Translations under genes and position numbers: made by a program | Origin: a virus | Virus record (IMG/VR): IMGVR_UViG_3300042379_000679 | Reading direction: 5' to 3' (one strand) | Length of the DNA: 48,663 bases | Shown here: one piece after another, positions 1 to 48,663 of the stretch | Layout: the number at the start of each line of letters is the position of its first letter | Numbering within the stretch: the first letter of the stretch is position 1 | Notes under the pieces: generated by a model | What the model was told of the DNA's origin: nothing | What the model saw: only the letters and a program-made list of their open reading frames with translations | The model's database searches: none

Positions 1-374
1 AAAGCACCGGCCTGATCGGCCGGTGTGAAGTGGTTGAAGCTCAGAAAGCAAAGCACCGGCCTGATCGGCCGGTGTGAAGTGGTTGAAGCTCAGAAAGTAA
101 AGCACCGGCCTGATCGGCCGGTGTGAAGTGGTTGAAGCTCAGAAAGTAAAGCACCGGCCTGATCGGCCGGTGTGAAGTGGTTGAAGCTCAGAAAGCAAAG
201 CACCGGCCTGATCGGCCGGTGTGAAGTGGTTGAAGCTCAGAAAGCAAAGCACCGGCCTGATCGGCCGGTGTGAAGTGGTTGAAGCTCAGAAAGTAAAGCA
301 CCGGCCTGATCGGCCGGTGTGAAGTGGTTGAAGCTCAGAAAGTAAAGCACCGGCCTGATCGGCCGGTGTGAAGT
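1..374. repeat. Tandem array of a 49-bp unit, left part (7.6 units). It continues across the circular junction with 48292..48663.
   Basis: The unit AAGCACCGGCCTGATCGGCCGGTGTGAAGTGGTTGAAGCTCAGAAAG[C/T]A recurs with an exact 49-bp period. The only polymorphic base sits at 49,98,147,196,245,294,343 = C,T,T,C,C,T,T. The array breaks at 375. Each unit holds a perfect hairpin, CACCGGCC-TGATC-GGCCGGTG. Confidence 0.97.
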
Positions 375-433
375 TCACTTGCGTTTTGGTTGATTCAGCC
401 ACCATATCATAATCATCGACGGTAGACCGGCCA

Positions 434-464
434 CAATTATGAGTATTTCCGCAATTATGAGTAT
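434..464. repeat. Two direct copies of the 13-mer CAATTATGAGTAT, 18 bp apart
   Basis: Copies at 434-446 and 452-464, exactly identical. They lie between the stop of the 467..1300 gene and the tandem array. Confidence 0.8.
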
Positions 465-466
465 CA

Positions 467-1300
467 TCATTCCCCCAGTGTCCGATCATAGGTAAGTGGA
501 TTGACGCCCTTGATTCGACTCTTATCCTTTAAGATTAGGACCTTACCTTTATCGCGTAGAAACGTCAAGTCGTGATCATCCCCGTCAACAATACACAGTC
601 CACCGATTCCAGCGCGATAGACTCCAGAGACCCCAGACAATTCCTTATAGAGTGGTTTTGAGACTACTGCGCTACATCGGACGTTTTCAATCGTCGCTAT
701 TCTGTGGATATCCTCAAACGAATGTTCGGCCGCTACAAGCGAAAACGTCAAGTGATAGTTGATAGGTAAGACCCCAGAAACGCGCCGGTAGATTTTAGTA
801 TAGTCGTAAAATGTGATATCTGGACAATTTGCGAACAATTCGGGGTGTCTGATTTCATAGGCGATATCCGAAAAAGCGTTAAGTCTAACTGCGCCGGTCC
901 GGCCGGTCTTATCACACAGGCTCTGGAAATTGGTTAACTCTCTGGACAATTGCGCAATAAATTCAGACCGGAAACGAGAGTAGTAAAGCGTTCGATAGTA
1001 CTTACCTATGATTGAATTATCAAAACGATTCCTGCCGGCCGATATTCCGATACAATGTGTTTTACAGTGATTGTGCCTGGGACAGACATTAACTCCAGAA
1101 TGATCGGCCGGTAGAAGCGCAACATATGCGCTTCGATATTGTGGATAAAGTTTGTACGACTTTGCAAGTTTAGTGTTTTGAGTCTCTGCCGTACATAAAA
1201 TGGAATTCCTTTGAAAGTGCATGATCAGATCATGATCAGAGACCTCAGGTAAGGTTATTGCGCCGCCCGTATAGATTGATTGTGCCGATACTGTGGACAT
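467..1300 (-). CDS. GP88-like phage protein (Cys-cluster protein), function unknown
   Basis: 277-aa ORF. NTKLAKS...LLPADHSGVNVCPRHNHCKTHC (CP-x5-C-x3-C), VRLNAFSD and the C-terminal GDDHDLTFLRDKGKV resemble the GP88 family as I recall it. AGGA lies 9 nt upstream of the ATG. Confidence 0.75.
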   Translation of the reverse strand: MSTVSAQSIYTGGAITLPEVSDHDLIMHFQRNSILCTAETQNTKLAKSYKLYPQYRSAYVALLPADHSGVNVCPRHNHCKTHCIGISAGRNRFDNSIIGKYYRTLYYSRFRSEFIAQLSRELTNFQSLCDKTGRTGAVRLNAFSDIAYEIRHPELFANCPDITFYDYTKIYRRVSGVLPINYHLTFSLVAAEHSFEDIHRIATIENVRCSAVVSKPLYKELSGVSGVYRAGIGGLCIVDGDDHDLTFLRDKGKVLILKDKSRIKGVNPLTYDRTLGE

Positions 1301-1356
1301 TAGATCGATTCCTTATCTGTTGACTAATTCAGGGGAAACATTCCCCCGCCGCAAGT

Positions 1357-1385
1357 AGTATCGATCCGAATATCTGTATTTTCAA
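1357..1385 (-). promoter_or_regulatory. Candidate sigma70-type promoter for the 467..1300 gene
   Basis: The minus strand reads TTGAAA-17 nt-GATACT. Confidence 0.3.
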
Positions 1386-1516
1386 GCCATTTTTACGAGA
1401 TCGGACTGGAACGTAAGTCTCTGGCCTGGCTGGCCTTTGGGGCGATTTCTGGGGGCTGGCTGGCCCCCTGGAGGGGGCTGGATGGGCGAGCGTGTGCATG
1501 GGCGTGTTTGGCTTAG

Positions 1517-1620
1517 TGTCACTGTGTCACTGTATCCATGAGTGTCAGTGTATCACTGTGTCACTGTGTGGCCTCCTGCCTGATTATCAGGTGGTCGTAG
1601 TTCCGTAAGTGTCACTGTGC
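1517..1620 (+). repeat. Iteron cluster A: 6 copies of CA(C/G)TGT(A/G)T(C/G)
   Basis: CACTGTGTC 1520, CACTGTATC 1528, CAGTGTATC 1546, CACTGTGTC 1554, CACTGTGTG 1562, CACTGTGC 1613. All are in the same orientation, in an ORF-free region. Confidence 0.8.
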
Positions 1621-1642
1621 GAGTATGTTACGATTTTGGATC

Positions 1643-1668
1643 TGGCAGAATGGCAGAGAAGTGGCAGA
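1643..1668 (+). repeat. Three closely spaced TGGCAGA motifs
   Basis: TGGCAGA at 1643, 1651 and 1662. Related GTGGCAG copies occur near 1774 and 1877. Confidence 0.6.
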
Positions 1669-2011
1669 AAATGTCAACGATCTGGGCGAATGTTGAACAA
1701 ATTGCAAGGGAGCCAGAAGTCAACAAGATTGTGAAATAAAGAACGAAGTCCCGAGCCGGAGGGATTGGAGGTCAGTGGCAGGGTGACGGGCGTGAGCCTG
1801 GGGCGAGGGTGCTGGGCTGGCTCGTTTAGGCTTAATTAAGCGTGATTAGGTCCCAAAGCGAGCTTTTTTAAGAAAAGTGGCAGTGTGTGCAATCACAAAC
1901 CCTCCTCCCAATCTCCTCCCCTGAACCAATCATCACTAAGTTGTGTAAGATGGTGATATATGGTTTGCTGGTTAATAACTTACAACCTATCCCCGCGCCG
2001 TGTATGATGTT

Positions 2012-2049
2012 GCGTAAATAACAAAGAAGCCCAGCGGGTTGCTGGGCTT
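2012..2049 (-). terminator. Rho-independent terminator downstream of the 2079..2570 gene
   Basis: 9-bp stem AAGCCCAGC/GCTGGGCTT (2027-2049) with a 5-nt loop. On the minus strand it is followed by CTTTGTTATTT. Confidence 0.7.
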
Positions 2050-2078
2050 GAAATCGTATCTGGATTGTGGCGAGTGGA

Positions 2079-2570
2079 TCAGATCAGATAGAGTGGATTG
2101 CGTGCGAATTCAGGCCCATCGGCCCATCCTGTAAGTTTTTTTACCTGCTCAAGTTCATCCTCATGGATCATAACGCTCTCGGTTGTCAGAGTGTCGCCAA
2201 AGCGTTCAGCTATCTCGGGATGATCTTCGCGTAATTCAGCCCAAAATTCGTCTGCGGAATATTCAAAATCGACCGACACTCGAAACCAAGTCTCACCGTC
2301 ATGGTCAATGTAGATCAATTTCCAATCTTGAGTGGTATCATCCAGCTTCAGGAAAATACCTTCCCATTCGCCCCAACTGCTATCACTGCCACATTCAAAG
2401 GCTCCACGCCCGTTAGGCCAGCGGCACATCGTACCAGTCCAAGATTGACCAAATTCATTTTCGCCTCTAACGTCCCAGATCTCGCAACCAATCTCCAGTT
2501 CGGCGAGTTGATCGTGGGCGAAACTCATGCTTTTGGCTGTTTCGAGGTCTGCTGCTGTTTCGATTTTCAT
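2079..2570 (-). CDS. Hypothetical protein (163 aa)
   Basis: The 2079..2618 ORF is trimmed to the ATG at 2570, which is preceded by GGAAGGA. The product is Trp/acidic-rich with no recognisable domain. Confidence 0.7.
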   Translation of the reverse strand: MKIETAADLETAKSMSFAHDQLAELEIGCEIWDVRGENEFGQSWTGTMCRWPNGRGAFECGSDSSWGEWEGIFLKLDDTTQDWKLIYIDHDGETWFRVSVDFEYSADEFWAELREDHPEIAERFGDTLTTESVMIHEDELEQVKKLTGWADGPEFARNPLYLI

Positions 2571-2676
2571 CTGTCTCGATCCTTCCGTTGGAAACATGTT
2601 TACCATTTGAGATACCAACCAATCTGATCCAATATAACCACTGACCTGGCAACAAGCCAGATCATTTAATCCGCTT

Positions 2677-2868
2677 TCATCTGGTCAATTCCTGAAAAGT
2701 GTAAGCTGCAAGATCAGACGCAAATCCGGTGGAATCACCACACAGGCCCAACAGGCCTCCAGCCACGGTGTCATCCGGTTCGCAGTCCACAACGCAGCAT
2801 CGATTCGCATCCCAATAGTGATGCCCTGCGATAGGACCATAATTCCTGAATCGTACGTACAAGATCAT
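2677..2868 (-). CDS. Hypothetical small Cys-containing protein (63 aa)
   Basis: AAGGGG lies 7 nt upstream of the ATG, directly after the stop of the 2880..3089 gene, in operon context. Confidence 0.5.
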   Translation of the reverse strand: MILYVRFRNYGPIAGHHYWDANRCCVVDCEPDDTVAGGLLGLCGDSTGFASDLAAYTFQELTR

Positions 2869-2879
2869 GATTCTGCCCC

Positions 2880-3089
2880 TTACTTAGAGTCGCAATAAGT
2901 TTGGAAACCTTGGCCTGTTTTGAGATACCTGGTCGCAGCCACAGACGTTTCCAGACTCCACCCAAGCTCATCATGCAAATAATCGCAGATCGCAACTGCG
3001 GATCGTCTCTTGGCAAGATCTCTTGCCTGAGTCAACTGACCGTTGATCAAGCTCTCAGCCATAAATTCAAACGCTTCTGATCGTTTCAT
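2880..3089 (-). CDS. Hypothetical protein (69 aa)
   Basis: The 2880..3146 ORF is trimmed to the ATG at 3089 (AAGGGA upstream). The predicted TSS of the 3149..3177 promoter lies downstream of the 3146 ATG. Confidence 0.55.
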   Translation of the reverse strand: MKRSEAFEFMAESLINGQLTQARDLAKRRSAVAICDYLHDELGWSLETSVAATRYLKTGQGFQTYCDSK

Positions 3090-3148
3090 GATTCGTCGTC
3101 CCTTACTTGGTTTTGAGATTTCATCGAGAACATTTCCCCGACACACAA

Positions 3149-3177
3149 AATATATCGACCGGATGAGCCAGAGTCAA
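3149..3177 (-). promoter_or_regulatory. Sigma70-type promoter of the 3089->2079 mini-operon
   Basis: The minus strand reads TTGACT-17 nt-TATATT. A second TTGACA box lies just upstream at 3195-3200. Confidence 0.55.
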
Positions 3178-3313
3178 AAAGATTTCTCAAAAAATGTCAA
3201 CGGCCTTTGATCTAACTTAATGGCTTATTCCATAGGGTTTGACGCTGATTTGGGCCTGAACTTCGGCCTGAATATGGGTGCGCGTGTACATACGCCTATA
3301 GGCGTGCGTGAGG

Positions 3314-3487
3314 CAGTGTATCCCCGTAGGATATCATATTTAGCACTGTATCTATAAGTATCACTGTATGACACTGTATCTGGGTAGATCACTGTATCTA
3401 TATTTGGCACTGTATCCGAATAAGGCACTGTATAGGTGTAGAGTGGTGTAGGACAGTGTATCAGGAGTCAGTTTACACCAGTGTATC
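3314..3487 (+). repeat. Iteron cluster B: 9 direct copies of CA(C/G)TGTAT(C/G/A)
   Basis: Copies start at 3314, 3344, 3362, 3372, 3390, 3408, 3426, 3454 and 3479. Four of the eight successive spacings are exactly 18 bp. Confidence 0.85.
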
Positions 3488-3489
3488 TA

Positions 3490-4240
3490 TAAGGCTGAAT
3501 ATACTACTGAGTGGGATACTGAACAAAGTTATACTTTGCATTTTACGTCTGTAATACTTCAGAGACAGAAGACGACCTTTTCCCCTACACTACACCTGAC
3601 TCACATCTTGTTTCCTCTAGGCCTTGTATGAGAATCCTCATATCACCTATCAGAAACCTGTGAATCCTGATTCAACTCAACCTTAGACGTCATTTCCCAC
3701 TTAAGGGAACATTCCATCTGGCTGAAAGAATCTGGTAGTGGGCGAATACTAGGTCTGGTCAGCTTACCGATTAGACTCGTTTTAGTGTAGGGACCAGGTT
3801 GTTAGGTATCAACAGTGCCTGGATTCGATAGTGAGTCTACCCGTCAAGCCGAATGGCGATCCTCATTTACCACTGTCCAGTGCTGCACTCAGCGAGCGTT
3901 CGTCAAACGCCTTCCCCCTGGACACTCATCTATCACTCACTGACCCTTGCCGGAGGATCTGACCAACTTCCCAGTACTGGGTATGTGTGGCAAGGAAACC
4001 TGTACTACGATATTGATCGCGTTTTTAGGCTGTCAGCGTTTTCTTGTCAAAGAGTTGTGAGATATACGACGGATGCGATCCAGTTCGCGTATAGGCGGGT
4101 GATTGACTCACCACTTATCTTGCCTCCGTCACCCAGTTTAACCGTCGGTTCATGCTGGGTAGTAGATTCAGCTCTCGCTGATGAGGGGGTTATCGTATTC
4201 AGCGCAAGGCTTGGTCCGCTCTTTTTCAACCCTGATCTCA
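3490..4240 (-). ncRNA. Candidate non-coding transcript or leader, unclassified
   Basis: A consensus promoter at 4247-4275 fires into about 750 nt. On that strand there is no ORF with a ribosome-binding site, only ATG-ORFs of 23 aa or fewer once the one overlapping the -10 box is excluded. Confidence 0.25.
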
Positions 4241-4246
4241 CCATCA

Positions 4247-4275
4247 ATTGTACATCACCCTCATATCCATGTCAA
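4247..4275 (-). promoter_or_regulatory. Strong sigma70-type promoter pointing left into the ORF-free region
   Basis: The minus strand reads GTTGACA-17 nt-TACAAT. Confidence 0.55.
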
Positions 4276-4417
4276 CGACCTACCAAACGCATAGCTTGAC
4301 AGACTTACAAAAACGTATAAACACCATATATCCCACCCTCCCATTAAACTATAAGCCCTTACATTATAACGGATTGGCGAGTTTTTAAAAAATATGTACA
4401 TAAAATTTAGTCGCGTA

Positions 4418-4446
4418 TTGACATTCATATGTCGATAGACTAACAT
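4418..4446 (+). promoter_or_regulatory. Promoter of the rightward early operon (4493-7874)
   Basis: TTGACA-17 nt-TAACAT. The spacer contains TATGTCGATA, which is also found at 11481. Confidence 0.5.
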
Positions 4447-4492
4447 TCCTCCAAGGCTGGAACACATAAGAAACGTCACACAGGGAGGATCG

Positions 4493-4894
4493 ATGGCGAA
4501 CTCGCTCAAGTACTCAACAGAATTTAATCCAGGTCAACTGGCAGCTATGAAGGGCATCCTGAGAAAGAATGGATGGGAGACAGAGGATACGATTGTCAAC
4601 GGCATCGAACTCTATGCATTTGGGTATGGATATGCCATCGCTGACTGGAAAAAGATCTGGTCCGAAAAACCTTTCCCTGAAGACTTCCCTTATATACCGC
4701 TTCTCATGCTACCTCACCATAAACTGCTGGGAAAGATCCAGCACGACATTAACCATAATCCAGACCGCAAACGTCACATGGAGAAGATGCACGAAAAGGC
4801 CTACTTGACTTACGTTGAGTCTTACCAAACAGATTGGGAGTCTCAAGACTTGCTTTATAGATACAAAAAACTGATGAAAGAGGCTCAAGTATGA
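4493..4894 (+). CDS. Hypothetical protein (133 aa)
   Basis: GGGAGGA lies 4 nt upstream of the ATG. It is the first gene of a tightly packed operon. Confidence 0.8.
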   Translation: MANSLKYSTEFNPGQLAAMKGILRKNGWETEDTIVNGIELYAFGYGYAIADWKKIWSEKPFPEDFPYIPLLMLPHHKLLGKIQHDINHNPDRKRHMEKMHEKAYLTYVESYQTDWESQDLLYRYKKLMKEAQV

Positions 4895-5229
4895 GGTTCA
4901 ATACAAAAATACAGTTCACAACAGATCTCAGCGAGCCTGAGAAAGAGTATGTCAATGACTGCCTGATCTCACGCATGTATGAGTACTTCTCCAAAGAGTT
5001 CGAGACAGTGGCTCAAGTGGCAACAAAGTTTTGCCTGGATGGTAAAGGAGTCTGCCTGTTTGCTACCAGCTACAGGAACGAGATGGACGAGGTCATGATT
5101 ATTGGCGTTGAAACAAAGGATTTAGCCACAGCCAAGTATTTGCAAGACGAGTTCCATGAATCCATGCGTGAGTTTGCTGAAGAAGGTTCCGAATTTACAT
5201 CCTCCTGGATCAACCCAGAACTTAACTGA
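4891..5229 (+). CDS. Hypothetical protein (112 aa)
   Basis: ATGA stop/start overlap with the upstream gene. Confidence 0.75.
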   Translation: MRFNTKIQFTTDLSEPEKEYVNDCLISRMYEYFSKEFETVAQVATKFCLDGKGVCLFATSYRNEMDEVMIIGVETKDLATAKYLQDEFHESMREFAEEGSEFTSSWINPELN

Positions 5230-5238
5230 GAGAGAATC

Positions 5239-5463
5239 ATGATCAAGGCCACAACATATACTCCTGTTTACGACAGGACAAAAGAACAAGAAGACTCCCC
5301 AGGTTTCATCGATAAACGCACCTTAAAAATCGCCTGGTGGCTCCTGAAGGATCGTCGAGACTGGCTTGTCCATGGTGAATCACCTACAGGCTGGACTGAT
5401 AAAGTTGCCATGGCAAGGGAAGTCCAGAGAATCATGGATTTGATCGAGGAGCATTTCAAATGA
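5239..5463 (+). CDS. Hypothetical protein (74 aa)
   Basis: Operon context, with GAGAGA upstream of the ATG. Confidence 0.65.
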   Translation: MIKATTYTPVYDRTKEQEDSPGFIDKRTLKIAWWLLKDRRDWLVHGESPTGWTDKVAMAREVQRIMDLIEEHFK

Positions 5464-5606
5464 ACGCTGACGAAAAATGCCCTGACTGCGAAGAGGTTTG
5501 GGTGCTGTGTGAGTGCGAGGCTTATTGCGAGAAGTGCGGTAAGCACGAAGAAAAATGCCTGTGCGTAGATAACGAATGGGAGACCGAAACTGATGACGAT
5601 GAATAA
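5460..5606 (+). CDS. Cys-rich microprotein (48 aa), zinc-ribbon-like
   Basis: Not in the ORF track because it is under 60 aa. It has an ATGA overlap with the upstream gene. Translation: MNADEKCPDCEEVWVLCECEAYCEKCGKHEEKCLCVDNEWETETDDDE (8 Cys: CxxC, CxC, CxxC, CxC). Confidence 0.5.
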   Translation: MNADEKCPDCEEVWVLCECEAYCEKCGKHEEKCLCVDNEWETETDDDE

Positions 5607-5808
5607 AGACGAAACCCTGCATTCCCTGATAGGCATCCAGCCGAGACACCTGAGGTTGGCACAGTTCCACCTAAACAACTATTTCCGGTTGCTAAGTGAG
5701 CAGATGCAAGAAGGAGACGATTTCACAAAAACAACAATCTCGGAGTTACGGTATTTGGACCGTTTGATTTCTGGCATATTCGGAGACGATTTTAATGCGA
5801 GTTCCTGA
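5593..5808 (+). CDS. Hypothetical protein (71 aa)
   Basis: Operon context. Confidence 0.55.
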   Translation: MTMNKDETLHSLIGIQPRHLRLAQFHLNNYFRLLSEQMQEGDDFTKTTISELRYLDRLISGIFGDDFNASS

Positions 5809-6031
5809 ACTAAGTTGCGGCAAATTCCTTGGCTACCGCATTTTGTGTAGAGGCGGTCTTCAAATCTACCTCAGTTCGGTGGAAGGAGTCGTGACGGCAG
5901 ATCTGAACGATCTTCTAGATTTTGCTAAAAATATTGCCCCAAAGATGACATCGATATACGTTTACGAGTCTTACGAGGATCTTTACGCCTTGAGATACTC
6001 TCGCAAATTAGGCGAATGGAGTGGGACCTGA
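5795..6031 (+). CDS. Hypothetical protein (78 aa)
   Basis: Operon context. Confidence 0.55.
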   Translation: MRVPELSCGKFLGYRILCRGGLQIYLSSVEGVVTADLNDLLDFAKNIAPKMTSIYVYESYEDLYALRYSRKLGEWSGT

Positions 6032-6356
6032 TGACCGAGAACACATACAAGAACGAATTAAAATTCCCACAACTCTATTACTCGCAATGACAACGAGGTT
6101 AAAGGTGGACGAGAGTAGAGAACTTGTATCGATTGATCCCGACCTGATCACGATTAACTCTTTGACTGTAAACGGCATCACAATCGAACTCATGAAAGAG
6201 AAAGAGGAATGCCCACTAGGCATACCCTACATCCTTCGCACAACGCCGAGAATCATGACAGGTGAAGACCCGTGTTGGTTTGGGCAATATTGGAAAGCTC
6301 AAATACATTTCAAGCGAATGGTAAATCGCGTGTCACCAATGATTGAGAGGAATTGA
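6021..6356 (+). CDS. Hypothetical protein (111 aa, GTG start) carrying an ERIxIPTTLLLAM segment
   Basis: The N-terminal QERIKIPTTLLLAM is shared with the C-terminus of the 7106..7372 product. The nucleotide differences in the shared codons include two synonymous changes. Confidence 0.55.
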   Translation: MGPDDREHIQERIKIPTTLLLAMTTRLKVDESRELVSIDPDLITINSLTVNGITIELMKEKEECPLGIPYILRTTPRIMTGEDPCWFGQYWKAQIHFKRMVNRVSPMIERN

Positions 6357-6358
6357 AG

Positions 6359-6550
6359 ATGGACAAGAGCAGAAAAATTGTATTTCACATGGCTCGTAGA
6401 GCGATTTGGGCCAAAAGAGAGTTGCGAAAATTTGACAAGTCGGGATTTCAGAACCCGCATATGCGATTTGCGATTCACTTGGCATCCAACGAGGCTCATG
6501 AATGCTATCGGGTTGCGAAAATGGTTCTTAAAGAGGCGAAGTTTGACTAA
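6359..6550 (+). CDS. Hypothetical basic protein (63 aa)
   Basis: The ATG at 6359 lies 8 nt after GAGAGGA. The track ORF 6353 uses an upstream TTG. Confidence 0.55.
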   Translation: MDKSRKIVFHMARRAIWAKRELRKFDKSGFQNPHMRFAIHLASNEAHECYRVAKMVLKEAKFD

Positions 6551-6657
6551 TGGTTGACTCCGTACTGGAATGGGCCTCACTGATCTCCGCAATCGTTGGT
6601 TGCATGGTGACGTTGCTACTGGTCGTGATTGAGATATCTAATAGACCTCGAATATGA
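6550..6657 (+). CDS. Small single-pass membrane peptide (35 aa)
   Basis: Not in the track. Translation: MVDSVLEWASLISAIVGCMVTLLLVVIEISNRPRI. Its start overlaps the upstream stop (TAATG), and its stop overlaps the next start. Confidence 0.4.
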   Translation: MVDSVLEWASLISAIVGCMVTLLLVVIEISNRPRI

Positions 6658-7109
6658 AACGGAAGGTGATGAAGATGAGTGATAGCGACATGGCCTCAAA
6701 ACTGATTGCAGTGATTGTTGAACAACGAAACCAAATCGTCGAGCTAGAATCCCAGATTTCCAGGATAGACAAGGCCAATACAGATCTTCTGGGCCAATAC
6801 GTTGAGGCTGCGGAGCGAGCCAGAGAACTGAAGATAGAACTCAACGCAAAACCTGATCCACCAGAACCGGAGGATGCTTATCTGAGCGACTTTAGGGTGC
6901 TGAAAACGGCGATTGAGATAGTCTCGTATGCAATGGACTCAAGGTCTAGAGACTTTGAATCAGCAATCTGCACAGAGACAAAGCGTCTCATCAGAAGTTT
7001 CACCGAGAATGTGAGACTGTGGGATGGGCTGGACGATCTTGAACCGTACCTATGGAGCAGTTTGGGATCTGGAGAAGAACACCTTGTCGATAGGGAGTGG
7101 AAAAAATGA
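6654..7109 (+). CDS. Hypothetical coiled-coil protein (151 aa)
   Basis: Operon context. The start is uncertain, with in-frame ATGs at 6669 and 6675. Confidence 0.7.
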   Translation: MKRKVMKMSDSDMASKLIAVIVEQRNQIVELESQISRIDKANTDLLGQYVEAAERARELKIELNAKPDPPEPEDAYLSDFRVLKTAIEIVSYAMDSRSRDFESAICTETKRLIRSFTENVRLWDGLDDLEPYLWSSLGSGEEHLVDREWKK

Positions 7110-7372
7110 GCGAGGCTGAACAGCTAGAAATCGTCATCAGAAACCTTGAGACGAGGCTTGATATCGCCCGCAAGAACCTTGACAAATTGAACGTAGGCCC
7201 GATGACATCACCTGAGAAAGAACTACTAACACCAGAAGTCGTTGATGGATGGAAACGTGTTGCAACCGCGCAACTGGAGAACTATCGGGAACGAATTGTC
7301 ATTCCCACAACTCTTTTACTCGCCATGATCAACAAGATTCAGGCCAACGAGGCTAAAAATGAACATGGTTGA
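7106..7372 (+). CDS. Hypothetical protein (88 aa) ending in the RERIVIPTTLLLAM segment
   Basis: The ATG at 7106 lies 8 nt after GGGAG and forms an ATGA overlap with the upstream stop. Confidence 0.65.
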   Translation: MSEAEQLEIVIRNLETRLDIARKNLDKLNVGPMTSPEKELLTPEVVDGWKRVATAQLENYRERIVIPTTLLLAMINKIQANEAKNEHG

Positions 7373-7559
7373 ACGGACAATCGTCTACGGTATTCCGGCT
7401 GATTTCTATACAGTCGAAGAGACAAAGCTGTTGATGGACGATATCATCGGTCGAAAAAAACTTGATCAGGATAAGTGGGCTGAGATTATCAGGGATGCTC
7501 GCTCGAGAATGGCCGAAAAAGAAAAACCGAATCTCCCCTTGCGCCCTGATCATCCATGA
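7359..7559 (+). CDS. Hypothetical protein (66 aa)
   Basis: Operon context. Confidence 0.55.
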   Translation: MNMVERTIVYGIPADFYTVEETKLLMDDIIGRKKLDQDKWAEIIRDARSRMAEKEKPNLPLRPDHP

Positions 7560-7601
7560 GATAGAATTCATCCGTCCCTTAACACTCGAAAGGATAGAGA
7601 A

Positions 7602-7874
7602 ATGTCATACGAAGATGAGATCGAAGATAACGAAGAGTCGGAAAACGGATTTAATGTCCCTCGCTTCGATGAGGCTGAAACAGAAGAGTACATGACGATC
7701 TTGATCGACTCTGTTTTTACGCCCGAAAGCCTGAGGAAACTGGGCTTTTTAGCCTTGGAAGACCTGAGGGAGCAGTACAAAAAGGCGGGTGAATGGCCCA
7801 ACTGTGAGCTAAGACAGGGAGAAGACTTCGGGAAAAGATTGCTCAATCAAATCGCCTGGAAAATGAACATCTGA
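7602..7874 (+). CDS. Hypothetical strongly acidic protein (90 aa)
   Basis: AAGGA upstream. The N-terminus is MSYEDEIEDNEESENG. It is the last gene before the terminator. Confidence 0.65.
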   Translation: MSYEDEIEDNEESENGFNVPRFDEAETEEYMTILIDSVFTPESLRKLGFLALEDLREQYKKAGEWPNCELRQGEDFGKRLLNQIAWKMNI

Positions 7875-7944
7875 CTTGTCAGATCCTAATTTTGCGTGTA
7901 CAATATTTGCTCAGTCCTGGTCACGGACGATCAGAATCCATCAG

Positions 7945-7979
7945 CCCCTTGAGCTTGTTGCTTGAGGGGTCTTTTTTTT
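7945..7979 (+). terminator. Rho-independent terminator of the rightward early operon
   Basis: 10-bp stem CCCCTTGAGC/GCTTGAGGGG (two G-U pairs) with loop TTGTT, followed by T8. Confidence 0.8.
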
Positions 7980-8337
7980 AATACTGCACATCGATTTCAC
8001 GCACAGAATACGGGTAACAGCCTCTCGGAGGTAATCTCCTGACAAAGTTACCCACATTGACCTGTTCGTCGTCCGTAGGTGGCTTTACAGGCTCGCTATT
8101 GGCAATCCCTGCCATCTTGTTTCTACGCTTGATCTCAGCAGCAAAAGCTCTTGCCCCAGGCATCCCTAGCGACTTTTTAATTTTTGCTTTCCTGCACTCC
8201 TTGCAAACAACAGCCGAGTTTCCCGCCAAAGCCTCCTTGTCATTATTGACAATAGAGACAGTGACGGTTAAGTCGTTGATCCCACAGTAGATGCAGGAGC
8301 GTTTATCACGCCCCACAATGGTTATCCAGTTTGTCAC
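7978..8337 (-). CDS. Zinc-finger protein, degenerate HNH-like (119 aa, GTG start)
   Basis: CIYCG...(28 aa)...CKECRKAK resembles the CxxC...CxxC frame of HNH nucleases but lacks the D-H catalytic pair. The GTG start overlaps the stop of the frame-B ORF 8334..9032. Confidence 0.55.
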   Translation of the reverse strand: MTNWITIVGRDKRSCIYCGINDLTVTVSIVNNDKEALAGNSAVVCKECRKAKIKKSLGMPGARAFAAEIKRRNKMAGIANSEPVKPPTDDEQVNVGNFVRRLPPRGCYPYSVREIDVQY

Positions 8338-8466
8338 GATTCGATCCTTCTTCCAAGCATCACGCCGTCGATTTCAACGTATTCAAATTCATCCTGAGTT
8401 GGGCCAGGCATCAGGCAATCCTCGGCATAGTCAACGCCGCATGGGCAATTCCCATCCTCATCGCAA

Positions 8467-9300
8467 TCAACTGAGAAGATCACGGGCAACCATGGGTTCT
8501 CTGGTAACGGTGTTCCGAAGTGATTGTTCAAGTATTTTCCATGCTGTTGCTGCCACAACCGGAACCTGACCGTTCCCAAGGGCTTTAAGCCTTCCCACCC
8601 TATCGGCCACCCCATGATCCAACCGACCCACAGAGGGTTCAGCTGACCACCAGTCTTGGATTCCTCTCTCTCTCTCTCTCTCTCTCTCGCAAAGACCTGT
8701 CTGGGCAGTTGGTCCAGCCGATTCCGTACAGTCCCGTCCTTGTTGATCGATGTGGTCTTCTGACCCGCAGTATCCTTCCAGTCCCGGCTGTTGGGAGTGA
8801 CCCACTTCTCTTTCGCACAAGATCCAGATGCGTTTTCTGAGGTGGTTAGCTCCACAGTCGGCAGCAGATAACACTGTCCACGCCGCATCAAACCCGAGGT
8901 CGGCCATTTCTCCGAGAACTCTGTCGAGTCCTCTTGAGGTAAGGGCTGGGACGTTTTCCAGGAAAACGAATCGGGGTTCCACTTCGCGAATGACTCGAAC
9001 GGCTTCAAAGAAGAGCGATGATTTTTCGCCATGTATACCTTCCCCCTTGCCAGCCAGACTGATGTCCGTGCAAGGAAATCCGGCAGCGATCACATCCACG
9101 TAGTTTCGCCAGCCTGTTGCGTCAAAGGTCTTTATGTCATCGTGGATATGCATCTCGGGGAGGAACCCATCGGCAATCCTCTGAGCCAGCACCTTGCGGC
9201 AATATGGATCAATCTCCACAGCACAAACAGGCGTATGCCCCAGTAGTAATCCACCAAGGATTCCTCCACCAGCCCCAGCAAATAGATGCATTTCCCGCAT
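8467..9300 (-). CDS. DNA (cytosine-5) methyltransferase
   Basis: Motifs: FAGAGGG (I), GFPCTDIS (IV), ENV (VI), RKRIWIL (VIII), then WWSAEPSVGRL...RLKALGNGQVP (X). GGAG lies 6 nt upstream of the ATG at 9300. Confidence 0.85.
   Translation of the reverse strand: MREMHLFAGAGGGILGGLLLGHTPVCAVEIDPYCRKVLAQRIADGFLPEMHIHDDIKTFDATGWRNYVDVIAAGFPCTDISLAGKGEGIHGEKSSLFFEAVRVIREVEPRFVFLENVPALTSRGLDRVLGEMADLGFDAAWTVLSAADCGANHLRKRIWILCEREVGHSQQPGLEGYCGSEDHIDQQGRDCTESAGPTAQTGLCERERERERGIQDWWSAEPSVGRLDHGVADRVGRLKALGNGQVPVVAATAWKILEQSLRNTVTREPMVARDLLS
8664..8688. repeat. (CT)12/(GA)12 dinucleotide microsatellite inside the methyltransferase gene
   Basis: 25 nt of perfect alternating CT. It encodes ERERERER in the methyltransferase frame. 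Confidence 0.97.
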
Positions 9301-9354
9301 GTGACACTCCAGTAGACCCTGTAAATATGTCAACGCAGAATATCATAATACATG

Positions 9355-10635
9355 TCAAACAGCAATCACTCTTCTCATATTACCGCATAAATGCGTGTAA
9401 CCTAACGAGATACTATCCACGCAGTCGTCATGTACATCCGCAGGAGTCCCAGTAAAGGAATCGATCTCCTCGAAGCATGCATCCGTCCAGCCACCAAGAA
9501 CATAGAAAATGTTTCCAGCTGATGCCGCGCGGCTAAAAGGGACTGCCCTTGTCAATTTGTTTGACCCAGGTGAACTCCAGGCAACACGCCTTCCGGCCAG
9601 ATTCTTCAGTTGATGCTGCAACAACCGCTTCCCAGCCGAGCCAGGCTCAACCTCAATTACAATCGTTGTTCCAGGTCCATCCTCATCCGATGTTTGCGAG
9701 ATTTTTGGATCAACGTCCTCAGCCGAATATTGCTGGCGAATCTGGTCAAAGATGATCACCTTCTCTGTCCCTGGAATCAGGCCCATCAGAGTCCCAACCG
9801 TGTAATCCGACCTTCGGCCCACAGTCGCAGCACAGTCCCAACTTCGGCACATAATGAGCCTCTCGGGTATCGGTCCTTGCCATGGTCTGATCCACGATGA
9901 CTTCATCAAAGCCCCGTCCGTATCGCAAAACAGCCCTTCAACTTCCTGTTTGTAGAAAGCCCCATCATAAGCAGCCTTAAGGCTTTGCACGAAGAAGTCA
10001 GGGTTGAACGTGTTGGAATATGATGGAGCATGGATCATCTCAGCAATGCCAGCCTGGATGGCTCGGTATTCCCACCTGTTTTTCCCTCGAGGGGTAAAAG
10101 TTGCCCATAACTTACCGGGATTCTTTCTTAAGCGGCCCAGCAGAACTTTATAGGTATCTTCATCGCAAAAGCTGGCCTCATCCATGTACACAGCCCCAGC
10201 ATTAGTCCCCCGCAGCCTGTCCGGCTTATCCGCAGATCTCCACAAAATTGTCCGGTCACCTTTGACCTTCGTTTCCATATCCGTTTTGTTGTGGCTCATG
10301 ATCAGGCCAGACTGACCGTAAAGCTCTTCAAACATACGGAACGTGGAGTCTTTGAGGATCGTAAAAGTCGGTGCAACGACAATCGTGAGCGTCCCTTTAG
10401 GCTGGTTCATAATCTCGATCACGCCAGCACGAGTCTTCCCAGCACCAACCCCACCCACAAAAAATTTCTGCTTCGATGGAGAGACCCAGAACTGCAACTG
10501 CTGTGGAGTAAAGGTACTTACATTATGTATCTGACGACGACCCGTCTTCTCCTTCCGAAGCTGCGAGAACAGGGAGTTCTGATTCATTCGTTCCAGCCGG
10601 AAGTCGTCCTGATCCATCGACATATTTTTTGACAT
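9355..10635 (-). CDS. terL: Terminase large subunit
   Basis: Walker A GGVGAGKT and Walker B VYMDEA. The C-terminal nuclease-type region reads SWDCAAT...DYTV...HDDCVDS. The ORF is trimmed to the ATG at 10635 (GGGGAA upstream). Confidence 0.9.
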   Translation of the reverse strand: MSKNMSMDQDDFRLERMNQNSLFSQLRKEKTGRRQIHNVSTFTPQQLQFWVSPSKQKFFVGGVGAGKTRAGVIEIMNQPKGTLTIVVAPTFTILKDSTFRMFEELYGQSGLIMSHNKTDMETKVKGDRTILWRSADKPDRLRGTNAGAVYMDEASFCDEDTYKVLLGRLRKNPGKLWATFTPRGKNRWEYRAIQAGIAEMIHAPSYSNTFNPDFFVQSLKAAYDGAFYKQEVEGLFCDTDGALMKSSWIRPWQGPIPERLIMCRSWDCAATVGRRSDYTVGTLMGLIPGTEKVIIFDQIRQQYSAEDVDPKISQTSDEDGPGTTIVIEVEPGSAGKRLLQHQLKNLAGRRVAWSSPGSNKLTRAVPFSRAASAGNIFYVLGGWTDACFEEIDSFTGTPADVHDDCVDSISLGYTHLCGNMRRVIAV

Positions 10636-11290
10636 TTTCGTTCCCCTGGTACTGCCTCGAGAGTTCTGAACTAATTTCTGCCAGCGTTTTCCCTGCGATT
10701 CGCTGCTCAACCTGGTCGTTCGACATCTGCCTGTCCCAGAACTGCAACTTGACCTCAGGTTTGGCGAATTCCATACCCCTGGTACGCTCAAGCCACCATG
10801 CCGCAGGAATCCAGTTCCCCTTCTTGGCTGCGTCCAGGATCACGTTTACACAAAGGTCTCGAGTCGCGTTCTGGGCATTATCAAAATCTATTTTTCGCTG
10901 TGGGTTCTTCTTCATGTACAGCCAGAGCGTTTTGCGATGCACGCCGATAGCTTTAGCGATTGCACTGATCTCATAACCCATCTTTGCCGACTCAATAATC
11001 TTGGCCCAGTGATTACGTATCTTCTTCTGAGGCTGATTGTTAGCCAATCCCTTGCGAGTCAGGAACGCCGGCTTCGTCGTCATCAATTCCAGATTGGCTT
11101 CAACGTCATCACTAAAGTCGTAACGAGTATCAAGATTAGGAACCTTAACAGACTTCTTGGGCTTAACTTTAGGAGTAGGCTCGACTTCGGTTTCGGTTTC
11201 GATCTCGGCTTTATGAACAGTTGTTTTCGGTGGTCGTCCACGCTTTTTAGGCGTTTCGCCGGATTCAGATGGGGCTGATTTCTTTGCCAT
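10523..11290 (-). CDS. terS: Terminase small subunit (HTH-containing)
   Basis: It lies directly upstream of terL. HTH segment ISAIAKAIGVHRKTLWLYMK, an AAWWLER motif and a basic N-terminus. The ORF is trimmed to the MAKKS start at 11290. Confidence 0.65.
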   Translation of the reverse strand: MAKKSAPSESGETPKKRGRPPKTTVHKAEIETETEVEPTPKVKPKKSVKVPNLDTRYDFSDDVEANLELMTTKPAFLTRKGLANNQPQKKIRNHWAKIIESAKMGYEISAIAKAIGVHRKTLWLYMKKNPQRKIDFDNAQNATRDLCVNVILDAAKKGNWIPAAWWLERTRGMEFAKPEVKLQFWDRQMSNDQVEQRIAGKTLAEISSELSRQYQGNENVKKYVDGSGRLPAGTNESELPVLAASEGEDGSSSDT

Positions 11291-11462
11291 AATTGCTTGT
11301 CGCTTCCTCGATGGAGTCGGGTTCCAGCGTCTGTTCAATAATGTCCACAACGATTTCCGGCACAGCACCCATTTCCGCTCCAGCAGCGATATAGAGTGCC
11401 ATTTCGACAGGGTCAATCACCCTATCAGGCTCGACAACGAGAACAGATAAGCATTCATTCAT
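11265..11462 (-). CDS. Hypothetical acidic protein (65 aa), possibly on a leaderless mRNA
   Basis: First ORF after the divergent promoter. The ATG lies 6 nt after the -10 box, with no SD. Confidence 0.4.
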   Translation of the reverse strand: MNECLSVLVVEPDRVIDPVEMALYIAAGAEMGAVPEIVVDIIEQTLEPDSIEEATSNYGKEISPI

Positions 11463-11468
11463 ATGTAT

Positions 11469-11497
11469 ATATTAACATGTTATGTCGATATAGGCAA
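11469..11497 (-). promoter_or_regulatory. Candidate promoter of the terminase operon
   Basis: The minus strand reads TTGCCT-17 nt-TAATAT. TATGTCGATA lies in the spacer. Confidence 0.4.
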
Positions 11498-11520
11498 TCT
11501 AAATCGTGTTACTTTTTGTG

Positions 11521-11549
11521 TTGACATATTCTGTGGAATTGTGTACATT
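11521..11549 (+). promoter_or_regulatory. Promoter of the tRNA and exonuclease unit
   Basis: GTTGACA-17 nt-TACATT. Confidence 0.55.
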
Positions 11550-11575
11550 TATGCCATCGGACGTTACGTCTGGTT

Positions 11576-11647
11576 CCACGGGTCGCCACATGGGTAGGCA
11601 AAAGGCTCAAGGGCTTTCGGATGCAGGTTCAAATCCTGTCCCGTGGA
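11576..11647 (+). tRNA. tRNA with an atypical anticodon arm. Anticodon CAA if a 7-nt loop is assumed; identity uncertain.
   Basis: - Acceptor stem: perfect 7 bp, CCACGGG/CCCGTGG, with U8.
- D arm: GCC/GGC, with GG in the loop.
- T arm: GCAGG-TTCAAAT-CCTGT.
- Variable region: 5 nt.
- Anticodon stem: AAAG[G]/[G]CTTT, with a G-G at 31:39 and loop CTCAAGG. Confidence 0.6.
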
Positions 11648-11676
11648 TTGGCTGCCAGGTCGCATACTTCTTCGGT

Positions 11677-12621
11677 ATGATCCTCAAGACACGCTCGGCC
11701 TGGTTCAGCCTTCAAATCCTAAAGATCCTCCCTACCCATGGAAGGGGAATCTCTAAGGACTGCCACTTGCAACGTCATCACTACCTCGGTGCTTCAGAAA
11801 TTGCCTGTATTTTAGGCATCTCGCCATTTGGCGACAAATTTAAAGTCTGGTATGGAAAAACCCATCCAAGAGAATTCGATTCAACCCCGACAGGCAAGAT
11901 GCAACTGGGGCTTGATACGGAAGACTTCGTTCTCACCCAGTTTGAAAAGCGGTTTAATACAACCGTCACTCGCAAACAAGAGCGGATGCGTCACTGGCTG
12001 GAAGACTGGGCTGGTTGCACTCTTGACGGTATGGCCGTTGTAAACGGCGAGAAAGCCGTGATTGAAGCCAAGACAATTGGCACATCCATTTACAACACGC
12101 CTCCCGATTACTACGTCATCCAGGTGCTTTGGCAGCAGTGGGTTGCTGGCGTTGATCAAGGTTATCTGGTCGTCTGGTCCACCAAAGATCTTGCGTTTGA
12201 ATCCTATCCGATCCATATTGCAGATCACCAGGCCAAATTGACTGAAGCTGTTCAGGCCGGAAAAGAATTCTGGATGAACCACGTTGTAACCGAAATCCCC
12301 CCGGAACGAAATACAACTGAACGTCAAGACAAAGAATTACCGGAAGATCTTCTCGAAGAATATTGCCATGTCCAGGACCAGATCAAAGATCTCACCGTCA
12401 GGAAAGATATTCTTCGCCAGCAAATCGTCGAAGCCATGGGTTGTCCTAGCGAATTGAAAAGCCAGTCTTCAAAATACCAGCTTGACATCACAACGACACA
12501 GACCAAACGATTGAATTCCAAAAAACTGGAGAGTGACAATCCAGAACTCGTGCAAAATTATTTTGAAACCTCGAGCAGTCAAAGGGTAGTTGCCAAAAGA
12601 TTATCTGCTCGAATTTCCTGA
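11677..12621 (+). CDS. YqaJ/lambda-exonuclease-like PD-(D/E)XK recombination nuclease
   Basis: LGASEIACILGISPFGDKFKVW (YqaJ N-terminal motif) and CTLDGMAV...AVIEAKT (D...ExK). The start is uncertain: ATG 11677, or the TTG near 11769 with AAGGA upstream. The track ORF start at 11506 runs through the tRNA. Confidence 0.8.
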   Translation: MILKTRSAWFSLQILKILPTHGRGISKDCHLQRHHYLGASEIACILGISPFGDKFKVWYGKTHPREFDSTPTGKMQLGLDTEDFVLTQFEKRFNTTVTRKQERMRHWLEDWAGCTLDGMAVVNGEKAVIEAKTIGTSIYNTPPDYYVIQVLWQQWVAGVDQGYLVVWSTKDLAFESYPIHIADHQAKLTEAVQAGKEFWMNHVVTEIPPERNTTERQDKELPEDLLEEYCHVQDQIKDLTVRKDILRQQIVEAMGCPSELKSQSSKYQLDITTTQTKRLNSKKLESDNPELVQNYFETSSSQRVVAKRLSARIS

Positions 12622-13020
12622 TTTGATTTTGAAGGCCTTCTTAAACAAGTCCATCGCTTTAGGCTGACCTTTGACAGGGTTGGCCTTTTCTGTTTCTGTG
12701 GGCATATCCATGGCATGCGTATTGATCACGCAGTTTTCCCAAGGTCGTAGCTGCACGGTTGGAGCAGTAGCCGCTGGCTGAACAATCGCTTTTGAACCTG
12801 GAACAAGTTTACGAATTTCAGTCTCTGTTGCTGTTCCGTACCTCTCAGTCATCGCCGAAACAATCACATCGTTGATCGTTGTTCTGCCTTCCATGGAAAT
12901 CAACTTTAATTTAGCCCATAGAGCTTCCGGCATAATAATAGAGGCCCGCCGTGAGGCAGACCTCCTTCCGGTTGGATGATTATTCTTCTTGTACTTCTTG
13001 TCTGCTGGCTTCTGAGTCAT
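12601..13020 (-). CDS. Ribbon-helix-helix (CopG/Arc-like) DNA-binding protein
   Basis: RRASIIMPEALWAKLKLISMEGRTTINDVIVSAMTERY fits a strand-helix-helix pattern. AAGGGA lies upstream of the ATG at 13020. Confidence 0.6.
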   Translation of the reverse strand: MTQKPADKKYKKNNHPTGRRSASRRASIIMPEALWAKLKLISMEGRTTINDVIVSAMTERYGTATETEIRKLVPGSKAIVQPAATAPTVQLRPWENCVINTHAMDMPTETEKANPVKGQPKAMDLFKKAFKIKSGNSSR

Positions 13021-13076
13021 GTATCTATCCCTTAGAGAAGAGAATCCATTCTCACAAACCAGTCCATTGAAGTCAA

Positions 13077-13547
13077 TCACGCAGCCAGTACTGGGTTACG
13101 GATTAGAGCGATCATGTCAAGTGCGGCTTCTGTGAGGCTCACAGGTTCATACTCTAAGTCATCGCTCAAACTACCGTCCATGTGCATCAATCGCCCATCG
13201 GAAGTCGGTATCAGCCAGTTACCATCACCGTAAGCGACTTCATCAGGAGATCTTAAGTAAGCCTTTATCCAAGCACAAGGCAGAGAGTCATCGACAAAGT
13301 TGCCCACCAGAGCCAGAGCGAAATCCTTGGGACAAGGTTCACCCTCTCTCCAGTTCGACCAGGTCGAAACAACACGAGAATCATTAACAATTTCAAGGCC
13401 CATACCGAAGCTAAGAGTAGACATACGAACACTTTCTATCCTACCGAAGGTGCAAATAGGTATCGCCAGACCAAACAAACACCCATCGTGAGTGAAAGAG
13501 CTTGATCTGCGCGGATGTATACTACTGAACATCGAGACACTAGTCAA
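13077..13547 (-). CDS. Hypothetical protein (up to 156 aa; start uncertain)
   Basis: An ORF downstream of int on the same strand with no recognisable motif. An alternative start is at 13424. Confidence 0.5.
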   Translation of the reverse strand: MTSVSMFSSIHPRRSSSFTHDGCLFGLAIPICTFGRIESVRMSTLSFGMGLEIVNDSRVVSTWSNWREGEPCPKDFALALVGNFVDDSLPCAWIKAYLRSPDEVAYGDGNWLIPTSDGRLMHMDGSLSDDLEYEPVSLTEAALDMIALIRNPVLAA

Positions 13548-13670
13548 GAGCTAAAGAGTGGGTATCAGGAAAAAGCTCTAAAACATTCCGTTTCTGCCAT
13601 TCCTGACCACCCTAACCTCTTTTACTTCATATTGTTAACGCGATTGCGAATTTTCGCTTCCTGCCATGGG

Positions 13671-14702
13671 TCAAGCTGGCTTAACCAGCCCCTTCGCTTT
13701 CATCGCCGACTCAGCCATGTACTCCTTGTCCTGGTGAACCTGTGAGTAGACCTTCATGATCATGGTTACGTCCCTGTGTCCCATCAGCTTTGCCAATGTC
13801 ACAGGATCAACCCCGTTTTGCAAAGCCTGTGTGCAGTATCCTTTACGGAATGCTCCAAGGTGAATCTTGACTCCAAACTTATTGCGAAGACGAATCATCG
13901 CATCCTTTACGGAAGTCTTATTCCACGGGTTGCCCTGTGTGTTGACCATAATTGGCCCCTCAGAGCGTCTCTTGGCATAATCCGACAGAATCTCCATGGC
14001 TCGATCCGATGCGATGTAGACCGTTCTGGCGTACTTCTTGCCCTTGGCCTCTGCCGCAGGGAACACGATCATTCGCTCATCCTTACGGAAGTGCCGAGCC
14101 TCGATCAGGACCAGTTCCTGAGGTCGCATACCTGTATCCCAGGCAAGAATCATAAGATCCTTAAGCGGAGACTCAGGGATGTTGGACTCGATAAACGACC
14201 ACTGCTCAGGCGTTATGTAATCTTCTCGGGCTTCAGGAGAACACTTTTCAAGATGCTCCACTGGGTCAGTCTCGATCAGCCTGTTTTTTTTGGCCCAGCT
14301 AAATAGCCTTTTGATAGCCCGTGCGAAGTTGTAACGGCTGTTGGCCTTCCATGTCCGCTGGCTGGAAATCATAAGAGAAATCTGGCTCAAGCTGACATTC
14401 TCTGCCACCGTATCTCCTTTCACGTACTGGGCTAACTTATCAAAATACATACCATACCACTGCCACGTTCGCTCGGAACGAGACGTTTTCATCTCCTCAA
14501 TGAAGGCATCACAGATGGTTTTGACCGTTGGCTTGTTCGATTCCTCAGGAACCCCACCAGCCATGATCAAGTGCCATTTGGCCCAAGATTCTGCCTTGCT
14601 TTCTGCCAACTTTATCTGCCGCTTACCAACTTGTAAGTACCACGCTCTACGTGATTTACGGTAGAACGGTTCATTTCGCGATTCCATAGCTTGTACTCGC
14701 AT
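13671..14702 (-). CDS. int: Tyrosine-recombinase phage integrase
   Basis: Box I DTGMRPQEL, HLGAFRKGYCT (H-x-x-R) and LMGHRDVTMIMKVYSQV (H...Y). It lies adjacent to the tRNA-derived attP. Confidence 0.9.
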   Translation of the reverse strand: MRVQAMESRNEPFYRKSRRAWYLQVGKRQIKLAESKAESWAKWHLIMAGGVPEESNKPTVKTICDAFIEEMKTSRSERTWQWYGMYFDKLAQYVKGDTVAENVSLSQISLMISSQRTWKANSRYNFARAIKRLFSWAKKNRLIETDPVEHLEKCSPEAREDYITPEQWSFIESNIPESPLKDLMILAWDTGMRPQELVLIEARHFRKDERMIVFPAAEAKGKKYARTVYIASDRAMEILSDYAKRRSEGPIMVNTQGNPWNKTSVKDAMIRLRNKFGVKIHLGAFRKGYCTQALQNGVDPVTLAKLMGHRDVTMIMKVYSQVHQDKEYMAESAMKAKGLVKPA

Positions 14703-14776
14703 TTACTGCCAGTACAACAGAATATAGCCGTTTACGAACTCTAACGTCTCGCTGTAAGTTCTTATTGTCTAAGGAA

Positions 14777-14819
14777 TGGAGACGATCGGGATCGAACCGA
14801 CAACCCCCTGCTTGCAAAG
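14777..14819 (-). other. attP core: 3' portion of a tRNA-Ala(UGC) gene, from the anticodon loop to the discriminator
   Basis: The minus strand reads TTTGCAA-GCAGG-GGGTT-GTCGG-TTCGATC-CCGAT-CGTCTCC-A. U70 and A73 match Ala identity. No matching 5' half (GGGGACG...) is found upstream. Confidence 0.75.
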
Positions 14820-14919
14820 CTGAGGGCAAACTGTTGTACTGTATGGGTTTAGGTCATTTTCATCCCGCCGAACAGCTCGACGGGACAAGAGTGAATTTAG
14901 ACTTCCGACCACCTGACTG

Positions 14920-15177
14920 TCAAGAAAAATCTTGATCCATTTCTTCAAGTTCTTTTTCAAGTTCCTTGAGAGCAGGTTTCATCATGGCGATTTGCTCGTC
15001 GAGAGTCAGATCTAAATAACATTTTAGTAAAGCTGATACGAGAGCTTCGGCTGAGACCTGTCGGCCTTCAAAAACCAATCCTCGTTCAGAGAGTTCGATG
15101 CAGTTACGCTTAATGCCTTCGTGTATACGAGGCGTTGATCGGGCATTAACTCGCGGTCCAGAGCTTAACGTAGCCAT
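14920..15177 (-). CDS. Small RHH-like protein, candidate lysogeny regulator (85 aa)
   Basis: PRVNARSTPRIHEGIKRNCIELSERGL fits a strand-helix pattern. It is divergent from the replication operon and flanked by repeated ACAAGA/ATTTAGAC motifs. Confidence 0.5.
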   Translation of the reverse strand: MATLSSGPRVNARSTPRIHEGIKRNCIELSERGLVFEGRQVSAEALVSALLKCYLDLTLDEQIAMMKPALKELEKELEEMDQDFS

Positions 15178-15208
15178 TACTATACGACCCTTTCCACGTG
15201 GGACGATT

Positions 15209-15493
15209 GAGATTTAGACACAAGACGTTCTTGCGTCAACCAAATAGTAGTCCGGCTCGAAACGATTGTCAACAAGAAAGTCAAAAATATTTTTTCCTGG
15301 ACATGTCAGCGTTGACCCCTCTTCTTGTAAAGGAATTCTTGTCAGAGATTCGGTGGATAGACATTTCTGGTTCCACGACCTCCTGCGTATTTTTAAGCGT
15401 TTCGTGAAAAACCTGAAAATTTTTTCGTATTTGCTGTTGACATGTTTTGCGGGAACCGATATCTTCCACTATCCCAACTGGGGGATGACAAGA
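15209..15493. promoter_or_regulatory. Switch region with repeated ACAAGA/TCTTGT half-sites
   Basis: - Palindrome: CAAGA-CGT-TCTTG at 15221-15233.
- ACAAGA: 15272 and 15488.
- TCTTGT: 15323 and 15337.
- ATTTAGAC: 15212, with a second copy at 14895 next to ACAAGA at 14885. Confidence 0.45.
15437..15465 (+). promoter_or_regulatory. Promoter of the replication and recombination operon
   Basis: GTTGACA-17 nt-TATCTT, 52 nt upstream of the 15518 ATG. Confidence 0.5.
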
Positions 15494-15517
15494 AGTCTTA
15501 ACGAAGGGAGTCCAGCA

Positions 15518-16024
15518 ATGGATTTAAAGAATCAAGCTGTTGTGTTGGTACGTGCAGGAATCGCCAAAAAGATTGGCAGACCACACTTTAGCTCGTACGA
15601 AGCAAATTGCCAGATTGAAATGTCGGTCGATCTCGGAATGGTCACTGATGAGCGTTTTCCACAATTGCTGGGAGATATTTACGACCGTGTACAAAAAGCA
15701 GTGGATCAGCAGATTGCCGAAGAAGTTGGTCGAGACGGAGTCTCTGCCACACCACCTCCTGCCAAGCAAAACCTGATTGAACAGGCCGCTGAACAGCCAA
15801 CCGTGATTAAACCTGAAAAACCTTTCAGGGATTTCTTGCTGGCTAAGTCTCAGGAACTGGCTGTTGCTCCACAAGGGCTTGTCAAGCACTGGTACAAATG
15901 CTTTGTCGATGGCTCGGAAACGGATTTCCAGAAGCAGGGCAAAGCTCTTGCCGACTTGTGGGATGCTGGTCGCGTGGGTCCATTAGTCATGACGGAACGA
16001 CTTACTCAACAACCTGTTGTCTGA
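15518..16024 (+). CDS. Hypothetical protein (168 aa)
   Basis: GAAGGGAG lies 7 nt upstream of the ATG. The track ORF 15266 extends through the promoter region. Confidence 0.7.
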   Translation: MDLKNQAVVLVRAGIAKKIGRPHFSSYEANCQIEMSVDLGMVTDERFPQLLGDIYDRVQKAVDQQIAEEVGRDGVSATPPPAKQNLIEQAAEQPTVIKPEKPFRDFLLAKSQELAVAPQGLVKHWYKCFVDGSETDFQKQGKALADLWDAGRVGPLVMTERLTQQPVV

Positions 16025-16049
16025 TAAGAACTGATCAGGAGGATCAACC

Positions 16050-16268
16050 ATGCTAGTACTTTCAAGAAACCCTGGCGAATCGATTCAATTGTTTGGACCT
16101 GAGGGGAGGTTGCTTGCAACGATAACGTATATCACTCTGTCAAGCACGAGGTCGATCAGGGTTGGCTTTGAGGCTGAACCAGACATTACGATAGTTCGCT
16201 CCGAGATTTCGGGTAGACCTAATAATGGGAAAAAACCCGCTCACTCTCGGATGGATAAAACTACTTAA
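16050..16268 (+). CDS. csrA: CsrA/RsmA-family RNA-binding protein homolog
   Basis: MLVLSRNPGESIQL...IRVGFEAEPDITIVRSEI aligns by eye with E. coli CsrA MLILTRRVGETLMI...VRIGVNAPKEVSVHREEI, with L4, R6 and the R44-equivalent kept. AGGAGGA lies upstream. Confidence 0.7.
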   Translation: MLVLSRNPGESIQLFGPEGRLLATITYITLSSTRSIRVGFEAEPDITIVRSEISGRPNNGKKPAHSRMDKTT

Positions 16269-17079
16269 GGATCATGGGATAAACACTGTCCCGATGTCTT
16301 CGGAACAGAAAATGCCATTGATTCAAACATCACAATATTGGAGCGGTTTTCCCTTGTCGGCCATGAATGATTTGCAACCCAAGAATATCGCTGCTTTGCC
16401 AGGGCTGGCTTCACGACTTCTCGTACTGGACCTGGATGGTCCACAGGATATGATGCGTGCATTCTTCGAAACTCGACCAGCTTTACCGCGAACTTGGCAA
16501 GTTAGTACTGGCGGGGGTGGTTTGCACCTCTGGTTCAGGCTACCTCACTGGTACAAGCGACCCATCCCCAACGTGCGACTGTGGCAAGGTACTGGAAAAC
16601 ACGAAGAAGTCCTCGTCCTTGGTGACAGAAGGCTTGCTTCCTGCCCTCCTACTCAGTACGGCTCTGGGAAAATGTACAAATGGACGGGTTCAGTCAACCC
16701 GCTCACGGGCAAATGTGGCATCGCGCCGCAGTGGTTGCTCAGTGAAATCGAAGACAAAACGACTCAGAAGAAGCAACCTTTTACAGGATCATTGACATTT
16801 TCTGCGTCTCGTTCTCTTGCCCCATCCGATGAGATCCCTGAACGACTCTCTATCTTGCAGAGTTATGGCTTGAGGCTGGCTGGAAAGCCCAATCAGGCTG
16901 GATGGATTCCATGCTATCGACCAGGTGACCCGCATGATAGTCGGCCCAGTGCCTCTGTGCGAGTTGATGGATCGGTAGTCTGGACTAGTGGTGGCTCTAT
17001 GGATTTCTGGGGTGCATTGGTTGCACTCCATGCTTTTGACTCGATTGAAGCCGCAGTGACGGCAATAAGAGGGATTTGA
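16225..17079 (+). CDS. Bifunctional primase-polymerase (Prim-Pol, archaeo-eukaryotic primase (AEP) superfamily)
   Basis: LLVLDLDGP (DxD), STGGGGLHLWF and LASCPPTQYGSGKMYKW match the Prim-Pol N-terminal domain pattern. Confidence 0.75.
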   Translation: MGKNPLTLGWIKLLKDHGINTVPMSSEQKMPLIQTSQYWSGFPLSAMNDLQPKNIAALPGLASRLLVLDLDGPQDMMRAFFETRPALPRTWQVSTGGGGLHLWFRLPHWYKRPIPNVRLWQGTGKHEEVLVLGDRRLASCPPTQYGSGKMYKWTGSVNPLTGKCGIAPQWLLSEIEDKTTQKKQPFTGSLTFSASRSLAPSDEIPERLSILQSYGLRLAGKPNQAGWIPCYRPGDPHDSRPSASVRVDGSVVWTSGGSMDFWGALVALHAFDSIEAAVTAIRGI

Positions 17080-17756
17080 TGAATTACTCTAGTGACTATA
17101 CGAAGTCGGACGAAAAGGCTCCTCGCCACATTATGCCTGAAGGTACTCACCTGGGCAAAATCTTTGCAGTCGTTGATGTCGGGTCTCATCCCAAGACCTT
17201 TGAAGGTATCACGAAAGACTCCAGGACGATCAAGGTTGGCTTTGAGTTTCCCCCAGAGACCACAGGTGGTCGGCCCATCACCAAATGGAATGATTACGGG
17301 GCGTCGATGTATGCCACTTCCAAGCTACGACAGTTGGTCGAGAACGTGATTGCCAAACCGCTGAATAACACAGAGGCTGGCGAGTTCAGGATCGAATCTA
17401 TTGTCGGCAAGTTCGTCTCTGTCGTTTTCACCCACTCGGTCAGCAAAAGGGATGGAGAGACGTATAGCAACATTGCACGCATCTTTCCGACAGCCAGCAC
17501 CTTTAATTCTCAGGTCGCTGAGTACAGTTGGTGCGTTGACGAAGACGAAACGGCTTCTCTACCAGAATGGCTTTCTCGTATTGCAATGCAGTCGAAAGAG
17601 TTTAAACGCAAAACAGGTGGGAATTTAAGCCAGCCAGCTTATGTCATGGGGCAACAGGTTAAGGGATCAGAAGTGGACTTCACTCCACCTCCACCAGCAC
17701 CCGCCCCTCCAGCCCCTGCAAAAGATCCTAATGTGGCTATGACGTTTGGTTTCTAA
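17079..17756 (+). CDS. DUF669-like phage protein (possible ssDNA-binding role)
   Basis: The pattern PEGTHLGKIFAVVDVGSH...TIKVGFEFP resembles the DUF669 N-terminus. It has a Pro-rich C-terminus and an ATGA overlap with the Prim-Pol stop. Confidence 0.6.
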   Translation: MNYSSDYTKSDEKAPRHIMPEGTHLGKIFAVVDVGSHPKTFEGITKDSRTIKVGFEFPPETTGGRPITKWNDYGASMYATSKLRQLVENVIAKPLNNTEAGEFRIESIVGKFVSVVFTHSVSKRDGETYSNIARIFPTASTFNSQVAEYSWCVDEDETASLPEWLSRIAMQSKEFKRKTGGNLSQPAYVMGQQVKGSEVDFTPPPPAPAPPAPAKDPNVAMTFGF

Positions 17757-17805
17757 GGATGTGGGAACGCTCCATGGACGGGGCAACTTTTACTAGGAGG
17801 CAGTG

Positions 17806-18222
17806 ATGATGGATGCAGATCAGAAAATCAGAAATGCTTTTTCGGACGCTGAAAAGGCTGTACCAGATGCAGAATTGAAATACACGATTATCCGAGAGGC
17901 TTTTGAGTCTCACAAAGATGATGATGAACGACAGTACGAGTACATTTACGAGCGATTGGCGAAGCCTAAAAGGTCTGCTCTTGCCCGTGATATGAACGCA
18001 TGGTTATATCTACATAAGATAGCACATGAACTTCTGGCTCAGTCTCAGATCTGCTTACTTAATGCTGAAGGTGAAACACCTGGCCCACTACTTGCCCGAT
18101 TGCAACGCCCAGTGATTAGGTCGCCCAGGAACTGGAGGATTTGCGGCATCTGTGATGGGACTGGTGAAGACCCAACGATTGCTCATTGCAATGGATGCTG
18201 GGGACACGGGTATTATGTCTGA
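17806..18222 (+). CDS. Hypothetical protein with a DnaJ-type CxxCxGxG zinc motif pair
   Basis: The C-terminus reads CGICDGTGEDPTIAHCNGCWGHG. AGGAGG lies 5 nt upstream. Confidence 0.65.
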   Translation: MMDADQKIRNAFSDAEKAVPDAELKYTIIREAFESHKDDDERQYEYIYERLAKPKRSALARDMNAWLYLHKIAHELLAQSQICLLNAEGETPGPLLARLQRPVIRSPRNWRICGICDGTGEDPTIAHCNGCWGHGYYV

Positions 18223-20620
18223 GCTAACCTATTCTGCGTTAATGGATTGCGAGTTTTCAACTTATCCGTACCAGGATGAGGCGATTGATAAGATTAGGTC
18301 ATGGGTCTACGAGGATGATCATAAAGCTGGAATTCTCCAGATGGCGACCGGATGTATATCCGGTGATGCAATCGTGACTATTAACCGTGGAGGCAAGGGT
18401 GTTACTCGGTCTCTTCGGGATCACTTTAGGCTTCAGGCTGACCCAAGGGTCAAACCTCATGTAGTAAAGCGTGTCCGAAGTTTTAACGGTAAGCACGTTG
18501 AATGCAATGGATTCAGCCGTATCCAGTCCAGCGGGGTCAAGCCTGTTGTTAGGGTTCGATTTGCAAGTGGACGAGAACTCGTATGCACTCCTGATCATAA
18601 GATCTTGTCGTCGAATGGATGGGTTGAAGCAAAGGACTCGTCAGGCAAGAGTATCGTAGTCGAAGCAAGCCAACGCAAGTCCGGTGACCGGGAGCCGAAG
18701 CCTAAGAAGCGATACAGGCAAGTTAACAAACTTTACTATCACCCGTACGCTGGGAAATGCGTCTCGAACAGAAGAGGAAAGTCTCTAAGGCTTTATCGCG
18801 TGGCTTACCATAGGCTTGTGGTTGAGTCTGAAATGAATGAGATGCCCCTTGACAAGTACATTGAATGCTTGAGAAACGGAGACATTGGCAAGTCATGGGT
18901 TTATCTTGACCCAGCAGTAACCGCAGTTCATCACGTCAACGGAGATCATACTGACAACAGGAGCGGAAACCTGGCGATTATGAGTCATCAGGAGCATTGG
19001 TCTCTTGAAGGCAAACAAAGCAATCACCTGAACATCGGCAAAACGCTGGTTGAAACAGACAATGTCTTTGCCGTTGAGAATGCTGGCTGGATCGATACCT
19101 ACGACATCGTTAGCGTAGACAAGACAAGCAATTTCATTGCCAACGGAGTCGTTGTACATAACTGTGGAAAGACCGTAACCGTAGGTATTCTGATTCGTCA
19201 GTTGATTGAGGAGGGGTTTATCTCTCGAGCCTTGTTCGCAGTCCACCGGACAGAACTTGTGAAACAGGCAATAGACACGTTTGAATTGTGCGGGCTAATG
19301 GTGGGTCGTGAGCAAGGTTCCCATCACGGGTTTGCCCTAGGTGATCCGCATGTGGTTTGCACAACCATTCAGTCCATGACCAAGCGATGCAAGCGGTATC
19401 AGCCGGACGATTTCCAGTTGATCATCACGGATGAAGTCCATCACGCAGGAGAATCCAATAAGACATACTCATCCGTTTACGACCACTTCCCTGACTCAAA
19501 ACTTGTTGGGGTCACTGCAACGATTGATCGGCCTGACGGACAGAGTCTGAAGCGTTTCGAGGAAGTCGTTTACAGCTACTCGCTTTATGACGCGATCCAT
19601 GATCCTGCTGGCCCATTTTTATCACCTGTCAAGTTTGTCCGGTGTTCTCTGGGGGTTGACCTGAGGGGATGCAAAACAACGGGTAAGAATGGCGATTTCG
19701 CTCAGGGAGATCTTGGTCGTAAGATCCAGCCAGCCATCGAGCTATTAGCGAACGCGATCAGCAAAGAGATTGAGGACCGAAAGAAGATCATTGTCTTCAT
19801 GCCTGATGTTGGCTCGTCTATCGCGATGGCTGATGCCTTGAAGCAACTGGGACATGCTGCGGACTGGGTCTCCGGTGATAAGCCTGACCGTGATAGCACG
19901 ATACAGCGTTACAAAAACGGTCTCACAAAGATCCTTGTCAACTGCCAGATCCTCACCGAGGGGTTTGATGACAAGCCCACAGACTGTGTTGTTCTAAAGC
20001 CCACTCGAAGCCGGATCGCATACGCCCAGATGGTGGGTCGTGGTACGAGGCTTTGCAAAGATAAATCAGACTGTTTGATTCTGGATTTCTCACACACGAC
20101 AGACATGGATCTGATTGGGCCAAGCTCGTTGACAGATTGTGAGGAGGTTGATTCCAAGCGTGCTGAGGAGTTGGTCGAGGAGGGTGTTGATCTGTGGCAA
20201 GCTGTGGAGCGAGCCAAGACGGAACGTAAACAACGACAGGAGATCAAGGTTCCGGTTGCCAGGCTGGACATGAGTTATCGGCGGGTCGAGATTAATCCAT
20301 TTGAGCTTGCGGCTTCATTGGGTGTGTCCCGAGCCATGCTGACCAACGCCAATCGATTCGGAGAGCTTGCGACTCCCGCCCAGAAGGATTTTCTGAACAA
20401 GTCTGGGATGGCAGATGTCAATAACATGACCAAGCGTCAGGCTTCGCAGTTGATCGGCCAGATCATTGACAGACGAAACTCGGGGCTGTGTTCGATCAAA
20501 CAGTTGAACTACCTGATTTCGCTGGGGATGAAGCCTGAAAAGGCTCGAGGATTGCAGTTTGGACAGGCAGCAGAAGCGATTCAAAAGTACAGGTCGAATC
20601 AGGCTGGATCGCAAGAGTAA
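18215..20620 (+). CDS. SF2 (DEAD/DEAH-type) helicase precursor interrupted by an intein; the extein is about 531 aa
   Basis: The split Walker A, MATG|...|CGKT, is restored on splicing. Other motifs are DEVH (ITDEVHHAG), TAT (VGVTATIDR) and QMVGRGTR (VI). Confidence 0.88.
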   Translation: MSELTYSALMDCEFSTYPYQDEAIDKIRSWVYEDDHKAGILQMATGCISGDAIVTINRGGKGVTRSLRDHFRLQADPRVKPHVVKRVRSFNGKHVECNGFSRIQSSGVKPVVRVRFASGRELVCTPDHKILSSNGWVEAKDSSGKSIVVEASQRKSGDREPKPKKRYRQVNKLYYHPYAGKCVSNRRGKSLRLYRVAYHRLVVESEMNEMPLDKYIECLRNGDIGKSWVYLDPAVTAVHHVNGDHTDNRSGNLAIMSHQEHWSLEGKQSNHLNIGKTLVETDNVFAVENAGWIDTYDIVSVDKTSNFIANGVVVHNCGKTVTVGILIRQLIEEGFISRALFAVHRTELVKQAIDTFELCGLMVGREQGSHHGFALGDPHVVCTTIQSMTKRCKRYQPDDFQLIITDEVHHAGESNKTYSSVYDHFPDSKLVGVTATIDRPDGQSLKRFEEVVYSYSLYDAIHDPAGPFLSPVKFVRCSLGVDLRGCKTTGKNGDFAQGDLGRKIQPAIELLANAISKEIEDRKKIIVFMPDVGSSIAMADALKQLGHAADWVSGDKPDRDSTIQRYKNGLTKILVNCQILTEGFDDKPTDCVVLKPTRSRIAYAQMVGRGTRLCKDKSDCLILDFSHTTDMDLIGPSSLTDCEEVDSKRAEELVEEGVDLWQAVERAKTERKQRQEIKVPVARLDMSYRRVEINPFELAASLGVSRAMLTNANRFGELATPAQKDFLNKSGMADVNNMTKRQASQLIGQIIDRRNSGLCSIKQLNYLISLGMKPEKARGLQFGQAAEAIQKYRSNQAGSQE
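18353..19162 (+). mobile_element. Intein (270 aa) with an HNH homing-endonuclease domain, inserted in the helicase P-loop
   Basis: - Block A: CISGDAIVT.
- Block B: CTPDHKIL.
- HNH domain: HHVNGDHTDNRSGNLAIMSHQEH.
- Block F: TYDIVSVDKTSNFIANG.
- Block G: VVVHN, followed by the +1 Cys. Confidence 0.85.
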
Positions 20621-20631
20621 GGAGGAACTCG

Positions 20632-20925
20632 GTGGAGTACACCCGTGAGTATATGGCAGCAATGGATAAGCGACTGGCTTTTGTGTCGGCTCACATGAGA
20701 TTGACAACGAGATGCCCGTCATCGGAATTGATGGATGAGAAAGTGCCGTTGCCCCCCTGTGAGTTGCAGGAAATGGGACATGTCAACGGTGTTCGCAGCG
20801 CGAAGTTGAGAGAAAGGAAGAGGAGAAATGCTGGAAGAGAACCAGGTTGGAGAGCTAGGCAGAGAAATGCAAACAGGCAACAGATGGTCAACGATAGACG
20901 GGGCTACGATCACCCTGGTGGATGA
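20632..20925 (+). CDS. Hypothetical basic protein (97 aa, GTG start)
   Basis: AAGGAGGA lies 5 nt upstream of the GTG. Confidence 0.5.
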   Translation: MEYTREYMAAMDKRLAFVSAHMRLTTRCPSSELMDEKVPLPPCELQEMGHVNGVRSAKLRERKRRNAGREPGWRARQRNANRQQMVNDRRGYDHPGG

Positions 20926-21121
20926 GCCTTATAAGGCTGAGATCTTCTACTATGACGAGCAGGATTTGCATTACTTGACGGTTTACGTGCTTGTCGATGG
21001 AGTCTTTGCTAAAGATCAAGCCTTTGGGTTTTTGGAGTGGGAAGGTCATCCATCGAGGAAGCTGGCAATTCAGGCATTTCAATCCTACGTAACAGCACAA
21101 AGGGCAAGCTCATGCAGTTGA
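20828..21121 (+). CDS. Hypothetical protein (97 aa; start uncertain)
   Basis: An ORF that overlaps the previous one by 98 nt. An alternative ATG is at 20867. Confidence 0.5.
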   Translation: MLEENQVGELGREMQTGNRWSTIDGATITLVDEPYKAEIFYYDEQDLHYLTVYVLVDGVFAKDQAFGFLEWEGHPSRKLAIQAFQSYVTAQRASSCS

Positions 21122-21909
21122 TATACGAACCCAAGGTAAAGGTTGCAACAGTGTCGGTTTTCCGAGACTACGATCTTAAAGATTATGCGTCAGGCATGCA
21201 CGCCCAGAACACACACAGCTTGGACCACATTCCCGAGTTTGCTGGCCGAGTATGCTACCAATCGTTCAAAAACCCTCGTCCTGGGGGCAACAGGGGTTAC
21301 ATTGGTCATATACTCGAGGTTGGTCATGGAAGCGTCCTGGAACACTCCTACGTGGGCTTATTGATCACAGGTGTTTCACGCAGCCTGACTCATGAGTTGA
21401 TCCGTCACAGGGCTGGAACCGCGATTTCCCAGCTATCTCAAAGATTTTGCGAACCTGACAATCTGGGCTACATTGTTCCACCTCTGATCATTAGAGATCT
21501 TGTTGCGGAGCAATGCTTCAAATCAGAAGTGACTGCTGCGTCTGCCTCTTATGACCGGATGCTCAATGTTTGCACCACAGCTATCAGCCGGAGATGGCAG
21601 GATGATCATCCTGACGAGACAGCTGACCGTGAAGCATTGACGTATATCCGTAAAAAGGCTCGCGAAGCCGCGAGATCTGTTCTGCCAAACTCGATTGAAA
21701 CTCACCTGTTCATGTCTGGGAATCTAAGGGCATGGCGAAATATCCTTGAACAGAGGGGTTCGATTCACGCTGACCTGGAAATCAGGCGACTTGCTGTGGC
21801 GATAGCTCGAGAAATCTACGTCTATGCAACAAGCGTCTTTCAAGATATGCACATATTCATTGATGTTGATGGGTATGAGTCTTTACGATTTGACCACAGA
21901 AAGGTTTGA
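21112..21909 (+). CDS. thyX: Flavin-dependent thymidylate synthase ThyX
   Basis: ThyX signature RHRAGTAISQLSQRF (RHRxxSxxxxSxR). The ORF is trimmed to the MQLIYEP start. Confidence 0.88.
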   Translation: MQLIYEPKVKVATVSVFRDYDLKDYASGMHAQNTHSLDHIPEFAGRVCYQSFKNPRPGGNRGYIGHILEVGHGSVLEHSYVGLLITGVSRSLTHELIRHRAGTAISQLSQRFCEPDNLGYIVPPLIIRDLVAEQCFKSEVTAASASYDRMLNVCTTAISRRWQDDHPDETADREALTYIRKKAREAARSVLPNSIETHLFMSGNLRAWRNILEQRGSIHADLEIRRLAVAIAREIYVYATSVFQDMHIFIDVDGYESLRFDHRKV

Positions 21910-21911
21910 CC

Positions 21912-22070
21912 ATGGACCATTACATCATGCTGCTCAGGCTTCTAAAACTGATTCAGTTGATTGGCGAAGTCTCGGAAGAGAGGCCTGAATTGAATTTCAA
22001 TTGGTGGCTTCCTCTTGCAGAAAACAGGCTCAGATTAGAGATAAACGCATCCTCAGGGAGTATAATATAA
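21912..22070 (+). CDS. Hypothetical small protein (52 aa)
   Basis: Not in the track. It exactly fills the gap between thyX and the next ATG at 22071. Confidence 0.4.
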   Translation: MDHYIMLLRLLKLIQLIGEVSEERPELNFNWWLPLAENRLRLEINASSGSII

Positions 22071-22331
22071 ATGATCAACTTTCAGTTGGAAGTGTTCAAG
22101 GATGGGCTTGAAGTTCAGGCTTACAAGGACTTGAGACAAAAGAATCCCGACAAGGCTGATAAGCTCCATTCTGTTGAAATCGATCTGACGAATCGGGTTT
22201 TGACACAGAGGGATGCGGAAGGCGTTGCACTCAAACGATATGAGATTAAAGAAAATGGCAAGCTCGTCGGAAAGCGAACAATATACGCACAGTCGAATCA
22301 GCAATTGCCCAGAGTACTACCGATTGGCTGA
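22071..22331 (+). CDS. Hypothetical protein (86 aa)
   Basis: Operon context. Confidence 0.55.
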   Translation: MINFQLEVFKDGLEVQAYKDLRQKNPDKADKLHSVEIDLTNRVLTQRDAEGVALKRYEIKENGKLVGKRTIYAQSNQQLPRVLPIG

Positions 22332-22581
22332 TGGGAGGCCTTTCTGGCTGTTCTCAGCAACAGATCTGACCACCACACTGTGGAACCATGGAATTGTTGG
22401 CTGGCCTTATCACTGTGCGATTTCTGCTCTGGAACATCTGTTTCGGATGGGAGTCAAAGAGGGTGAGGCAGAAACGGATATGGAGTCGTTCCAATGGTGG
22501 TGGCATGATGTGCCAGACACTCTGGGTAGACGAAAAGCATACGACCTGGTAATCATCGAACGCAGAAAGCTGGGCAGATAA
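22255..22581 (+). CDS. DUF3310-like phage protein (start uncertain)
   Basis: PEYYR...ALEHLFRMGVKEGEAETDMESFQWWW resembles the DUF3310 pattern as recalled. It ends 1 nt before the resolvase ATG. Confidence 0.5.
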   Translation: MASSSESEQYTHSRISNCPEYYRLADGRPFWLFSATDLTTTLWNHGIVGWPYHCAISALEHLFRMGVKEGEAETDMESFQWWWHDVPDTLGRRKAYDLVIIERRKLGR

Positions 22582-23067
22582 ATGGCTGTTTACATAGGTT
22601 TTGATCCAGGCTTGAAGGGTGGGATATCAGCTGTCAACGAATACGGAGACATCCTGCATGCTCAGTCCATGCCTGTGGTCAAAGGTGAGAAAGGGTCGAG
22701 CATTGATTTTCATGCTGTCGCGACTCTTGTGAGGGAATGGGAACCGGACTTTTCTGTGATCGAGAAGGTGAACGCGATGCCTGGGCAAGGCGTGACAAGC
22801 ATGTTTACCTTCGGCATGGGCTTTGGAGGCTTACAGGCTGTGCTTTGCACTCTTGACAGCCCATTTGCCCTTGTGAGACCTCAGGTCTGGCAATCCGCTG
22901 TGTTCAAGGGGCTGGACAAGAAACTGGGCAAAGCTCGCTCGATCATCTACTGCCAGCAACGGTGGCCTGATCAGGGTAAGCTCAAGGATGGCCCAGCAGA
23001 CGCTTTGTGCGTAGCAGTTTACGCGAGGTCGTTGAAGAACTCGGGAATCATTGACAGTCGTTATTGA
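22582..23067 (+). CDS. RuvC-like Holliday-junction resolvase
   Basis: IGFDPGLKGGIS (first Asp), VIEKVNAMPGQGVTSMFTFG (Glu) and DGPADALCVAVYA (C-terminal Asp). Confidence 0.8.
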   Translation: MAVYIGFDPGLKGGISAVNEYGDILHAQSMPVVKGEKGSSIDFHAVATLVREWEPDFSVIEKVNAMPGQGVTSMFTFGMGFGGLQAVLCTLDSPFALVRPQVWQSAVFKGLDKKLGKARSIIYCQQRWPDQGKLKDGPADALCVAVYARSLKNSGIIDSRY

Positions 23068-23211
23068 GACAACCGGAAACTGTAGGCCGATTTTTGCATC
23101 GATTTCGTCGGTGCTATCGCTGTGTTTTGCTGGCGAGCGACTCAGACATTCAAGTTGCAGTGACCCAGCACGACTGATCCAATCGAGAGGCGATAGCAAG
23201 CAGTTTCCGAG

Positions 23212-23234
23212 GCCCATGGATGGGCTACTTTTTT
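23212..23234 (+). terminator. Weak convergent terminator
   Basis: GCCCA/TGGGC stem followed by T6, between the converging + and - modules. Confidence 0.3.
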
Positions 23235-23577
23235 AGAAACTTGTGTAATCCGTACATCTTTTCTCGCAGTCTTCTTCGGCTGTTCTGGGCTGTGGATGAT
23301 GGCACTCAAACAGGGGAATCTCCGACTTCATTCCACCGCATCCGCATGTTCTGCGAATCTTTTGATTGCCAAACTCGTTTAGAACTGGATCGCCTTTCAA
23401 GGCACAACCGTTGAGTATGCCGAGCTTTCTGCCTCTTTCTTTGTACCACTGGGATACGATTGAGGCTCGGGATTGGTTGTTGAAGCAGTTGCGGCAGATA
23501 TCGTAATCGGTATCGCTCATCTCTCGTTTGAAGAAATTGCAAGTGCCTGGTTCTGTGCATGTGCATGTGTGAGCCAT
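23233..23577 (-). CDS. Cys-rich protein (114 aa, 14 Cys), last gene of the virion operon
   Basis: TAATG overlap with the upstream stop. Motifs include MAHTCTCTEPGTCNFF...CRNC...CGCGG...ECHH...CEKRC. The track ORF 23233..23856 has a spurious N-terminal extension. Confidence 0.65.
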   Translation of the reverse strand: MAHTCTCTEPGTCNFFKREMSDTDYDICRNCFNNQSRASIVSQWYKERGRKLGILNGCALKGDPVLNEFGNQKIRRTCGCGGMKSEIPLFECHHPQPRTAEEDCEKRCTDYTSF

Positions 23578-25403
23578 TATGGTGCGACCCTGATATAGGT
23601 TTTCGATCTGTCCGGTCCACGCCCTGACGCTTCTGTGTAAGTCACTTCCATAGATATCGTGTAGTCTCCAGCAGTATCCCATTGGTGCTTGATGGGTGTA
23701 TCGAGGAAACAAGCGTCTGCAAGACCATCGCCCCAGTCGAGAGTGACAGTTTTTATGATTGAAGCTCCTCCGAAATCGACTCGAGGCAAGTAAGTCCATG
23801 GGACAAACGTGTAGGGATTTCCCACAGAACCTTTTACGGTGATATGGAATCCGCAAGTCGGCAGAAAATCCGTATTGTTTGGTCCGAATGGGATGCAGAC
23901 GAGATAGGCTTCATTTCCCTCTTCATCCATTGGACTTCCTTCGTGGTCGGGGTCTTTCTCTGATGGAGGAATCGGCAGGTCACCCCCATAGCCAGGGAAC
24001 AAGGATTTATCGGTCGCCTTCCATGGGATAGCGTTAGCCCTGTTGCCCCCAGTAATGTACGAGTCAGGACCGCTCCCGACAGATTGCCTGAAGTTGACTC
24101 CGATCAGAACTCCATCGTAGTACCAACTAATGTGAACGTACTTGTAGTGGTTCAGCGGTTCTTTAAAGTTGAAGATAAAGCCCATGCTATCGGCGTAAGT
24201 TGGATCGCACTCGATACCGTACTGATTGTGGTCAGGGTCAAATTCATGGACTGTCTTTCTGGGAATAGCTGTGGTGTAGACAGTCTCATCGGCAGGACGA
24301 TCCTCTTCTGTCTTCAGCATAACAGTGTAAGGGTCTGGAATGTTAAGCTGAGGAAGATTGGACGATGGGTCGTAGTCTCCAGGCAACTTTTTCCATGCTT
24401 TTGCCACGGCTTTAATATTAAACCTGTCCAGTCCTTTGTTCTGGTTGGCCTCGATCCATCGACCGATGTGAAAGTGGTGACCTCCGCTCAACTCAAAAGC
24501 AGATCCAAACACGGTGTTCCCGTTGTCGTCGAGACTTGATTCGCTGGTGCTATCGCCAAAATAACCGTCTTCACAAGGCGTTGAAAATGCATATCCGTAT
24601 GTAAGGAAGTTTCCAGATCCCAACGTAGCAAAAAACTTTTGACTGAGTTCTGGTTTGAGAACATGATCACCAAAGTGTGCATACCACCCATTAAGCCTGA
24701 TTCTTATAGCGTTGCGACCGTCAATTAGGATCAGATTGTCAGATCCAGGCTTAAGAAGAATGTTTGTTGCCTTACTAGGTAAGATGTAAGATCCGTATTC
24801 AGAACTCCAGTCTCGAATCCCAGGAAACCTCCCATGCAGCATGACGCTGCATTTACCTGACAAGCTAAACCGAAGTTGGTGGTTAATCTTGTTCAAGCTG
24901 TCGCCCTGGGGGCCATACAAATAACTCATCCGTATCGGACCTGGGAAACGATTCCATGATACTGGAACGAAATTTCCATTTGAATCTACGTACGACTCAA
25001 CCGTTTCGCCAAACGAGTGTCCCTCGAACTCAGTTAAACCCCTGAACAGGTAATCAAGACCAAAAAACTCTTCACCGTCGTGTACTGGAGGATTTACAAA
25101 TTGAGGCCTGTTGTACCAGTACTCTGTGAGGTCTTTCCACCCGCTACGATTCGTGCCGGGATTCAGTTCGGACTGCTGGGTTACGTTGAGGTCAATCTGC
25201 GATGTCGAAGCAGAGGCTTGGAAGTACCAACCCGACCACCCGCGAAACTGGTAGACCTTGGAATCTCCGTTCAAGTCCTGAGCTGAAACCCGCCCGATTT
25301 TAAAGTCCTGAATGTGCGTTATAGCATCCTTGTCAGGGATCGAGGGGTTGACGTAGTATTGACCTGTGTCAGGATCGACTAGATCGATATAACCAAATTC
25401 CAT
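23577..25403 (-). CDS. Distal tail / receptor-binding protein with a C-terminal PKD-like domain
   Basis: 608 aa. The C-terminal TLDWGDGLADA...HQWDTAGDYTISMEV fits the PKD pattern. It lies downstream of the tape measure. Confidence 0.7.
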   Translation of the reverse strand: MEFGYIDLVDPDTGQYYVNPSIPDKDAITHIQDFKIGRVSAQDLNGDSKVYQFRGWSGWYFQASASTSQIDLNVTQQSELNPGTNRSGWKDLTEYWYNRPQFVNPPVHDGEEFFGLDYLFRGLTEFEGHSFGETVESYVDSNGNFVPVSWNRFPGPIRMSYLYGPQGDSLNKINHQLRFSLSGKCSVMLHGRFPGIRDWSSEYGSYILPSKATNILLKPGSDNLILIDGRNAIRIRLNGWYAHFGDHVLKPELSQKFFATLGSGNFLTYGYAFSTPCEDGYFGDSTSESSLDDNGNTVFGSAFELSGGHHFHIGRWIEANQNKGLDRFNIKAVAKAWKKLPGDYDPSSNLPQLNIPDPYTVMLKTEEDRPADETVYTTAIPRKTVHEFDPDHNQYGIECDPTYADSMGFIFNFKEPLNHYKYVHISWYYDGVLIGVNFRQSVGSGPDSYITGGNRANAIPWKATDKSLFPGYGGDLPIPPSEKDPDHEGSPMDEEGNEAYLVCIPFGPNNTDFLPTCGFHITVKGSVGNPYTFVPWTYLPRVDFGGASIIKTVTLDWGDGLADACFLDTPIKHQWDTAGDYTISMEVTYTEASGRGPDRSKTYIRVAP

Positions 25404-25464
25404 GATGCCACCAAACCCGAATAAGCTGACAGGCCAGCCTGGGTCTTGCGGAGCTTTGCACCCT

Positions 25465-25923
25465 CTAGGAAAAAAAAAATAAAACCCCGGTGTGAGGATC
25501 TCGGGTTACTGGGTAAACCGTACTGACGTATTTTACAGAGGAATTTCCTAAAGTCCCCTCTGCGGTTATCGGTATCCTCTGCGTGGGATCAAAATTGTAA
25601 ACCGGATCAAAAGAGAAATGCCCGCTTCGAGAGGACGACTTCCTCCAACTGCCAGCCCCTTGATCAAACTGCACCTCTGTCCATGAGTACCTGTAGATCA
25701 CCCTGCCGGATGCAAAACTCTGGTCAACCTGTTCAGCGTTTTCTTCGTCAATCGAGACCCAGAATGATTCAACACCAGATACATCTGGTTGTACCGACCC
25801 GAATGTCGATCCGCTTTTAACGTATGAGCCAGGACCGTAATAGCCTGTAGTGTTTGTGCTTGCCGAGTTCCGGTTCAGCTTGGAGGCCGAAAGTGGTTCG
25901 CCAGCCCTAAATCGATCAGTCAT
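25465..25923 (-). CDS. Hypothetical tail protein (152 aa)
   Basis: It lies immediately after the tape measure. Confidence 0.65.
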   Translation of the reverse strand: MTDRFRAGEPLSASKLNRNSASTNTTGYYGPGSYVKSGSTFGSVQPDVSGVESFWVSIDEENAEQVDQSFASGRVIYRYSWTEVQFDQGAGSWRKSSSRSGHFSFDPVYNFDPTQRIPITAEGTLGNSSVKYVSTVYPVTRDPHTGVLFFFS

Positions 25924-25925
25924 GT

Positions 25926-28736
25926 TTATGCCCCTAGATAAGCAACCTTGCCGCCACTGAGCAGCGAGTTTACGCTTGCGGTTTCGGTAAGTTTTTGAAG
26001 GTAAGTTGCCATTTCAGCCGTGTTTGCAGCAGTCTCTTCGGCAGCGTTTAGCCCTCTATCAGAACCAGCGATCTCGTCTCGGAATGCCGCAGGAGAGAAG
26101 TAGGTCGAAAGTCGGCCTTGCATAGCCATCGGCGGGAGCGGTTGGAACTTGGCTTCGCGTTCTGTGGACATGGTGATGAATTTCATGACTTCCTTGTACA
26201 TTTCGGAGTCAGGGACATCGGGCAATCCCTTGCTGAAGAACTCTTTAAGATCGTCGATACTTCTAATGTTTTGAAATGATTCGGCCAACTTCATAAGCCT
26301 GTCGCCAACTCCACTGCCAGCCGTATCCTGTGTGCCGTAGACGAATGACCGAGGGCTTCCTGCTGAAACAGCATTGATTCTAGCCTGAGCCTCAATAACG
26401 GCTTTTGACATACCAGGAAGTTTCGTACCAGGTCTTGCGATCAACCCTCGGTTTTCACGATTTAGCCTTATCGACCCTTCGACAAGTTGTTGATCTGCAT
26501 AGAACTTTTTATCTGCTTCCTTCTGGGCGGGAGACTGGTATCCTGTTTGTCGAGCAATGAACTCCGAGATGGAGATAATCGTGTTGCCCATATCCTTTAA
26601 GGCTACTTCAAACCCGCCAAATGACTCAATAATCTTAATGAAAACGCCTGTCATCTTCAGGCTGAAGACAACGAGGTCCCTTGCTATGGTGAGAATTTGA
26701 ATTCCAAACGCTTTGCCATACTCCATGATCGTGCTTCTGGCGTTATATGCGGCTTGCCCAAAAGCGTAGATATAGTCACCAGCACGCGAGATCGCGTAGA
26801 CAAAAGATGTCAAGGCAGTTCCAAACCCACCTCCAGTGCCTCCAGCACGCATATCTTCAATTGACGCTTTAGCACCTTCCGCAAACCCTTTGAGTTTGTC
26901 GTATACGGTAGTCAACAGAGTGTTGCTGACAATTAACAAGCCCTTGGCAAAAGGCTCAACAACACGCCCCAACTGAACGAACATGCCCTCGAACAGACCG
27001 AGAATCTTACGCTGCTGGTTGGCAAATTCGTACTGCGTTTTCTCTAAGTCACCTGTGAACGGCATCGTTTGACGCTTGAATTCTGAGAGCATCGACATCG
27101 TCCGGCCTTCAAACATCGTCCCAGGCTTGCCCCGTGAGGCATCGTTCTTTGTGATCTGGTCCAGCATTGGAGCAGACATTGTTACGCCCATCCGTCTACC
27201 TGGCGTAAACCTTCCAGCAATCATTGACTGGATCATCTTGCCCATGTCATCGACTGAAAGGTTTAACACTGATCCTGCTTCTGCGACCTGTTTGAAAATA
27301 TCCACGGCAGCCTGGGCCGACTCATCACTGGAAAGCGATGTTGTTTGGCGAACCTGTCCTGCGATACGAGTCATAAGCCTAAGCGAGTCGGTTGCCGAGA
27401 TCCCGTATCTGGACTGGTAGTCCATCGAAGTGTCGATCAGCTTGCCGGAACCCTTACCCACGTAAACCTTTGCGGCGTTCTCTAATTCTGTCAGGGTAGA
27501 TGCGGCTTGCACGGCTCGGGAGAGAATTCCGCTCACACCAAGAGTCAAGTTCGTAACGAAGTTAATAATCCCGCCCACGGCTTTGGAAAGCGAGTCCACG
27601 AAAAAGGTTAACGCCTTGGAGGCGATATCTAAGCCTGTCATCAATCCTTGGCCGAGCATGGAAACAAATGGGCCGATTACGGGGATTGCACTGCCTAAGG
27701 ATGTGGCAAACGAAAGACCGATCTGTGTGAAACCTGTCAAGGCTCGAACAGAGTCTGTACCAGCGGAAGTGATACCCTTGAATAGACCTTCGACGCCACG
27801 ACCAGCAGAGTAAACAGCATTGTTCATGATGTTCGCAGCATCGCCCAGAGCAAACGGATTGCGTTCCGAGCCTGGAAATGGCCGCTGAAATACTCGGAAA
27901 CGGCTCATCAGGGGCATCTGACCGGGATTGCCGAAGCGGGAAACCATGAGCGGATTGCCCGAGCCACCGCCAAGTAAGCCTTTGGCTGATTGGAAGTCAA
28001 AGAGATTCTTGAGACCGAGCTTGCGTCTCCATGCACTTGTTGCAAGATTGCCGATAGTATTGCTGGCAGAAGAGTCTGAGATCAGCTTGTTGCGAGACTT
28101 TCTTGCCATCTCTTCTTGCTGTGCCGCGACCCTTTCACTGGCTTTTGCTGCCCTCTCTGCTGCTTTAGCGTCACGTTCCTTGGCTCTGGCGATTGATGCG
28201 TCGTATCGTTTCTGGGCTATGCCTTGGTCGATTGGACCAACAAAGTAAGCCGACCCTTGCCGACCTTTCAGCTTTTCAACATACAGTGCATCCTTTGCAG
28301 CTTTCATCTCCATTTTTTTATTGAACTTATCCGCTTGAAGCATGGCATGGAGACTGGAAGCGAAGTTGTTCTTGAGGTCGGAGGCAGGATTCCTAAAGTA
28401 CCCAGTGTCAGAACTGATCCAGAACCCACTCTTATCTTTGCTTTTACCTCCACCTCCACCTGAACCTCCTCCAGATCCACCACCAGAGAGAACCTTGATC
28501 GACCCGATTCCTTTGAGTCCTTTGAGGGCTGTGGCGAGACCATCGGCGCGGATTCTGGCGACTGCGAGTTTACCGTTCAGGGCATCCAGAGAAGAAAACA
28601 GCTTTGATCCACTGAAGTTAAGCTGAAACATCGAATCAATCTTGGCGTTGGCTTTCGCTGCTACCCTGTTGATCGTGGAGAGAGCTTTAGTCAGTTCGCC
28701 GAAGTCTGATCCCGTGATATTGACAGAGTTTGACAT
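25926..28736 (-). CDS. Tail tape measure protein
   Basis: 936 aa. It is Ala/Gly/Ser-rich and helical with hydrophobic segments and a SGGGSGGGSGGGGG tract. It is the largest gene in the tail module. Confidence 0.85.
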   Translation of the reverse strand: MSNSVNITGSDFGELTKALSTINRVAAKANAKIDSMFQLNFSGSKLFSSLDALNGKLAVARIRADGLATALKGLKGIGSIKVLSGGGSGGGSGGGGGKSKDKSGFWISSDTGYFRNPASDLKNNFASSLHAMLQADKFNKKMEMKAAKDALYVEKLKGRQGSAYFVGPIDQGIAQKRYDASIARAKERDAKAAERAAKASERVAAQQEEMARKSRNKLISDSSASNTIGNLATSAWRRKLGLKNLFDFQSAKGLLGGGSGNPLMVSRFGNPGQMPLMSRFRVFQRPFPGSERNPFALGDAANIMNNAVYSAGRGVEGLFKGITSAGTDSVRALTGFTQIGLSFATSLGSAIPVIGPFVSMLGQGLMTGLDIASKALTFFVDSLSKAVGGIINFVTNLTLGVSGILSRAVQAASTLTELENAAKVYVGKGSGKLIDTSMDYQSRYGISATDSLRLMTRIAGQVRQTTSLSSDESAQAAVDIFKQVAEAGSVLNLSVDDMGKMIQSMIAGRFTPGRRMGVTMSAPMLDQITKNDASRGKPGTMFEGRTMSMLSEFKRQTMPFTGDLEKTQYEFANQQRKILGLFEGMFVQLGRVVEPFAKGLLIVSNTLLTTVYDKLKGFAEGAKASIEDMRAGGTGGGFGTALTSFVYAISRAGDYIYAFGQAAYNARSTIMEYGKAFGIQILTIARDLVVFSLKMTGVFIKIIESFGGFEVALKDMGNTIISISEFIARQTGYQSPAQKEADKKFYADQQLVEGSIRLNRENRGLIARPGTKLPGMSKAVIEAQARINAVSAGSPRSFVYGTQDTAGSGVGDRLMKLAESFQNIRSIDDLKEFFSKGLPDVPDSEMYKEVMKFITMSTEREAKFQPLPPMAMQGRLSTYFSPAAFRDEIAGSDRGLNAAEETAANTAEMATYLQKLTETASVNSLLSGGKVAYLGA

Positions 28737-28739
28737 GGA

Positions 28740-30380
28740 TCAGCCCTCTATTGTTATTTCTGGGTCGAATTGGACTTTGTCGCCCACCATCCCGTAGTAA
28801 AGAAGGTTCTTAAATTCCTTGTACGGATAAGGGTATACGGCTTGAAAATCGTCTGCTCCTGCCATTCTTACTCGGAAAACACGTCTGCCTCCGGCGGCTG
28901 GAAGCATTTGCACTACGTAGCCAGTATTAAATGATGGAGTGCTAGTATCCGCAGGGACTTCGTTTACATTGAATGCAACTGTGACTGGAGCGGTCTTTCT
29001 GCTGTACCACTTGGCTACCGAGTCTGGTATTGGCTGATAATCGCCCGTATATCTCGTCTGGTTCCATTCCATGTTAGGATTAACTATAAATTCGTGCGAA
29101 ATTTCGTAGCCAATCTTCCCCGTGATCGGACTTGTAGATTCAGTGATCTCTGCGGAATTATATAATACTCTGCCCCTAGAATACCCCAAGAAAGATTTCT
29201 TGTTGACACATCCGATGTACAGACCCTCAGGTGTTAATAGGGGGCCAACTTCTCCGGCAAATCCCGTTGTGCTATTCAAGTCTAACTGTTTAGGATTACC
29301 GATAGGACCGGCGTTTAACAAGTCTTTGAGGCTAACCCACGGGTATGACACCTTGAAAGTGATCTGAGGTTCTCTGACAGGAAATCCTGTTGATATTGGT
29401 TGAATCCATTCAGGCTTACCCATGTAATCGACGGGTGCGAGCTTGTTCATATTGCCTGGGTCGGACTGGTCTCCACCTGGAGTTCCTTTACGAATCACGA
29501 TCACGTTAGGATCTATGAGGGTAAACTCCGGTTGCCCGTCAGACCTGGTGGGGACAACTCCCATTGGTACGTTCTTCAGCGACTCCATTCGTAACGAAGG
29601 CTGTATGTCGATTTTTGCGTAACGAATTCCATATCTGTTCTGATACGGATCAGGTTGCCAAGTGATATTGATTTGCCAAAACTGAGATCGGATACGTGGA
29701 AACGGTTGCTGATAGTTCTTTAAGAAGTCTGTTTCTATTCCATTTGTGGTCGTCATACGGAGTTGCTGCTGAACCATTCGGGTAAACTCAAGAACATCGG
29801 CATTATCCTTGTCCCATCGAGTCGTATCCCCGGTGTTGGACATTACTCCAAGCGAAGTCCGAGTCCCCGTGTCAGACACAGTCTTGGATTCCGACTGCGA
29901 GTCGAGTAGATCCGTTCTCGGTATAAGCTCAATATCCGTAATGACTAGATTTCTGTACTGGTTCTTTCCATGGCTGCGAAGGTCTTTATCGTTGGCAATA
30001 TCCGTATCCCAGAACTTATTGTAGTAAGAGTAACGCTCGCGATTCCAACTCAGCATTTGCCTGAGGACAACAGGTAGGTACGCTACGACAGCCTTCTCGG
30101 TAGGACGACCATCTTCACTGTCTGCTATAACCTTGCACTTCCATGGGGCAACCCACGACTGCTGGCAACTCGTCAATCCGTTTTTGCCGTAACCTACACG
30201 CCAGCCAGTCATATCGGGAAACCAGTAGCGAGTGTGCGACTGAATGATCCCTGGGTCGAGCCATGAAATATCTACATCGTTTGGTTCGTCTGGAATTTTA
30301 TCAATTTGATTGTATGGGATACCATCTACAGTAGTCGGGGTCGGAGGATTGATTATCCAAAAGGGGGTTGGGTCAGCCAT
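28740..30380 (-). CDS. Hypothetical virion protein (546 aa) between the chaperone genes and the tape measure
   Basis: A long ORF with tight packing and no motif recognised. Confidence 0.75.
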   Translation of the reverse strand: MADPTPFWIINPPTPTTVDGIPYNQIDKIPDEPNDVDISWLDPGIIQSHTRYWFPDMTGWRVGYGKNGLTSCQQSWVAPWKCKVIADSEDGRPTEKAVVAYLPVVLRQMLSWNRERYSYYNKFWDTDIANDKDLRSHGKNQYRNLVITDIELIPRTDLLDSQSESKTVSDTGTRTSLGVMSNTGDTTRWDKDNADVLEFTRMVQQQLRMTTTNGIETDFLKNYQQPFPRIRSQFWQINITWQPDPYQNRYGIRYAKIDIQPSLRMESLKNVPMGVVPTRSDGQPEFTLIDPNVIVIRKGTPGGDQSDPGNMNKLAPVDYMGKPEWIQPISTGFPVREPQITFKVSYPWVSLKDLLNAGPIGNPKQLDLNSTTGFAGEVGPLLTPEGLYIGCVNKKSFLGYSRGRVLYNSAEITESTSPITGKIGYEISHEFIVNPNMEWNQTRYTGDYQPIPDSVAKWYSRKTAPVTVAFNVNEVPADTSTPSFNTGYVVQMLPAAGGRRVFRVRMAGADDFQAVYPYPYKEFKNLLYYGMVGDKVQFDPEITIEG

Positions 30381-30570
30381 TTACAATTCTCCGGTATAGA
30401 TCTGGATCAACTTCGCCTGGCGGGATCGTGTTTTCGGACATGAGAGCAGCGATCTGTAAAGGAGTTAAATCAAGAACCTCATGGAAGGACATATGTCCAT
30501 CGACAACGAGATTCTTGATCAACTTCTGATAATTCATTCCTGAATCACCTTTATGCGAACCGCTGCTCAT
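30373..30570 (-). CDS. Tail assembly chaperone T segment, expressed as a GT fusion by a -1 frameshift and/or alone from its ATG
   Basis: The -1 frame entered at CCCAAAA reads ...PKSGMSSGSHKGDSG, which is this ORF. Confidence 0.6.
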   Translation of the reverse strand: MSSGSHKGDSGMNYQKLIKNLVVDGHMSFHEVLDLTPLQIAALMSENTIPPGEVDPDLYRRIVNG

Positions 30571-31028
30571 TCCGCTTTTGGGTCGTTGTCTGGATCTTCT
30601 CCAGAGACAGCAATGGCGGCAATCCGCATGAATTCTGCGTAGGAGAGTTCCCCATACAGATCTTCAATCGTGGAATCAGAGACACCTTCGTTACGACCGA
30701 TTGCGGCTTTTAAGAGTGCCTTCTGGCCTTCGTCTGAGTTGACCAGTAATTGCAAACCTTCGGGGGATGCCACCGGAGTCGGATAGAAAAGATCAGCTTT
30801 CAGGGCTTCTTTCATGACATCTCCCGCAACTTGTTTATCCATTCCGATGACCAGCTTTTTGGCCTTTTCTGATGGGAATGGTTGCAGTTTGCGGATGATT
30901 GCCTGAAGAACGCCCTGATCGCGAAGTGTAAGCTGACGAACCCGAAAGGTCGCCCCTGCCATCTTGACTTCGATTCCAGAGTTAGCCAATTTGTCGATGT
31001 AAAATGCTTCTGACATAGTGAATCCCAC
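30567..31028 (-). CDS. Tail assembly chaperone G
   Basis: 153 aa and acidic. It lies after the major tail gene and carries the slippery site near its 3' end. Confidence 0.7.
   Translation of the reverse strand: MGFTMSEAFYIDKLANSGIEVKMAGATFRVRQLTLRDQGVLQAIIRKLQPFPSEKAKKLVIGMDKQVAGDVMKEALKADLFYPTPVASPEGLQLLVNSDEGQKALLKAAIGRNEGVSDSTIEDLYGELSYAEFMRIAAIAVSGEDPDNDPKAE
30576..30582 (-). promoter_or_regulatory. -1 programmed frameshift slippery heptamer C-CCA-AAA
   Basis: X-XXY-YYZ pattern 7 nt before the stop codon of the G gene. The position between the major tail gene and the tape measure region is canonical. Confidence 0.6.
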
Positions 31029-31046
31029 CTTTCAAGTGGATAGTGA

Positions 31047-31655
31047 TTAAGCGGAAGGAGCGGGAGCCAAAGCCCCGACAGCCACATACCCTTGGACTAT
31101 CTGCTTGCCAGACAATTCAACGCTCATAGAGACTTTAACTGCGTCGTCTGGGCTAATCGTTACAGATCCAGTTTTAAAGAATCCGTTAGGAAGCTCTTTA
31201 AGGTTTTGAATGTCTGCTATGAGAGCAAACGGGATCTCTGGGTCTAAAGTCGTTTCGACGCCAAAGAAGTTTTCATCTGGATTTTGAAGGGAATAGACGA
31301 AAGCAACGCACGGTTCGCCGAGGTACTGCATGATGTCATGCTTGTTTCGGGCTGTGGTTGGATCAAAGGTCATACCAGGACCGGGAGTCTGATTCACAGA
31401 CGAGGCGATGTAGCCTGTAAAACTGAGAGTCCCAGACTTTAGTCCAGGAAGTTTAACCTTCCATCCATTCTGACAATTAGAGTTAATCTCAATAGTATCT
31501 GTGTCCAGGGAAAGCGTCCCTTCGGAAATACAGATGGAAAACCCTACGTCATAGGTGCTTGCTGCTGAGGTCAGGCCGCGAAAGTAGAGTTCTACAAAGC
31601 TGTTACGCCCTAGTGCGTATTTGTCAACTGGCGTTGGTCTTGGTGTTACTGCCAT
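31047..31655 (-). CDS. Major tail (tube) protein
   Basis: 202 aa. It lies directly upstream of the G/GT pair. Confidence 0.6.
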   Translation of the reverse strand: MAVTPRPTPVDKYALGRNSFVELYFRGLTSAASTYDVGFSICISEGTLSLDTDTIEINSNCQNGWKVKLPGLKSGTLSFTGYIASSVNQTPGPGMTFDPTTARNKHDIMQYLGEPCVAFVYSLQNPDENFFGVETTLDPEIPFALIADIQNLKELPNGFFKTGSVTISPDDAVKVSMSVELSGKQIVQGYVAVGALAPAPSA

Positions 31656-31676
31656 CGGAGTCTCCTTGGTGGGATA

Positions 31677-32045
31677 TTAGTGTCTGACTCGGAATTCCAA
31701 AGTCGCAGTCCATATGCGGTTGCCTGTAAGGTTGGGCTGTTCGCTGTAAGAGGTGGCTCGATTGAGCAGTGTCATGTCAGCAACCCCGTCAAATTTCTTG
31801 CGGTCATAAGTCTGGATCGCTACCGAAGCCAGAGACTCGCAGTTTGCAAGTGTTGTGTGAGCCACGCTCAATTGCAGAAGAGACTCCGTCCAGAGTATCG
31901 CGTTTCCGCTGAGTGTCACCTGATTGCTTTGCACCACGTTGAGTGCGGCATAAGGTGGGAACAAGCCTTCAGGAATAGCCCCGACATACATCGGAGCTAC
32001 TGAATAAGCTGTCCAGCGGTTGACGATCTGGGCAAATGGAATCAT
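31677..32045 (-). CDS. Tail terminator / completion protein (positional call)
   Basis: 122 aa, between the gp10-like gene region and the major tail gene. Confidence 0.5.
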   Translation of the reverse strand: MIPFAQIVNRWTAYSVAPMYVGAIPEGLFPPYAALNVVQSNQVTLSGNAILWTESLLQLSVAHTTLANCESLASVAIQTYDRKKFDGVADMTLLNRATSYSEQPNLTGNRIWTATLEFRVRH

Positions 32046-32605
32046 CGTTGGTAGGCGATTGTCACAACGGCATCGGCTGTGGAGTTAGCTGTGGCACACG
32101 TCAAAGTGAAGTTGGCTGCGGTGACAGCGATTCCATCCAGAGGTGCGCCAATCTGTGCGTATCCGTAAGACGGAACCTTGATGATGTCGCCCGTAGCACC
32201 TGTCAGGTTGTCAAAGACAAAATTGATCGGCACATTGGAGTTGTTCTTGACGCTGACAGAGTTGACCTTAGAGATCGTGCCAGTGTTACAAAACAAGTCT
32301 GGGAATGAACTGAGCGATACGGTAGTTGTCGCATTGGCCGCGATGCCCGTATAAGTCTTCTTGAAGATGCGGTCGGCGTACATCTGGGTGAGTTCTGTCG
32401 CTGTAGGCGAGGCGGGAACCCCTGTGGATGGCCGAGTGACGGATGATAGTGAGTTTGACTGAGTGACCGTGGATGTGCTATTCACATCAGAATCGGTCAG
32501 AGTCATGCTGGTAGACGCGCTGATTACGCCGGAAGCTGTGATGGGCATGGAGGTTCCCCCTGTAGTAGTACCGTTACCTGTTTCAGATCCAATTGAGGTT
32601 GGCAT
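32042..32605 (-). CDS. Hypothetical Ser/Thr-rich virion protein (187 aa)
   Basis: ATGA-type overlap with the downstream gene. Confidence 0.6.
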   Translation of the reverse strand: MPTSIGSETGNGTTTGGTSMPITASGVISASTSMTLTDSDVNSTSTVTQSNSLSSVTRPSTGVPASPTATELTQMYADRIFKKTYTGIAANATTTVSLSSFPDLFCNTGTISKVNSVSVKNNSNVPINFVFDNLTGATGDIIKVPSYGYAQIGAPLDGIAVTAANFTLTCATANSTADAVVTIAYQR

Positions 32606-32620
32606 TTACGAGACCCGCCT

Positions 32621-33472
32621 CTAGAGACGATTTTTGTTGTCGGAAATGTACGGAACACGAAGACCACGGTTGTAAGTGACCTTGAGGGTCGCTTTATCTG
32701 CGAGCGATTTAAAGGCAGCTGGAAGTTTGTCTCTCAGGTAGGCCTTGTAGACTCCCTCCAGTTCCTTTGCGGTATCAGGCCAAGCCAGTCGTGATAGATA
32801 GGGTCGTGATGGATTCCATTTTGGGCCTTCCCGCTTCTCGCTCTTGGGGACAGACTGCCGTTTGATTTTCTGGCCCGAACCTTCGCTTTTAGGTCGTTTG
32901 TCGCCAAACCCGTCGTTCCCCTTGGAATACCAACCCGTTTCCAGGTAAAAGCTGTAATACTCAAGGCGACTGCGTTCAGATCTGTCTACAGCCCGAGGAT
33001 TCACTTGAATGATTCGAGTTCCAATGGACTTGTTCTGTCGGGCTGGGTAGGGCGTAATGGCCGAGTTGTCGCTGAAACCTTCTCTTTGGATCTTATCTCG
33101 CCATGCGTAATCTGCTGGCTTCTTGGCGGCAAATCTCTTCTCGTCGCTGGCAGAATTGCTGGCTGGTCCTGGGAATTGACGGGATTCTACGCCCCTTCGC
33201 CAGTGGATTGAATCTTGGAGAGTTCCCGTTCTGCGTGCAGGGGCTTCGCCTGGTTGAGAGGACGGTGGATACTTTTCGCCCAATGATGTCTTTACTATTC
33301 GTACGGCATGTCTTGCGACAGCATCCAAGGCAGCGGAGTTAATCTTTTGAACCTGATTATTGTCTGAGATCCACTGCTTCGAGGCCTTTTGGGGCATGCT
33401 CTGGCTGGAACCGGACGTTACGCCGCTCTTTGCGATCTGATTAATCAGTTTCATTGCGGAGTTAATATCCAT
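32621..33472 (-). CDS. HK97 gp10-like neck/tail component (283 aa)
   Basis: PGEAPARRTGTLQDSI matches the gp10-family core. The ATG at 33472 overlaps the upstream TGA. Confidence 0.6.
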   Translation of the reverse strand: MDINSAMKLINQIAKSGVTSGSSQSMPQKASKQWISDNNQVQKINSAALDAVARHAVRIVKTSLGEKYPPSSQPGEAPARRTGTLQDSIHWRRGVESRQFPGPASNSASDEKRFAAKKPADYAWRDKIQREGFSDNSAITPYPARQNKSIGTRIIQVNPRAVDRSERSRLEYYSFYLETGWYSKGNDGFGDKRPKSEGSGQKIKRQSVPKSEKREGPKWNPSRPYLSRLAWPDTAKELEGVYKAYLRDKLPAAFKSLADKATLKVTYNRGLRVPYISDNKNRL

Positions 33473-33795
33473 CAGGATGTCTCCACTACGCATTCAGCGG
33501 TTGTGTGATGGCTCAAAGAATTCCAGTCATTACATCTTACCACGTTATAAACATATGTTCCAACCTTTATCTGATTGCGTGCCGTAAGGTTACGCGAGCC
33601 TTTAAGCAGGATGTTATGCGTTGCAGCAGAACCGTCTTTGGCATCTTCACGGTCAACACCACCGGATCTAGGCTGGACAAGGCATTTGACTGTCAGAACG
33701 GGTATCCAGGATTGATACACGCCGCCCTGAACATCCTTTAGGGATTGCAGTTCGCTGATTACGGCTGTCTGGTTGAGGAAGTCGTCAAATGCCAT
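33472..33795 (-). CDS. Head closure / head-tail adaptor protein
   Basis: 107 aa, after the connector. Confidence 0.55.
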   Translation of the reverse strand: MAFDDFLNQTAVISELQSLKDVQGGVYQSWIPVLTVKCLVQPRSGGVDREDAKDGSAATHNILLKGSRNLTARNQIKVGTYVYNVVRCNDWNSLSHHTTAECVVETS

Positions 33796-34456
33796 TGACT
33801 GAATACCTCACGTAAGGAGCTAAAAGGTTAGCAACGGGATGCTTTGCTGTAAGAAAGGGTGTAGCACCAGATCGCGTGTATGAGTAGTCGCCAATTCTTT
33901 CGGACTGGAGCGACCCATCATACTTTGAAGAAGAGTACATCCCGTTGACCAGCTGGGCAATTGCGAGTTTTACAGGTTCTGGGCAATAGTCAAAGCCACC
34001 CGTGTAATCGACTGTGTAAAAATATTGCAAACTGTACGGGTTATCTTGCTTGATGAATGACTTAAATCTGTTTATATATGGATTGACGAATGTAAGCACG
34101 CCTGTGGATGGCTCGAGAACGTATTCGAGATTGATGTCCAGCTTTGTTTCGGTCAGGTTTGTTTCGCTGGAGTTGTAGCTGTCCACATAGCCGCAGGAAT
34201 CGCCCTTGACAGGGTCTGACTGCTGGTAGATTGCGACTCGGGAAACACTTGTAACTGGTGTTCTGCGAAGGTAGATCCGCTGGCTTTGATTGATAACGTA
34301 ACGCTCGGTGACTGTGTCCGATAGGAAAATCCGATTGCAGAACTTCTCTACTAACCTCGACGCAGCATCGATATAAACCTGGACCGTAGCAGATGGAGCA
34401 TCCGCTAAAGCAGGAATGTACGTCAGGCATTCGTTTAGAGTCAGCAGAATATCCAC
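33785..34456 (-). CDS. Head-tail connector (gp6-like)
   Basis: The N-terminal LTLNECLTYIPALADAPSATVQVYIDAASRLVEKFCNRIF fits the gp6-like connector pattern. Confidence 0.6.
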   Translation of the reverse strand: MDILLTLNECLTYIPALADAPSATVQVYIDAASRLVEKFCNRIFLSDTVTERYVINQSQRIYLRRTPVTSVSRVAIYQQSDPVKGDSCGYVDSYNSSETNLTETKLDINLEYVLEPSTGVLTFVNPYINRFKSFIKQDNPYSLQYFYTVDYTGGFDYCPEPVKLAIAQLVNGMYSSSKYDGSLQSERIGDYSYTRSGATPFLTAKHPVANLLAPYVRYSVNGI

Positions 34457-34526
34457 AAGCCCTCCTTAAGCTCTCGAACCCCAAGGGACGACCCGAAGGT
34501 CGCCCCAGAGGGCCGAAAGGTGGGAA

Positions 34527-35033
34527 TCAGTTGGTTCCCTTGGTCTCGATGGCAACATCAGGTTGCGGAACCGGAGTCAGGTTCGAGTTGTGCAGCAAGG
34601 CAACACCGTAAGTGGCTGTGCCAGTGGTCGCTACAACACGCATGTAAGGCTTGCTCACAAAAGCGGTTGTGTTTGACACTTGGACAGCCGTGTCCTTGCC
34701 TGGGTGGTTGACGCTGATTGCCAGAAACTGGTTTGTCGCAGCTGTCGTAGCAGATGCAGAGATTGCAGCACCAGGAACAGCAGGGACGGCAGTGATCGGT
34801 ACGCCAAATGTGGTTGATACCTGATAACCGACCGTAAGGTCAGTCCACGTGGAACCATCGGCTGATTCCTGAACCTTGATTGCCGAGGATGCAGCTAGAG
34901 CGAAGTTGACCAGAAAGGTCGCCCCACCGAAGAGTCCGTTGGCACTGTTTACCTGAACAGACGAGCTGTTTCCCGAGGTAAACACAAGGTGCTTGACTTG
35001 AACACCACTTAAGAGCTGATTATGACGGGACAT
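34527..35033 (-). CDS. Hypothetical head-associated protein (168 aa), possibly a decoration protein
   Basis: It lies directly after the major capsid gene and appears beta-rich. Confidence 0.6.
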   Translation of the reverse strand: MSRHNQLLSGVQVKHLVFTSGNSSSVQVNSANGLFGGATFLVNFALAASSAIKVQESADGSTWTDLTVGYQVSTTFGVPITAVPAVPGAAISASATTAATNQFLAISVNHPGKDTAVQVSNTTAFVSKPYMRVVATTGTATYGVALLHNSNLTPVPQPDVAIETKGTN

Positions 35034-35056
35034 ATGGTTCTCCTCTTGTGCTTATA

Positions 35057-36397
35057 TCAAGATACCTTGATGAATTTGCCGTATTGTTCTTGGATCGTGT
35101 CTGCACCCCAACGCAAACGGAAGAGGTAAACACGGCGATTGTTCACGGCTTCGATTTCATTTAAGACCCGTACAGATAAGCCCATACGAATCGGCATGAA
35201 CACGCCTTGCAGCGATCCGAAGAACGCAACTGCGTTACCACTCGTACCCTGAAGAGGAGCGAACTGGCAGTAGCTGATTGGGAACCCGTCAATCGAGTCA
35301 GGAATCGGCTGGACGATGCCAGGGAAGTTCTGACCGCTCTGGAACAGGTACTGACCGTTGGACGCTTTGAACAGGCTCACAGTCTTCGCTGTTTGCTGGT
35401 GCATCACGAAGCTGAAGTTTGGCTGGGCGTATTGAGGCAGAATGCTGAACCGCATGGATTTAACCGTATCAGCGTCCAGCGTTGAGCTAGAACCAGATGC
35501 AGTCACGAAGCCGAATTTACCTGCCTCGCCACCCGAACTGCTGGAAATCGAGTTCCAGATACCCCGAGGTTGGCCTACACCCGTACCGTAAGCGAGGTGC
35601 TTTTCGTAGTGGAGATCAAGCCAGGTTTGCAACTCTTGATTGAAGTAGGATTCCAGATTGAATCCTGAGTCTTCCAAGAGCGTGTTGGACATCGAAATCC
35701 GGCCCATGTACTCATGAACTGGGATCGAGACTTCACCAAAAGTTGGCTCAAGGGAAGCACTTGGTGTTCCGGCTTCGCCTGTCCACATACCCTGAATCGG
35801 GCTGGTATAGACATCGTCGCGGAAGGTGGTACGCAGCATGACAACACGGTTGCTATTGGTGGTGATCTGACGAACACGACCACGAAGCGTTGTTGGGGCT
35901 GGCTTACGCTGAATGACTTCATTGAGCATGTCAGGTGGTACGAAATAGCCAGCACCTTCGTCGATGCCTTCGACCAGCGTCTTAAATGTCCGAGCGTAGT
36001 TGTTCTTGAGCTTGTCTTCACCGAAGTGGAGGAAAGCCTTGAAGGCTCGGGCGTATTCTGGAGTCGAAATCGACTTGTTTTGTTTCTCTGTCAGGATGCC
36101 CAGACCATCGTCTTGGACCTCACCTGAATCCGAGATCGTTGTGAACCCAGCAGAGCGTGTTGAGCCACTGTAAGGCGTGCCAACAGACTTGTTTGTCAGG
36201 TCGCGATAGGAATCGAGGTTTACGGAGTCGAGGGCGTCGGCTTCGTCGATTTTGGCTTTGAGCGTAGGCAGGGTCTCTTGCAAGATTGCCTTGTAGCGAG
36301 CTGTCTGGTCGTCGTTGCGATCTTCGTTCAACCGAAGTGCTTCAGCCTCAGCAAAGGCACTTTTGAACTCAGCACGCAATTTTGGCGATGCTGCCAT
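35057..36397 (-). CDS. Major capsid protein (HK97 fold)
   Basis: 446 aa with a coiled N-terminal delta-like region, directly after the S78 protease. Confidence 0.85.
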   Translation of the reverse strand: MAASPKLRAEFKSAFAEAEALRLNEDRNDDQTARYKAILQETLPTLKAKIDEADALDSVNLDSYRDLTNKSVGTPYSGSTRSAGFTTISDSGEVQDDGLGILTEKQNKSISTPEYARAFKAFLHFGEDKLKNNYARTFKTLVEGIDEGAGYFVPPDMLNEVIQRKPAPTTLRGRVRQITTNSNRVVMLRTTFRDDVYTSPIQGMWTGEAGTPSASLEPTFGEVSIPVHEYMGRISMSNTLLEDSGFNLESYFNQELQTWLDLHYEKHLAYGTGVGQPRGIWNSISSSSGGEAGKFGFVTASGSSSTLDADTVKSMRFSILPQYAQPNFSFVMHQQTAKTVSLFKASNGQYLFQSGQNFPGIVQPIPDSIDGFPISYCQFAPLQGTSGNAVAFFGSLQGVFMPIRMGLSVRVLNEIEAVNNRRVYLFRLRWGADTIQEQYGKFIKVS

Positions 36398-36401
36398 GGG
36401 A

Positions 36402-37160
36402 TTACTCCTTGATGTAGGCGCGAAACGCTTCGAGAAGGTCGTTTAATGGGTCTTCAACTGCAACTTTTGCCTGGGCCGGAGCTTCGGCGGGTTCTTCTTC
36501 CGATTCGGATTTGATTCCGGCATCGACAAGCAGAGTTTCAAGCATTTCGTAGGACGCTTTGACCTGGGCGCACACTTGGGCCAGTAGGTCTGCCGTTGTT
36601 TGAGAGATCTTTCGCCCAGCTTTGAAGGACGAGATGGCTGTTTGTTCGTTTGCACCGAGTGCGACTGGAGAGATTTCCAGTAGTTTTGCTCGTTTGATCA
36701 GGCGGGAACCGCTTTCGGCTCGCATCAACTCTTCTTCGGATGGGCTGTATCCAGCCTTCTTCCAATAGTCGAGCGTGTCTTTCTTCGTCATTCGCTTGAT
36801 TTGCAATGGGATAATACCCACCGACAATTCCTTGACAACGCCTGACGTGATGAGTTTGCGATCTTCCTGAGCTTTGACCGTATCCACCAGAATTGCCTCG
36901 AGGAACAGCCCTTTGGCATCCTCAAAGAGTTCTACTGGCTTGCCGATAGGATTCGCATGGTCGTGATTCACGCCACCGATAAACCCTTTGGACATAAACC
37001 TCTGGATATCAGCCTTGTAAGCACCTGGGGCAATAATGTCGCCATGATAATCAAGGAAATGGAATGTCGAAGCATAGCCAGCGAACCCGCCAGAGTCGGA
37101 ATTATCAACCCTCGGTGCTGGAGCCAGCTTGTAAACCAGACTTAGTTCCGGTTCAGACAC
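36402..37160 (-). CDS. Prohead maturation protease (HK97 / S78 family)
   Basis: GYASTFHFLDYHGDIIAPGAY and the GVNHDH region, with an acidic C-terminal tail. Confidence 0.85.
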   Translation of the reverse strand: MSEPELSLVYKLAPAPRVDNSDSGGFAGYASTFHFLDYHGDIIAPGAYKADIQRFMSKGFIGGVNHDHANPIGKPVELFEDAKGLFLEAILVDTVKAQEDRKLITSGVVKELSVGIIPLQIKRMTKKDTLDYWKKAGYSPSEEELMRAESGSRLIKRAKLLEISPVALGANEQTAISSFKAGRKISQTTADLLAQVCAQVKASYEMLETLLVDAGIKSESEEEPAEAPAQAKVAVEDPLNDLLEAFRAYIKE

Positions 37161-37228
37161 GATATTTTCCTCGCAATGGATAGATACTCACCTATATATA
37201 TTAACAGATAAACAATTGTTGATGCAAA

Positions 37229-37549
37229 CTAAATCTTTTCCGGTTCTGCCGTGTAGTCTCCCGCACGAAAAACGCTCACTGTCTTCAGGTATTTGTCGTG
37301 GGTCTGATCGGCCAAGAGGAGTTTTAGTTGCTGACGGAGTTCGTCCATGACCAGGTCGTCTTCGCTACTTAACTGCATTTGAGAGGCATGTAGCCAGACG
37401 CCCAGAAGCGATTGCAATCGGGAGTGATGCAGGACACAGGCTTGAAAGCCTTCGTTATCTTGAACGTCAATTTGCTCGAGATCGACCAGTAGCGAATCAA
37501 TCGGAGACTTTTTCGTGACTTCATCGTCGCCGTCTGGTTCTTGAGGCAT
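37229..37549 (-). CDS. Hypothetical acidic protein (106 aa)
   Basis: An ORF upstream of the protease. Confidence 0.55.
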   Translation of the reverse strand: MPQEPDGDDEVTKKSPIDSLLVDLEQIDVQDNEGFQACVLHHSRLQSLLGVWLHASQMQLSSEDDLVMDELRQQLKLLLADQTHDKYLKTVSVFRAGDYTAEPEKI

Positions 37550-37627
37550 GTCTGATAGTCCCTATTGCCAGAGCGATTGTGTTGAAGATCAAGTACAGGT
37601 AGAAATACAGCAGGAACAAAGACCAGG

Positions 37628-38536
37628 CTACCAATTGAGTTTCGCCCAGGGGATTTCTTTACGAGTCCAGCCAGCCAGATCGCTAAAGGCCCAGGAATCA
37701 CCCTCTTTAAGCATGCTTTCCGCAGTTTTCTTGCGGATCTTGAAGCTACCAGCGGGCATCCAGTCGGGTTTCGGGCCTGAGATCCAGTCGTTGCCCCATG
37801 AGTTCAGGATCACTGCGGACTCGTCTGAGAGGTCAATCCCAATGATGATCATCTGGTGCGACCATGAGCCTTTAGGGGCTGAGAATCCGTTTGCATCACG
37901 CTTATAACTGAACCCCTGATCGGAAGCGACTGTGACTGGGTAGCCAGAGGTAATTGCACTGACGAGTTCATCCCACTCGTCCACCTTGGCGTAAGACTTG
38001 ATTGGGTGGAGCTTTGCTGTAGGCTCGAGGTCGTCAGGAACACCTTTACGGGCATAACTTGAGCAGCAGAGGGCTGCACTGTAATTTGTAAGATCTACGG
38101 ATGCATATTTCTTACGGGGGAGAACGCCGTATTTCTGCAAATACTGGGCCGCCCAAGCTCCGACAGAGCCTTCCCCTGAAATCCTACCACCACCAATTTC
38201 GACACGACTTCCCCAGTAAATGGACATGCAGTCAAGGCGACCGGGATTTTCAGCACCTTTATCTGTTATGTCTTCGGCCACAAGAATTTCTGCCGCCATA
38301 GCAGCACCGTTAGCAACGCATGATCCGCATGAACCCTGATTGTAAATCCATTTGTCCTTACCCCAGACCATGTCCATGTACCTTGTCAGTATGACAGGCC
38401 CAGTGGGAGCGGAGTCCATGAGGTGGGGGGCAGTTGCGGAAAAGCCTTGAATTCCGTTTTCGGAGACGATTCGAGCGACTTCCTGTGGGTCTTTATGCCA
38501 GCCGAAGCCGAAATTGAGAGCGTCATAAGGGGTCAT
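37628..38536 (-). CDS. Papain-like (C1 family) cysteine peptidase
   Basis: NQGSCGSCVANG (Q-G-x-C-G-S-C), SWSHQMIIIG (His) and ILNSWGNDW (N-S-W-G). No signal peptide is seen. Confidence 0.8.
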   Translation of the reverse strand: MTPYDALNFGFGWHKDPQEVARIVSENGIQGFSATAPHLMDSAPTGPVILTRYMDMVWGKDKWIYNQGSCGSCVANGAAMAAEILVAEDITDKGAENPGRLDCMSIYWGSRVEIGGGRISGEGSVGAWAAQYLQKYGVLPRKKYASVDLTNYSAALCCSSYARKGVPDDLEPTAKLHPIKSYAKVDEWDELVSAITSGYPVTVASDQGFSYKRDANGFSAPKGSWSHQMIIIGIDLSDESAVILNSWGNDWISGPKPDWMPAGSFKIRKKTAESMLKEGDSWAFSDLAGWTRKEIPWAKLNW

Positions 38537-39033
38537 TTGCTCAACTCCTCACAGGCTTTCTTGATTTCAGCTAATGCCGCCAGCAGTTCTTCGCGTGTCT
38601 TGTACCCCTTGCTTGCAAGCAGATCGCCAAGAGCCACGCCAGACCAATAAGTCCGAATCCCATTATCGTCAGCACTCTTTGCCAATACTCCGATGACCTG
38701 AGCCATGTCGAGGCCCAACGCTCCAGCCTGTGCTTCAGTTATCTGTATCGATTTGTCGAGGGCTAATGCCCCTTGCTTGCGTTTTGCCTTGTCAGGCACA
38801 GTAATGGTCACTATGGACCAGAACTCGTTTGCAAGGCCTGTCAGGTTCGGTGGAACGGGCTTCTTTTCAGGGTCAGTTTCCTGCCCGTCATAAGCCTTGA
38901 CTGTTCCAGATTGTGTTCCAACAACATACGTCCTGCCTCTATCTACAAAAACAATGGAAACTTCCGTCACCGGAGGTACATTGAAAGAGGGGATCGAGGT
39001 CTGCCCAAGTAGCATCAGTGCAGCGAAAAGCAT
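38533..39033 (-). CDS. Secreted or membrane-anchored hypothetical protein (166 aa)
   Basis: The signal-like N-terminus MLFAALMLLGQTS is used as the start (GGGTGGGA upstream). The track ORF begins at 39072. Confidence 0.6.
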   Translation of the reverse strand: MLFAALMLLGQTSIPSFNVPPVTEVSIVFVDRGRTYVVGTQSGTVKAYDGQETDPEKKPVPPNLTGLANEFWSIVTITVPDKAKRKQGALALDKSIQITEAQAGALGLDMAQVIGVLAKSADDNGIRTYWSGVALGDLLASKGYKTREELLAALAEIKKACEELSK

Positions 39034-39035
39034 AA

Positions 39036-39164
39036 TCAATCCCACCCTTCCGGTTTGTCCTGGTGTTCCCACTTCTCATACCAGTCGTCATCCATAGACC
39101 AGTAGAGACACAAGGACAAACCGATAAGAATTCCAAGTATGATGTATCCGAAAGTGGCGAACAC
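39036..39164 (-). CDS. Possible small membrane peptide (42 aa, GTG start)
   Basis: Not in the track. Translation: VFATFGYIILGILIGLSLCLYWSMDDDWYEKWEHQDKPEGWD. No clear SD. Confidence 0.25.
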   Translation of the reverse strand: MFATFGYIILGILIGLSLCLYWSMDDDWYEKWEHQDKPEGWD

Positions 39165-39169
39165 CCGTA

Positions 39170-39361
39170 TCACAGGCCAGCTGTCGCTGCGGCTACTGCT
39201 TTGGAAATAGCGTCTTCACGCTGAACCATTGCGGCTTTAACCGTTTCCTCGTTGAGGCTCACGACTTCGCCCCTGGCGAGTTGCTGAAGCAGTTCCTTAA
39301 TCACTTCCACGATCAGTGGAGTCATCAGGCGTATGATGAGTTGGGTAAACATTATTTGCAT
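39170..39361 (-). CDS. Hypothetical small protein (63 aa)
   Basis: An ORF in the cluster of small genes. Confidence 0.45.
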   Translation of the reverse strand: MQIMFTQLIIRLMTPLIVEVIKELLQQLARGEVVSLNEETVKAAMVQREDAISKAVAAATAGL

Positions 39362-39591
39362 GCCCCGCTGGGACAGATGTAGATGTAATTCATTTGCGTT
39401 GCCGCTGGCTTGCTGTGGAAAAGCGATTTCCGTGGGCGGCGACCACCGTTGTTTGGGCGAGGCGGCAAGGTAATTAATTTGGCAGGGCGTTCAACCGTTA
39501 CGATTGCTGCCGTTGGTTGCTGGACTGGATCGCAATTGCCTTTTGGGCATTCCGGCTGTGCGGCGTACAAGAAAATGGCTTCGATAAACAT
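39352..39591 (-). CDS. Hypothetical small protein (79 aa) with a hydrophobic N-terminus
   Basis: An ORF in the cluster of small genes. Confidence 0.4.
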   Translation of the reverse strand: MFIEAIFLYAAQPECPKGNCDPVQQPTAAIVTVERPAKLITLPPRPNNGGRRPRKSLFHSKPAATQMNYIYICPSGACK

Positions 39592-39677
39592 GATTGCTCA
39601 CCTTTCAAGTGGTTGGGATAGATGGAACCGTTTGACCAACCGGCACTTAGATCACCTTACCCTTCTGGGGACGGAGG

Positions 39678-40013
39678 TTATTTCAGGTCGATTGTCTCTT
39701 CTTTGTCAGTCGAAGATGATTTTGATGTCGGGGAGGAGTTGGATTGCCGCTTCTCTTTGAAGCTCTTCACTAAGCCCGCACTTGCATATATCACAGCCGC
39801 AACGCTGTATAGCAACTCTGCCCAGCTCAGATCGACATTCACCAAGTTGGCCCCCACCCAGTTTGTTGTGACAGCAATTGGGCCGATCACCCATCCCACA
39901 TTGGGGTTCAGGAGGTCGAACGAGGGGTCGGGTGTTTGCATCGCTAAGATCCGTTTGGGGTCTTGGGGTGCGGTGCGGTCGTATGCTGACACGGTGGCGA
40001 CGGAAGACGACAT
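39678..40013 (-). CDS. Hypothetical membrane protein (111 aa)
   Basis: It has a hydrophobic core, GWVIGPIAVTTNWVGANL...LLYSVAAVIYASAGLV. It is preferred over the overlapping frame 39706..40029. Confidence 0.5.
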   Translation of the reverse strand: MSSSVATVSAYDRTAPQDPKRILAMQTPDPSFDLLNPNVGWVIGPIAVTTNWVGANLVNVDLSWAELLYSVAAVIYASAGLVKSFKEKRQSNSSPTSKSSSTDKEETIDLK

Positions 40014-40048
40014 TTCTAGGCCTCTTCATATAAGCATATTATAACCTG

Positions 40049-40309
40049 TTACTCGCCCTCTTGTAAATACTTCATCCCGACCTGATGAGCCTTAAGCAAT
40101 GCTGCCAAAGCGGATGCGACTGAAATCACGACTGCTGCTGCCGGACCTACATAAATCTTGCTGAGGTTCTCGAGGATGACAGTCAGAAGGGTTAGAATCA
40201 AAGCCGAAACCGAGCCTGTTCCGAAAGCCTTTAGGAGCGTTGATTTAAGCTCTTCGACGTTGATGTAGCCCTGAAGGCTCGGCAGATTGTTCAGTTCGTC
40301 TTCGCTCAT
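40049..40309 (-). CDS. Holin-like two-TM protein (86 aa)
   Basis: Two hydrophobic segments, SVSALILTLLTVIL and AAAVVISVASALAALL. Confidence 0.5.
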   Translation of the reverse strand: MSEDELNNLPSLQGYINVEELKSTLLKAFGTGSVSALILTLLTVILENLSKIYVGPAAAVVISVASALAALLKAHQVGMKYLQEGE

Positions 40310-40310
40310 G

Positions 40311-40664
40311 TCACTCCCCCTGCTTTACGTTGAATCCAGATTTGATCATATGTTCTGACACAGATTCGATGCCGGTTTGGTGGATCACGTAAACTTCGGC
40401 CAGATAGCGAGCGAAGGTCTGCTGGAAGTCCTGGGTGGTTGTGATCACCAACTGCTTGCCCGATAGAAGCGTTTCCAGTTCAGCCTTGGCTCTAATGCCT
40501 TCCATTGCGAGCGACTTGTGCATTTCTGGAGCGTTGTAGCCTTTGAGCCGCACATGCTGCCGTGTTTGCATGTCAAAACCCAAGTCAATCATCAAGACAG
40601 CGGTATCACCATCGACGATGCGTTCGAGTCTGGCTGCGTAGGTGTAATTGACAACTGGCGGCAT
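40311..40664 (-). CDS. Staphylococcal-nuclease-like (SNase/thermonuclease) protein
   Basis: RIVDGDTAVL...VRLKGYNAPE matches the SNase core pattern. Confidence 0.7.
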   Translation of the reverse strand: MPPVVNYTYAARLERIVDGDTAVLMIDLGFDMQTRQHVRLKGYNAPEMHKSLAMEGIRAKAELETLLSGKQLVITTTQDFQQTFARYLAEVYVIHQTGIESVSEHMIKSGFNVKQGE

Positions 40665-40909
40665 CAGATTGGCCTTGGTTTAGGTGGCACTGGGATAACG
40701 CTGGGATTCCAGGTGTAGTCTGGGTCATCCAGATAGTTCTGAAACACCGGAGCAGGCACATTAACGAGCTGGGTGACCAACTGGGCGTGCCGTCTGGAAT
40801 CCACTGCATACCGTTCAATTGCTTTTTGCCGTGCGAGGCGTTTCGCCATTTCTTCAAGGCTTGGCTTTTGTCTTCTCATGAACCAGTCCAACAGTTCTTT
40901 TCCGGTCAT
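40664..40909 (-). CDS. Hypothetical protein (81 aa)
   Basis: ATGA overlap with the upstream stop. The track ORF N-terminus is trimmed. Confidence 0.5.
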   Translation of the reverse strand: MTGKELLDWFMRRQKPSLEEMAKRLARQKAIERYAVDSRRHAQLVTQLVNVPAPVFQNYLDDPDYTWNPSVIPVPPKPRPI

Positions 40910-41112
40910 TTTAGCCCTCTTGGAACGGTGAAGCAGTGGCCCAGGACGATTCCAACACCGAGTGCAAAGCTGAGACTGTGCTGATTGACTTCCCAGATCG
41001 CCTCGCTCCAGGTTGTGCCGCCGCTTTGCCACTTGATCAGATCAACAATCAGCAGCACGATTGCAACTGTGATCAACACGACAAAGTTCTTAGCAGCGGC
41101 ACTAAAGGTCAT
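40906..41112 (-). CDS. Holin-like membrane protein (68 aa)
   Basis: Two hydrophobic segments, FVVLITVAIVLLIV and LSFALGVGIVLG. Confidence 0.5.
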   Translation of the reverse strand: MTFSAAAKNFVVLITVAIVLLIVDLIKWQSGGTTWSEAIWEVNQHSLSFALGVGIVLGHCFTVPRGLK

Positions 41113-41690
41113 CAGATTGGCCCGTTGGATGTTCCGTTGGATGTGCCGTTGCCGTTGTTTGTTGGCCAGAGTGGTGGCAGGGATGCGAAGAATTCGCCCA
41201 CGGTTGGAAGTGCCTGTGTGCCTGCCTGAACAGCCTGAACCATGCTATAAAACAAGCTCCAGATAGTGTCGCGATAAGCGATTGCGGCATCACCTTCAGA
41301 CTTGTAAGTTGTGATGTTGCTCAGAGTCCAGCTTGTGGCTGAAAGGATGGAATCGTATTGCTTCACGGACACCGCTTGATCGAGAAATGAGCCGATGCCG
41401 TTGCCGATTTCGGTGAGCCTTTGAATTACATAAGCCTGTTGTTCTTCGGCTGTCAGATTAATGACCGTCCACGTATCGCTCACGAATGTGCCATCGAAAG
41501 CAAAGCTCTGAGAAAGCCGCTGTGTGGCAGGGTTAAACGATGGGATTGGCGATGGGGTGTATGGGTAATAGCCGTATGTGGCTAAACTCGCATCGTCGAG
41601 GGCATTAAAATTGCTGACAGTCGTGAATGACTGTGGTAGCCACTGTGGGCCGGAGATTTGACCGTTTGGATTGACTTGGCAATATTGCAT
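41112..41690 (-). CDS. Hypothetical fibre-associated protein (192 aa)
   Basis: It follows the LamG gene. The C-terminus carries a NGNGTSNGTSNG repeat. Confidence 0.6.
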   Translation of the reverse strand: MQYCQVNPNGQISGPQWLPQSFTTVSNFNALDDASLATYGYYPYTPSPIPSFNPATQRLSQSFAFDGTFVSDTWTVINLTAEEQQAYVIQRLTEIGNGIGSFLDQAVSVKQYDSILSATSWTLSNITTYKSEGDAAIAYRDTIWSLFYSMVQAVQAGTQALPTVGEFFASLPPLWPTNNGNGTSNGTSNGPI

Positions 41691-41699
41691 GACTGCGCC

Positions 41700-42446
41700 T
41701 TATGCGTTGGGGTATGGGGCTGTTGGTACGGTTATTGTGCGAGCGTATTTGGTAATTCGGATGTCATCTAAATAGCCATCCATTGCTTGTTTACCGCCAG
41801 TTGAATCTGCTGCAATAGCAAGAGGACGTACGTTGTCGGCAAAGATCGTCTTTGTTACAGATGTTGTTGTTCCGGTCTGCACGCCGTCTAAATACAGACG
41901 TAGATTGCCGTTTTGTCGTACTGCTGCAACGTGATACCACCTACCAGTTGACCAAGTAAAGGTTGCGCTCTGAGTCAAAATGAAAGACCCACCGCCCGCT
42001 GCATAAAAATATAATCCGGTAGAGACTGCGTAAAAGCCCCACCAGTTCCCTGGATTGGATTCCGGCCAAGTTGACTGCCCAATTAACTGATTTTCATATC
42101 CGCTTCCATTGCCGGGTGGAGCAGTCGTAAAATAAACCCAAGTCTCAATTGTAAAATCACCAGAAATTGAACCAAAAACCGTATTTGGATTGTTTATTTT
42201 TATGTAATTCCCGAGGCCATTTACCGCACTATTTGTGTAAAAATAGCCAGAAGCTCCACCAAACTTGCTCTGCGCCGTGCTGATCTGAGCATTGCCATTC
42301 ACAGTCACTGTTGCTGCATTTGGCCCGCTGTCCACAAAACTCGTGCTGTTATTCGCCCCGTCCATGTGCAGCAGGAGCGAAACGCTGGAGAAATATGGGT
42401 CGCTTGTTGCCGTCTTTCGGGCATTGCGAATAATATTGGCTAACAT
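41700..42446 (-). CDS. LamG / concanavalin-A-like lectin domain protein
   Basis: SVSLLLHMDG...FVDSG...DFTIETWVYF...WYHVAAVRQNGNLRLYLDG...YLDDIRITKYA fits the Laminin_G_3 pattern. The ATG at 42446 overlaps the upstream TGA. Confidence 0.75.
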   Translation of the reverse strand: MLANIIRNARKTATSDPYFSSVSLLLHMDGANNSTSFVDSGPNAATVTVNGNAQISTAQSKFGGASGYFYTNSAVNGLGNYIKINNPNTVFGSISGDFTIETWVYFTTAPPGNGSGYENQLIGQSTWPESNPGNWWGFYAVSTGLYFYAAGGGSFILTQSATFTWSTGRWYHVAAVRQNGNLRLYLDGVQTGTTTSVTKTIFADNVRPLAIAADSTGGKQAMDGYLDDIRITKYARTITVPTAPYPNA

Positions 42447-43342
42447 CAGAAGTTTTGACCTCCCACATACCCTTGCCAAGTCGTTCCACCATCGCTGGTG
42501 AAGAACGCAAAGCTATCCACCTTGCCGGATGTCGATGTGATCGTTGGAGCAGTGCCAGAAGCCCATTTAATCGACGAAGGCCAAGTGACTGCCCGAGCTG
42601 TACCATCTGCGGTGAAGATCAGGGTAAATGAGCCGCCGGAACCGCTTGCAGGAGGGTTGGATATCGTCAGGGTGGTGATCGCGGCATTAAGTGCGACTGT
42701 GAAGATATTCGATGTTTCAAGGTTTAACGTGAGTGTGCCGGATGAGATCGTTGGGCTGGAGACAGATTCGGAATAGTCACGAAGTTTGGCTCGGGTCAGC
42801 TCGTTATCCTGTAGGTTTTGCGTGCCTGTAAAGCTGTTTGCACCAAGTTTAACATCAGCCGTCAAGAACCCGTTTGCATCGAGGCCAACACCTGTTCCAA
42901 TCCTAACGCCCCCCAAAACGGATACCGATGCTGCTGGCAAAGTGTAGGAGTATGTCGAACTGATCACACCGCTAGAGATTGCGATGGATGTGCCATCAAC
43001 CTTGACTCCACCCAGAACCGTTGTGGTCGCTGTGGGCAAGCTGTACGATGATGCGGAAGAACTGATAACCCCGCTGGCAATCGTAATTGTTGTTCCATCG
43101 ACTTTGACCCCGCCCAGAACCGATGTGGTTGCTGTAGGCAAGCTGTATGCCGATGGCGTTCCGCTAAGGTCGCCGTAAGCTGTGACTGCTGCATAAGACA
43201 GGGATGTCCAGGCTGTTCCTGCGGCATTGCCAATTTTGAATTTACCAGTGTCCGTCTCGTAGCCTAGTTCGCCCGGCGAAAGCGTTGGGTTGGCCGATGT
43301 CCAGGCAGAAGCAGTGTCACGCCGAAGTTGTATCTTGCTCAT
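42446..43342 (-). CDS. Fibre protein with an Mtd-N/hyaluronidase-like N-terminus and internal 34-aa repeats
   Basis: MSKIQLRRDTASAWTSANPTLSPGELGYETDTGKFKIGNAAGTAW. The repeats read YSLPTATTxVLGGVKVDGTxIxIxSGVISS, in 2 copies plus 1 degenerate copy. Confidence 0.75.
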   Translation of the reverse strand: MSKIQLRRDTASAWTSANPTLSPGELGYETDTGKFKIGNAAGTAWTSLSYAAVTAYGDLSGTPSAYSLPTATTSVLGGVKVDGTTITIASGVISSSASSYSLPTATTTVLGGVKVDGTSIAISSGVISSTYSYTLPAASVSVLGGVRIGTGVGLDANGFLTADVKLGANSFTGTQNLQDNELTRAKLRDYSESVSSPTISSGTLTLNLETSNIFTVALNAAITTLTISNPPASGSGGSFTLIFTADGTARAVTWPSSIKWASGTAPTITSTSGKVDSFAFFTSDGGTTWQGYVGGQNF

Positions 43343-45012
43343 CCTGTTGCGGAGCCTCCATCAAACGTGTTGTCGCTGGTAGATGCCGACCCGCCATCAA
43401 AGATTCCACCGCTACTGCCAATTCCGGCATAACGAGAATCAGCGTAACCCTGCGTAAGAATCGAGTATGCAGTCATGTTTGGGGTGCGTAAAGCTGTTCT
43501 GCCGAAATTCTGGAAGATAAGCTCTGCGGATTCACCCAAGGCTAGAATCGTGCGGTAATCGTAGGCTTGCGAGAAGGATAGATTAGAGTCTGTTTCCGCC
43601 CACGAACTGCGGGCTACTATTTGAAACTGCGAAGGTCTTCCAATTGCTGTACTGTTGGAGTAAGTGACTGCCTGGGATAGCTGATTGATCGTGTACTCTG
43701 CGGAACGGTAATAACCTGCCTCTGGAACTTCTTCGTAATTGGATGGATTGTACGAACCTGTTGCACCAGCAGTGTATTTACAGCGAATGCCACTGGCTAT
43801 ATGAGGATCATAAAGCTGAGTGGTCCCCTGTGGTCGCACACCTCCGGTTAATTCAAATGTTGCGGAAGTGATCGTATTTGCATTAGTCTTTGTGACAGAG
43901 TCCAGGAAAATCTCGCCATACTGCCCGACCATGACCCGTCCTGTTTTAGAGGAGTTGGCAGAGCCTGTATCGTTGGAATTAAATCCAATAGATTTGTATT
44001 GTAAAGCCGCAGTAGACGACGAACTTGCAAGCAAACTACCGTCAAATATAGTCTTTGTAACCGTACCCGATGTGTTACTTGTCAATAGCCCTCTGGAATA
44101 GCCCTGAATGGGGCCACAGGCCGATGTAATGGAACCGTATTTTGGGAACTGAGATAACGTTCCTGCGGTGGTCTGCGTATCTTTCCAGACCTGAATATAA
44201 TTGGCGTCTACCAACGTTGTCACATCGTTCGCAGTGAGCGTTACATTGCCGGATCGACCATTGAACGTATTCGTGATCGTCTGCGTGCTTGCCAAATAAC
44301 GTGAATCAGCATATCCTCTGGTTAGGATCGAGTTTGCCCCATAGAGCAATGTCAGGGTTGTCGGCATCAAGAGAGTAGCTAAAGCATGCGTCCCGTTATT
44401 GGCAAGCTGGATTCCAACTTGGTCGTCAGAATTCTGACTGGTCAAACTAGCCGAAGTTGAATTCCCTGTCAGATCGCCAATCGACCCAGAAATCATGGAC
44501 AATTGAGTCCGCTGATTCGAATGAGTGTCGCCCGGTGCAAATGTAACTTGTATGTTGTCTCTCTGGGCGTACAACTGGCTGAGACTGTTGACTGCGAGGT
44601 CAGACGAACCAAGAAAAACACCCGATTCCGAAACTTCCAGAAAATGCTCGTCGTGCAAAGCGTTTGTCGATGTTGTGAGGCAAGCCAATCCAACTTGAAA
44701 AGAGGCTGGCTCCGCACCGTTTGTGGTACTGTAAAAACCGTTGTATTGCTTCTTCGTGTACGACCCGCTGGTATAAACCTGAACATCACCTCTCACCCAA
44801 TTCGTGCCGCTAATCAGCGTGCTATTGGCATGAGTGATATTTGCCAGCGAGGTTTGCAATCCATCAGTTAAACCTACGACATTCCCATTAGCCTTTTTCA
44901 GAAAGACCTTACCATCTGCTGTATTTACAGCCAACTCACCCGCCGACAAACTGCCAGCAGAAGGTGTTGCACCAGATGTGGAGGATCGCTTTAACTGGAT
45001 GGTCTGAGCCAT
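43339..45012 (-). CDS. Fibre-like protein (557 aa)
   Basis: N-terminus: AQTIQLKRSSTSGATPSAGSLSAGELAVNTADGKVF. C-terminus: FDGGSA repeats. Confidence 0.7.
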   Translation of the reverse strand: MAQTIQLKRSSTSGATPSAGSLSAGELAVNTADGKVFLKKANGNVVGLTDGLQTSLANITHANSTLISGTNWVRGDVQVYTSGSYTKKQYNGFYSTTNGAEPASFQVGLACLTTSTNALHDEHFLEVSESGVFLGSSDLAVNSLSQLYAQRDNIQVTFAPGDTHSNQRTQLSMISGSIGDLTGNSTSASLTSQNSDDQVGIQLANNGTHALATLLMPTTLTLLYGANSILTRGYADSRYLASTQTITNTFNGRSGNVTLTANDVTTLVDANYIQVWKDTQTTAGTLSQFPKYGSITSACGPIQGYSRGLLTSNTSGTVTKTIFDGSLLASSSSTAALQYKSIGFNSNDTGSANSSKTGRVMVGQYGEIFLDSVTKTNANTITSATFELTGGVRPQGTTQLYDPHIASGIRCKYTAGATGSYNPSNYEEVPEAGYYRSAEYTINQLSQAVTYSNSTAIGRPSQFQIVARSSWAETDSNLSFSQAYDYRTILALGESAELIFQNFGRTALRTPNMTAYSILTQGYADSRYAGIGSSGGIFDGGSASTSDNTFDGGSATG

Positions 45013-45014
45013 TA

Positions 45015-45935
45015 TCAGAACGTACCCCCATCAATTGTCGTTGATGTGCCAAGGATATCCGTTCCAATCGCCAACCCTAAATTTGTTCGAGCCGCCGATG
45101 CCGTTGTAGCACCAGTGCCACCATAAGCCACGCCAACCGCTGTTGCTTGCCAAGTACCAGTTGCAATTGTGCCGACCGATGTCAGGCTTGATCCCGTAAT
45201 TCCACTGCCCAACGCACTAGAAGTCAGAACCGAAACACCATTGATACGGTACTCTTTGCCACTTGCAATCGTTACATGCTCAGACAGAGTCCAAGCACCC
45301 GTGGCCGAAAACCAGTTGATCGTCTTGTCAGTTGCACCCTTTAAAGTAATCCCACCGCCGTCAGCAGTCGTATCAGTGGGCGTTGCAACTGCACCCAGTT
45401 CGATATTTTTATCATCCACGTTCATGGTCGTGGAATTGATCGTAACTGTTGTGCCGTTGACAGTCAGGTTGCCCGTGATCGTCGTATCACCAGAAACAGC
45501 CAGCGTGCCTGCAACTGATGGGTTTGTGTTTGTCAAAGGCGTATAGGTCAGTGCCGTTGTCACATCCGAGGACGTGAGCGTCACATTGCCTGTACGGGTA
45601 TTAAACGTGTTGACGACATTTGTCAGATTGGATAATTTGCTCGTCACAAAAGCTGTGGTTGCAACCTTGGTGCTGTTATCCGATCCAGTCTGCGTTACGG
45701 CAATCAAATTGCCTGAGAAAGTCTTGTCGCCAGTGATCGTTTGCGTTGAGCTAAGGGTTAAAAATGCTCCGGGCCCAGCAATAGCCAATATCGACGAGGC
45801 TGACCCTGCCGTGTCGCCAAAGCCGTAATATAGGGTGTTGTCAACTTCGTTCATCGCAAGCTCGGCGTTGAGCAGGCCTGATGGCGCACCTGTTGCACCC
45901 GATGTTCTTCGCTTGATTCGGATTGGATTTGCCAT
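45015..45935 (-). CDS. Fibre-like protein (306 aa)
   Basis: N-terminus: ANPIRIKRRTSGATGAPSGLLNAELAMNEVDNTLYYG. It ends in IDGGTF. Confidence 0.7.
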   Translation of the reverse strand: MANPIRIKRRTSGATGAPSGLLNAELAMNEVDNTLYYGFGDTAGSASSILAIAGPGAFLTLSSTQTITGDKTFSGNLIAVTQTGSDNSTKVATTAFVTSKLSNLTNVVNTFNTRTGNVTLTSSDVTTALTYTPLTNTNPSVAGTLAVSGDTTITGNLTVNGTTVTINSTTMNVDDKNIELGAVATPTDTTADGGGITLKGATDKTINWFSATGAWTLSEHVTIASGKEYRINGVSVLTSSALGSGITGSSLTSVGTIATGTWQATAVGVAYGGTGATTASAARTNLGLAIGTDILGTSTTIDGGTF

Positions 45936-46264
45936 CAGAAATTTCCTCCGTCAGTGACAACTGACTGCTTGATGTTTGCCCATTTGCTGATTGATTGGTT
46001 GTAGCTGAGTAGATCGCCTTGCGTTAGGCTGGATAGCTGGACATCGCCAAGGCTTGCTAAATTCGAGCCTGCTGCCCCGGTTTGCCCCGGCTGCCCTTGT
46101 GGGCCTGTCGCCCCTGTGTCGCCCTTTGAACCCTTCTCGGCAACGCATACCGAAACCCGATACGTATCCTGAACGGGGGCTTGAACGCTCACCTGATTTG
46201 TAGGAGAGACAACAACATTCACAGGAGGTTCGAGCCGAACCCTGACTTGGATTGGATCAGCCAC
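45935..46264 (-). CDS. Collagen-like repeat protein (109 aa)
   Basis: Seven G-X-Y triplets, GSKGDTGATGPQGQPGQTGAAG (46067-46132). It ends in DGGNF. Confidence 0.7.
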   Translation of the reverse strand: MADPIQVRVRLEPPVNVVVSPTNQVSVQAPVQDTYRVSVCVAEKGSKGDTGATGPQGQPGQTGAAGSNLASLGDVQLSSLTQGDLLSYNQSISKWANIKQSVVTDGGNF

Positions 46265-46592
46265 GGGGGATCACCAGGAAATTGCCAGCGAGACGGGTTT
46301 TCGTGATATCACCATCTGTGAACGTCATCCACCACTTGTAGCTACCAGCACCAGCAGCAGTCGTCTGACTGTCTGACCACGTTACCGTAACCTTCCCTGT
46401 GGTGGAGTTAGCCGAGGTCGTTGCGTTGTAGGTCAGGTTGGAGGTCTTGAACGCTGCCGCAAATGTCATGTTGGCTATGCTGATCGTGCTGGAGCAGTCC
46501 GTTGCGGGAGCAACCGTGACCACCATCTGCACATCGTCTCCGGCGACTGCCGAAATATTGAGCGTTGCTGGGAGTTGGATGAAATCTGGCAT
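46257..46592 (-). CDS. Hypothetical Ig-like beta-sandwich protein (111 aa)
   Basis: The ATG at 46592 lies 2 nt after the portal stop. Confidence 0.6.
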   Translation of the reverse strand: MPDFIQLPATLNISAVAGDDVQMVVTVAPATDCSSTISIANMTFAAAFKTSNLTYNATTSANSTTGKVTVTWSDSQTTAAGAGSYKWWMTFTDGDITKTRLAGNFLVIPRG

Positions 46593-46594
46593 CC

Positions 46595-48097
46595 TTAGGA
46601 GACCTCCTCGATGTCTGTCCAACCCTCGCGTGACTCGTATTCTTCCAGTTCTGCCAGCAAGCTCACATAAGACTGGACTAAAGCCTTGTTCACCCCTGAT
46701 CGACTGGGAGACAGGGAATCGCTATTGCGTTCGCCCTCGATCTTGGACCGTTCACCTGTGCTGGCAGGAACCTTTACCGAGCCGATGTTATCGCCTTCAG
46801 AAACCGTTGTTTTAGCTGGATCAGCCTGGGGTAGAATCTCGTTGCGAATTTCATCCCTAGCGATCCCAAGCGAGTCAGCATCTGGTGAATCAGATTTGCC
46901 GTAGCCAACGATATCGCGAGACTCATTAATAGTGATAACTCCACCACCGAGAAGACGAATCGCACGATTGGCTGCAATCTGTTCACGGTCATCAAGCTCC
47001 TCAACTGGCGAATAATCAAATGTGAACTTGATTCGACCGGACCTCACGTCATCAGGATCTTCAAAGTCGATCAACAGCTGATGCGTCATCTCGTCCGCAA
47101 AAACCTTCTGCAACGGAATCAATCCGTGGACGTATGCTGCCCTGATGGCATCTGCGTAGGTTCCGTATGCACCCGTGTTGTCTGTGTTCAGCCCCAGAAC
47201 CGATGTGTTCAACCCCATTGCCGCGAGAACCGTAGCCTGTGCCGACTTGGGAATCTCTACCAGACCGATCTCTTCCGGCGTGAATCCCATCTTGTGCAGT
47301 TCGTAAGCACCCGTCAAAACGGTAGGGTCTCCACGCTGGTCACCTGTGAGGGCATCCTTGAGCCGAGATTTGATCGCCTTGGCGTCGTCCTCTGAGACCG
47401 TGAAATCACCCTTGGGGGTCGCGATAAGCCCAGGAACCGCAAAATTGCGAAGCAGAGAGGCTGTGTAGGTGGATGCCTCGTTTAAAACAGCAATCTCACG
47501 CACATGGGCGAGCAGAGGACTCCAGCCGACCCGATCCTGATCCATGTCGATATAACGACGGATGTGAATCACCCTGTCCGCAGGAACGTCCAGCATCTTC
47601 CCGTTGATGTTGTATCGCCAGGCTGTGAGGTAATCTGATCCGTCCGTTGGAAAGAGGGGAGAAACCTTATCAGCCCTCCAGATCTTCAACTCCACTGGCT
47701 CGCCCAGGCGATTCTTGATCTTCTCGATCCAGACATTGCCGTAACAGCTTGCATCCCTGACATATGCACCGACAAACGCTGCTTCACCCACATAAGGGTG
47801 AGGACGACGTAACAATGTCAATGCAGGGTGATTATGGATCGGATCTTCGATTCCTTCGTCATCCACTCGCACCACTTGTAGATTCGGGACGGACCAGTTT
47901 CTGGCAAGCCAGTCGATACCGGAAGCTACCGTGGAGTTCTTCCATAAACCCTGGATAAGCATTTCCGTGTAATCGTACGTTGTTCCTGGCAACCAAACGC
48001 TATAAGGGCGATATCCACCACCCAGCCCACCCCAACCGGAGTAGGGCGTTTTGCCGCGAAACAGCGATTTGAACGATCCATATAATCCCATACTCAT
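46595..48097 (-). CDS. Portal protein (HK97 family)
   Basis: About 500 aa with a portal-like layout. The ORF is trimmed to MSMGLYG, because the upstream extension KREKNKKQKK is the translation of an A/T-rich tract. Confidence 0.85.
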   Translation of the reverse strand: MSMGLYGSFKSLFRGKTPYSGWGGLGGGYRPYSVWLPGTTYDYTEMLIQGLWKNSTVASGIDWLARNWSVPNLQVVRVDDEGIEDPIHNHPALTLLRRPHPYVGEAAFVGAYVRDASCYGNVWIEKIKNRLGEPVELKIWRADKVSPLFPTDGSDYLTAWRYNINGKMLDVPADRVIHIRRYIDMDQDRVGWSPLLAHVREIAVLNEASTYTASLLRNFAVPGLIATPKGDFTVSEDDAKAIKSRLKDALTGDQRGDPTVLTGAYELHKMGFTPEEIGLVEIPKSAQATVLAAMGLNTSVLGLNTDNTGAYGTYADAIRAAYVHGLIPLQKVFADEMTHQLLIDFEDPDDVRSGRIKFTFDYSPVEELDDREQIAANRAIRLLGGGVITINESRDIVGYGKSDSPDADSLGIARDEIRNEILPQADPAKTTVSEGDNIGSVKVPASTGERSKIEGERNSDSLSPSRSGVNKALVQSYVSLLAELEEYESREGWTDIEEVS

Positions 48098-48291
48098 ATC
48101 ATAACATAAGCAGGTGTGCATAACAAGATGGGAGTGAGGGGGAGGCTTTTTCTGTTTTTTATTTTTTTCTCTTTTAAGAATTCTCGACAAAGCGCATGGC
48201 CGACACGCCTGGGGCCACGGCTCCGAAAAAATCGCGAAATTGTGTCACATAAACTAGGTGTCCATGTCATGAAAACACCCTGGAAACAAGT

Positions 48292-48663
48292 AAAGCACCG
48301 GCCTGATCGGCCGGTGTGAAGTGGTTGAAGCTCAGAAAGCAAAGCACCGGCCTGATCGGCCGGTGTGAAGTGGTTGAAGCTCAGAAAGTAAAGCACCGGC
48401 CTGATCGGCCGGTGTGAAGTGGTTGAAGCTCAGAAAGTAAAGCACCGGCCTGATCGGCCGGTGTGAAGTGGTTGAAGCTCAGAAAGCAAAGCACCGGCCT
48501 GATCGGCCGGTGTGAAGTGGTTGAAGCTCAGAAAGCAAAGCACCGGCCTGATCGGCCGGTGTGAAGTGGTTGAAGCTCAGAAAGCAAAGCACCGGCCTGA
48601 TCGGCCGGTGTGAAGTGGTTGAAGCTCAGAAAGTAAAGCACCGGCCTGATCGGCCGGTGTGAA
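48292..48663. repeat. Tandem array of the same 49-bp unit, right part (7.6 units)
   Basis: Same unit and period. The polymorphic base at 48340,48389,48438,48487,48536,48585,48634 = C,T,T,C,C,C,T. The window ends inside a unit. Confidence 0.97.
48537..48663. other. 127-bp terminal overlap identical to 1..127, indicating circular closure of the assembly
   Basis: Register and polymorphic bases match (48585=C vs 49=C; 48634=T vs 98=T), and both segments end in ...GGTGTGAA. No other register reconciles the two C/T patterns. Confidence 0.85.

Follow-up and report, generated by a model that had tools for sequence, protein, structure and literature searches.

Our analysis showed that the genome of a temperate tailed phage carries, between a GP88-family gene and the portal gene, a homogenised array of 49-bp hairpin units, which we consider fairly probable to be the tandem amplification of one intrinsic (Rho-independent) terminator module. 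The window, by which we mean the whole stretch of 48,663 nucleotides analysed (IMG/VR virus record IMGVR_UViG_3300042379_000679), cuts the array at its two ends, and its circular join agrees with the gene order of the relatives. Read along the minus strand, the order is GP88-family gene, 31-codon ORF, array, a conserved block of about 100 bp, an A/T-rich tract, a promoter-like site and the portal gene. The features of this region, and the other genes that bear on its interpretation, are the following.

467..1300, minus strand: GP88-family gene, 277 aa (PF17338, E 1.7e-25; phrog_1617)
375..470, minus strand: small ORF, 31 aa, MMILIIAEILIIVAGLPSMIMIWWLNQPKRK and stop, hydrophobic with a basic tail
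1..374, minus strand: array part on the GP88/small-ORF side, 7.6 units of 49 bp
48288..48663, minus strand: array part on the portal side, 7.7 units
1-127, duplicating 48537-48663: assembly overlap
48194..48291, minus strand: conserved non-coding block downstream of the array, with GGACAC/GTGACAC motifs, a TTTCGCGA box and a GTGTCGGC box
48146..48178, no strand assigned: A/T-rich tract between the conserved block and the portal gene, present in relatives
48098..48126, minus strand: promoter-like site, TTGTTA and TATGAT 17 nt apart, the second hexamer preceded by TG; abuts the portal start
46595..48097, minus strand: portal gene, the first gene downstream of the array (phrog_12, E 1.9e-46)
35057..36397, minus strand: major capsid protein
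18152..20620, plus strand: helicase
13671..14702, minus strand: integrase
11576-11647: tRNA
9355..10791, minus strand: large terminase (TerL)

Tandem Repeats Finder returned a period of 49 for both parts of the array, with 7.6 copies at 1-374 (score 727) and 7.7 copies at 48288-48663 (score 724), 98-99% matches and no indels in either. The first 127 bases of the window are identical to its last 127, and with one copy of this overlap removed the array measures 619 bp, or 12.63 units, whose sole variable base reads, in order, C T T C C C T T C C T T. Read on the minus strand, the unit is CTTCA-CACCGGCC-GATCA-GGCCGGTG-CTTT(A/G)CTTTCT-GAGCTTCAACCA, the hairpin having 8 bp (7 of them GC pairs), a 5-nt loop and an energy of about -17.7 kcal/mol, and the last unit on the portal side ends in CTTTACTTGTTT, the tail motif common to the relatives. 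All units are direct repeats in one orientation, in the window as in the arrays of the relatives. The 21-nt hairpin, CACCGGCC-TGATC-GGCCGGTG in the letters of the window, occurs 16 times there, always inside the array, and was found in none of 100 shuffled sequences. The description given in the original prediction, of a 49-bp unit with a perfect 8-bp/5-nt hairpin, a 127-bp overlap and this C/T order, lying between a GP88-like gene and the portal gene beside an A/T-rich tract, is accurate and goes far beyond chance: every element of it was reproduced from the sequence. It had also dismissed the ORFs drawn through the array as artefacts, which is right for those ORFs and does not extend to the 31-codon ORF that touches the array.

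This small ORF, the second gene of the unit that the array closes, starts within the stop of the GP88-family gene (as ATGA, translationally coupled) and ends where the array begins, the first hairpin lying 6 nt past the stop codon. It is conserved, with a mean column identity of 79% in an alignment of 8 homologues, and the differences at codon positions 1, 2 and 3 (220/78/310) fall mostly at the third, as coding sequence would show, so that by its pattern of substitution it is a real gene. The GP88-family gene, the first gene of the unit, encodes a protein with three invariant Cys. Its AlphaFold2 model has a mean pLDDT of 83.9, and a fold search with it gave nothing stronger than weak matches, among them TYW1, QueE and LIAS, to barrels of the radical-SAM type. 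Taken together, the confident model, the invariant Cys and the barrel matches suggest an enzyme and not a DNA-binding protein; searches of NCBIfam, PADLOC and PDB sequences returned nothing on GP88 function.

On the other side of the array, the block at 48194..48291 is 75-92% identical in close relatives, and most relatives, down to a portal identity of 54%, retain its TTTCGCG and GTCGGC boxes. In close relatives TTATGTTATGATATG comes after the conserved boxes, and CTTATGTTATGATATG at the promoter-like site is conserved as well. By these features, the block looks like the control region of the portal operon. Some relatives have an insert of about 920 bp downstream of the array that is homing-endonuclease-like; its weak homing-endonuclease match (E 0.0038) was the only hit when eight neighbouring proteins were searched.

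We compared the locus with its counterparts in related phages. Megablast with both window ends found no close GenBank phage relatives, and the nearest cultured portal is 28-32% identical; 21 viral contigs have portals 72-100% identical to that of the window, and all 34 portal homologues collected carry PF04860. Twelve further homologous arrays lie at the same place in phages with portals 92-100% identical, with a period of 46-50 bp and 3-7 copies, and in this group every contig that reaches upstream of the portal gene has a same-strand array. Position, strand and architecture of the array are conserved in every examined relative whose contig reaches the site, and in nine relatives, whose sequences were read by eye, the first hairpin begins 2-9 nt past the stop of the small ORF. 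In this respect the proposal that the array is a cis-acting site holds up well, as a selected, non-coding element. Two broader scans yielded little: a metagenome scan with the conserved flank gave 5 loci only and no new array type, and a viral-contig scan with TACTTGTTT..TACTTGTTT gave mostly chance matches, with no new array type among the matches listed. The hairpins found at this site in other phages are given below, the five types of the close relatives being written on the minus strand.

Type B: CACCAGCC-GATCC-GGCTGGTG
L003 type: GCCCTGTCC-AGT-GGACAGGGC
L005 type: GACCTGCTCA-GC-TGAGCAGGTC
L017 type: GACCTGCCC-GCTG-GGGCAGGTC
L009 type: GCCAGACC-CACC-GGTCTGGC
L019 (portal 72% identical): single canonical terminator with a 14-bp stem, AGACCCCGCTCAT..ATGAGCGGGGTCT then TTTTTGTTTC
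L268 (portal 64% identical): single hairpin, then TCTTTTAT
L269 (portal 54% identical): 49-bp array of GCCCTGCCA-CC-TGGCAGGGC followed by TTTATCC, right after a small hydrophobic ORF
L271 (portal 49% identical): one good hairpin and one degenerate copy

After each hairpin of the close relatives comes a T-rich tail, CTTTACTTTCT, CTACTTGTTT, TTACTTGTTT or TTCTCACATT. In L019 the terminator stands 2 nt past the stop of a 27-aa hydrophobic ORF.

Comparison of 11 hairpin types revealed that all 77 of the 77 outer stem pairs are Watson-Crick pairs, counted from the base of the stem because the hairpins are of different sizes. Of the seven pair positions, five occur with 3-4 kinds of pair and two are almost always C-G, and sliding the 3' partner by one or two positions lowers the pairing to 34/77 and 22/77. 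The arms are homologous, with 3-8 of 8 positions in common, and where they differ the changes are compensatory; hairpin energies lie between -14 and -25 kcal/mol. Downstream of the stem, the first 10 nt contain a mean of 6.5 T, and the 10 nt before it a mean of 2.4 A, an asymmetry that fits the coding strand. By this comparison, what is conserved is the structure and its strand-specific tail, and the sequence of the hairpin is not. The elements that the original prediction had stressed, namely the GATC loop, the CCGG and GGCC sites of the stem and the direct TGAAG-N4-TGAAG, proved lineage-specific: only the A and B types have them, and the corresponding arrays of other close relatives lack them.

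These observations are consistent with intrinsic termination. In a terminator scan that asks for at least 5 T among 8 tail bases, 15 of the window's 16 hairpins are terminator-like on the minus strand (seven in 1..374 and eight in 48288..48663) and none on the plus strand, the 16th copy lying at the window edge; the tail CTTTACTTTC has at least 5 T in 8 in the same proportion of copies, on the minus strand only, and on the coding strand CTTTACTTTCT comes after every hairpin. The array hairpins resemble other good terminators of the phage, such as those at 2049-2027 on the minus strand (AAGCCCAGC..GCTGGGCTT then CTTTGTTATT) and 7944-7970 on the plus strand. The site has three traits of an intrinsic terminator, a stable GC-rich stem-loop, a U-rich 3' tract and a position after a stop codon in the same orientation. 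Further likenesses to intrinsic terminators are found across the array and its relatives, in GC-rich stems of 8-14 bp that enclose a short loop and are followed, on the coding strand, by a T-rich tail, in a location just past the stop codon with which a transcription unit ends, and in a stem that varies freely while its pairing is kept. In contrast to intrinsic terminators, the U-tracts of the array are interrupted (CUUUACUUUCU in the window, CUACUUGUUU in the L003 type), and the units are homogenised within a genome yet different between close relatives. Hairpin clusters downstream of stop codons have been reported as common termination units (PMC8355165), and compared with such tandem terminators, which consist of one or two unrelated hairpins, the arrays described here have from 3 to at least 12 near-identical copies at a fixed period of 46-50 bp.

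As we picture it, the module would close a minus-strand transcription unit made up of the GP88-family gene and the 31-aa membrane peptide, and the array would separate this two-gene unit from the promoter region of the portal gene, insulating the portal operon. Each 49-nt RNA unit would form a GC-rich 8-bp hairpin followed by CUUUACUUUCU, where release of RNA polymerase is expected. Single units may be weak, owing to their interrupted U-tracts, and mediocre copies in series could add up to a tight stop. Moreover, a ribosome terminating at the small ORF would mask the 5' arm of the first hairpin, 6 nt past the stop, while later copies, 49 nt downstream, would escape the masking and fold. In E. 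coli, termination at tR2 fell from about 90% to less than 10%, by ribosome masking, when a stop codon lying 28 bp upstream of this terminator was brought to 5 bp from it (PMC4824070). The copies probably arise and are homogenised via replication slippage or unequal recombination between units, and their number is variable. The array may have originated by local duplication between short direct repeats; such a duplication fits the likeness of the window unit's spacer, GAGCTTCAACCACTTCA, to the small ORF at its 3' end, AATCAACCAAAACGCAAGTGAACTTCA. Neither the retention of 3 to at least 12 near-identical copies nor the occurrence of a 46-50-bp period at 54% portal identity is explained by the terminator reading.

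How many copies the phage has is a separate matter. The array predicted at 12-13 copies is real, and its copy number is not fixed by the assembly: the value of 12.6 is one possible path and is unreliable. The 127-bp overlap sits within the array and has a length that would be typical of an assembler k-mer; 196 array 127-mers are present 2-3 times each and the array contains an exact internal repeat of 293 bp, so that a k-mer graph alone cannot fix the number or the order of units. An identical GP88-family protein is encoded on at least 17 other contigs, and we used this identity to recognise assemblies of the same phage, whose flanks were identical by eye. They differ in the array as follows.

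L276 and L281: 3 hairpins, with unique sequence on both sides
L277: 4 hairpins, in the order given by the shortest path in the k-mer graph of the window itself
L283: at least 7 hairpins in the window's order; the contig stops inside the array

L278, a contig of 48,192 bp, also stops in the array, as do or begin many contigs of relatives, and the scaffold of L269 has an N-gap inside its array. All of this, from the array-internal overlap and the repeated 127-mers and 293-bp repeat to the 3, 4 or at least 7 copies in other assemblies of the same phage, the contig ends and the scaffold gap, favours the idea that only one or two copies matter and that the long array is an assembly path, a neutral and unstable product of slippage, or both. 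We nonetheless regard that idea as unlikely: arrays of 3-7 copies with unique flanks on both sides occur in at least 10 contigs from different samples, L283 independently reproduces the window's first six variable bases, and arrays are found again in a lineage whose portal is only 54% identical.

Several other explanations of the array assign it a function in RNA or in DNA. As a multi-hairpin RNA, it could act as a decoy or sponge, or as a precursor cut into 49-nt units, with type III toxin-antitoxin antitoxin RNAs, phage pseudo-ToxI mimics and repeat-derived anti-CRISPR RNAs as models. The covariation of the stems speaks for an RNA, as does the folding of the array region, which is far better than that of shuffled sequence on both strands (z = -7.9 and -8.5), and the head-to-tail, near-identical units of 46-50 nt resemble, as we take it, ToxI/CptI-type arrays in unit length and organisation; like ToxI, CptI and TenpI arrays and the pseudo-ToxI mimics, the units are non-coding, a few tens of nt long and phage-borne. 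On the other hand, neither strand has a promoter-like site within the array or immediately before it, most transcripts should end within the first units if each unit holds a terminator, and complementarity of the unit to the rest of the genome is not above chance. Rfam gave no family at threshold (at permissive thresholds, only sub-threshold, generic hairpin-like matches to anti-hemB), the CRISPR direct-repeat families gave no match on either strand at E up to 10 nor at gathering thresholds, and PADLOC defence-system families matched none of the eight neighbouring proteins. Unlike type III antitoxin arrays, the array has a terminator-like hairpin of its own in each unit, no promoter directly upstream, no match to a curated RNA family and no downstream endoribonuclease gene of the ToxN/AbiQ/CptN/TenpN type, the gene downstream being the portal gene or, in some relatives, the homing-endonuclease insert. 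A specialised RNA is, on balance, quite unlikely. The multi-hairpin RNA of the original prediction nevertheless comes nearest of its candidates in a plain sense, in that the units score as terminators on the strand of the flanking genes; its specialised form found no support. Two particular cases were rejected, a type III toxin-antitoxin system, the insert downstream in some relatives being homing-endonuclease-like and not a toxin, and a CsrA sponge, since on reading the sequence GGA occurs in no loop or unit.

If the array acted as duplex DNA instead, its palindromes would be bound by a dimeric protein, at a pac or terminase site, a centromere, a set of origin iterons or a transcriptional roadblock. 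The perfect dyad symmetry favours this, and so does the absence of G-U pairs among the 77 consensus stem pairs, which would also fit a constraint on the symmetry of DNA. Tandem, homogenised multiplicity is typical of iterons and centromeres, and the array shares it with them; like iterons and partition centromeres (parC of R1, parS of P1), it consists of many tandem repeats that differ between related elements. Hairpin types vary among phages whose portals are 92-100% identical and reassort as cassettes, as specificity determinants do. TGATCG and GGATC in the A and B types presumably recall the hexamers of P1 pac, a cluster of Dam-dependent TGATCA/G sites, and A-type units carry TGATCG in the loop many times over. 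Against a DNA site, neither the palindrome sequence nor GATC nor the CCGG/GGCC sites are conserved in homologous arrays (GATC, present in A and B only, is absent at the homologous position from the L003, L017, L009 and L269 types), the T-rich tail is always on the coding strand, and at the same site two of the more distant relatives carry just one hairpin, also with a T-rich tail, that of L019 being a canonical terminator. Outside the array the phage genome has no further copy of the palindrome. The GP88 gene next to the array shows no co-variation with hairpin type, and its product is modelled as a barrel-type enzyme. The distance from the array to TerL is about 9 kb; the array differs from P1 pac in not lying near terminase genes and in the absence of GATC from the arrays of close relatives. 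Unlike iterons and centromeres, the array has no adjacent Rep or Par gene (its neighbours being the GP88-family gene, the 31-aa peptide gene and the portal gene), has a strand-specific tail and has single-hairpin relatives, one of them a canonical terminator; and it belongs to an integrative phage, which, having an integrase, probably needs no centromere. With no conserved palindrome and no co-varying neighbour, the pac or terminase, origin and centromere candidates drew no support, and we judge a DNA site improbable. A passively acquired host REP/BIME-type extragenic palindrome is more improbable still, to the point of being very hard to credit. The array resembles REP/BIME elements in having GC-rich, perfect or imperfect palindromes in intergenic DNA, some types of which are preceded on the plus strand by GTAG or GTAA, which we take to resemble the REP signature (GTAG-GCCCTGTCC... 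in L003 and L018). In contrast to such elements, its units stand strictly head to tail and never alternate, its position is fixed at one locus in all relatives, and the spacer of the unit seems to come from local sequence, the small ORF at its 3' end (TCAACCA...CTTCA). Blastn of the unit found no match in 50,697 phage or 72,556 plasmid records, and no dispersed copies of it were seen elsewhere in the phage genome; a scan of 185,579 species genomes with a degenerate form of the hairpin gave at least 120 matches, and those listed were single and scattered, mostly in taxa known as high-GC, and included neither an array nor a genome with several copies.

There is a further reading, in which the identity of the hairpin itself is selected. 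Phages whose portals are nearly identical differ in hairpin type, and the types reassort with GP88 alleles: type A hairpins are found with GP88 alleles only 27% identical to each other, and the L003 type with two GP88 allele groups. This reassortment could indicate that hairpin identity matters. The array would then be a specificity element under diversifying selection, for instance a multi-hairpin platform, of RNA or DNA, by which a factor of the host or the phage is titrated or recruited, such as a defence nuclease, an RNA chaperone or an antiterminator. The many copies kept where a single terminator would seem to suffice, the constant period, the perfect dyads with no G-U pair and the reassortment with GP88 alleles are why we give readings based on hairpin identity some weight, and we hold this one to be of low probability.

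For this phage group, the immediate consequence is that assemblies break, collapse or falsely close at the array locus, so that circularity calls and genome lengths of these contigs need care. If the terminator reading is true, the locus would be a clean natural case of a terminator amplified into a homogenised tandem array, with stepwise compensatory evolution of its stem across a phage family and a plausible need for more than one copy, the first hairpin lying inside the footprint of the terminating ribosome; this would help the annotation of phage genomes and thinking on the insulation of late operons, and would open no new biology. If instead the array is a specificity element or decoy, it would be considerably more interesting than a terminator array.

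Between the array and the portal gene lies a non-coding block. Alignment A2, which spans this block across the relatives, shows that most of them keep it, even where portal identity falls to 54%. The features upstream of the portal are as follows:

48194-48291: conserved non-coding block upstream of the portal gene
48098-48126, minus strand: promoter-like site whose second hexamer carries a TG extension (TGTTATGAT)

In the block, TTTCGCG(A/G) is separated by about 30 nt from a downstream GTCGGCA(T/C)CCCC, which an A/T tract follows, and in L019 and L020, two contigs of relatives, the block is immediately preceded by 8/16/24-bp repeats (ACATATGA). The block may hold a late promoter or an activator site; alternatively, it may be a packaging signal. 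The promoter-like site, of which close relatives keep CTTATGTTATGATATG, runs right up to the start codon annotated for the portal, and another ATG is found six nt beyond that start. Because the site abuts the annotated start and a second ATG follows so closely, the sequence suggests that the portal mRNA could be leaderless.

In some relatives, though not in the window, an additional gene with its own upstream A/T-rich region separates the conserved block from the portal gene:

L003 2718-3548: inserted 276-aa gene, also present in L004, L009, L011, L012 and L014

Its sequence resembles that of HNH/AP2-type homing endonucleases, and database support for this is limited to a weak PADLOC homing-endonuclease match (E 0.0038).

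The genes around the array are arranged as follows:

467-1300, minus strand: GP88-family gene (PF17338; homologues P0035-P0154)
3853-7970, plus strand: roughly a dozen small genes in a block that ends in a strong terminator (7944-7970)
8467-9333, minus strand: C5 cytosine methylase
9355-10791, minus strand: TerL

The packaging and head module is split across the region 3853-10791, with the plus-strand block and further small minus-strand genes lying between the portal gene on one side and TerL and the C5 methylase on the other. Cysteines C73, C79 and C83 are invariant in the GP88 family (the window protein and its homologues), the structure of which is predicted to be an alpha/beta barrel, with weak fold matches of the model to the radical-SAM enzymes TYW1, QueE and LIAS. 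GP88 alleles down to 18-27% identity swap at this locus among phages with near-identical portals.

Individual units bear variants in the arrays of L012 (257-535) and L018 (3489-3800). One L012 unit has an inverted loop (GGATC for GATCC), which suggests intra-palindrome recombination, together with an A-to-G change that gives a G-U pair on the coding strand. Two L018 units have T changed to C, so that the coding strand has a C-A mismatch and the other strand G-U. L012 also opens with an inverted 101-bp portal fragment (1-101; 96% identity to window 47934-48034), and the GP88-family gene ends next to it. This arrangement probably reflects chimeric assembly or rearrangement at the repeat.

Upstream of the GP88-family gene, short direct repeats are abundant:

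1301-2078: ORF-free, repeat-packed stretch of about 780 bp

Direct repeats occupy 1427-1465, 1516-1572, 1609-1619 and 1645-1673, and the repeat content of the stretch comprises 6.5 copies of GTGTCACT, three of GGCAGA, and runs of GCTGGC(C). A GTGTCAC motif recurs a short way downstream of the window's array (48242-48248). In relatives, corresponding 8-bp repeats occupy this position (ACACAGTG and GATACAGTG, and GACACACT in the more distant L271, with 49% portal identity). This stretch may be an origin or regulatory region.

Follow-up and report, generated by a model that had tools for sequence, protein, structure and literature searches.

Arrays of a short co-oriented repeat belong to reiterated promoter modules in a temperate freshwater phage and are candidate docking sites for a DNA-binding protein

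Short direct-repeat arrays are known from the regulatory and origin regions of phages, and the array described here is an uncharacterised addition to them. Satellite phage P4, which has short iterons at its ori and crr sites, reportedly encodes an alpha protein in which primase, helicase and iteron-binding domains are fused. In the P1 incC-repA-incA and F incB-repE-incC replicons, the bracketed gene encodes the Rep initiator and the iterons, 17-22 bp long, have a phasing of ~22 bp. Autoregulated Rep proteins combine origin binding with promoter control. The small phage proteins P2 Cox and 186 Apl bind 5-7 co-oriented direct repeats at two loci and regulate promoters. On plasmid pSM19035, three promoter regions carry 7-10 heptads to which the omega protein binds (PMC9499535). 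The origin of lactococcal c2-type phages (Ceduovirus) lies in a non-coding region, and a non-coding transcript, PE1-T, is implicated in initiation (PMC7150918).

Here, we describe repeat arrays in a stretch of phage DNA of 48,663 bp, referred to as the window. The assembly is complete and terminally redundant, and the phage is a temperate tailed one. An identical 49-bp tandem array is found at both ends (1-374 and 48288-48663), and the gap between GP88 and the portal gene is only ~440 bp in other assemblies. Stretches of 0.8-8.8 kb were recovered at 99.6-100% identity from several independent freshwater metagenome samples. Hence, this is an abundant natural phage. Samples in which its genome is present include JGI 3300021108, 3300020495, 3300001282 and 2199352003, and ENA ERZ27271695. 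The attP sequence (14777-14820), adjoining the integrase gene, matches the 3'-terminal 44 nt of tRNA-Ala(UGC) genes without a mismatch. Thus, the phage integrates. The tRNA-Ala(UGC) genes that match are almost all in Planctomycetota MAGs and genomes and, judged by this match, the host of this freshwater phage is probably a planctomycete. To our knowledge, phages of Planctomycetota are almost unstudied. No megablast or blastn match to the window was found among the INPHARED annotated phages, and a TerL scan of genome contigs identified no prophage in sequenced genomes. At Rfam gathering thresholds, a tRNA was the sole match in the window; positions 1300-4600 gave chance-level matches only, at E<=10. 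The features discussed below are listed in Table 1.

Table 1. Features of the window, in order of position.
Feature	Position	Strand	Remarks
GP88	467-1300	minus	
Second leftward promoter, TTGAAA-17-GATACT	1357-1385	minus	9/12 consensus matches
Minor array (cluster 1), six co-oriented CA(C/G)TGT(A/G)T cores	1516-1620	plus	
Intrinsic-terminator-like hairpin ending the mini-operon	2027-2049	minus	conserved in relatives
Variable cargo mini-operon: p69 (2880-3089), p63 (2677-2868), p164 (2079-2573)	2079-3089	minus	
Conserved leader (GTGTCGGGGAAATGTTC...) and ribosome-binding region	3090-3148	minus	
Mini-operon promoter, sigma-70-type, TTGACT-17-TATATT	3149-3177	minus	10/12 consensus matches
GC-rich module spacer with GGCCTGAA-type repeats; TGTACAT at 3285	3206-3291		module alignments
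Perfect 14-bp palindrome, ACGCCTATAGGCGT	3292-3305		beside promoter-proximal array edge
Main array (cluster 2), nine co-oriented CA(C/G)TGTAT(C)	3314-3487	plus	
Candidate ~700-nt structured RNA, predicted to be transcribed towards the array	3530-4240	minus	
Strong promoter, TTGACA-17-TACAAT, leftward into non-coding region and array	4247-4275	minus	11/12 matches
Divergent rightward promoter, TTGACA-17-TAACAT, for small-gene operon from 4493	4418-4446	plus	conserved
HNH protein	7978-8337	minus	
Methyltransferase-like protein	8334-9032	minus	
Large terminase (TerL)	9355-10791	minus	
Small terminase (TerS)	10523-11416	minus	
Tyrosine integrase	13671-14702	minus	
CsrA homologue	16050-16268		
Prim-Pol, stand-alone, 284 aa	16225-17079		Pfam
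SF2 (ResIII/DEAD) helicase with intein and HNH domain	18152-20620		Pfam
Virion genes	~48.2 kb down to ~23.2 kb	minus	
YqaJ exonuclease		plus	
ThyX and RuvC-like resolvase genes			also recognised

A preliminary description of this DNA reported nine copies of CA(C/G)TGTAT(C), all on one strand, in the main array. An exact search agrees, and places the starts of the copies at 3314, 3344, 3362, 3372, 3390, 3408, 3426, 3454 and 3479. The spacings are 30, 18, 10, 18, 18, 18, 28 and 25 bp, so the 18-bp phasing noted earlier holds exactly for four of the eight. Degenerate GGTGTAG copies are also present within the array, at about 3436-3452. The six further cores described for the first cluster were recovered as CASTGT at 1520, 1528, 1546, 1554, 1562 and 1613, all on the plus strand within 1520-1618 and separated by 8, 18, 8, 8 and 51 bp; Tandem Repeats Finder called an 8-bp array at 1516-1569. 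It is thus correct that two co-oriented clusters with one shared core flank a leftward operon at a distance of ~1.8 kb from each other.

The clustering is far from what chance would produce. CASTGTAT occurs 13 times on the two strands of the window, against an expectation of 2.0 (SD 1.7) in dinucleotide shuffles, and none of 100 shuffles reached 13. By a rough Poisson estimate, the chance of at least nine copies in 174 bp of one strand is below 1e-25. The shorter CASTGT is not enriched genome-wide (50 found vs 50 expected). Hence, it is the longer motif, by its local clustering, that stands out. The main array has a GC content of 33-35%, compared with ~49% for the window, and there is a weaker RTRT sub-repeat in the core flanks and spacers. 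Judged by its sequence, the 18-bp unit appears to work as two half-units (8+10 bp), one strong and one weak. The motif was unclustered in 0.57 Mb of genome loci selected by the tRNA-Ala match, mostly planctomycete.

Three simple accounts of the arrays were rejected. Protein coding by the arrays and spacer is contradicted by the 10-bp and 8-bp spacings, which break the frame, and by stop codons; the ATG at 3220 is not conserved. The 45-codon plus-strand ORF that this ATG opens (3220-3357) is not a conserved gene, the ATG being lost in contigs L078 and L050 and shifted by one base in L178. The clusters are not transposon ends, since they are in direct and not in inverted orientation, and a transposase is lacking. 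Nor are they attP arm sites; attP, at ~14.8 kb, has no such repeats.

Relatives were retrieved by scanning with the repeat pattern, GP88 and a non-coding anchor. They are freshwater contigs that are 70-97% identical to the window at the DNA level (L031/L172/L175, L032, L050/L173/L275, L063, L070, L076, L078, L087/L088, L169, L171, L177, L178 and L281/L282). The 18-20-nt anchor led to no distant relatives; it recovered only the same family and chance matches in unrelated genes (L167, L168, L170, L176). The core, its orientation and the 18/10/8-bp phasing are common to at least 12 of the related phage contigs, and wherever a relative extends across the region, core and orientation are unchanged, with 3-6 copies in the minor array and 7-13 in the major one. 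Among pooled spacings, 18 bp was observed 67 times and 10 bp and 8 bp 18 times each; larger values are sums of these. The array ends are fixed and the number of internal units varies. Copy number ranges from 7 to 13 between diverged relatives with the core unchanged. Even the most diverged lineage, in which p112 is 44% and p159 67% identical, keeps the same core, which leaves no variation in the repeat against which a co-varying binder could be matched. In L031 and L178, a palindromic element of ~150 bp interrupts the array.

The core consensus in the relatives is CA(C/G)TGT(A/g)T(C/g). Its third position is C in 74 cases and G in 54, and this variable base is the centre of a palindromic 5-bp sequence, CASTG. 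Such use of C and G fits recognition of duplex DNA rather than of RNA, as far as sequence can indicate. The array was identical in independent metagenome assemblies of this genome, five of them 100% identical over the stretches covered and two more 99.55-99.99% identical to the window. Hence, it is not an assembly artefact.

When the sequences downstream of the arrays, in the leftward direction, were aligned, cluster 1, cluster 2 and the additional cluster of L031 proved to be paralogues of a single module. This module is ~400 bp long and comprises, in leftward order, the array, a short conserved block, a GC-rich spacer, a σ70-type promoter, a leader, a ribosome-binding site and a leftward gene. 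The number of modules among relatives is two to three. L031, L172 and L175 have three, and those of L031 each precede a different gene set. The palindrome beside the main array, which is the short conserved block of the cluster 2 module, has a single exact match in the window and is unchanged in 8 of 8 aligned module copies. Module spacers carry GGCCTGAA or GGCTGG repeats, and the module leader is conserved, with the sequence GTCGGGGAAAT....

The mini-operon does have a consensus promoter of its own, as originally proposed. Its -35 element is ~137 bp from the nearest repeat and, in eight relatives, both hexamers are kept while the 17-nt spacer varies freely. The second leftward promoter, ~135 bp from cluster 1, heads GP88 and then the virion genes; again, relatives keep the hexamers and vary the spacer. 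This pattern of conservation argues that both leftward promoters are real. A 29-codon ORF at 1650-1739 was discarded because 1-nt deletions break its frame in 3 of 10 relatives. Hence, conservation of this segment is at the nucleotide level.

Between the two modules, gene content is not constant. None of p69, p63 and p164 has a Pfam or PHROG match. The first is an ORFan (5 near-identical clusters among 5.8 billion proteins) that, among relatives, is restricted to the window, L063 and L078; the others have different genes there. The distribution of p63 is patchy, and p164, which has no similar solved structure and reads from its sequence as rich in acidic residues, ranges from 41 to 96% in identity. 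In L178, a different small gene takes the place of the segment matching 2057-3137, and both arrays are kept. In L031, L172 and L175 there is an additional module with an additional gene. The cassette boundaries in relatives fall between leader and terminator. Thus, it is the genes that change and the module that stays constant. With its own promoter, its own terminator and variable genes, the mini-operon qualifies as a moron-type cargo cassette.

These comparisons bear on the suggestion, made in the preliminary description, that a small protein of the mini-operon binds the iterons. This is unlikely; when relatives are compared, the repeat is common to all and the mini-operon genes are not, L178 having had all of them replaced. 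An operon that is variable or missing while the repeat is universal cannot encode the shared binder. Elsewhere in the genome, one weak lead emerged. The product of p159 (12601-13080) has a motif resembling strand-helix-helix (RRASIIMPEALWAKLKLISMEGRTTINDVIVSAMTERYG) that may be ribbon-helix-helix-like, and the AlphaFold model places two helices there (pLDDT 55). There is no Pfam match for p159 and no PDB match by profile, and the model was too poor for a fold search. PDB sequence searches with p252, p226, p85 and p164 returned nothing, and p85 has no informative Pfam match. Nothing resembling a Rep initiator, the P4 alpha protein or a ParA-type ATPase was identified in the phage.

Most aligned relatives keep the strong promoter at 4275; in L050, it has diverged. 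Downstream of it, 3530-4240 is 78-91% conserved with no conserved ORF; orf148 is frame-broken in relatives. Indels in this segment are the size of hairpins. Positions 3612-3733 are missing in two relatives, ~4000-4040 is missing in three and 4142-4235 is replaced. Compared with shuffles, the fold z-scores are -3.2 for the plus strand and -4.5 for the minus strand. The alifold consensus structure also favours the minus strand (-144.7 vs -111.8 kcal/mol, with more G-U cells). Eight pairs show compensatory changes, a number matched in 1 of 500 shuffles, and slid controls gave 0-1. There was no Rfam match for the segment at E<=10. We regard it as a candidate structured RNA, the support for structure being modest and drawn from nine fairly similar sequences only. 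A role as a CsrA sponge was rejected because GGA is not enriched (13 found vs 15.8 expected).

What do the arrays do? Most likely, the repeats are docking sites for a DNA-binding protein. We infer that a sequence-specific protein, encoded elsewhere by the phage or possibly by the host, would bind the repeats on double-stranded DNA and would probably coat each array cooperatively. The array would then be the distal part of a reiterated cis-regulatory module. Such modules head leftward units, which consist of cargo cassettes that can be exchanged and, behind the last module, of GP88, the portal gene and other virion genes. The bound array may control or insulate the promoters, possibly by looping to the palindrome or to the promoter. 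Alternatively, it could bring about silencing or anti-silencing, or stop read-through from the strong promoter at 4275. Control or insulation of the leftward cargo and virion promoters by protein-binding arrays is the role that we favour, and we put its chances somewhat short of even.

Several observations are consistent with this role. The distance from array to -35 element is nearly the same in the two paralogous modules (135 bp and 137 bp), and all arrays are oriented alike relative to the transcription that they precede. The array is invariant among assemblies that are 99.55-100% identical, and the core stays fixed when copy number differs. Conversely, the arrays are at least 135 bp upstream of the -35 elements and do not overlap the promoters. 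These promoters look strong alone (10/12 and 9/12 consensus matches), so no activator should be needed. An array of 9-13 sites is what one would sooner expect at an origin or a centromere than at an ordinary operator. No such array accompanies the terminase genes, so the control is not a general one of late genes. Transcriptional and origin roles need not exclude each other, as the omega protein of pSM19035 shows (PMC9499535). Autoregulated Rep proteins are a further case.

The main alternative, modified from the one in the preliminary description, is that the repeats are replication-origin iterons, a reading that we consider possible but doubtful. The main array would be the site of initiator binding or duplex opening and might be transcription-primed, with the ~700-nt structured transcript from 4275 providing activation or priming; the other array or arrays would be auxiliary or handcuffing sites. 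Apart from these arrays, the genome has none that are iteron-like, the replication module included. The arrays lie in a ~1.4-kb stretch (3090-4490) that has no conserved ORF and lies between divergently transcribed blocks, the array is relatively AT-rich, and a conserved near-consensus promoter aims the candidate non-coding transcript at it. The c2-type lactococcal origin is in a similar non-coding region with a transcript (PMC7150918). Pfam also bears out the earlier statement that the phage encodes a Prim-Pol and a helicase with no recognisable initiator. However, the arrays are 13 kb from the replication genes, and neither a Rep nor an alpha-like initiator was found near them. Pfam detected no fused alpha-type primase-helicase, the neighbouring ORFs had no informative matches, and relatives can do without the bracketed genes. 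There is no array that is not linked to a promoter module, and the modules number two to three; an origin fits poorly with this and with the palindromic element that interrupts the array in L031 and L178. Moreover, the spacings (18, 10 and 8 bp) lack the helical phasing of classical iterons at ~22 bp. The cumulative GC skew points elsewhere, with a minimum at 15.3-15.5 kb (the boundary of integrase and replication module) and a maximum at 44.6 kb. The minimum is beside a 27-nt inverted repeat (15267/15416), the only repeat in the replication module, but it is weak evidence, since the skew mostly follows gene orientation. Finally, the most AT-rich spot near the arrays (4340-4440, 25% GC) is the divergent promoter region and not an iteron-flanked unit.

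Other readings have smaller claims. The repeats could be recombination scaffolds, or repeats spread by slippage, that link swapped cassettes with no dedicated binding protein. Cassette content does differ on either side of the conserved modules, one lineage has an extra module, and copy number changes by whole 18-bp and 10-bp units. However, the 8-9-bp core is invariant while the spacers between cores vary and proteins have diverged to 44-67% identity, a pattern that points to selection acting on the core. This reading would also leave the strict co-orientation and the fixed end units unexplained, and we consider such scaffolds improbable. Since no terminator is predicted on the minus strand between 4240 and the array, the repeats might act as RNA, forming a 3' extension of the structured transcript that binds an RNA-binding protein in the manner of TRAP or of a sponge. 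The phage does encode a CsrA homologue, but the motif lacks GGA, a triplet not enriched in the RNA either, exchanging C for G at the midpoint of the DNA palindrome would not be a conservative change in an RNA, and cluster 1 is behind a terminator; this is very improbable. Direct-repeat arrays are part of several pac and cos sites, such as lambda cosB and P1 pac, and the arrays here are just upstream of portal and head genes. Recognition by the small terminase, with DNA wrapped around the oligomer at a pac or cos region, nevertheless has only a slender chance of being correct. The genes for TerS, TerL and the HNH protein lie at a distance of 4.5-8 kb with an operon of opposite orientation in between, and there are two or three arrays, each linked to a promoter. 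Centromere-like partition sites of the parC/parS type, bound by a ribbon-helix-helix protein and doubling as operators, seem the least credible. Multiple short direct-repeat arrays near promoters are found in pSM19035 and, similarly, in the partition arrays of R1 and pB171, and p159 has its possible ribbon-helix-helix motif. Against this, a six-frame Walker-A scan identified only TerL and the helicase among recognised genes, and no ParA-type ATPase. ParM and TubZ have no Walker-A motif, so the scan informs on ParA only; neither family was found among the ORFs scanned, which were those outside the virion region. A phage that integrates, as the tyrosine integrase and the attP match to the tRNA-Ala 3' end indicate, and arrays set 135-137 bp upstream of the -35 hexamers also fit poorly with partition.

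Returning to the control of leftward promoters, the reiterated array and promoter module looks like a standard platform for the swapping of cargo genes in this phage family. Once identified, the protein that reads the arrays would give access to the timing or insulation of cargo and virion genes, or to the start of replication. The adjacent RNA candidate is the more novel item and, if confirmed, so large a structured RNA would be a new RNA class. The arrays would gain in interest should they turn out to work together with this RNA as a single unit. That array and RNA together form an undescribed unit of temperate phages of Planctomycetota is, in our estimate, rather unlikely. It could take the form of an RNA-primed origin gated by a protein on the repeats, or of a protein-coated array that switches whether transcription from 4275 reaches the cargo and virion genes.

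The preliminary description likened the clusters to the ori/crr arrangement of P4. This stands insofar as both have two separated clusters of one short repeat (8-9 bp) and encode primase and helicase functions of their own. It fails in that P4 fuses these functions, whereas the Prim-Pol and SF2 helicase of this phage are separate proteins encoded 13 kb away from the arrays; the clusters here belong to paralogous promoter modules, possibly three in number (as in L031, L172 and L175), and all copies are co-oriented. The P1 and F iteron replicons similarly have two arrays of one repeat bracketing a small operon. However, the bracketed genes of this phage are variable cargo, absent from L178, and its units are 9 bp long at 18, 10 or 8 bp intervals. 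As at the c2 origin, divergent gene blocks are separated by non-coding DNA that contains a promoter. The c2 transcript is non-coding and structure-dependent (PMC7150918), and the transcript here is predicted to be similar. Conversely, an iteron array is not a defining part of the c2 region, which is proven to drive plasmid replication. The repeats bound by Cox and Apl are phased at ~10.5 bp and one of their loci is attP, unlike the situation here, where attP is remote and has no repeats. With omega of pSM19035, the likeness lies in several arrays of short non-palindromic repeats at several promoters, coated cooperatively there by one small protein (PMC9499535). The 7-bp units of that plasmid are contiguous and overlap promoters, and a ParA ATPase is encoded; in the phage, 9-bp cores are separated by 18, 10 or 8 bp and keep a distance of at least 135 bp from the promoters upstream of which they lie, and no ParA was found. 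What sets this locus apart is the reiterated array-promoter module, the 18/10/8-bp phasing and the planctomycete phage family in which they occur.

A conserved region of ~700 nt lies beside the main array, the run of nine CA(C/G)TGTAT(C) repeats. The region is without an ORF, its indels are hairpin-sized and covariation is modest; the minus strand is favoured. Rfam returned no match for it. From its sequence, the region appears to encode a large non-coding RNA that is structured and transcribed towards the repeat array. The motif TGTACAT occurs 13 times in the window, compared with 4.1 expected. These copies may be operator half-sites, and the positions of three are listed below together with other features.

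Features of the window and of related loci (coordinates refer to the window unless a locus is named)
Feature	Position	Strand	Remarks
49-bp tandem repeat	1-374 and 48288-48663		~7.6 copies; between GP88 and portal gene
Conserved block	1640-1870	plus	adjoins cluster 1
GCGAGC-TTTTTT	~1859-1870		terminator-like
TGTACAT	3285		adjoins palindrome of the module (repeat array, palindrome, promoter and leftward gene)
Candidate structured RNA	3530-4240	minus favoured	
Promoter of RNA candidate	4275-4247	minus	leftward
TGTACAT	4249		at -10 of leftward promoter
TGTACAT	4394/4395		directly upstream of rightward promoter
Methyltransferase cassette	8334-9032; L274 4287-4835; L281 14536-15675		between TerL and HNH gene
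Long ORF	11506-12621		YqaJ
tRNA-Leu(CAA)	11575-11648	plus	
p159	12601-13080	minus	ribbon-helix-helix-like motif RRASIIMPEALWAKLKLISMEGRTTINDVIVSAMTERYG
Integrase	13671-14702		
attP core	14777-14820		adjoins integrase
CsrA homologue	16050-16268	plus	Pfam PF02599, 34.2 bits (cut-off 27)
SF2 helicase	18152-20620	plus	intein with HNH endonuclease domain
Insertion in main array	L031 ~7750-7900; L178 ~1280-1430		~150 bp

The strongly conserved block adjoining cluster 1, the minor array, contains three copies of TGGCAGA and a 29-codon ORF (MAEKWQKMSTIWANVEQIAREPEVNKIVK), after which comes the terminator-like sequence. The ORF is frameshifted in three of ten relatives. Hence, the block is conserved as nucleotide sequence. 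It may encode a small RNA or act as a DNA element.

The phage protein p159 is a possible direct-repeat binder. Homologues are confined to the phage's own family, and searches of Pfam and PDB gave no match. The AlphaFold model was poor (pLDDT 55). The csrA homologue is directly upstream of the Prim-Pol gene, which it overlaps, and is kept in the relatives L281 and L283. GGA motifs were not enriched in the RNA candidate close to the main array. The helicase allele of L281 encodes 534 aa and is intein-free. Thus, the helicase intein is polymorphic within the phage family.

The gap between TerL and the HNH gene is a further cassette swap site. Here, the DNA methyltransferase of different relatives is either C5-type (PF00145), with differing lengths, or MT-A70 (N6-type). 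In relatives, YqaJ is called at 283-293 aa. Because tRNA-Leu(CAA) occupies the 5' portion of the long ORF, the true YqaJ start is probably downstream of the tRNA.

The attP core and the 44 nt at the 3' end of tRNA-Ala(UGC) have the same sequence. In genome collections, sequences that match the core exactly are nearly all from Planctomycetota (Pirellulaceae, Planctomycetaceae, Kuenenia and Isosphaeraceae), which suggests this phylum as the host. The tRNA-Ala(UGC) copy of locus L246 is truncated and is possibly the junction of a different integrated element.

Each 49-bp unit of the tandem repeat contains a GC-rich hairpin, CACCGGCC-TGAT-CGGCCGGTG. Since the repeat is present at both ends, the window represents a ~48.3-kb assembly that is circularly closed or terminally redundant. 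Loci L265-L273 are assemblies of the same phage genome (99.6-100% identity over 0.8-8.8 kb) and stem from freshwater metagenomes of several independent samples (JGI, ENA and Logan). In the relatives L031 and L178 the main array is interrupted; the inserted element has long terminal inverted repeats and, in sequence, resembles a miniature transposable element.

Follow-up and report, generated by a model that had tools for sequence, protein, structure and literature searches.

The sequence analysed here (the window) is the 48,663-nt IMG/VR virus record IMGVR_UViG_3300042379_000679, which comes from an uncultivated phage. The phage is temperate, with a gene for a tyrosine integrase (14702-13671), and also encodes YqaJ, Prim-Pol, an intein-bearing helicase and ThyX. 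Since the best cultured relatives of its portal protein are at most 32% identical, it has no host or taxonomic anchor. The region of interest sits in a run of small orphan genes of about 10 kb, with the terminase genes (11416-9355) on one side and the portal gene (48190-46595) on the other, the latter being reached across a circular junction that was confirmed by one relative, L011. Here a 1.3-kb gap without genes separates two divergent gene blocks: small genes on the plus strand that start at 4493, and small genes on the minus strand that start with the ATG at 3089, downstream of which the minus-strand genes are co-directional through the portal and structural genes. The block described below lies in this gap, on the minus strand, and is not beside a tRNA gene, tRNA-Leu (11575-11648) being 7.3 kb from it. 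Searching the neighbouring small ORFs with Pfam and PHROGs for a binding partner gave nothing informative, and no ORF scanned with either resource had a detected reverse-transcriptase or RNA-guided-nuclease domain.

Promoters, reading frames and repeats

A first-pass annotation of this DNA had proposed that a minus-strand promoter, GTTGACA-17-TACAAT (4247-4275), fires into about 750 nt with no credible ORF. The promoter was confirmed as an 11/12 match to the sigma-70-type consensus with an optimal spacer: the -35 hexamer TTGACA (4270-4275) is the same in all homologues except L011 (TTGACG), and the -10 hexamer TACAAT (4247-4252), which follows a 17-nt spacer, is unchanged in 13/13 copies. This match is not significant by itself, because about 0.8 sites of 11/12 are expected by chance per shuffled genome; the whole window contains one other (TTTACA-18-TATAAT, 40067-40038). 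The weight of the promoter comes from its conservation in all 13 homologous copies that reach the site. The full promoter is invariant in 12 of the 13 despite differing flanks, the distance between the hexamers is kept in every copy, and L011 retains the promoter although the surrounding sequence differs. Judged by its hexamers, a spacer in the 16-18-nt range and its conservation in relatives, this element is a predicted sigma-70-type promoter. The predicted transcription start falls at ~4240 within a conserved GGUGAG; 6 nt separate the -10 box from the conserved 5′ end of the block. Back to back with this promoter (4275-4247, minus strand) is a divergent promoter for the plus-strand small-gene block, TTGACA-17-TAACAT (4418-4446, plus strand), which is kept in relatives.

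No reading frame in the block is kept across relatives, in line with the first-pass claim of no credible ORF, some details of which needed correction. The only long minus-strand ORF (4247-4047, 66 codons) does start inside the -10 box, its TTG start codon lying on the final base of the box. The remaining minus-strand ATG ORFs had been put at no more than 23 codons and described as lacking SD sequences; the longest ATG ORF downstream of the promoter has 24 codons (3717-3643), and a 29-codon GTG ORF that follows GGAGG (4114-4025) had been missed. The plus-strand ORF at 3853-4299 exists and encodes 148 aa, which have no match in PHROG. Every ORF on either strand, this one included, is disrupted by a frameshift, a truncation or a deletion in two or more variants, and 1- and 2-nt indels are scattered across the block in the homologue alignments. 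Of the 11 variants covering the 24-codon ORF, 8 have it intact, and all differences in it are non-synonymous. Independent gene callers called no genes in the 1.6-kb gap of the relatives. These comparisons indicate that the block of ~720-745 nt downstream of the promoter is non-coding. A frameshifted or degraded protein gene was looked for in the homologues as well, and no reading frame survives in them.

Directly 3′ of the block lie nine direct GATACAGTG repeats in a single orientation (3487-3314, minus strand), the copy number of which varies between relatives. Against an expectation of 9, the genome has 22 copies of the motif, concentrated at 3487-3314 and 1562-1520. In the RNA sense the repeat zone is C-rich and G-poor (C/G 2.0-2.2 at 3505-3389), while the structured RNA body is mostly G-rich. 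The next promoter, TTGACT-17-TATATT (3177-3149, minus strand), belongs to the downstream small-gene operon (ATG 3089) and is kept in L002 and L011 even with a different first downstream gene; the gene directly downstream is swapped between relatives and the RNA is constant. No intrinsic terminator is predicted on the minus strand between 4240 and the ATG at 3089, so the RNA may be merely the 5′ part of a longer transcript.

Conservation, consensus fold and domains

The block was recovered in about 20 contigs by exact-word and protein-anchored scans of IMG/VR, JGI metagenomes and Logan/ENA assemblies, and these contigs collapse to 10 distinct full-length variants and three partial ones. All homologues are from one tight metagenomic phage lineage with portal proteins 90-99% identical. 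Mean column identity reaches 0.93-0.99 over the alignable core (4130-3575); it falls to 0.64-0.73 in the first ~110 nt and to 0.82 over the last ~60 nt, and the neighbouring genes at the same loci show 70-94% nucleotide identity. By these alignments, the core of the block is at least as conserved as the flanking genes and under strong purifying selection. Natural short forms of 533 nt (L011) and 622 nt (L006) occur.

Wider searches returned the same set of phages. With the block as BLASTN query, neither GenBank phages nor PLSDB plasmids gave a match, an 18-mer scan of GTDB genomes gave 17 matches, all of them chance, and a metagenome scan gave 22, of which six were real. For divergent homologues we searched 80 GP88-family loci and 18 portal loci with an nhmmer profile over 1.2 Mb, which found nothing outside the same lineage; the profile also found nothing in 78 distant-phage contigs carrying the neighbouring GP88-family gene. 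Following the adjacent 112-aa protein through its homologues and their contigs led only to near-identical copies or to contigs ending before the RNA, and two gapped patterns run against IMG/VR returned only the same 7-8 contigs. The RNA family is confined to one narrow phage lineage.

An RNAalifold consensus built on nine full-length variants contains 179 pairs in about 28 helices, with the consensus fold comprising ~172-179 pairs. Standard pairs occupy 98.5% of cells, versus 36-43% in a control with the partners slid. Both-sided pair changes number six, versus 2.7 expected (shuffled mean), and one-sided, G·U-compatible changes are seen at about 20 pairs. Four double changes fall in the core: columns 120/185 (GC to AU in three sequences), 365/377 (AU in seven sequences, CG in one), 438/504 and 465/473 (UA to CG in three sequences). 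A change of G to A in column 419 keeps a long-range pair (GU to AU) and would break a competing local hairpin. Because the homologues are closely related (78-97% identity), covariation is thin, with true covariation resting on about five pairs; the very same sequences also served to derive the structure. The covariation evidence is suggestive, not statistically decisive. A check for covariation in related phages had been proposed in the first-pass annotation, and its yield was a few compensatory pairs and a fold that is better on the minus strand.

As for the strand, the sense (minus) consensus has 172 pairs, −135 kcal/mol and 15 broken cells, two of them A·C, versus 147 pairs, −108 kcal/mol and 32 broken cells, 12 of them A·C, for the antisense consensus; these antisense A·C cells are G·U on the sense strand. 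The modelled consensus fold therefore favours the strand of the promoter. Single-sequence folds compared with 40 dinucleotide shuffles gave z from −1.8 to −4.6 for sense and from −0.1 to −3.5 for antisense, i.e. single-sequence stability is only moderately unusual and z does not separate the strands. A strand call from z of −4.5 versus −1.9 (20 shuffles) was rejected as a small-sample effect, lost with 40 shuffles. A second, neighbouring non-coding region (1301-2026, 726 nt), which served as an internal control, was also considered as a sister RNA and discarded: its z values are −0.2 and −0.4 for the two strands, with no fold signal.

The conserved ncRNA body, delimited by alignments, nhmmer, the consensus fold and the lack of a conserved ORF, spans ~721 nt (4240-3520, minus strand) and ends with a conserved UUUGUUCA (3527-3520). 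A variable 3′ tail beginning with GUAUCCCACUCAGUAGUAU follows (3519-3495, alignment columns 772-800); the window shares this tail with L006, L007, L031 and L033, and other sequence takes its place in L002, L003, L004 and L011. At the other end, the 5′ peripheral domain (4240-4131) exists in three unrelated sequence versions among the relatives. In the window it contains a stem ACCCAG/CUGGGU (4160-4155 with 4136-4131) and a hairpin UCAGC-GAGA-GCUGA (4181-4168). The counterpart in L003 and L033 is UCGGC-GGGA-GCCGA, and in L006 the loop is GAAA; an A-U pair of the stem has thus become G-C in L003 and L033, and the loop is always GNRA (GAGA, GGGA or GAAA). On the plus strand a weak hairpin followed by a T-run can be seen, by eye only, near 4199-4226.

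Domain 2 (4130-4068) is a near-invariant junction closed by GACGG/CCGUC, the helix to which the column 120/185 pair belongs (GC to AU). It carries the hairpins GGUGA-GUCAA-UCACC (4112-4098) and GCGA..UCGC (4088-4075), the first of which is swapped for a different, longer hairpin in L011. Domain 3 (4053-3937), closed by UCUUUGAC/GUCAGUGA, contains CCUUGCC/GGCAAGG and an optional 41-nt module (4045-4005, including a hairpin at 4020-4007) that is cleanly missing from L004, L005, L011 and L031. Domain 4 (3924-3874) is formed by UGUCCAG/CUGGACA around two hairpins (3911-3895 and 3893-3882) and holds the column 365/377 pair. The large domain 5 (3873-3551) is closed by long-range helices (3873-3855 with 3577-3551), and it is a long-range pair of this domain that the column 419 change concerns. 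A further proposed long-range helix joins 3852-3833 to 3778-3759. Its inner arms (3732-3598) are deleted in L006 and L011, which have a short capped hairpin instead, a helix GAUUCA/UGAGUC with a 6-nt loop.

Two local hairpins that the first-pass annotation had picked out by eye are both borne out by the homologues. The CCAGG..CCTGG hairpin, placed near 3796-3824, corresponds to CCAGG..UGUUG-AUACC-UAACA..CCUGG at 3822-3794 and shows a compensatory UA to CG change in three sequences as well as GC to GU changes. The ATGAG-GATT-CTCAT hairpin, placed near 3628-3641, corresponds to UAUGAG-GAUU-CUCAUA at 3642-3627; L004 has a change in its loop and L033 an 11-nt insertion within the loop. A G-rich segment AGGUGUAGUGUAGGGG (3597-3582) has three conserved C-rich candidate partners, at 3792-3783 (10 bp), 3746-3734 and 3452-3434 (8+6 bp). 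L006 and L007 lack the third of these, and covariation favours none of the three over the others.

Module indels fall exactly at helix bases, with hairpins being inserted, deleted or capped; a further example is a hairpin of ~25 nt inserted at another junction in L004, L005, L025 and L031, and not in L011. These indels, the retained GNRA loop and the column 419 change are evidence obtained independently of the folding software. The variation fits the modelled five-domain secondary structure, in which a near-invariant core bears swappable peripheral hairpins.

Comparison with known RNAs

We compared the window and four variants with all 4227 families of Rfam 15 by cmscan, at the gathering score and at E<=10 for the window and E<=5 for the four variants. 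At none of these thresholds did a match fall in the block, and the permissive matches were junk only, lying outside the block or below threshold. The Rfam/Infernal scan proposed in the first-pass annotation has thereby been run and assigns the RNA to no known class. To our knowledge, bacterial and phage ncRNAs longer than 500 nt are only a handful, almost all of them ribozymes, RNP cores or, recently, RNA-only cages. GOLLD and ROOL are both included in Rfam, and neither covariance model has a match in the block.

A large-scale survey of structured RNAs in IMG/VR described motifs averaging 67 nt (PMC10690425). GOLLD and ROOL are large ‘ornate’ RNAs of phages and prophages that assemble into homo-oligomeric RNA-only complexes (PMC12286853). 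The RNA described here shares with them a length above 500 nt, a phage-borne and non-coding nature and the lack of an associated protein partner gene, as well as a conserved multi-domain structure, predicted in our case, with variable peripheral parts. It differs from GOLLD and ROOL in having no sequence or structure homology with them, as judged by the lack of an Rfam match, in not being beside a tRNA gene and in being restricted to one narrow phage lineage. As a large, phage-borne, multi-domain RNA without a coding partner, it would be of the same general kind as GOLLD and ROOL and a member of neither.

Several other types of RNA offer partial likenesses. ColE1 RNA II is a structured, untranslated primer RNA of ~0.55-0.7 kb, the specificity region of which is its variable part; its first ~110 nt hold an antisense RNA I unit with a promoter and terminator of its own, and its 3′ end lies at a functional origin. 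The block resembles it in having a strong promoter, predicted transcription toward a replication-type feature and most variability in the first ~110 nt; it is unlike RNA II in that no antisense RNA I-like unit was found within 3500-4240, where the plus strand shows no promoter-like site of at least 9/12 and only the weak hairpin with a T-run near 4199-4226, and in that an iteron-like array is downstream, the replication genes are distant and the GC skew points elsewhere. The lambda PR′ 6S leader, HK022 put, P4 CI and P1 c4 are phage leader or immunity RNAs, those of the P4 CI and P1 c4 type being short, processed antisense RNAs with a loop that pairs with two or more sites in the same leader. 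Like these, the RNA is promoter-proximal and untranslated, heads co-directional genes and has internal segments complementary to upstream and downstream sites. Unlike these, it is 5-10 times larger, precedes an operon with its own promoter and has no terminator found, and its candidate pairings lack covariation and an Rfam match.

With group I and group II introns the RNA has in common its size range, modular domains, optional peripheral hairpins and occurrence in phages. However, the promoter abuts its 5′ end and leaves no flanking exons, no covariance model matches, no reverse transcriptase was detected, and there is no homing-endonuclease ORF within the block. We rejected a group I intron, an element that interrupts a gene and has a conserved catalytic core, on finding no split ORFs or tRNA halves and no Rfam match at E<=10. 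A group II intron, which has six domains, domain V being conserved, and usually encodes a reverse transcriptase, was rejected on finding no Rfam match and no reverse-transcriptase domain in the scanned ORFs. With the -10 box just 6 nt away from its conserved 5′ end and nothing interrupted on either side, the block cannot be an intron.

Competing explanations and the preferred reading

Two alternatives to a stand-alone RNA are still serious. One of them, which we consider unlikely, is that a long transcript made from the promoter at 4275 (P4275) has the block as its structured 5′ portion, which acts in cis as a leader or switch controlling read-through into the genes that start at 3089. Such control would work by attenuation or processive antitermination, with the G-rich segment at 3597-3582 pairing alternately with its C-rich partners, in the manner of the seqA/B/C logic of P4, the c4 RNA of P1 or the lambda PR′ leader. 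The lack of an intrinsic minus-strand terminator between 4240 and the ATG at 3089 is consistent with this explanation, as are the three conserved partners of the G-rich segment, the co-directional minus-strand genes through the portal and structural genes, and the temperate character of the integrase-bearing phage. However, the downstream operon has its own conserved promoter (3177), its first gene is swapped among relatives while the RNA stays constant, the partner at 3452-3434 is absent in L006 and L007, the alternative pairings show no covariation, and the C4 antisense family and all other leaders in Rfam give no match. A near-invariant multi-domain structure of ~720 nt, moreover, far exceeds the needs of known leader and antiterminator RNAs. 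The other serious alternative, to which we give a lower probability, is a replication-origin module, for which ColE1 RNA II and the origin transcripts of T4 and T7 are the models: P4275 would make a primer or R-loop RNA, and the GATACAGTG repeats would be iterons for an initiator. What suggests this is the location of a strong promoter 720-930 nt upstream of nine direct repeats of variable number, with a second repeat array 1.8 kb away, a purine-rich GGGGAAAAGG near the 3′ end of the RNA, the most AT-rich stretch of the region after GGGGAAAAGG (62-65% AT at 3583-3467) and a variable first ~110 nt, as in the specificity region of ColE1 RNA II. This stretch is, however, mild for a DNA-unwinding element, Prim-Pol, the helicase and YqaJ are 12-17 kb distant, and the cumulative GC skew reaches its minimum at 14-16 kb instead of 3-4 kb. 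Searches of the small ORFs identified no nearby initiator gene, and the search of 3500-4240 on the plus strand gave no antisense promoter of the RNA I type.

That the block functions at the level of DNA, as dense protein-binding or regulatory sites between divergent early operons, with a functionless RNA, is quite improbable. The block does lie in the main divergent control region beside repeat arrays, a 12-bp palindrome CGCCTATAGGCG (3293-3304) recurs within it as CGCGTATAGGCG (4086-4097), and the single-sequence fold signal is alike on both strands. Compensatory and G·U-type changes, a retained GNRA loop and hairpin-precise indels are, on the other hand, properties of RNA structure, the strand asymmetry of the consensus fold agrees with the direction of the promoter, and 700 bp of near-invariant DNA sites without internal repeats would be unusual. 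We give least credence to the idea that the block is a protein gene that has decayed or been frameshifted, or that it harbours one or more genes for small proteins. The ORFs of 148 aa (plus strand), 66 aa, 29 aa after GGAGG and 24 aa (all minus strand) could speak for coding, and the 24-codon ORF survives in most variants covering it; yet all of these ORFs are broken in two or more variants, the substitutions in the 24-codon ORF are only non-synonymous, the 148-aa product has no PHROG match, and a decaying gene would not exceed its intact neighbours in conservation.

Weighing all of this, we think it likely that the block specifies a functional structured RNA on the minus strand. The first-pass suggestion of a long ncRNA or structured leader of unknown class is supported by the non-coding block, the conserved core and promoter, the fold and the null result with Rfam. 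As to the form it takes, we lean towards a stand-alone gene for a large structured ncRNA of ~720-745 nt, predicted to run from 4240 to ~3520/3495 on the minus strand and lying outside Rfam. Since the block appears to be non-coding, has a conserved multi-domain fold and matches no known family, it probably represents a new large phage ncRNA family. That the downstream operon keeps its own promoter despite a swapped first gene is evidence for an independent unit, as is the lack of a fold signal in the neighbouring non-coding region (1301-2026).

For the stand-alone RNA gene we propose the following mechanism. Host RNA polymerase would make the RNA early and abundantly. Transcription would end, or the transcript would be trimmed, in the unstructured C-rich GATACAGTG zone (3505-3314), ahead of the promoter of the downstream operon at 3177, with the 3′ end being produced via Rho or a repeat-bound protein; it is the composition of the repeat zone only that suggests Rho termination or a roadblock there. 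The product would be a stable RNA of ~0.7 kb that acts through its fold and not as an mRNA, whether as a scaffold, as part of an RNP or in some other trans role, for which the ‘ornate’ large phage RNAs may serve as a model. A search of the rest of the phage genome for an antisense target of the RNA gave nothing better than E=0.44. We also considered and rejected RNA-mediated antitermination via 7-15 tandem terminator-like hairpins at the window ends, since there are relatives that lack this array and still have the RNA.

A bolder form of the stand-alone reading, which we put forward tentatively as a possibility, is that this RNA is the founding member of a new class: a giant ornate trans-acting phage RNA, expressed early from a host-type promoter and acting through a three-dimensional fold. 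Such an RNA might form an RNA-only assembly, be a ribozyme, or provide a decoy or scaffold to a protein of the host or of a defence system, with the swappable 5′ domain serving as its specificity module and the repeat array setting its 3′ end. The near-invariant core, the natural short forms, the three versions of the 5′ domain and the defined promoter make the RNA tractable for work on structure and function, and the constant presence of an iteron-like array beside it may tie its structure to how transcription or replication is controlled.

Conservation and genomic setting of the proposed structured RNA

Copies of the proposed structured RNA, each of ~730 nt, were found in the related metagenomic contigs L149-L155 (for example at 3978-4705 in L149). 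An identical 728-nt copy is present in all seven contigs, which derive from distinct JGI and Logan samples. In the window, ~10 kb of small orphan genes lie between the terminase genes (7978-11416) and the portal gene (46595-48190), so that the usual terminase-portal adjacency is broken in this phage, an unusual arrangement. The RNA sits centrally among these orphan genes, which are arranged in two blocks running in divergent directions.

Repeat clusters and a second gene-free region

Direct GATACAGTG-type repeats, in minus-strand orientation throughout, form two clusters, one beside the RNA at 3314-3487 and the other at 1520-1620, with 1.8 kb between them. Their copy number differs among relatives, and in the related loci L006 and L007 the first cluster is adjoined by three CTCCCTAGTTAT repeats. 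Candidate roles for the GATACAGTG-type repeats are iterons, an operator array or RNA repeats.

The second cluster falls within another gene-free region of ~780 nt (1301-2078), located between a strong terminator (2049-2027) and a GP88-family gene. This region is ~85% conserved among relatives, is C-rich when read in the minus-strand sense and also contains CGTTGACAT promoter-like boxes; unusual RNA folding was not found for it (z about -0.3 relative to shuffled sequences).

At both of its ends (1-374 and 48288-48663) the window is occupied by a 49-nt tandem repeat (7.6 and 7.7 copies), which lies directly upstream of the portal gene. On the minus strand, each unit contains the GC-rich hairpin CACCGGCCGATCAGGCCGGTG and, after it, CUUUACUUUC. 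Relatives, in which the array is missing (168 nt in the related locus L011), align here over 369-466 alone. The array may be peculiar to this strain, or its size may have been exaggerated when the circular junction was assembled.

Methyltransferase, helicase and tRNA genes

The DNA methyltransferase gene (8334-9333) is split in the window at a (CT)12 dinucleotide repeat (8664-8688) into two ORFs that overlap. At this position the relative L005 has (CT)17, as compared with (CT)12 in the window, and L149 and L150 encode an unbroken 379-aa PF00145 methyltransferase. The split gene could encode a phase-variable phage enzyme or could reflect a sequencing slip. An intein carrying an HNH endonuclease domain interrupts an SF2 helicase (ResIII/DEAD/Helicase_C, 18152-20620). 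In the region 11506-11648, a promoter-like site, TTGACA-17-TACATT (11521-11549), lies immediately before a tRNA-Leu(CAA) gene (11575-11648). Since this tRNA falls within the 5′ end of a long ORF containing a YqaJ domain, the true start of the YqaJ-domain gene must be downstream.

An acidic protein encoded downstream of the RNA

The gene at 2079-2618, downstream of the RNA, encodes a very acidic, Trp-rich protein of 179 aa that gave no family match. Among relatives whose contigs reach this position, it is the sole gene of its operon to be retained, with 70-92% nucleotide identity. The protein might act as a DNA mimic or an anti-defence protein.

Follow-up and report, generated by a model that had tools for sequence, protein, structure and literature searches.

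The minus strand of the 48.6-kb viral stretch analyzed here (hereafter, the window) carries a C5-cytosine methyltransferase gene overlapped, in another frame, by a second long open reading frame, and we consider it likely that this locus encodes a C5-cytosine DNA methyltransferase of two chains, alpha and beta, both derived from one DNA segment read in two frames. Frame A encodes the alpha chain, and the most likely identity of the product of frame B is the second, beta chain of the same enzyme. We infer that beta is translated independently, that it forms a heterodimer with alpha and that this heterodimer methylates a defined sequence. The broader proposition, namely, that the entire family consists of obligate two-chain enzymes with the small domain encoded in the +1 frame of the catalytic gene, and that a GA microsatellite acts as a one-hit switch in this particular phage, has in our view an even chance of being correct.

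Division of the methylase motifs between two frames

All the features considered here, i.e., frame A, frame B and the GA tract, are located on the minus strand. Frame A extends from the ATG at 9300 to the stop at 8467 (277 aa), and frame B, which is the +1 frame of A, from the ATG at 9032 to the stop at 8334 (232 aa); both ORFs had been delineated, with 232 open codons for the second one, in an earlier sequence-only reading of this DNA. The two overlap by 188 codons, and frame B runs 133 nt past the stop of frame A, i.e., is not strictly nested in it. A scan for promoters and terminators around the gene yielded nothing above the shuffle expectation, and no restriction enzyme partner is evident adjoining it.

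Residues 2–165 of frame A match PF00145 (E = 1.9e-36) and align with M.HhaI, and residues 1–259 match phrog_363 (E = 8e-66). The motifs follow the order I, IV, VI, VIII and X in one chain: the AdoMet-binding motif I LFAGAGGG (9262..9285), motif IV GFPCTD with the catalytic Pro-Cys (9064..9081), motif VI FLENVP (8947..8964), motif VIII HLRKRIWIL (8818..8844) and motif X LKALGNGQVPVVAATAW (8539..8589), with the core LGNGQVP, motifs I, IV and VIII being placed by the M.HhaI alignment. The AF2 model of frame A (pTM 0.72) has pLDDT above 90 at residues 1–165, pLDDT of 36–48 at residues 173–229, and a helix in the motif X region (residues 241–266, pLDDT 79–97). It shows the large-domain fold of C5-methyltransferases, with Foldseek matches to M.HaeIII (E = 4e-15) and M.HhaI (E = 1e-14) in which only ~168 columns are aligned. 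The TRD and motif IX, which are expected between motifs VIII and X, were not found in frame A; the stretch in question (residues 162–216, 8653..8817) is stop-free, predicted to be disordered and unconstrained, with an identity of 0.09–0.17 among relatives. Frame A is the large, catalytic domain of a C5-cytosine methyltransferase, followed by an unconstrained linker and then by motif X. The sequence-only reading had assigned all the catalytic motifs to this frame, which holds for motifs I, IV, VI, VIII and X but not for the motif IX region, the latter being selected in frame B.

The ATG of frame B is preceded, at a distance of 5 nt, by the Shine-Dalgarno-like sequence AAGGGGGAAGG (9033..9050), recognized by inspection, and beta would start at this internal ATG with a Shine-Dalgarno element of its own. 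Further downstream, frame B contains a variable-region module WVTPNSRDWKD...RLDQLPRQVFA (8688..8804), which recurs in four homologs (P0036, P0057, P0064, P0066) and in the +1 frame of RcWata, and beyond the GA tract the putative motif IX LNPLWVGWIMGWPIGW (8595..8642), the same bases of which read EPSVGRLDHGVADRVG in frame A. Both peptide strings noticed earlier on the two sides of the tract, WVTPNSRDWKD (8772–8804) and the motif IX-like one, were located. The canonical form of motif IX is L-T-x-R-E-x-A-R-L-M-G-F-P, and LNPLWVGWIMGWPIGW is designated motif IX by resemblance to this form, by analogy with M.EcoHK31I and on a weak profile result, rather than by a curated model. Shortly after it lies the heptamer CTTAAAG (8583..8589), read as L-K-A in frame A and as L-K in frame B, where selection passes from B to A. 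In profile searches with both frames, as suggested earlier, frame A was recognized by PF00145 and frame B only among PHROGs, with phrog_1008 (E = 1.6e-17) and phrog_26627 (E = 1.7e-13), the second of which we count in support of the motif IX-like assignment; neither PF00145 nor any other Pfam or NCBIfam model matched frame B.

In C5-methylases, the large domain comprises motifs I–VIII plus X, and the small domain comprises the TRD and motif IX (PMC3404938). The split between frames A and B corresponds to this division, which supports the alpha/beta reading. Alpha would then contribute the catalytic domain with motifs I–VIII, a disordered linker that is merely kept open, and the motif X helix, whereas beta would be the small, DNA-recognising domain, with a variable region built of W-x-T-P modules and with motif IX. 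Modeled by itself with AF2, frame B gives a poor prediction (mean pLDDT 59.7, pTM 0.24), which is expected if the chain needs a partner to fold against but is not taken as positive evidence; a hairpin in the tail is predicted at pLDDT 82–84.

This tail, ..CDEDGNCPCGVDYAEDC..FEYVEIDGVMLGRRIES (8334..8466), lies past the frame A stop and is coding in frame B: compared with the related genome L003, 5 of 7 substitutions fall at third positions of B codons, and the tail is conserved in P0002 and L004. A gene caller reports it as a separate 49-aa gene in the relatives L087, L089 and L090, and it may also be started separately, at GTG 8483. The frame B TGA (8336–8334) overlaps the GTG (8337–8335) of the next ORF (7978..8337), so that the GTGA coupling (8334..8337) proposed earlier is indeed present, and the Cys-rich tail of beta would pass the alpha stop and be coupled to the next gene by this overlap.

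Conservation of the two frames among relatives

Frame B is not a peculiarity of the window. It has 70 homologs, including P0002 with 39% identity, the same MAKN start and the same tail, and the family as a whole comprises at least 2786 proteins and at least 592 viral loci; in species-representative genomes, 445 loci were found, across many phyla. The +1 frame is open over at least 94% of the gene in 79 of the 80 IMG/VR relatives (GC 46–65%), compared to a median of 17% for the +2 frame. A bacterial set of 80 loci, retrieved by the frame B motif alone, gives the reciprocal result, i.e., the -1 frame relative to B contains an ORF of comparable length that carries C5-methyltransferase motifs (PC in 97.5%, ENV in 98.8% and GN in 94%). 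The sequence-only reading regarded the second frame as methyltransferase-like, and frame B is indeed real and methyltransferase-related. It also took frame B for an alternative C-terminus reached by slippage, and this part has to be abandoned, given that frame B has a conserved start of its own and is maintained in thousands of relatives that lack the tract.

The frame B matches obtained with tblastn sit in the +1 frame of annotated methylase genes, and part of the similarity accordingly mirrors the conservation of frame A; the controls for this effect were comparison with the +2 frame and analysis of codon phases. By codon-phase entropy, selection acts on frame A over codons 1–160, moves to frame B downstream of motif VIII, where it extends from the W-P-T-P modules, the conserved feature of the variable region in this frame, to ..GWTDLKPL, with the third position of B codons as the most variable phase, and returns to frame A from LKAIGNGQVP onward, with the third position of A codons as the most variable phase in motif X. 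Within the motif IX region, EWLMGWP is fixed in frame B of the relatives while the frame A residues at these sites vary (D/H/N and V/M/L). In motif VI, frame B reads the bases of FLENVP as FSWKTSQ, and 73 of 74 relatives use AAC for the Asn, so that Thr is fixed in frame B. Such a division of labor, with constraint on either frame confined to the parts in which its counterpart is a spacer, would make the family a large natural data set on two proteins sharing one sequence, with hundreds of diverged pairs overlapping over 240–300 codons.

In most relatives, frame B starts 4 nt after the alpha start, and the two chains are co-extensive; the second codon of alpha, for Asn, is AAT in 72 of 72 loci, giving ATGAATG and thereby the frame B ATG. 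Loss of this early ATG, in L066 and in the window lineage, is accompanied by stops in the N-terminal part of frame B. The window lineage then uses a conserved internal ATG for B, with the MAK(N/D) start kept in L003, L004, L087–L094 and P0006; L066 has frame B open from codon ~143 onward only. The few substitutions found at 9032–8830 within the window lineage are mostly non-synonymous in frame B, suggesting that the N-terminal ~70 residues of beta may be passenger sequence. The conserved frame B start, the Shine-Dalgarno-like sequence and the depletion of stops are indirect signs that both chains are translated.

Among the matches listed, there is no in-frame fusion of the catalytic domain with frame B, P0034 being a probable frameshifted exception, and a search for natural in-frame A-B-A proteins with a chimeric query returned only pure frame A sequences among the best 120 matches. 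In the literature searched (on overlapping, overprinted and frameshifted methylases), we found no description of a dual frame throughout this methylase family.

Chance, frameshifting or two chains

One could argue that frame B is a shadow of the codon usage and composition of the methylase gene and that the frame B family is an artifact of gene calling. Such an origin would fit the level of frame B conservation over motifs I–VIII (0.41–0.66), which does not exceed the level seen in the +2 frame, the closed control (0.39–0.63), as well as the lack of a Pfam or NCBIfam family, the poor AF2 model of the isolated chain and the RefSeq PGAP annotation of the single E. coli prophage inspected (PT62), which gives frame A alone. 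Nevertheless, when synonymous codons are permuted with the codon usage of each gene preserved, the window gene is predicted to have 6.9 stops in its +1 frame, with 107 codons for the longest +1 ORF, against the observed 2 stops and 207 codons (P = 0.005); across the genes, 5–9.5 stops and a longest ORF of ~70–140 codons are predicted, against 2 stops and 240–308 codons observed. Among 71 relatives, the depletion of stops occurs precisely where a frame is not under selection at the amino acid level: frame B has no stops over motifs I–VIII of A in 71 of 71 loci (2.7 expected in each), and frame A has none over the variable region, again in 71 of 71 (3.35 expected in each), whereas the third frame contains 6.7 stops compared to 6.0 expected. 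Frame B is open beyond chance. The dual frame persists at GC contents between 46% and 65% and in many phyla, and composition or codon usage also leaves unexplained the invariant frame B ATG, the evolution of the non-overlapping tail as a coding sequence in the window lineage and the codon phases of the variable region and motif IX, where B is selected and frame A is unconstrained and disordered. Taken together, these observations render a shadow ORF extremely improbable.

The alternation of selection from A to B and back to A is observed, and it is equally expected from one frameshifted polypeptide. Such a chain would be read in A, shift +1 into B after motif VIII and shift -1 back to A at the conserved heptamer (CTT_AAA_G / C_TTA_AAG), restoring the canonical single-chain order of domains; the candidate stretches for the shift sites are AGAATCTGGATTGTGGCC and GGGTGGACAGACTTAAAGCC. 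A_AAG is a -1 shift-prone motif in bacteria, and the hand-over from B to A takes place at a near-invariant heptamer, (C/A)TTAAAG, present in 71 of the 80 loci (CTTAAAG in 63, ATTAAAG in 8); compared with the slippery pattern X_XXY_YYZ, its A-site half is good. Moreover, a profile of the A-B-A chimera aligns with the catalytic domains of DNMT3A and DNMT3B end to end (E from 2e-5 to 2e-4), compared to an alignment limited to positions 39–123 for the pure frame A profile; short C-terminal profiles, built from the chimera and from pure frame A, gave no methylase match in Pfam, and the chimeric version gave none in PDB. The P-site half of the heptamer is, however, poor, with unfavorable re-pairing of UUA to CUU, some loci have CTTAAGG, CTCAAAG or CTGCGCT instead, and the invariance of the heptamer is expected also from overlapping constraint (RLKA in A and DLKP in B). 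There is no recognizable +1 shift site after motif VIII, and the first W-P-T-P module follows that motif at a spacing that differs by 0–12 codons. Frameshifting also does not account for the absence of stops in B over the 160 codons upstream of the +1 site, for the equally stop-free ~100 codons of A that would be skipped, or for the conservation of the frame B ATG, and the single characterized enzyme of such architecture acts as two chains (PMC2836561). We regard a frameshifted single polypeptide as unlikely.

We also considered and rejected a pseudogene, i.e., a methylase broken by indels: pure frame A scores higher than A/B hybrids against phrog_363 (223 vs. 184–196 bits), and both frames are intact in dozens of independent genomes, including those of isolates. 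Genes of this type are present in the E. coli PT62 prophage (LZ175_RS06105), in Acinetobacter phage vB_AbaM_ABMM1 (gene 60) and in mycobacteriophage Che9d (gp80).

The two-chain reading has a precedent in M.EcoHK31I of E. coli (YGGCCR), a heterodimeric C5-methyltransferase whose beta chain is specified by a different frame within the gene for alpha (Lee, Kam & Shaw 1995, as summarized in PMC2836561 and PMC3404938). In that enzyme, alpha contains motifs I–VIII and X, beta contains motif IX, and activity requires their association; in vitro, beta can do without its 42 N-terminal residues, and its synthesis can begin at internal Met codons (PMC2836561). The comparison made here is one of described architecture, and the source name EcoHK31I is absent among the matches listed. 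In both cases, the gene for the first chain accommodates the second one in a different frame, with the 188-codon overlap in the window, and beta starts well inside alpha; the same division of motifs follows here from the codon-phase mosaic and the motif positions, with motif IX assigned by resemblance. The differences are that the TRD of M.EcoHK31I has been published as part of alpha whereas the constrained variable-region modules in the present family are in the beta frame, that beta is co-extensive with alpha in most relatives but nested in M.EcoHK31I, and that beta of the window overruns the alpha stop by 133 nt with its Cys-rich tail and the gene contains a GA microsatellite. By analogy with M.EcoHK31I, we propose that alpha and beta assemble into the usual bilobed enzyme.

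M.AquI of Agmenellum quadruplicatum (CYCGRG) is another natural two-subunit C5-methylase whose chains must associate (PMC3404938). Its linear split, with motifs IX and X on the second chain, does not match the present case, in which motif X is encoded in frame A together with motifs I–VIII. Among phage genes, Rz/Rz1 of lambda form an embedded pair, with one gene in the +1 frame of the other and with products that form one complex. The methylase locus resembles this pair in having a +1-frame gene within another gene and two products of one, here putative, complex; it differs in that the overlap covers nearly the whole gene (~240–300 codons in most relatives, 188 in the window) and that the products are two domains which are usually joined in one enzyme.

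A dual-frame methylase has been proven once before, in M.EcoHK31I, and the present analysis extends the arrangement to thousands of unannotated genes. If the alpha/beta reading is correct, thousands of phage and prophage genes annotated as "DNA cytosine methyltransferase" are half-annotated, the specificity-determining chain being either listed as a "hypothetical protein" or missed by gene calling, and expression of a recoded or codon-optimized alpha would silently destroy beta, yielding a dead or unspecific enzyme. Should this apply to the entire family, no other conserved pair of same-strand overlapping genes in bacteria and phages would probably be as long or as widespread, and the textbook assignment of the M.EcoHK31I TRD to alpha would need to be revisited.

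The GA tract

The microsatellite, which is the sole dinucleotide array in the window, is located at 8664–8688 (Tandem Repeats Finder: period 2, 12.5 copies, 100% matches) and is translated as ERERERER in frame A, as had been noted for the (GA)12 array, and as REREREREE in frame B. It lies within the alpha linker and, in beta, between the TRD module and motif IX. The number of GA units among the near relatives is 0 (L003, L093, L094), 12 (the window), 16 (L092) or 17 (L087–L091), confirming the variability anticipated from the sequence alone; these are four length alleles among genomes that are 93–99.8% identical. Given that the three genomes without the tract keep both frames, the repeat is a late addition to a linker tolerant of insertions in both frames; judging from this distribution, the tract is recent and lineage-specific, and it represents a hypermutable insertion at a site that is a linker in both chains.

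In simulations, gain of one unit moves ribosomes from frame A into frame B, giving a 322-aa product, and loss of one unit moves them into the third frame, with a stop after 8 codons, in agreement with the original frame arithmetic; changes of three units in either direction preserve both frames and would only alter the length of the spacer, with expansions lengthening (ER)n/(RE)n. A one-unit change would truncate alpha before motif X and simultaneously separate the TRD of beta from its motif IX, i.e., act as a single-step OFF switch. The proposed slippage of the tract agrees with the varying lengths among relatives and with one off-frame allele, but the neat exchange of C-terminal tails that was envisaged does not hold, since a single slip would break both chains.

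A perfect tract of slip-prone length in a coding sequence and frame-breaking differences in repeat number between near-identical genomes, two of the features that mark phase-variable methyltransferases, are both present, and phase variation through the GA tract is plausible. Perfect arrays of 12–17 dinucleotide units are well within the lengths at which phase-variable methylase genes of bacteria undergo slippage, and L092 and L087 differ by essentially one unit (3580 nt with 4 mismatches and a single 2-nt gap, 99.83% identity). That the tract plays an adaptive role in switching is possible, although we lean slightly against it. The competing explanation, that the repeat is neutral and expanded recently within a linker that permits it, with off-frame lengths representing loss-of-function mutants or assembly errors and no regulated ON/OFF or tail-swapping switch involved, is about evenly balanced with its negation. 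The tract is dispensable, as the tractless genomes indicate, and it occupies a disordered stretch of alpha and, in beta, the site between the TRD helix and motif IX. Furthermore, the 16-unit allele of L092, which is out of frame and breaks both chains, is the only such allele seen, comes from a metagenome contig and may reflect either misassembly or a dead mutant, and the five 17-unit contigs were retrieved through exact protein identity and so lend no independent support to a preferred length. On the other side stand the four length alleles in such closely related genomes, the pair that differs by a single unit, the slip-prone length and the consideration that a phage with the methylase switched off could profit where methylation-dependent restriction targets the modification. 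If the repeat indeed turns the methylase off in one step, it could provide bet-hedging between hosts with methylation-sensitive and methylation-dependent restriction.

The tract resembles the simple-sequence repeats of phasevarions (Type III mod genes and others), in which the number of units in the methylase coding region varies (PMC3711429, PMC6902483). It differs from these in belonging to a phage-borne, Type II-like orphan C5-methylase, in being located in a dual-coding sequence, such that one slip affects two proteins, and in being absent from sister genomes. The comparative data show that the length alleles which could serve as raw material for switching do exist.

Two overlapping frames in the methylase locus

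The methylase locus lies on the minus strand, directly downstream of the large-terminase gene (9355..10791; Terminase_3/6N/6C matches). Frame A, the C5-methyltransferase ORF of 277 aa, opens with an ATG at 9300, GGAG lying 6 bases upstream, and closes with a stop at 8467. On the same strand, frame B, the +1 frame of A, encodes 232 aa between its ATG at 9032 and its stop at 8334. The frame B TGA and the GTG of the next gene overlap (GTGA, 8337-8334); the strings and coordinates quoted in the sequence-only reading all proved correct. The translationally coupled next ORF (7978-8337, minus strand, 119 aa) contains two CxxC pairs (CIYC...CKEC), has no match in a Pfam search and adjoins the methylase in every close relative (L003, L087-L092).

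Residues 2-165 of frame A match PF00145 (E 1.9e-36), and M.HhaI aligns across the same residues. In the AlphaFold2 model, run on a 70-row alignment, residues 1-165 have a pLDDT >90, the helix of motif X (241-266) has 79-97 and residues 173-229 have 36-48; these last include the ERERERER run and the motif IX-resembling WWSAEPSVGRLDHGVADRVG. Foldseek aligns ~168 columns to M.HaeIII and M.HhaI, i.e., the large domain only. Frame A is an intact methylase, yet half of one. A gene broken by indels was ruled out because intact frame A (residues 1-259, E 8e-66) scores higher against phrog_363 than every A/B hybrid built.

Conservation and selection of frame B

The tblastn matches of frame B fall in annotated methylase genes of unrelated phages, in the +1 frame of those genes. 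The +1 ORF comprises 240 codons (methylase, 246) in a freshwater-spring (Manatee Spring) myovirus and 298 (methylase, 304) in Acinetobacter phage ABMM1, and the frame is likewise open for most of the gene in Che9d gp80 and for the C-terminal half in the RcWata methylase. An E. coli prophage also has a methylase gene with such a long +1 ORF; its RefSeq annotation includes frame A alone. Of 80 IMG/VR relatives (GC 46-65%, 41-53% identity to frame A), 79 have a +1 frame without stops along at least 94% of the gene; for the +2 frame, the median open fraction is 17%. With the frame B motif as the query, 445 loci from many phyla were found in species-representative bacterial genomes; in all of the best 80 of these, the -1 frame is an ORF of like length with methylase motifs. 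The frame B family includes at least 2786 database proteins; among the matches listed, there is no Pfam domain, and nearly all are named "hypothetical protein" or lack a name.

Frame B is kept open by selection, not by composition. When synonymous codons were permuted within each gene, 5-9.5 stops were expected in the +1 frame vs 2 observed, and a longest +1 ORF of ~70-140 codons vs 240-308 observed; the +2 frame matches expectation. Across 71 loci, frame B has no stops over motifs I-VIII (2.7 expected per locus) and frame A none over the variable region (3.35 expected), with 6.7 observed in the third frame vs 6.0 expected. Furthermore, the gene start reads NTGAATGAG, with the Asn codon AAT in 72 of 72 loci, which fixes the frame B start. 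In L066 and the window lineage (beginning ATGCGGGAAATG), this ATG is lost and stops are present in the frame B N-terminus; in the window lineage, the frame B start is instead an internal ATG that is itself conserved (MAKN/MAKD).

The frame under selection in each part of the gene was read from codon-phase entropy (74 loci). Variability is highest at third positions of frame A in codons 1-160, at those of frame B in the stretch that opens with the first W-P-T-P module and closes with GG.LNP.WVEWLMGWP.GWTDLKPL, and at those of frame A again from LKAIGNGQVP to the gene end. Accordingly distributed, frame A identity along the gene is 0.63-0.89, then 0.09-0.17, then 0.80. Frame B identity equals that of the +2 control at the N-terminus and reaches 0.30-0.36 early in the variable region, vs 0.12-0.17 for frame A and the control. 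In the sequence table, EWLMGWP is invariant in frame B, and the frame A residues on the same bases vary (D/H/N and V/M/L).

Several side observations concern the wider family. The frame B product matches phrog_26627, phrog_27243 and phrog_35493, all of unknown function, so several such PHROGs are probably fragments of the beta-frame protein; it also matches phrog_1008 ("DNA methyltransferase"), which may be a mixture of frames. The RcWata (L006, OP009287, 615-1892) and Che9d gp80 (L005, 1197-1955) genes belong to methylase subfamilies that are more distant, differ at the N-terminus and have PPCQ / GNAI motifs. Their +1 frame bears W.TP.A.D modules and NP....WLMG.P..W, and the annotated frame there is Gly/Arg-rich filler; the dual frame seems to predate the subfamily analyzed in detail. 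Two ENA proteins join the frames: P0034 (1563-bp contig) has frame A motifs I-IV followed by the frame B remainder, and P0070 (6376-bp contig) a frame B-like body with a frame A-type NRVDRLRAGGNGVVP end. Both may have arisen through sequencing errors, or they may be genuine recombinants.

A probable two-chain methylase and the putative beta chain in the window

C5-methylases consist of a large domain, to which motifs I-VIII and X belong, and a small one, with the variable region and motif IX, that makes all specific DNA contacts (PMC3404938). The boundary between the selected parts of the two frames coincides with this division. M.EcoHK31I is an experimentally characterized enzyme of this gene architecture; its activity requires association of both chains, the N-terminal 42 residues of its beta chain are dispensable in vitro, and internal Met codons can serve as the start (PMC2836561). 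Given the domain-wise partition and this precedent, we consider it likely that frames A and B encode the alpha and beta chains of a heterodimeric methylase. The likeness is one of gene architecture. On one point, the locus differs from the literature: in published work, the variable, DNA-recognizing region of M.EcoHK31I is assigned to alpha; the variable-region modules conserved in the present family belong to beta.

Alternatively, a single chain could be produced by frameshifting from A to B and back to A. The order of the selected segments fits this model; the B-to-A hand-over site is a nearly invariant heptamer, (C/A)TTAAAG (71 of 80 loci; 8583-8589 in the window), of which the CTTAAAG form is compatible with it; and an A-B-A chimera profile aligns the DNMT3A/3B catalytic domains end to end, whereas the pure frame A profile does not. 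Nevertheless, we regard such a chain as improbable, given that it leaves unexplained the conserved beta start, the open, unconstrained beta N-terminus and the open, unconstrained and disordered alpha linker, all of which the two-chain reading accounts for. Under the heterodimer model, the beta N-terminus would be a lead-in from the ribosome-binding site that both chains share, dropped where the start is internal, and the alpha linker would have to be read through to reach motif X.

In the window, the beta ATG (9032) lies 5 bases after AAGGGGGAAGG, directly beyond motif IV of alpha. It is followed by one variable-region module (WVTPNSRDWKD...RLDQLPRQVFA, common to the database proteins P0036, P0057, P0064 and P0066), a repeat-encoded spacer and motif IX. 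Beta alone is poorly modeled by AlphaFold2 (mean pLDDT 59.7). Past the alpha stop, beta continues for 44 codons with four cysteines (8466-8334, minus strand); frame B residues 184-232 (8337-8483, minus strand) form a Cys-rich tail (CDEDGNCPCGVDYAEDC) and then a confidently predicted beta-hairpin (pLDDT 82-84), with no family match. Evolution of the tail is that of a sequence coding in frame B, with five of its seven substitutions relative to L003 at frame B third positions; the tail is also present in a 39%-identical relative (P0002/L004). The gene caller lists it as a separate 49-aa gene from GTG (8483 in the window) in L087, L089 and L090; the tail is either fused to beta or a separate 49-aa protein from GTG 8483.

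Both the architecture (1995 precedent) and repeat-driven methylase switching are already known. In the literature searched, we found no report of a dual frame on this scale and of this depth, of a clean A/B/A selection mosaic, of a small domain assigned in its entirety to the beta frame or of a phage methylase with a microsatellite in its dual-coding sequence.

The GA tract and other repeats

The perfect (GA)12.5 tract (8664-8688, minus strand) is the sole dinucleotide array in the 48.6-kb window and sits at a spacer in both chains. A count of GA units in related genomes had been proposed as a check, and tract length does vary: relatives sharing the gene order carry no tract (TTTGCACGCGACGAATCC; L003, L093, L094), 17 units (L087-L091) or 16 units (L092), compared with 12 in the window. 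Aligned along 3580 nt, L092 and L087 are 99.83% identical; they differ by four mismatches and one 2-nt gap, which falls in the tract. In L092, alpha enters the third frame and ends at 223 aa, and the N-terminal part of beta continues into the alpha C-terminus. The four alleles (0, 12, 16, 17) and this near-identical pair indicate that the tract is recent, dispensable and unstable.

Simulated slips reproduced the outcome of the earlier frame arithmetic. The idea that frame B serves to provide two alternative C-termini is unsupported; the +1 allele would yield an alpha-N/beta-C fusion without motif X. A three-unit change is harmless and a one-unit change disables both chains together. The tract is about as likely to have an adaptive ON/OFF role as to be an insertion that is neutral and hypermutable.

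By Pfam matches, the close relative L003 (JGI 3300043525 Ga0480307_0000055) encodes a CsrA homologue, Prim-Pol, the anti-restriction protein ArdA, YqaJ exonuclease, an integrase and an SNF2-type helicase; the combination of ArdA and a methylase that can be switched suggests that restriction evasion is invested in.

A 49-bp tandem array occupies both window ends (1-374 and 48288-48663, 8 + 8 copies), each unit with a palindrome, CACCGGCC-TGAT-CGGCCGGTG. When the window end is joined to its start, the array spacing is 29, not 49, bases, so the contig probably breaks within a longer array of uncertain copy number, possibly a packaging site, origin or terminator array. Near it, at 1516-1569, 6.5 imperfect copies of an 8-bp unit (GTGTCACT) lie in tandem and may be iteron-like.

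Follow-up and report, generated by a model that had tools for sequence, protein, structure and literature searches.

Proteins of the CsrA family are global translational regulators. An uncultured temperate phage has, in its replication operon, a short gene that raises the question of whether the virus carries a working member of this family and, if so, which transcripts it may control. The gene occupies 16050..16268 on the plus strand of the window, by which is meant the whole stretch of 48,663 nucleotides of viral DNA that was analyzed. A preliminary description made from the sequence took its 72-aa product to be a CsrA/RsmA homolog, and this reading is borne out by a family profile, the key residues, the predicted fold, purifying selection and conserved synteny. 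The csrA-like gene is a genuine but divergent member of the CsrA family. In this study, its family membership, structure, evolution and genomic setting were analyzed, and the functions that it may serve were weighed against one another.

The window contains the whole genome of a temperate tailed phage (~48.3 kb), and an identical 49-bp tandem array is seen at each end. The genome encodes a portal, an HK97-type major head protein, a large terminase, tail fibres and a tyrosine integrase, together with a bifunctional primase/polymerase (Prim-Pol), an intein-containing superfamily-2 helicase, ThyX and a Holliday-junction resolvase. A tRNA 3'-half fragment beside the integrase, at about 14775..14830 (-), is probably attP. 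A consensus scan located a sigma-70-like promoter at 15437..15465 (+) (TTGACA, 17 nt, TATCTT; 10/12 matches), from which the rightward early/replication operon would be transcribed, and its -35 hexamer and the leader are kept in relatives, including the divergent relative L019. It faces, on the opposite strand, a divergent promoter-like site (15272..15244) for an 85-aa leftward gene that adjoins the integrase. The rightward operon begins with a gene for a 168-aa protein (15518..16024, +), taken from the list of open reading frames, the ATG of which at 15518 agrees with the 168-aa product called in relatives; this protein has no Pfam or PHROG match. It is followed by the genes for the CsrA-like protein, Prim-Pol, a 225-aa protein, a 139-aa protein, the helicase, a 97-aa protein and ThyX. 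The same order is found in every relative with enough flanking DNA, among about a dozen metagenomic relatives, and the position assigned to the csrA-like gene in the preliminary description, second in a replication operon, therefore holds for a promoter-led unit with conserved gene order. As transcription would start from this early rightward promoter, close to the integrase and the putative attP, the protein is expected to appear together with the replication proteins when lytic growth or induction begins.

The csrA-like open reading frame starts with an ATG, which is preceded at 7-nt spacing by a strong Shine–Dalgarno (SD) sequence, AGGAGG, and its 72-aa product reads MLVLSRNPGESIQLFGPEGRLLATITYITLSSTRSIRVGFEAEPDITIVRSEISGRPNNGKKPAHSRMDKTT. 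The profile search proposed in the preliminary description gave a significant match to the Pfam CsrA family PF02599 (E 2.5e-8), with 34.2 bits against a curated gathering score of 27 bits; the match spans residues 1-54 of the protein and positions 1-48 of the 53 in the profile, and the same family is found in every close relative of the protein. In addition, PHROG 9500, annotated 'CsrA-like regulator', matched with E 5.9e-6 and 27.2 bits, and the best sequence match in the PDB was RsmE (2jpp; E 0.02), aligned from residue 1. The NCBIfam csrA equivalogs TIGR00202 and NF002469 were not reached (23.9 versus 70.1 bits and 21.1 versus 73 bits, respectively). Scores so far under the cut-offs indicate a divergent, paralogue-type member of the family and not an orthologue of housekeeping csrA. 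Matches to WD40-repeat proteins, which appeared in searches of the PDB and of representative proteins, were rejected as spurious: they consist of multiple stretches of 10-20 residues and arise from a hairpin segment, 'GPDGRLLA', that resembles the WD40 repeat motif.

The residues that define the family are retained. In an alignment of 111 relatives, L2, L4, G39 and R50 are invariant and M1, V3, R6, E41, A42 and E52 are nearly so. All of the CsrA motifs that had been named from the sequence are present, and R50, at the junction of beta5 and helix H1, aligns with R44 of E. coli CsrA in the alignments with RsmE and CsrA. The latter residue is essential to the recognition of GGA by CsrA (PMC7366521). 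An AlphaFold monomer model (AF2) calculated with the 111-sequence alignment has a pLDDT of 81.6, with values of >88 over residues 1-50; it supersedes an earlier AF2 run on nine near-identical sequences, which gave a pLDDT of 68 and weak Foldseek E-values. The model, which follows the structure prediction that the preliminary description proposed, has a CsrA-type core fold, and the top seven Foldseek matches in the PDB are all CsrA, RsmE or RsmA (probability 1.00; target-normalised TM 0.57-0.74, and 0.70-0.74 in six of the seven). The top structural matches in BFVD are several phage proteins annotated as CsrA. The CsrA core comprises residues 1-54, and residues 59-72 form a disordered tail (pLDDT <50). 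In the monomer model beta1 and beta5 are left unpaired, in line with what would be expected of a domain-swapped dimer. By homology, the protein should form a small homodimer with swapped domains, in which beta1, beta5 and R50 would contact GGA-containing RNA.

Compared with canonical CsrA, RsmA and RsmE (E. coli CsrA and P. fluorescens RsmE; PDB entries 1y00, 2jpp and 2bti), the phage protein has in common the five-strand beta core and the same motifs, namely the N-terminal MLxLxR strand, the RxGxxAP strand and the xxxxRxE strand with the essential arginine. The model superposes on the canonical structures with an r.m.s.d. of 1.7-2.7 Å over 53 residues, whereas the sequence identity is just 28-38%. 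The departures are of three kinds. An insertion described previously as nine residues long in fact amounts to six (4 + 1 + 1) relative to E. coli CsrA and RsmE, with four to five in the beta2-beta3 hairpin and one in the beta3-beta4 turn; the hairpin insertion is common to related CsrA-like proteins, the named ones of which come from Planctomycetota. Two positions are substituted: Asn7 takes the place of an Arg in E. coli CsrA and of a Lys in RsmE, and Val49 stands at the position of canonical His43. Furthermore, the C-terminal helix H1, the N-terminus of which contributes to RNA binding in canonical CsrA, is shrunk to about one turn in the model by Gly55-Arg56-Pro57, a point that the preliminary description did not mention; DSSP assigns a helix of three residues only (51-53), which is followed by this tripeptide and the low-confidence tail. 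The helix is likewise broken in some cellular relatives, whereas others keep it in full. Owing to Asn7, Val49 and the shortened H1, the affinity or specificity of the protein may differ from that of canonical CsrA.

The 3' end of the csrA-like gene overlaps the Prim-Pol gene (284 aa; 16225..17079, +; Pfam PF09250, E 1.8e-12; PHROG 906) in a different frame. The overlap, 16225..16268 (+), is exactly the 44 nt given in the preliminary description, and four observations together establish that it is real. The Prim-Pol open reading frame has no start codon ahead of the one at 16225; in every relative this codon is either ATG or GTG; the Pfam Prim-Pol domain starts as early as residue 17; and nearly all substitutions between the csrA stop codon and the next in-frame ATG are synonymous for Prim-Pol. 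Within the overlap itself, most changes are silent in the Prim-Pol frame but replace residues in the csrA frame. A downstream ATG, chosen by some gene callers in relatives and giving a product of 255 aa, was considered as the Prim-Pol start and is contradicted by the substitution pattern.

The selection acting on the two frames was estimated from Nei–Gojobori counts summed over eight distinct alleles, the pairs of which are not independent, so that the following dN/dS values are rough. Codons 1-58 of the csrA-like gene gave 0.24 in their own frame, with alleles down to 58% identity, and the core is thus under purifying selection. Codons 59-72 gave ~1.4 in the csrA frame, and the overlap nucleotides of these codons gave 0.25 when read in the Prim-Pol frame; the next 15 Prim-Pol codons gave 0.03. 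Being neutral in its own frame and constrained in that of Prim-Pol, the tail results from the overlap and is not selected for in itself. The basic tail that had been pointed out from the sequence does exist, but it is disordered, and its sequence is dictated by the N-terminus of Prim-Pol.

Close relatives of the protein (58-100% identity) were found only in metagenomes and IMG/VR contigs, and all are exactly 72 codons long. The phage clade is isolated: when 1.84 billion representative proteins were searched with a profile, only one 50%-identity representative had E <1e-30, and behind the clade came many small CsrA-like proteins with E-values of 1e-11 and weaker. Within the operon, the csrA core is the fastest-diverging segment. 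In L019 its nucleotide identity is 60%, versus 80-91% in the flanking genes, and in another relative, L013, the gene is a within-gene mosaic.

The preliminary description had also suggested that the overlap couples the expression of the two genes. Coupling is plausible in so far as no SD sequence precedes the Prim-Pol start, whereas one is present at the other operon genes that were checked, and a segment of 121 nt around this start in the window folds better than its shuffled versions (z -3.36; 0/200 shuffles as stable), with predicted stem-loops at 16200..16251 (+) around the start codon. However, RNAalifold gave no support from covariation (term +1), and pairs of this structure are broken in L013 and L019. 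The corresponding fold in L016 is not significant (z -0.98), and L013 reaches z -1.94 with different pairing. The modelled stem-loops therefore provide a possible, weakly backed structural basis for translational coupling.

Regarding the RNA sites that the protein may recognize, the closest candidate is its own ribosome-binding site. The SD sequence of the csrA-like gene lies in the 5-nt loop of an inverted repeat, TGATC-AGGAG-GATCA (16032..16046, +), which carries two overlapping GGA triplets (AGGAGGA). Overlapping GGA triplets at an SD sequence in a loop are the arrangement that CsrA proteins prefer. The repeat is invariant in 8/8 distinct relatives, and in L019 the 16-17 nt around the SD sequence are identical (GATCAGGAGGATCAAC), whereas the 8 nt upstream and the downstream coding sequence have diverged; identity amid such diverged surroundings indicates a constraint beyond the 6-nt SD sequence. 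The isolated SD hairpin is weak (-4.2 kcal/mol, z -0.66) and is absent from the minimum free-energy fold of its 66-nt context, which is less structured than shuffled sequences (z +1.6). As the repeat also contains two GATC sites, the SD sequence itself and a constraint at the DNA level could explain the conservation. The conservation of the repeat is thus consistent with, and weakly suggests, an autoregulatory site on the mRNA of the gene itself. The operon 5' leader, approximately 15472..15517 (+), may offer a candidate pair of CsrA-type sites, with GGA motifs at 15483-15485 and 15507-15509, 24 nt apart, the second of which falls within the SD sequence of the first gene (AGGGAG). Both motifs are retained in L019, which says little because the whole regulatory region is conserved, and folding of the leader is not significant (z -1.0). 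Across the genome, hairpins with GGA in the loop are not enriched (479 versus 457 ± 16 in shuffles). SD sequences within hairpins at two other genes of the operon (17796 and 20621) were considered as shared targets and were rejected, being neither conserved nor compensated in relatives.

Unlike canonical Csr systems, the phage gene has no GGA-rich antagonist RNA nearby. A sponge RNA of the CsrB/RsmZ type was sought in the window and rejected: the GGA density reaches at most 8-9 per 150 nt, always in coding sequence, and no non-coding stretch is GGA-dense. The search of the non-coding regions for binding sites that had been proposed thus found no raised GGA density, and the transcript of the terminal array, put forward as a binding partner, is unsupported because the 49-bp array contains no GGA on either strand. 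An Rfam scan of the window returned tRNA only. With regard to a protein antagonist of the FliW type, no neighbouring gene has a suggestive family match in Pfam or PHROG.

Taken together, the most likely function by analogy with the family is GGA-directed translational control. We regard it as probable, with good though incomplete confidence, that the gene encodes a functional CsrA-family RNA-binding regulator that is expressed early, its RNA binding being assigned by homology. In the mechanism that we favour, the protein would occupy SD-proximal GGA sites and repress translation post-transcriptionally. The best candidate for a direct target would be its own ribosome-binding site with the AGGAGGA repeat, giving negative autoregulation of the kind by which E. 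coli CsrA controls itself, and as the SD-less Prim-Pol start lies inside the csrA-like open reading frame, such autoregulation would also limit the translation of Prim-Pol. Action in trans on host mRNAs would be likely too, given the parallels of RsmQ on a plasmid and Bci in a phage. We infer dimerization, RNA binding, the targets and the coupling alike, and the specific step of autoregulation with coupling is put forward tentatively, as somewhat doubtful. A stronger version, in which the csrA-like and Prim-Pol genes form one post-transcriptional unit for the control of replication, is unlikely. In that version the Prim-Pol start would be reachable only by ribosomes translating the csrA-like gene, the helix-shortened protein would bind its own SD repeat and thereby set the dose of the replication initiator and influence the outcome of lysis versus lysogeny, and the rapid divergence and recombination of the core would be a sign of tuning that differs between alleles or of interaction with CsrA paralogues of the host. 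If true, it would make CsrA a governor of viral replication rather than a metabolic regulator.

Other explanations need to be weighed against GGA-directed control of phage transcripts. The protein might serve mainly to reprogram the host, as an extra CsrA paralogue acting on host mRNAs or as a competitor for host Csr antagonists, shifting the expression of metabolism, motility or defence in favour of the phage or lysogen, with phage transcripts unimportant. We give this reading a real but minority chance: both of the functionally studied CsrA homologues of mobile elements act in this way (RsmQ, PMC9928087; Bci, PMC7546807), the protein clusters with cellular paralogues of Planctomycetota located in stress-gene neighbourhoods, and candidate sites are not enriched across the phage genome. 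However, the gene is part of the early replication operon, with its end inside Prim-Pol, and is not expressed separately on the lysogeny side, and its own SD element is unusually conserved. Host reprogramming is compatible with the explanation favoured here. It is quite improbable that the protein instead antagonizes host CsrA, by forming inactive heterodimers or by titrating host partner proteins or sRNAs and so freeing CsrA-repressed genes. The shortened H1 and the lengthened beta2-beta3 hairpin would then account for an inactive subunit, in keeping with a helix of about one turn and a disordered tail, and the rapid divergence of the core in L019 and the mosaic gene of L013 form a pattern that can accompany arms races at a host interface; but the RNA-binding residues that could be checked (L2, L4, R6, R50 and E52) are kept under purifying selection, which is unexpected for a pure poison subunit, and cellular relatives, too, can have a shortened helix and insertions in the hairpin.

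Two further readings carry less weight still. The conserved tight linkage to, and overlap with, Prim-Pol in every relative, together with the canonical csrA found directly after RecT–YqaJ recombination genes in the unrelated phage L015, could point to a replication accessory factor, in which the CsrA fold would serve Prim-Pol and the helicase by binding primer RNA, single-stranded DNA or origin transcripts and would not regulate translation. We know of no CsrA-family member with such a role, any early gene would equally be expected near genes of DNA metabolism, and no iteron-like GGA array was found near the csrA-like gene; even with the csrA allele reported for the replication region of plasmid pMBA19a in a study cited in PMC7366521, this reading is highly improbable. 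Lastly, a chance open reading frame or a decaying remnant upstream of Prim-Pol might be suspected from the short length of the gene, the neutrality of its tail in its own frame and the NCBIfam equivalog cut-offs that it does not reach. This is contradicted by the present data, namely the Pfam match over threshold, the core dN/dS of 0.24, the length fixed at 72 codons, the strong SD sequence and the confident fold prediction, and its probability is close to nil. GGA-directed translational control by an early phage protein therefore remains the preferred reading.

The origin of the gene can be approached through its cellular relatives, of which the closest named are from Gemmataceae, Thermoguttaceae, Planctomycetaceae and Pirellula. 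The CsrA paralogues of Planctomycetota (MAGs of Gemmataceae, Thermoguttaceae and Pirellula), together with metagenomic relatives, are the closest non-phage relatives, with 35-58% identity. They have in common with the phage protein the MLVLSR(K/N)P(G/N)ES start, the 'PDGR' hairpin insertion, GFEA(x)PD and IVRxE, and the 'RP' break of the helix is also seen in some paralogues of this type. The paralogues examined are chromosomal, in stress-related or two-component neighbourhoods, whereas the phage copy lies in a phage operon. A profile search of genome contigs yielded no prophage, and the CsrA genes of Planctomycetota that it recovered were all chromosomal and distant (36-40%); the homologues of the major capsid protein are all metagenomic sequences, with isolated phages <31% identical. 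The gene was probably captured from the pool of CsrA paralogues in the lineage of the host, and this lineage is most likely Planctomycetota, an assignment for which the csrA-like gene is the sole guide. To our knowledge, few phages of Planctomycetota have been reported and almost no post-transcriptional regulation has been studied in this phylum.

For one plasmid, it has been shown that the CsrA of a mobile element can take control of the physiology of the host, and work on a single Pseudomonas phage suggests the same. With the present gene, phage-borne CsrA comes to include an uncultured lineage of freshwater phages whose CsrA resembles those of Planctomycetota, and the conserved inverted repeat at its SD sequence, combined with the overlapping SD-less Prim-Pol start, offers a compact and testable case for CsrA control of phage replication genes. 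The main practical value lies in the correct annotation of the gene and in a candidate for experiments.

The preliminary description was not aware of CsrA-like genes as a standard phage feature. Phage csrA genes are in fact documented, although they belong to a minority: csrA was reported in 30 of 2517 phage genomes, mainly of Pseudomonas, Burkholderia and Klebsiella phages (Sobrero and Valverde 2020, PMC7366521), 88 of 50,697 phage records matched E. coli CsrA in a plain tblastn search, and PHROGs has family 9500 dedicated to CsrA-like proteins. The homologues described include the RsmM type and Bci of P. aeruginosa temperate phages (phi297, F116 and AUS531phi), and further examples come from Burkholderia phage DC1, noted for a CsrA-like protein (PMC8310193), and the Bcep22 group, from Vibrio and Xanthomonas phages and from PHROG 9500. 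Deletion of bci in AUS531phi affected infectivity, quorum-sensing gene expression, biofilm and motility (PMC7546807). Placement of csrA in early DNA-metabolism operons also recurs, as indicated by L015, a temperate phage from IMG/VR in which csrA lies near the integrase as well as beside the recombination genes. As in the known phage homologues, the product of the csrA-like gene is a small CsrA-domain protein; many of the carriers are temperate, and the proteins are annotated as regulators. The present gene differs in its Prim-Pol overlap, hairpin insertion, truncated helix and likely host phylum, and its product of 72 aa contrasts with the 123 aa of Bci, which has a long C-terminal extension. 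The proteins of isolated phages showed no meaningful similarity to it (best tblastn E 0.6).

Plasmid RsmQ (pQBR103) and the ICE-borne CsrT of Legionella are likewise CsrA homologues on mobile elements, and they are thought, or have been shown, to control host translation and transfer of the element; RsmQ binds mRNAs of the host, whose proteome it remodels (PMC9928087). They belong to conjugative elements and not to a virus, and they are close in sequence to the Rsm proteins of their hosts. Furthermore, their function has been shown experimentally, whereas the phage protein is known here from its sequence and a model. What is new is thus the lineage, with its distance from the proteins of isolated phages, its probable link to Planctomycetota and its overlap with Prim-Pol, and not the kind of system.

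The csrA-like gene (window 16050..16268, + strand) was compared with its counterparts in L019 (622..840) and L013 (1428..1646), two relatives of the window phage whose operon is otherwise conserved. The core of this gene is the most diverged part of the operon, since the L019 copy has only 60% nucleotide identity there versus 80–91% in the flanks. Furthermore, the L013 copy is a mosaic within the gene, in which the 5' two-thirds resemble the window and the 3' third resembles L019. Taken together, the divergence of the L019 core and the L013 mosaic point to the exchange of csrA alleles through recombination.

Just past the csrA stop codon, and just ahead of an in-frame ATG at 16294, lies a small hairpin, GGGATA-AACAC-TGTCCC (16276..16292, + strand), located within the Prim-Pol coding region. 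Compensatory double changes were found among the relatives at two of its pairs, namely A-U to C-G in four of the eight sequences and G-C to A-U in two, and both changes sit at synonymous codon positions.

Inteins also appear to be mobile among the replication genes of this phage group. The helicase of the window (18152..20620, + strand) comprises 822 amino acids, compared with 534–551 in relatives, the additional length being an intein with an HNH endonuclease. Conversely, ThyX carries an intein in the relatives L001–L004 (578 amino acids), whereas the window ThyX (21037..21909; 290 amino acids) is intein-free; the L001 loci set against the window helicase and ThyX genes were 12157..13761 and 14259..15995.

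The divergent promoter region upstream of the operon is flanked by a leftward gene of 85 amino acids (14920..15177, − strand) and a rightward gene of 168 amino acids (15518..16024, + strand). Both are kept in all of the relatives, neither matched a Pfam or PHROG family, and their position makes them candidates for lysis–lysogeny switch proteins.

Beside the integrase gene (13671..14702, − strand), a fragment resembling half of a tRNA, extending from the anticodon loop to the 3' end, was observed at approximately 14775..14830 on the minus strand (GGTTCGATCCCGATCGTCTCCA), where ARAGORN called no full tRNA. This fragment is probably the attP core, and a matching attB could reveal the host of the phage. 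In addition, the phage bears a complete tRNA-Leu(CAA) gene (11575..11648, + strand; ARAGORN, Rfam 42.8 bits).

A 49-bp tandem array occupies both ends of the window (1..374 and 48288..48663), with ∼7.6 copies per end that are 98–99% identical; by sharing this array, the two ends mark the contig as either circular or terminally redundant. Every unit contains a perfect hairpin with an 8-bp stem, CACCGGCC...GGCCGGTG, and GGA is absent from both strands of the array. An origin, a pac site and a regulatory array are all possibilities for this element. Near it lies a 766-nt stretch without a long open frame on either strand (1313..2078), which contains 6.5 tandem copies of the 8-bp unit GTGTCACT (1516..1569) and may be an origin or regulatory region.

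Outside this phage group, the unrelated viral contig L015 (IMGVR_UViG_3300025117_000152; region 7534..10186) encodes a canonical CsrA of 61 amino acids (Pfam, 73.7 bits). The start of its gene abuts the stop of a RecT–YqaJ recombination module, with an integrase located ∼1 kb away, and this contig is a further case of csrA within a temperate-phage early operon.
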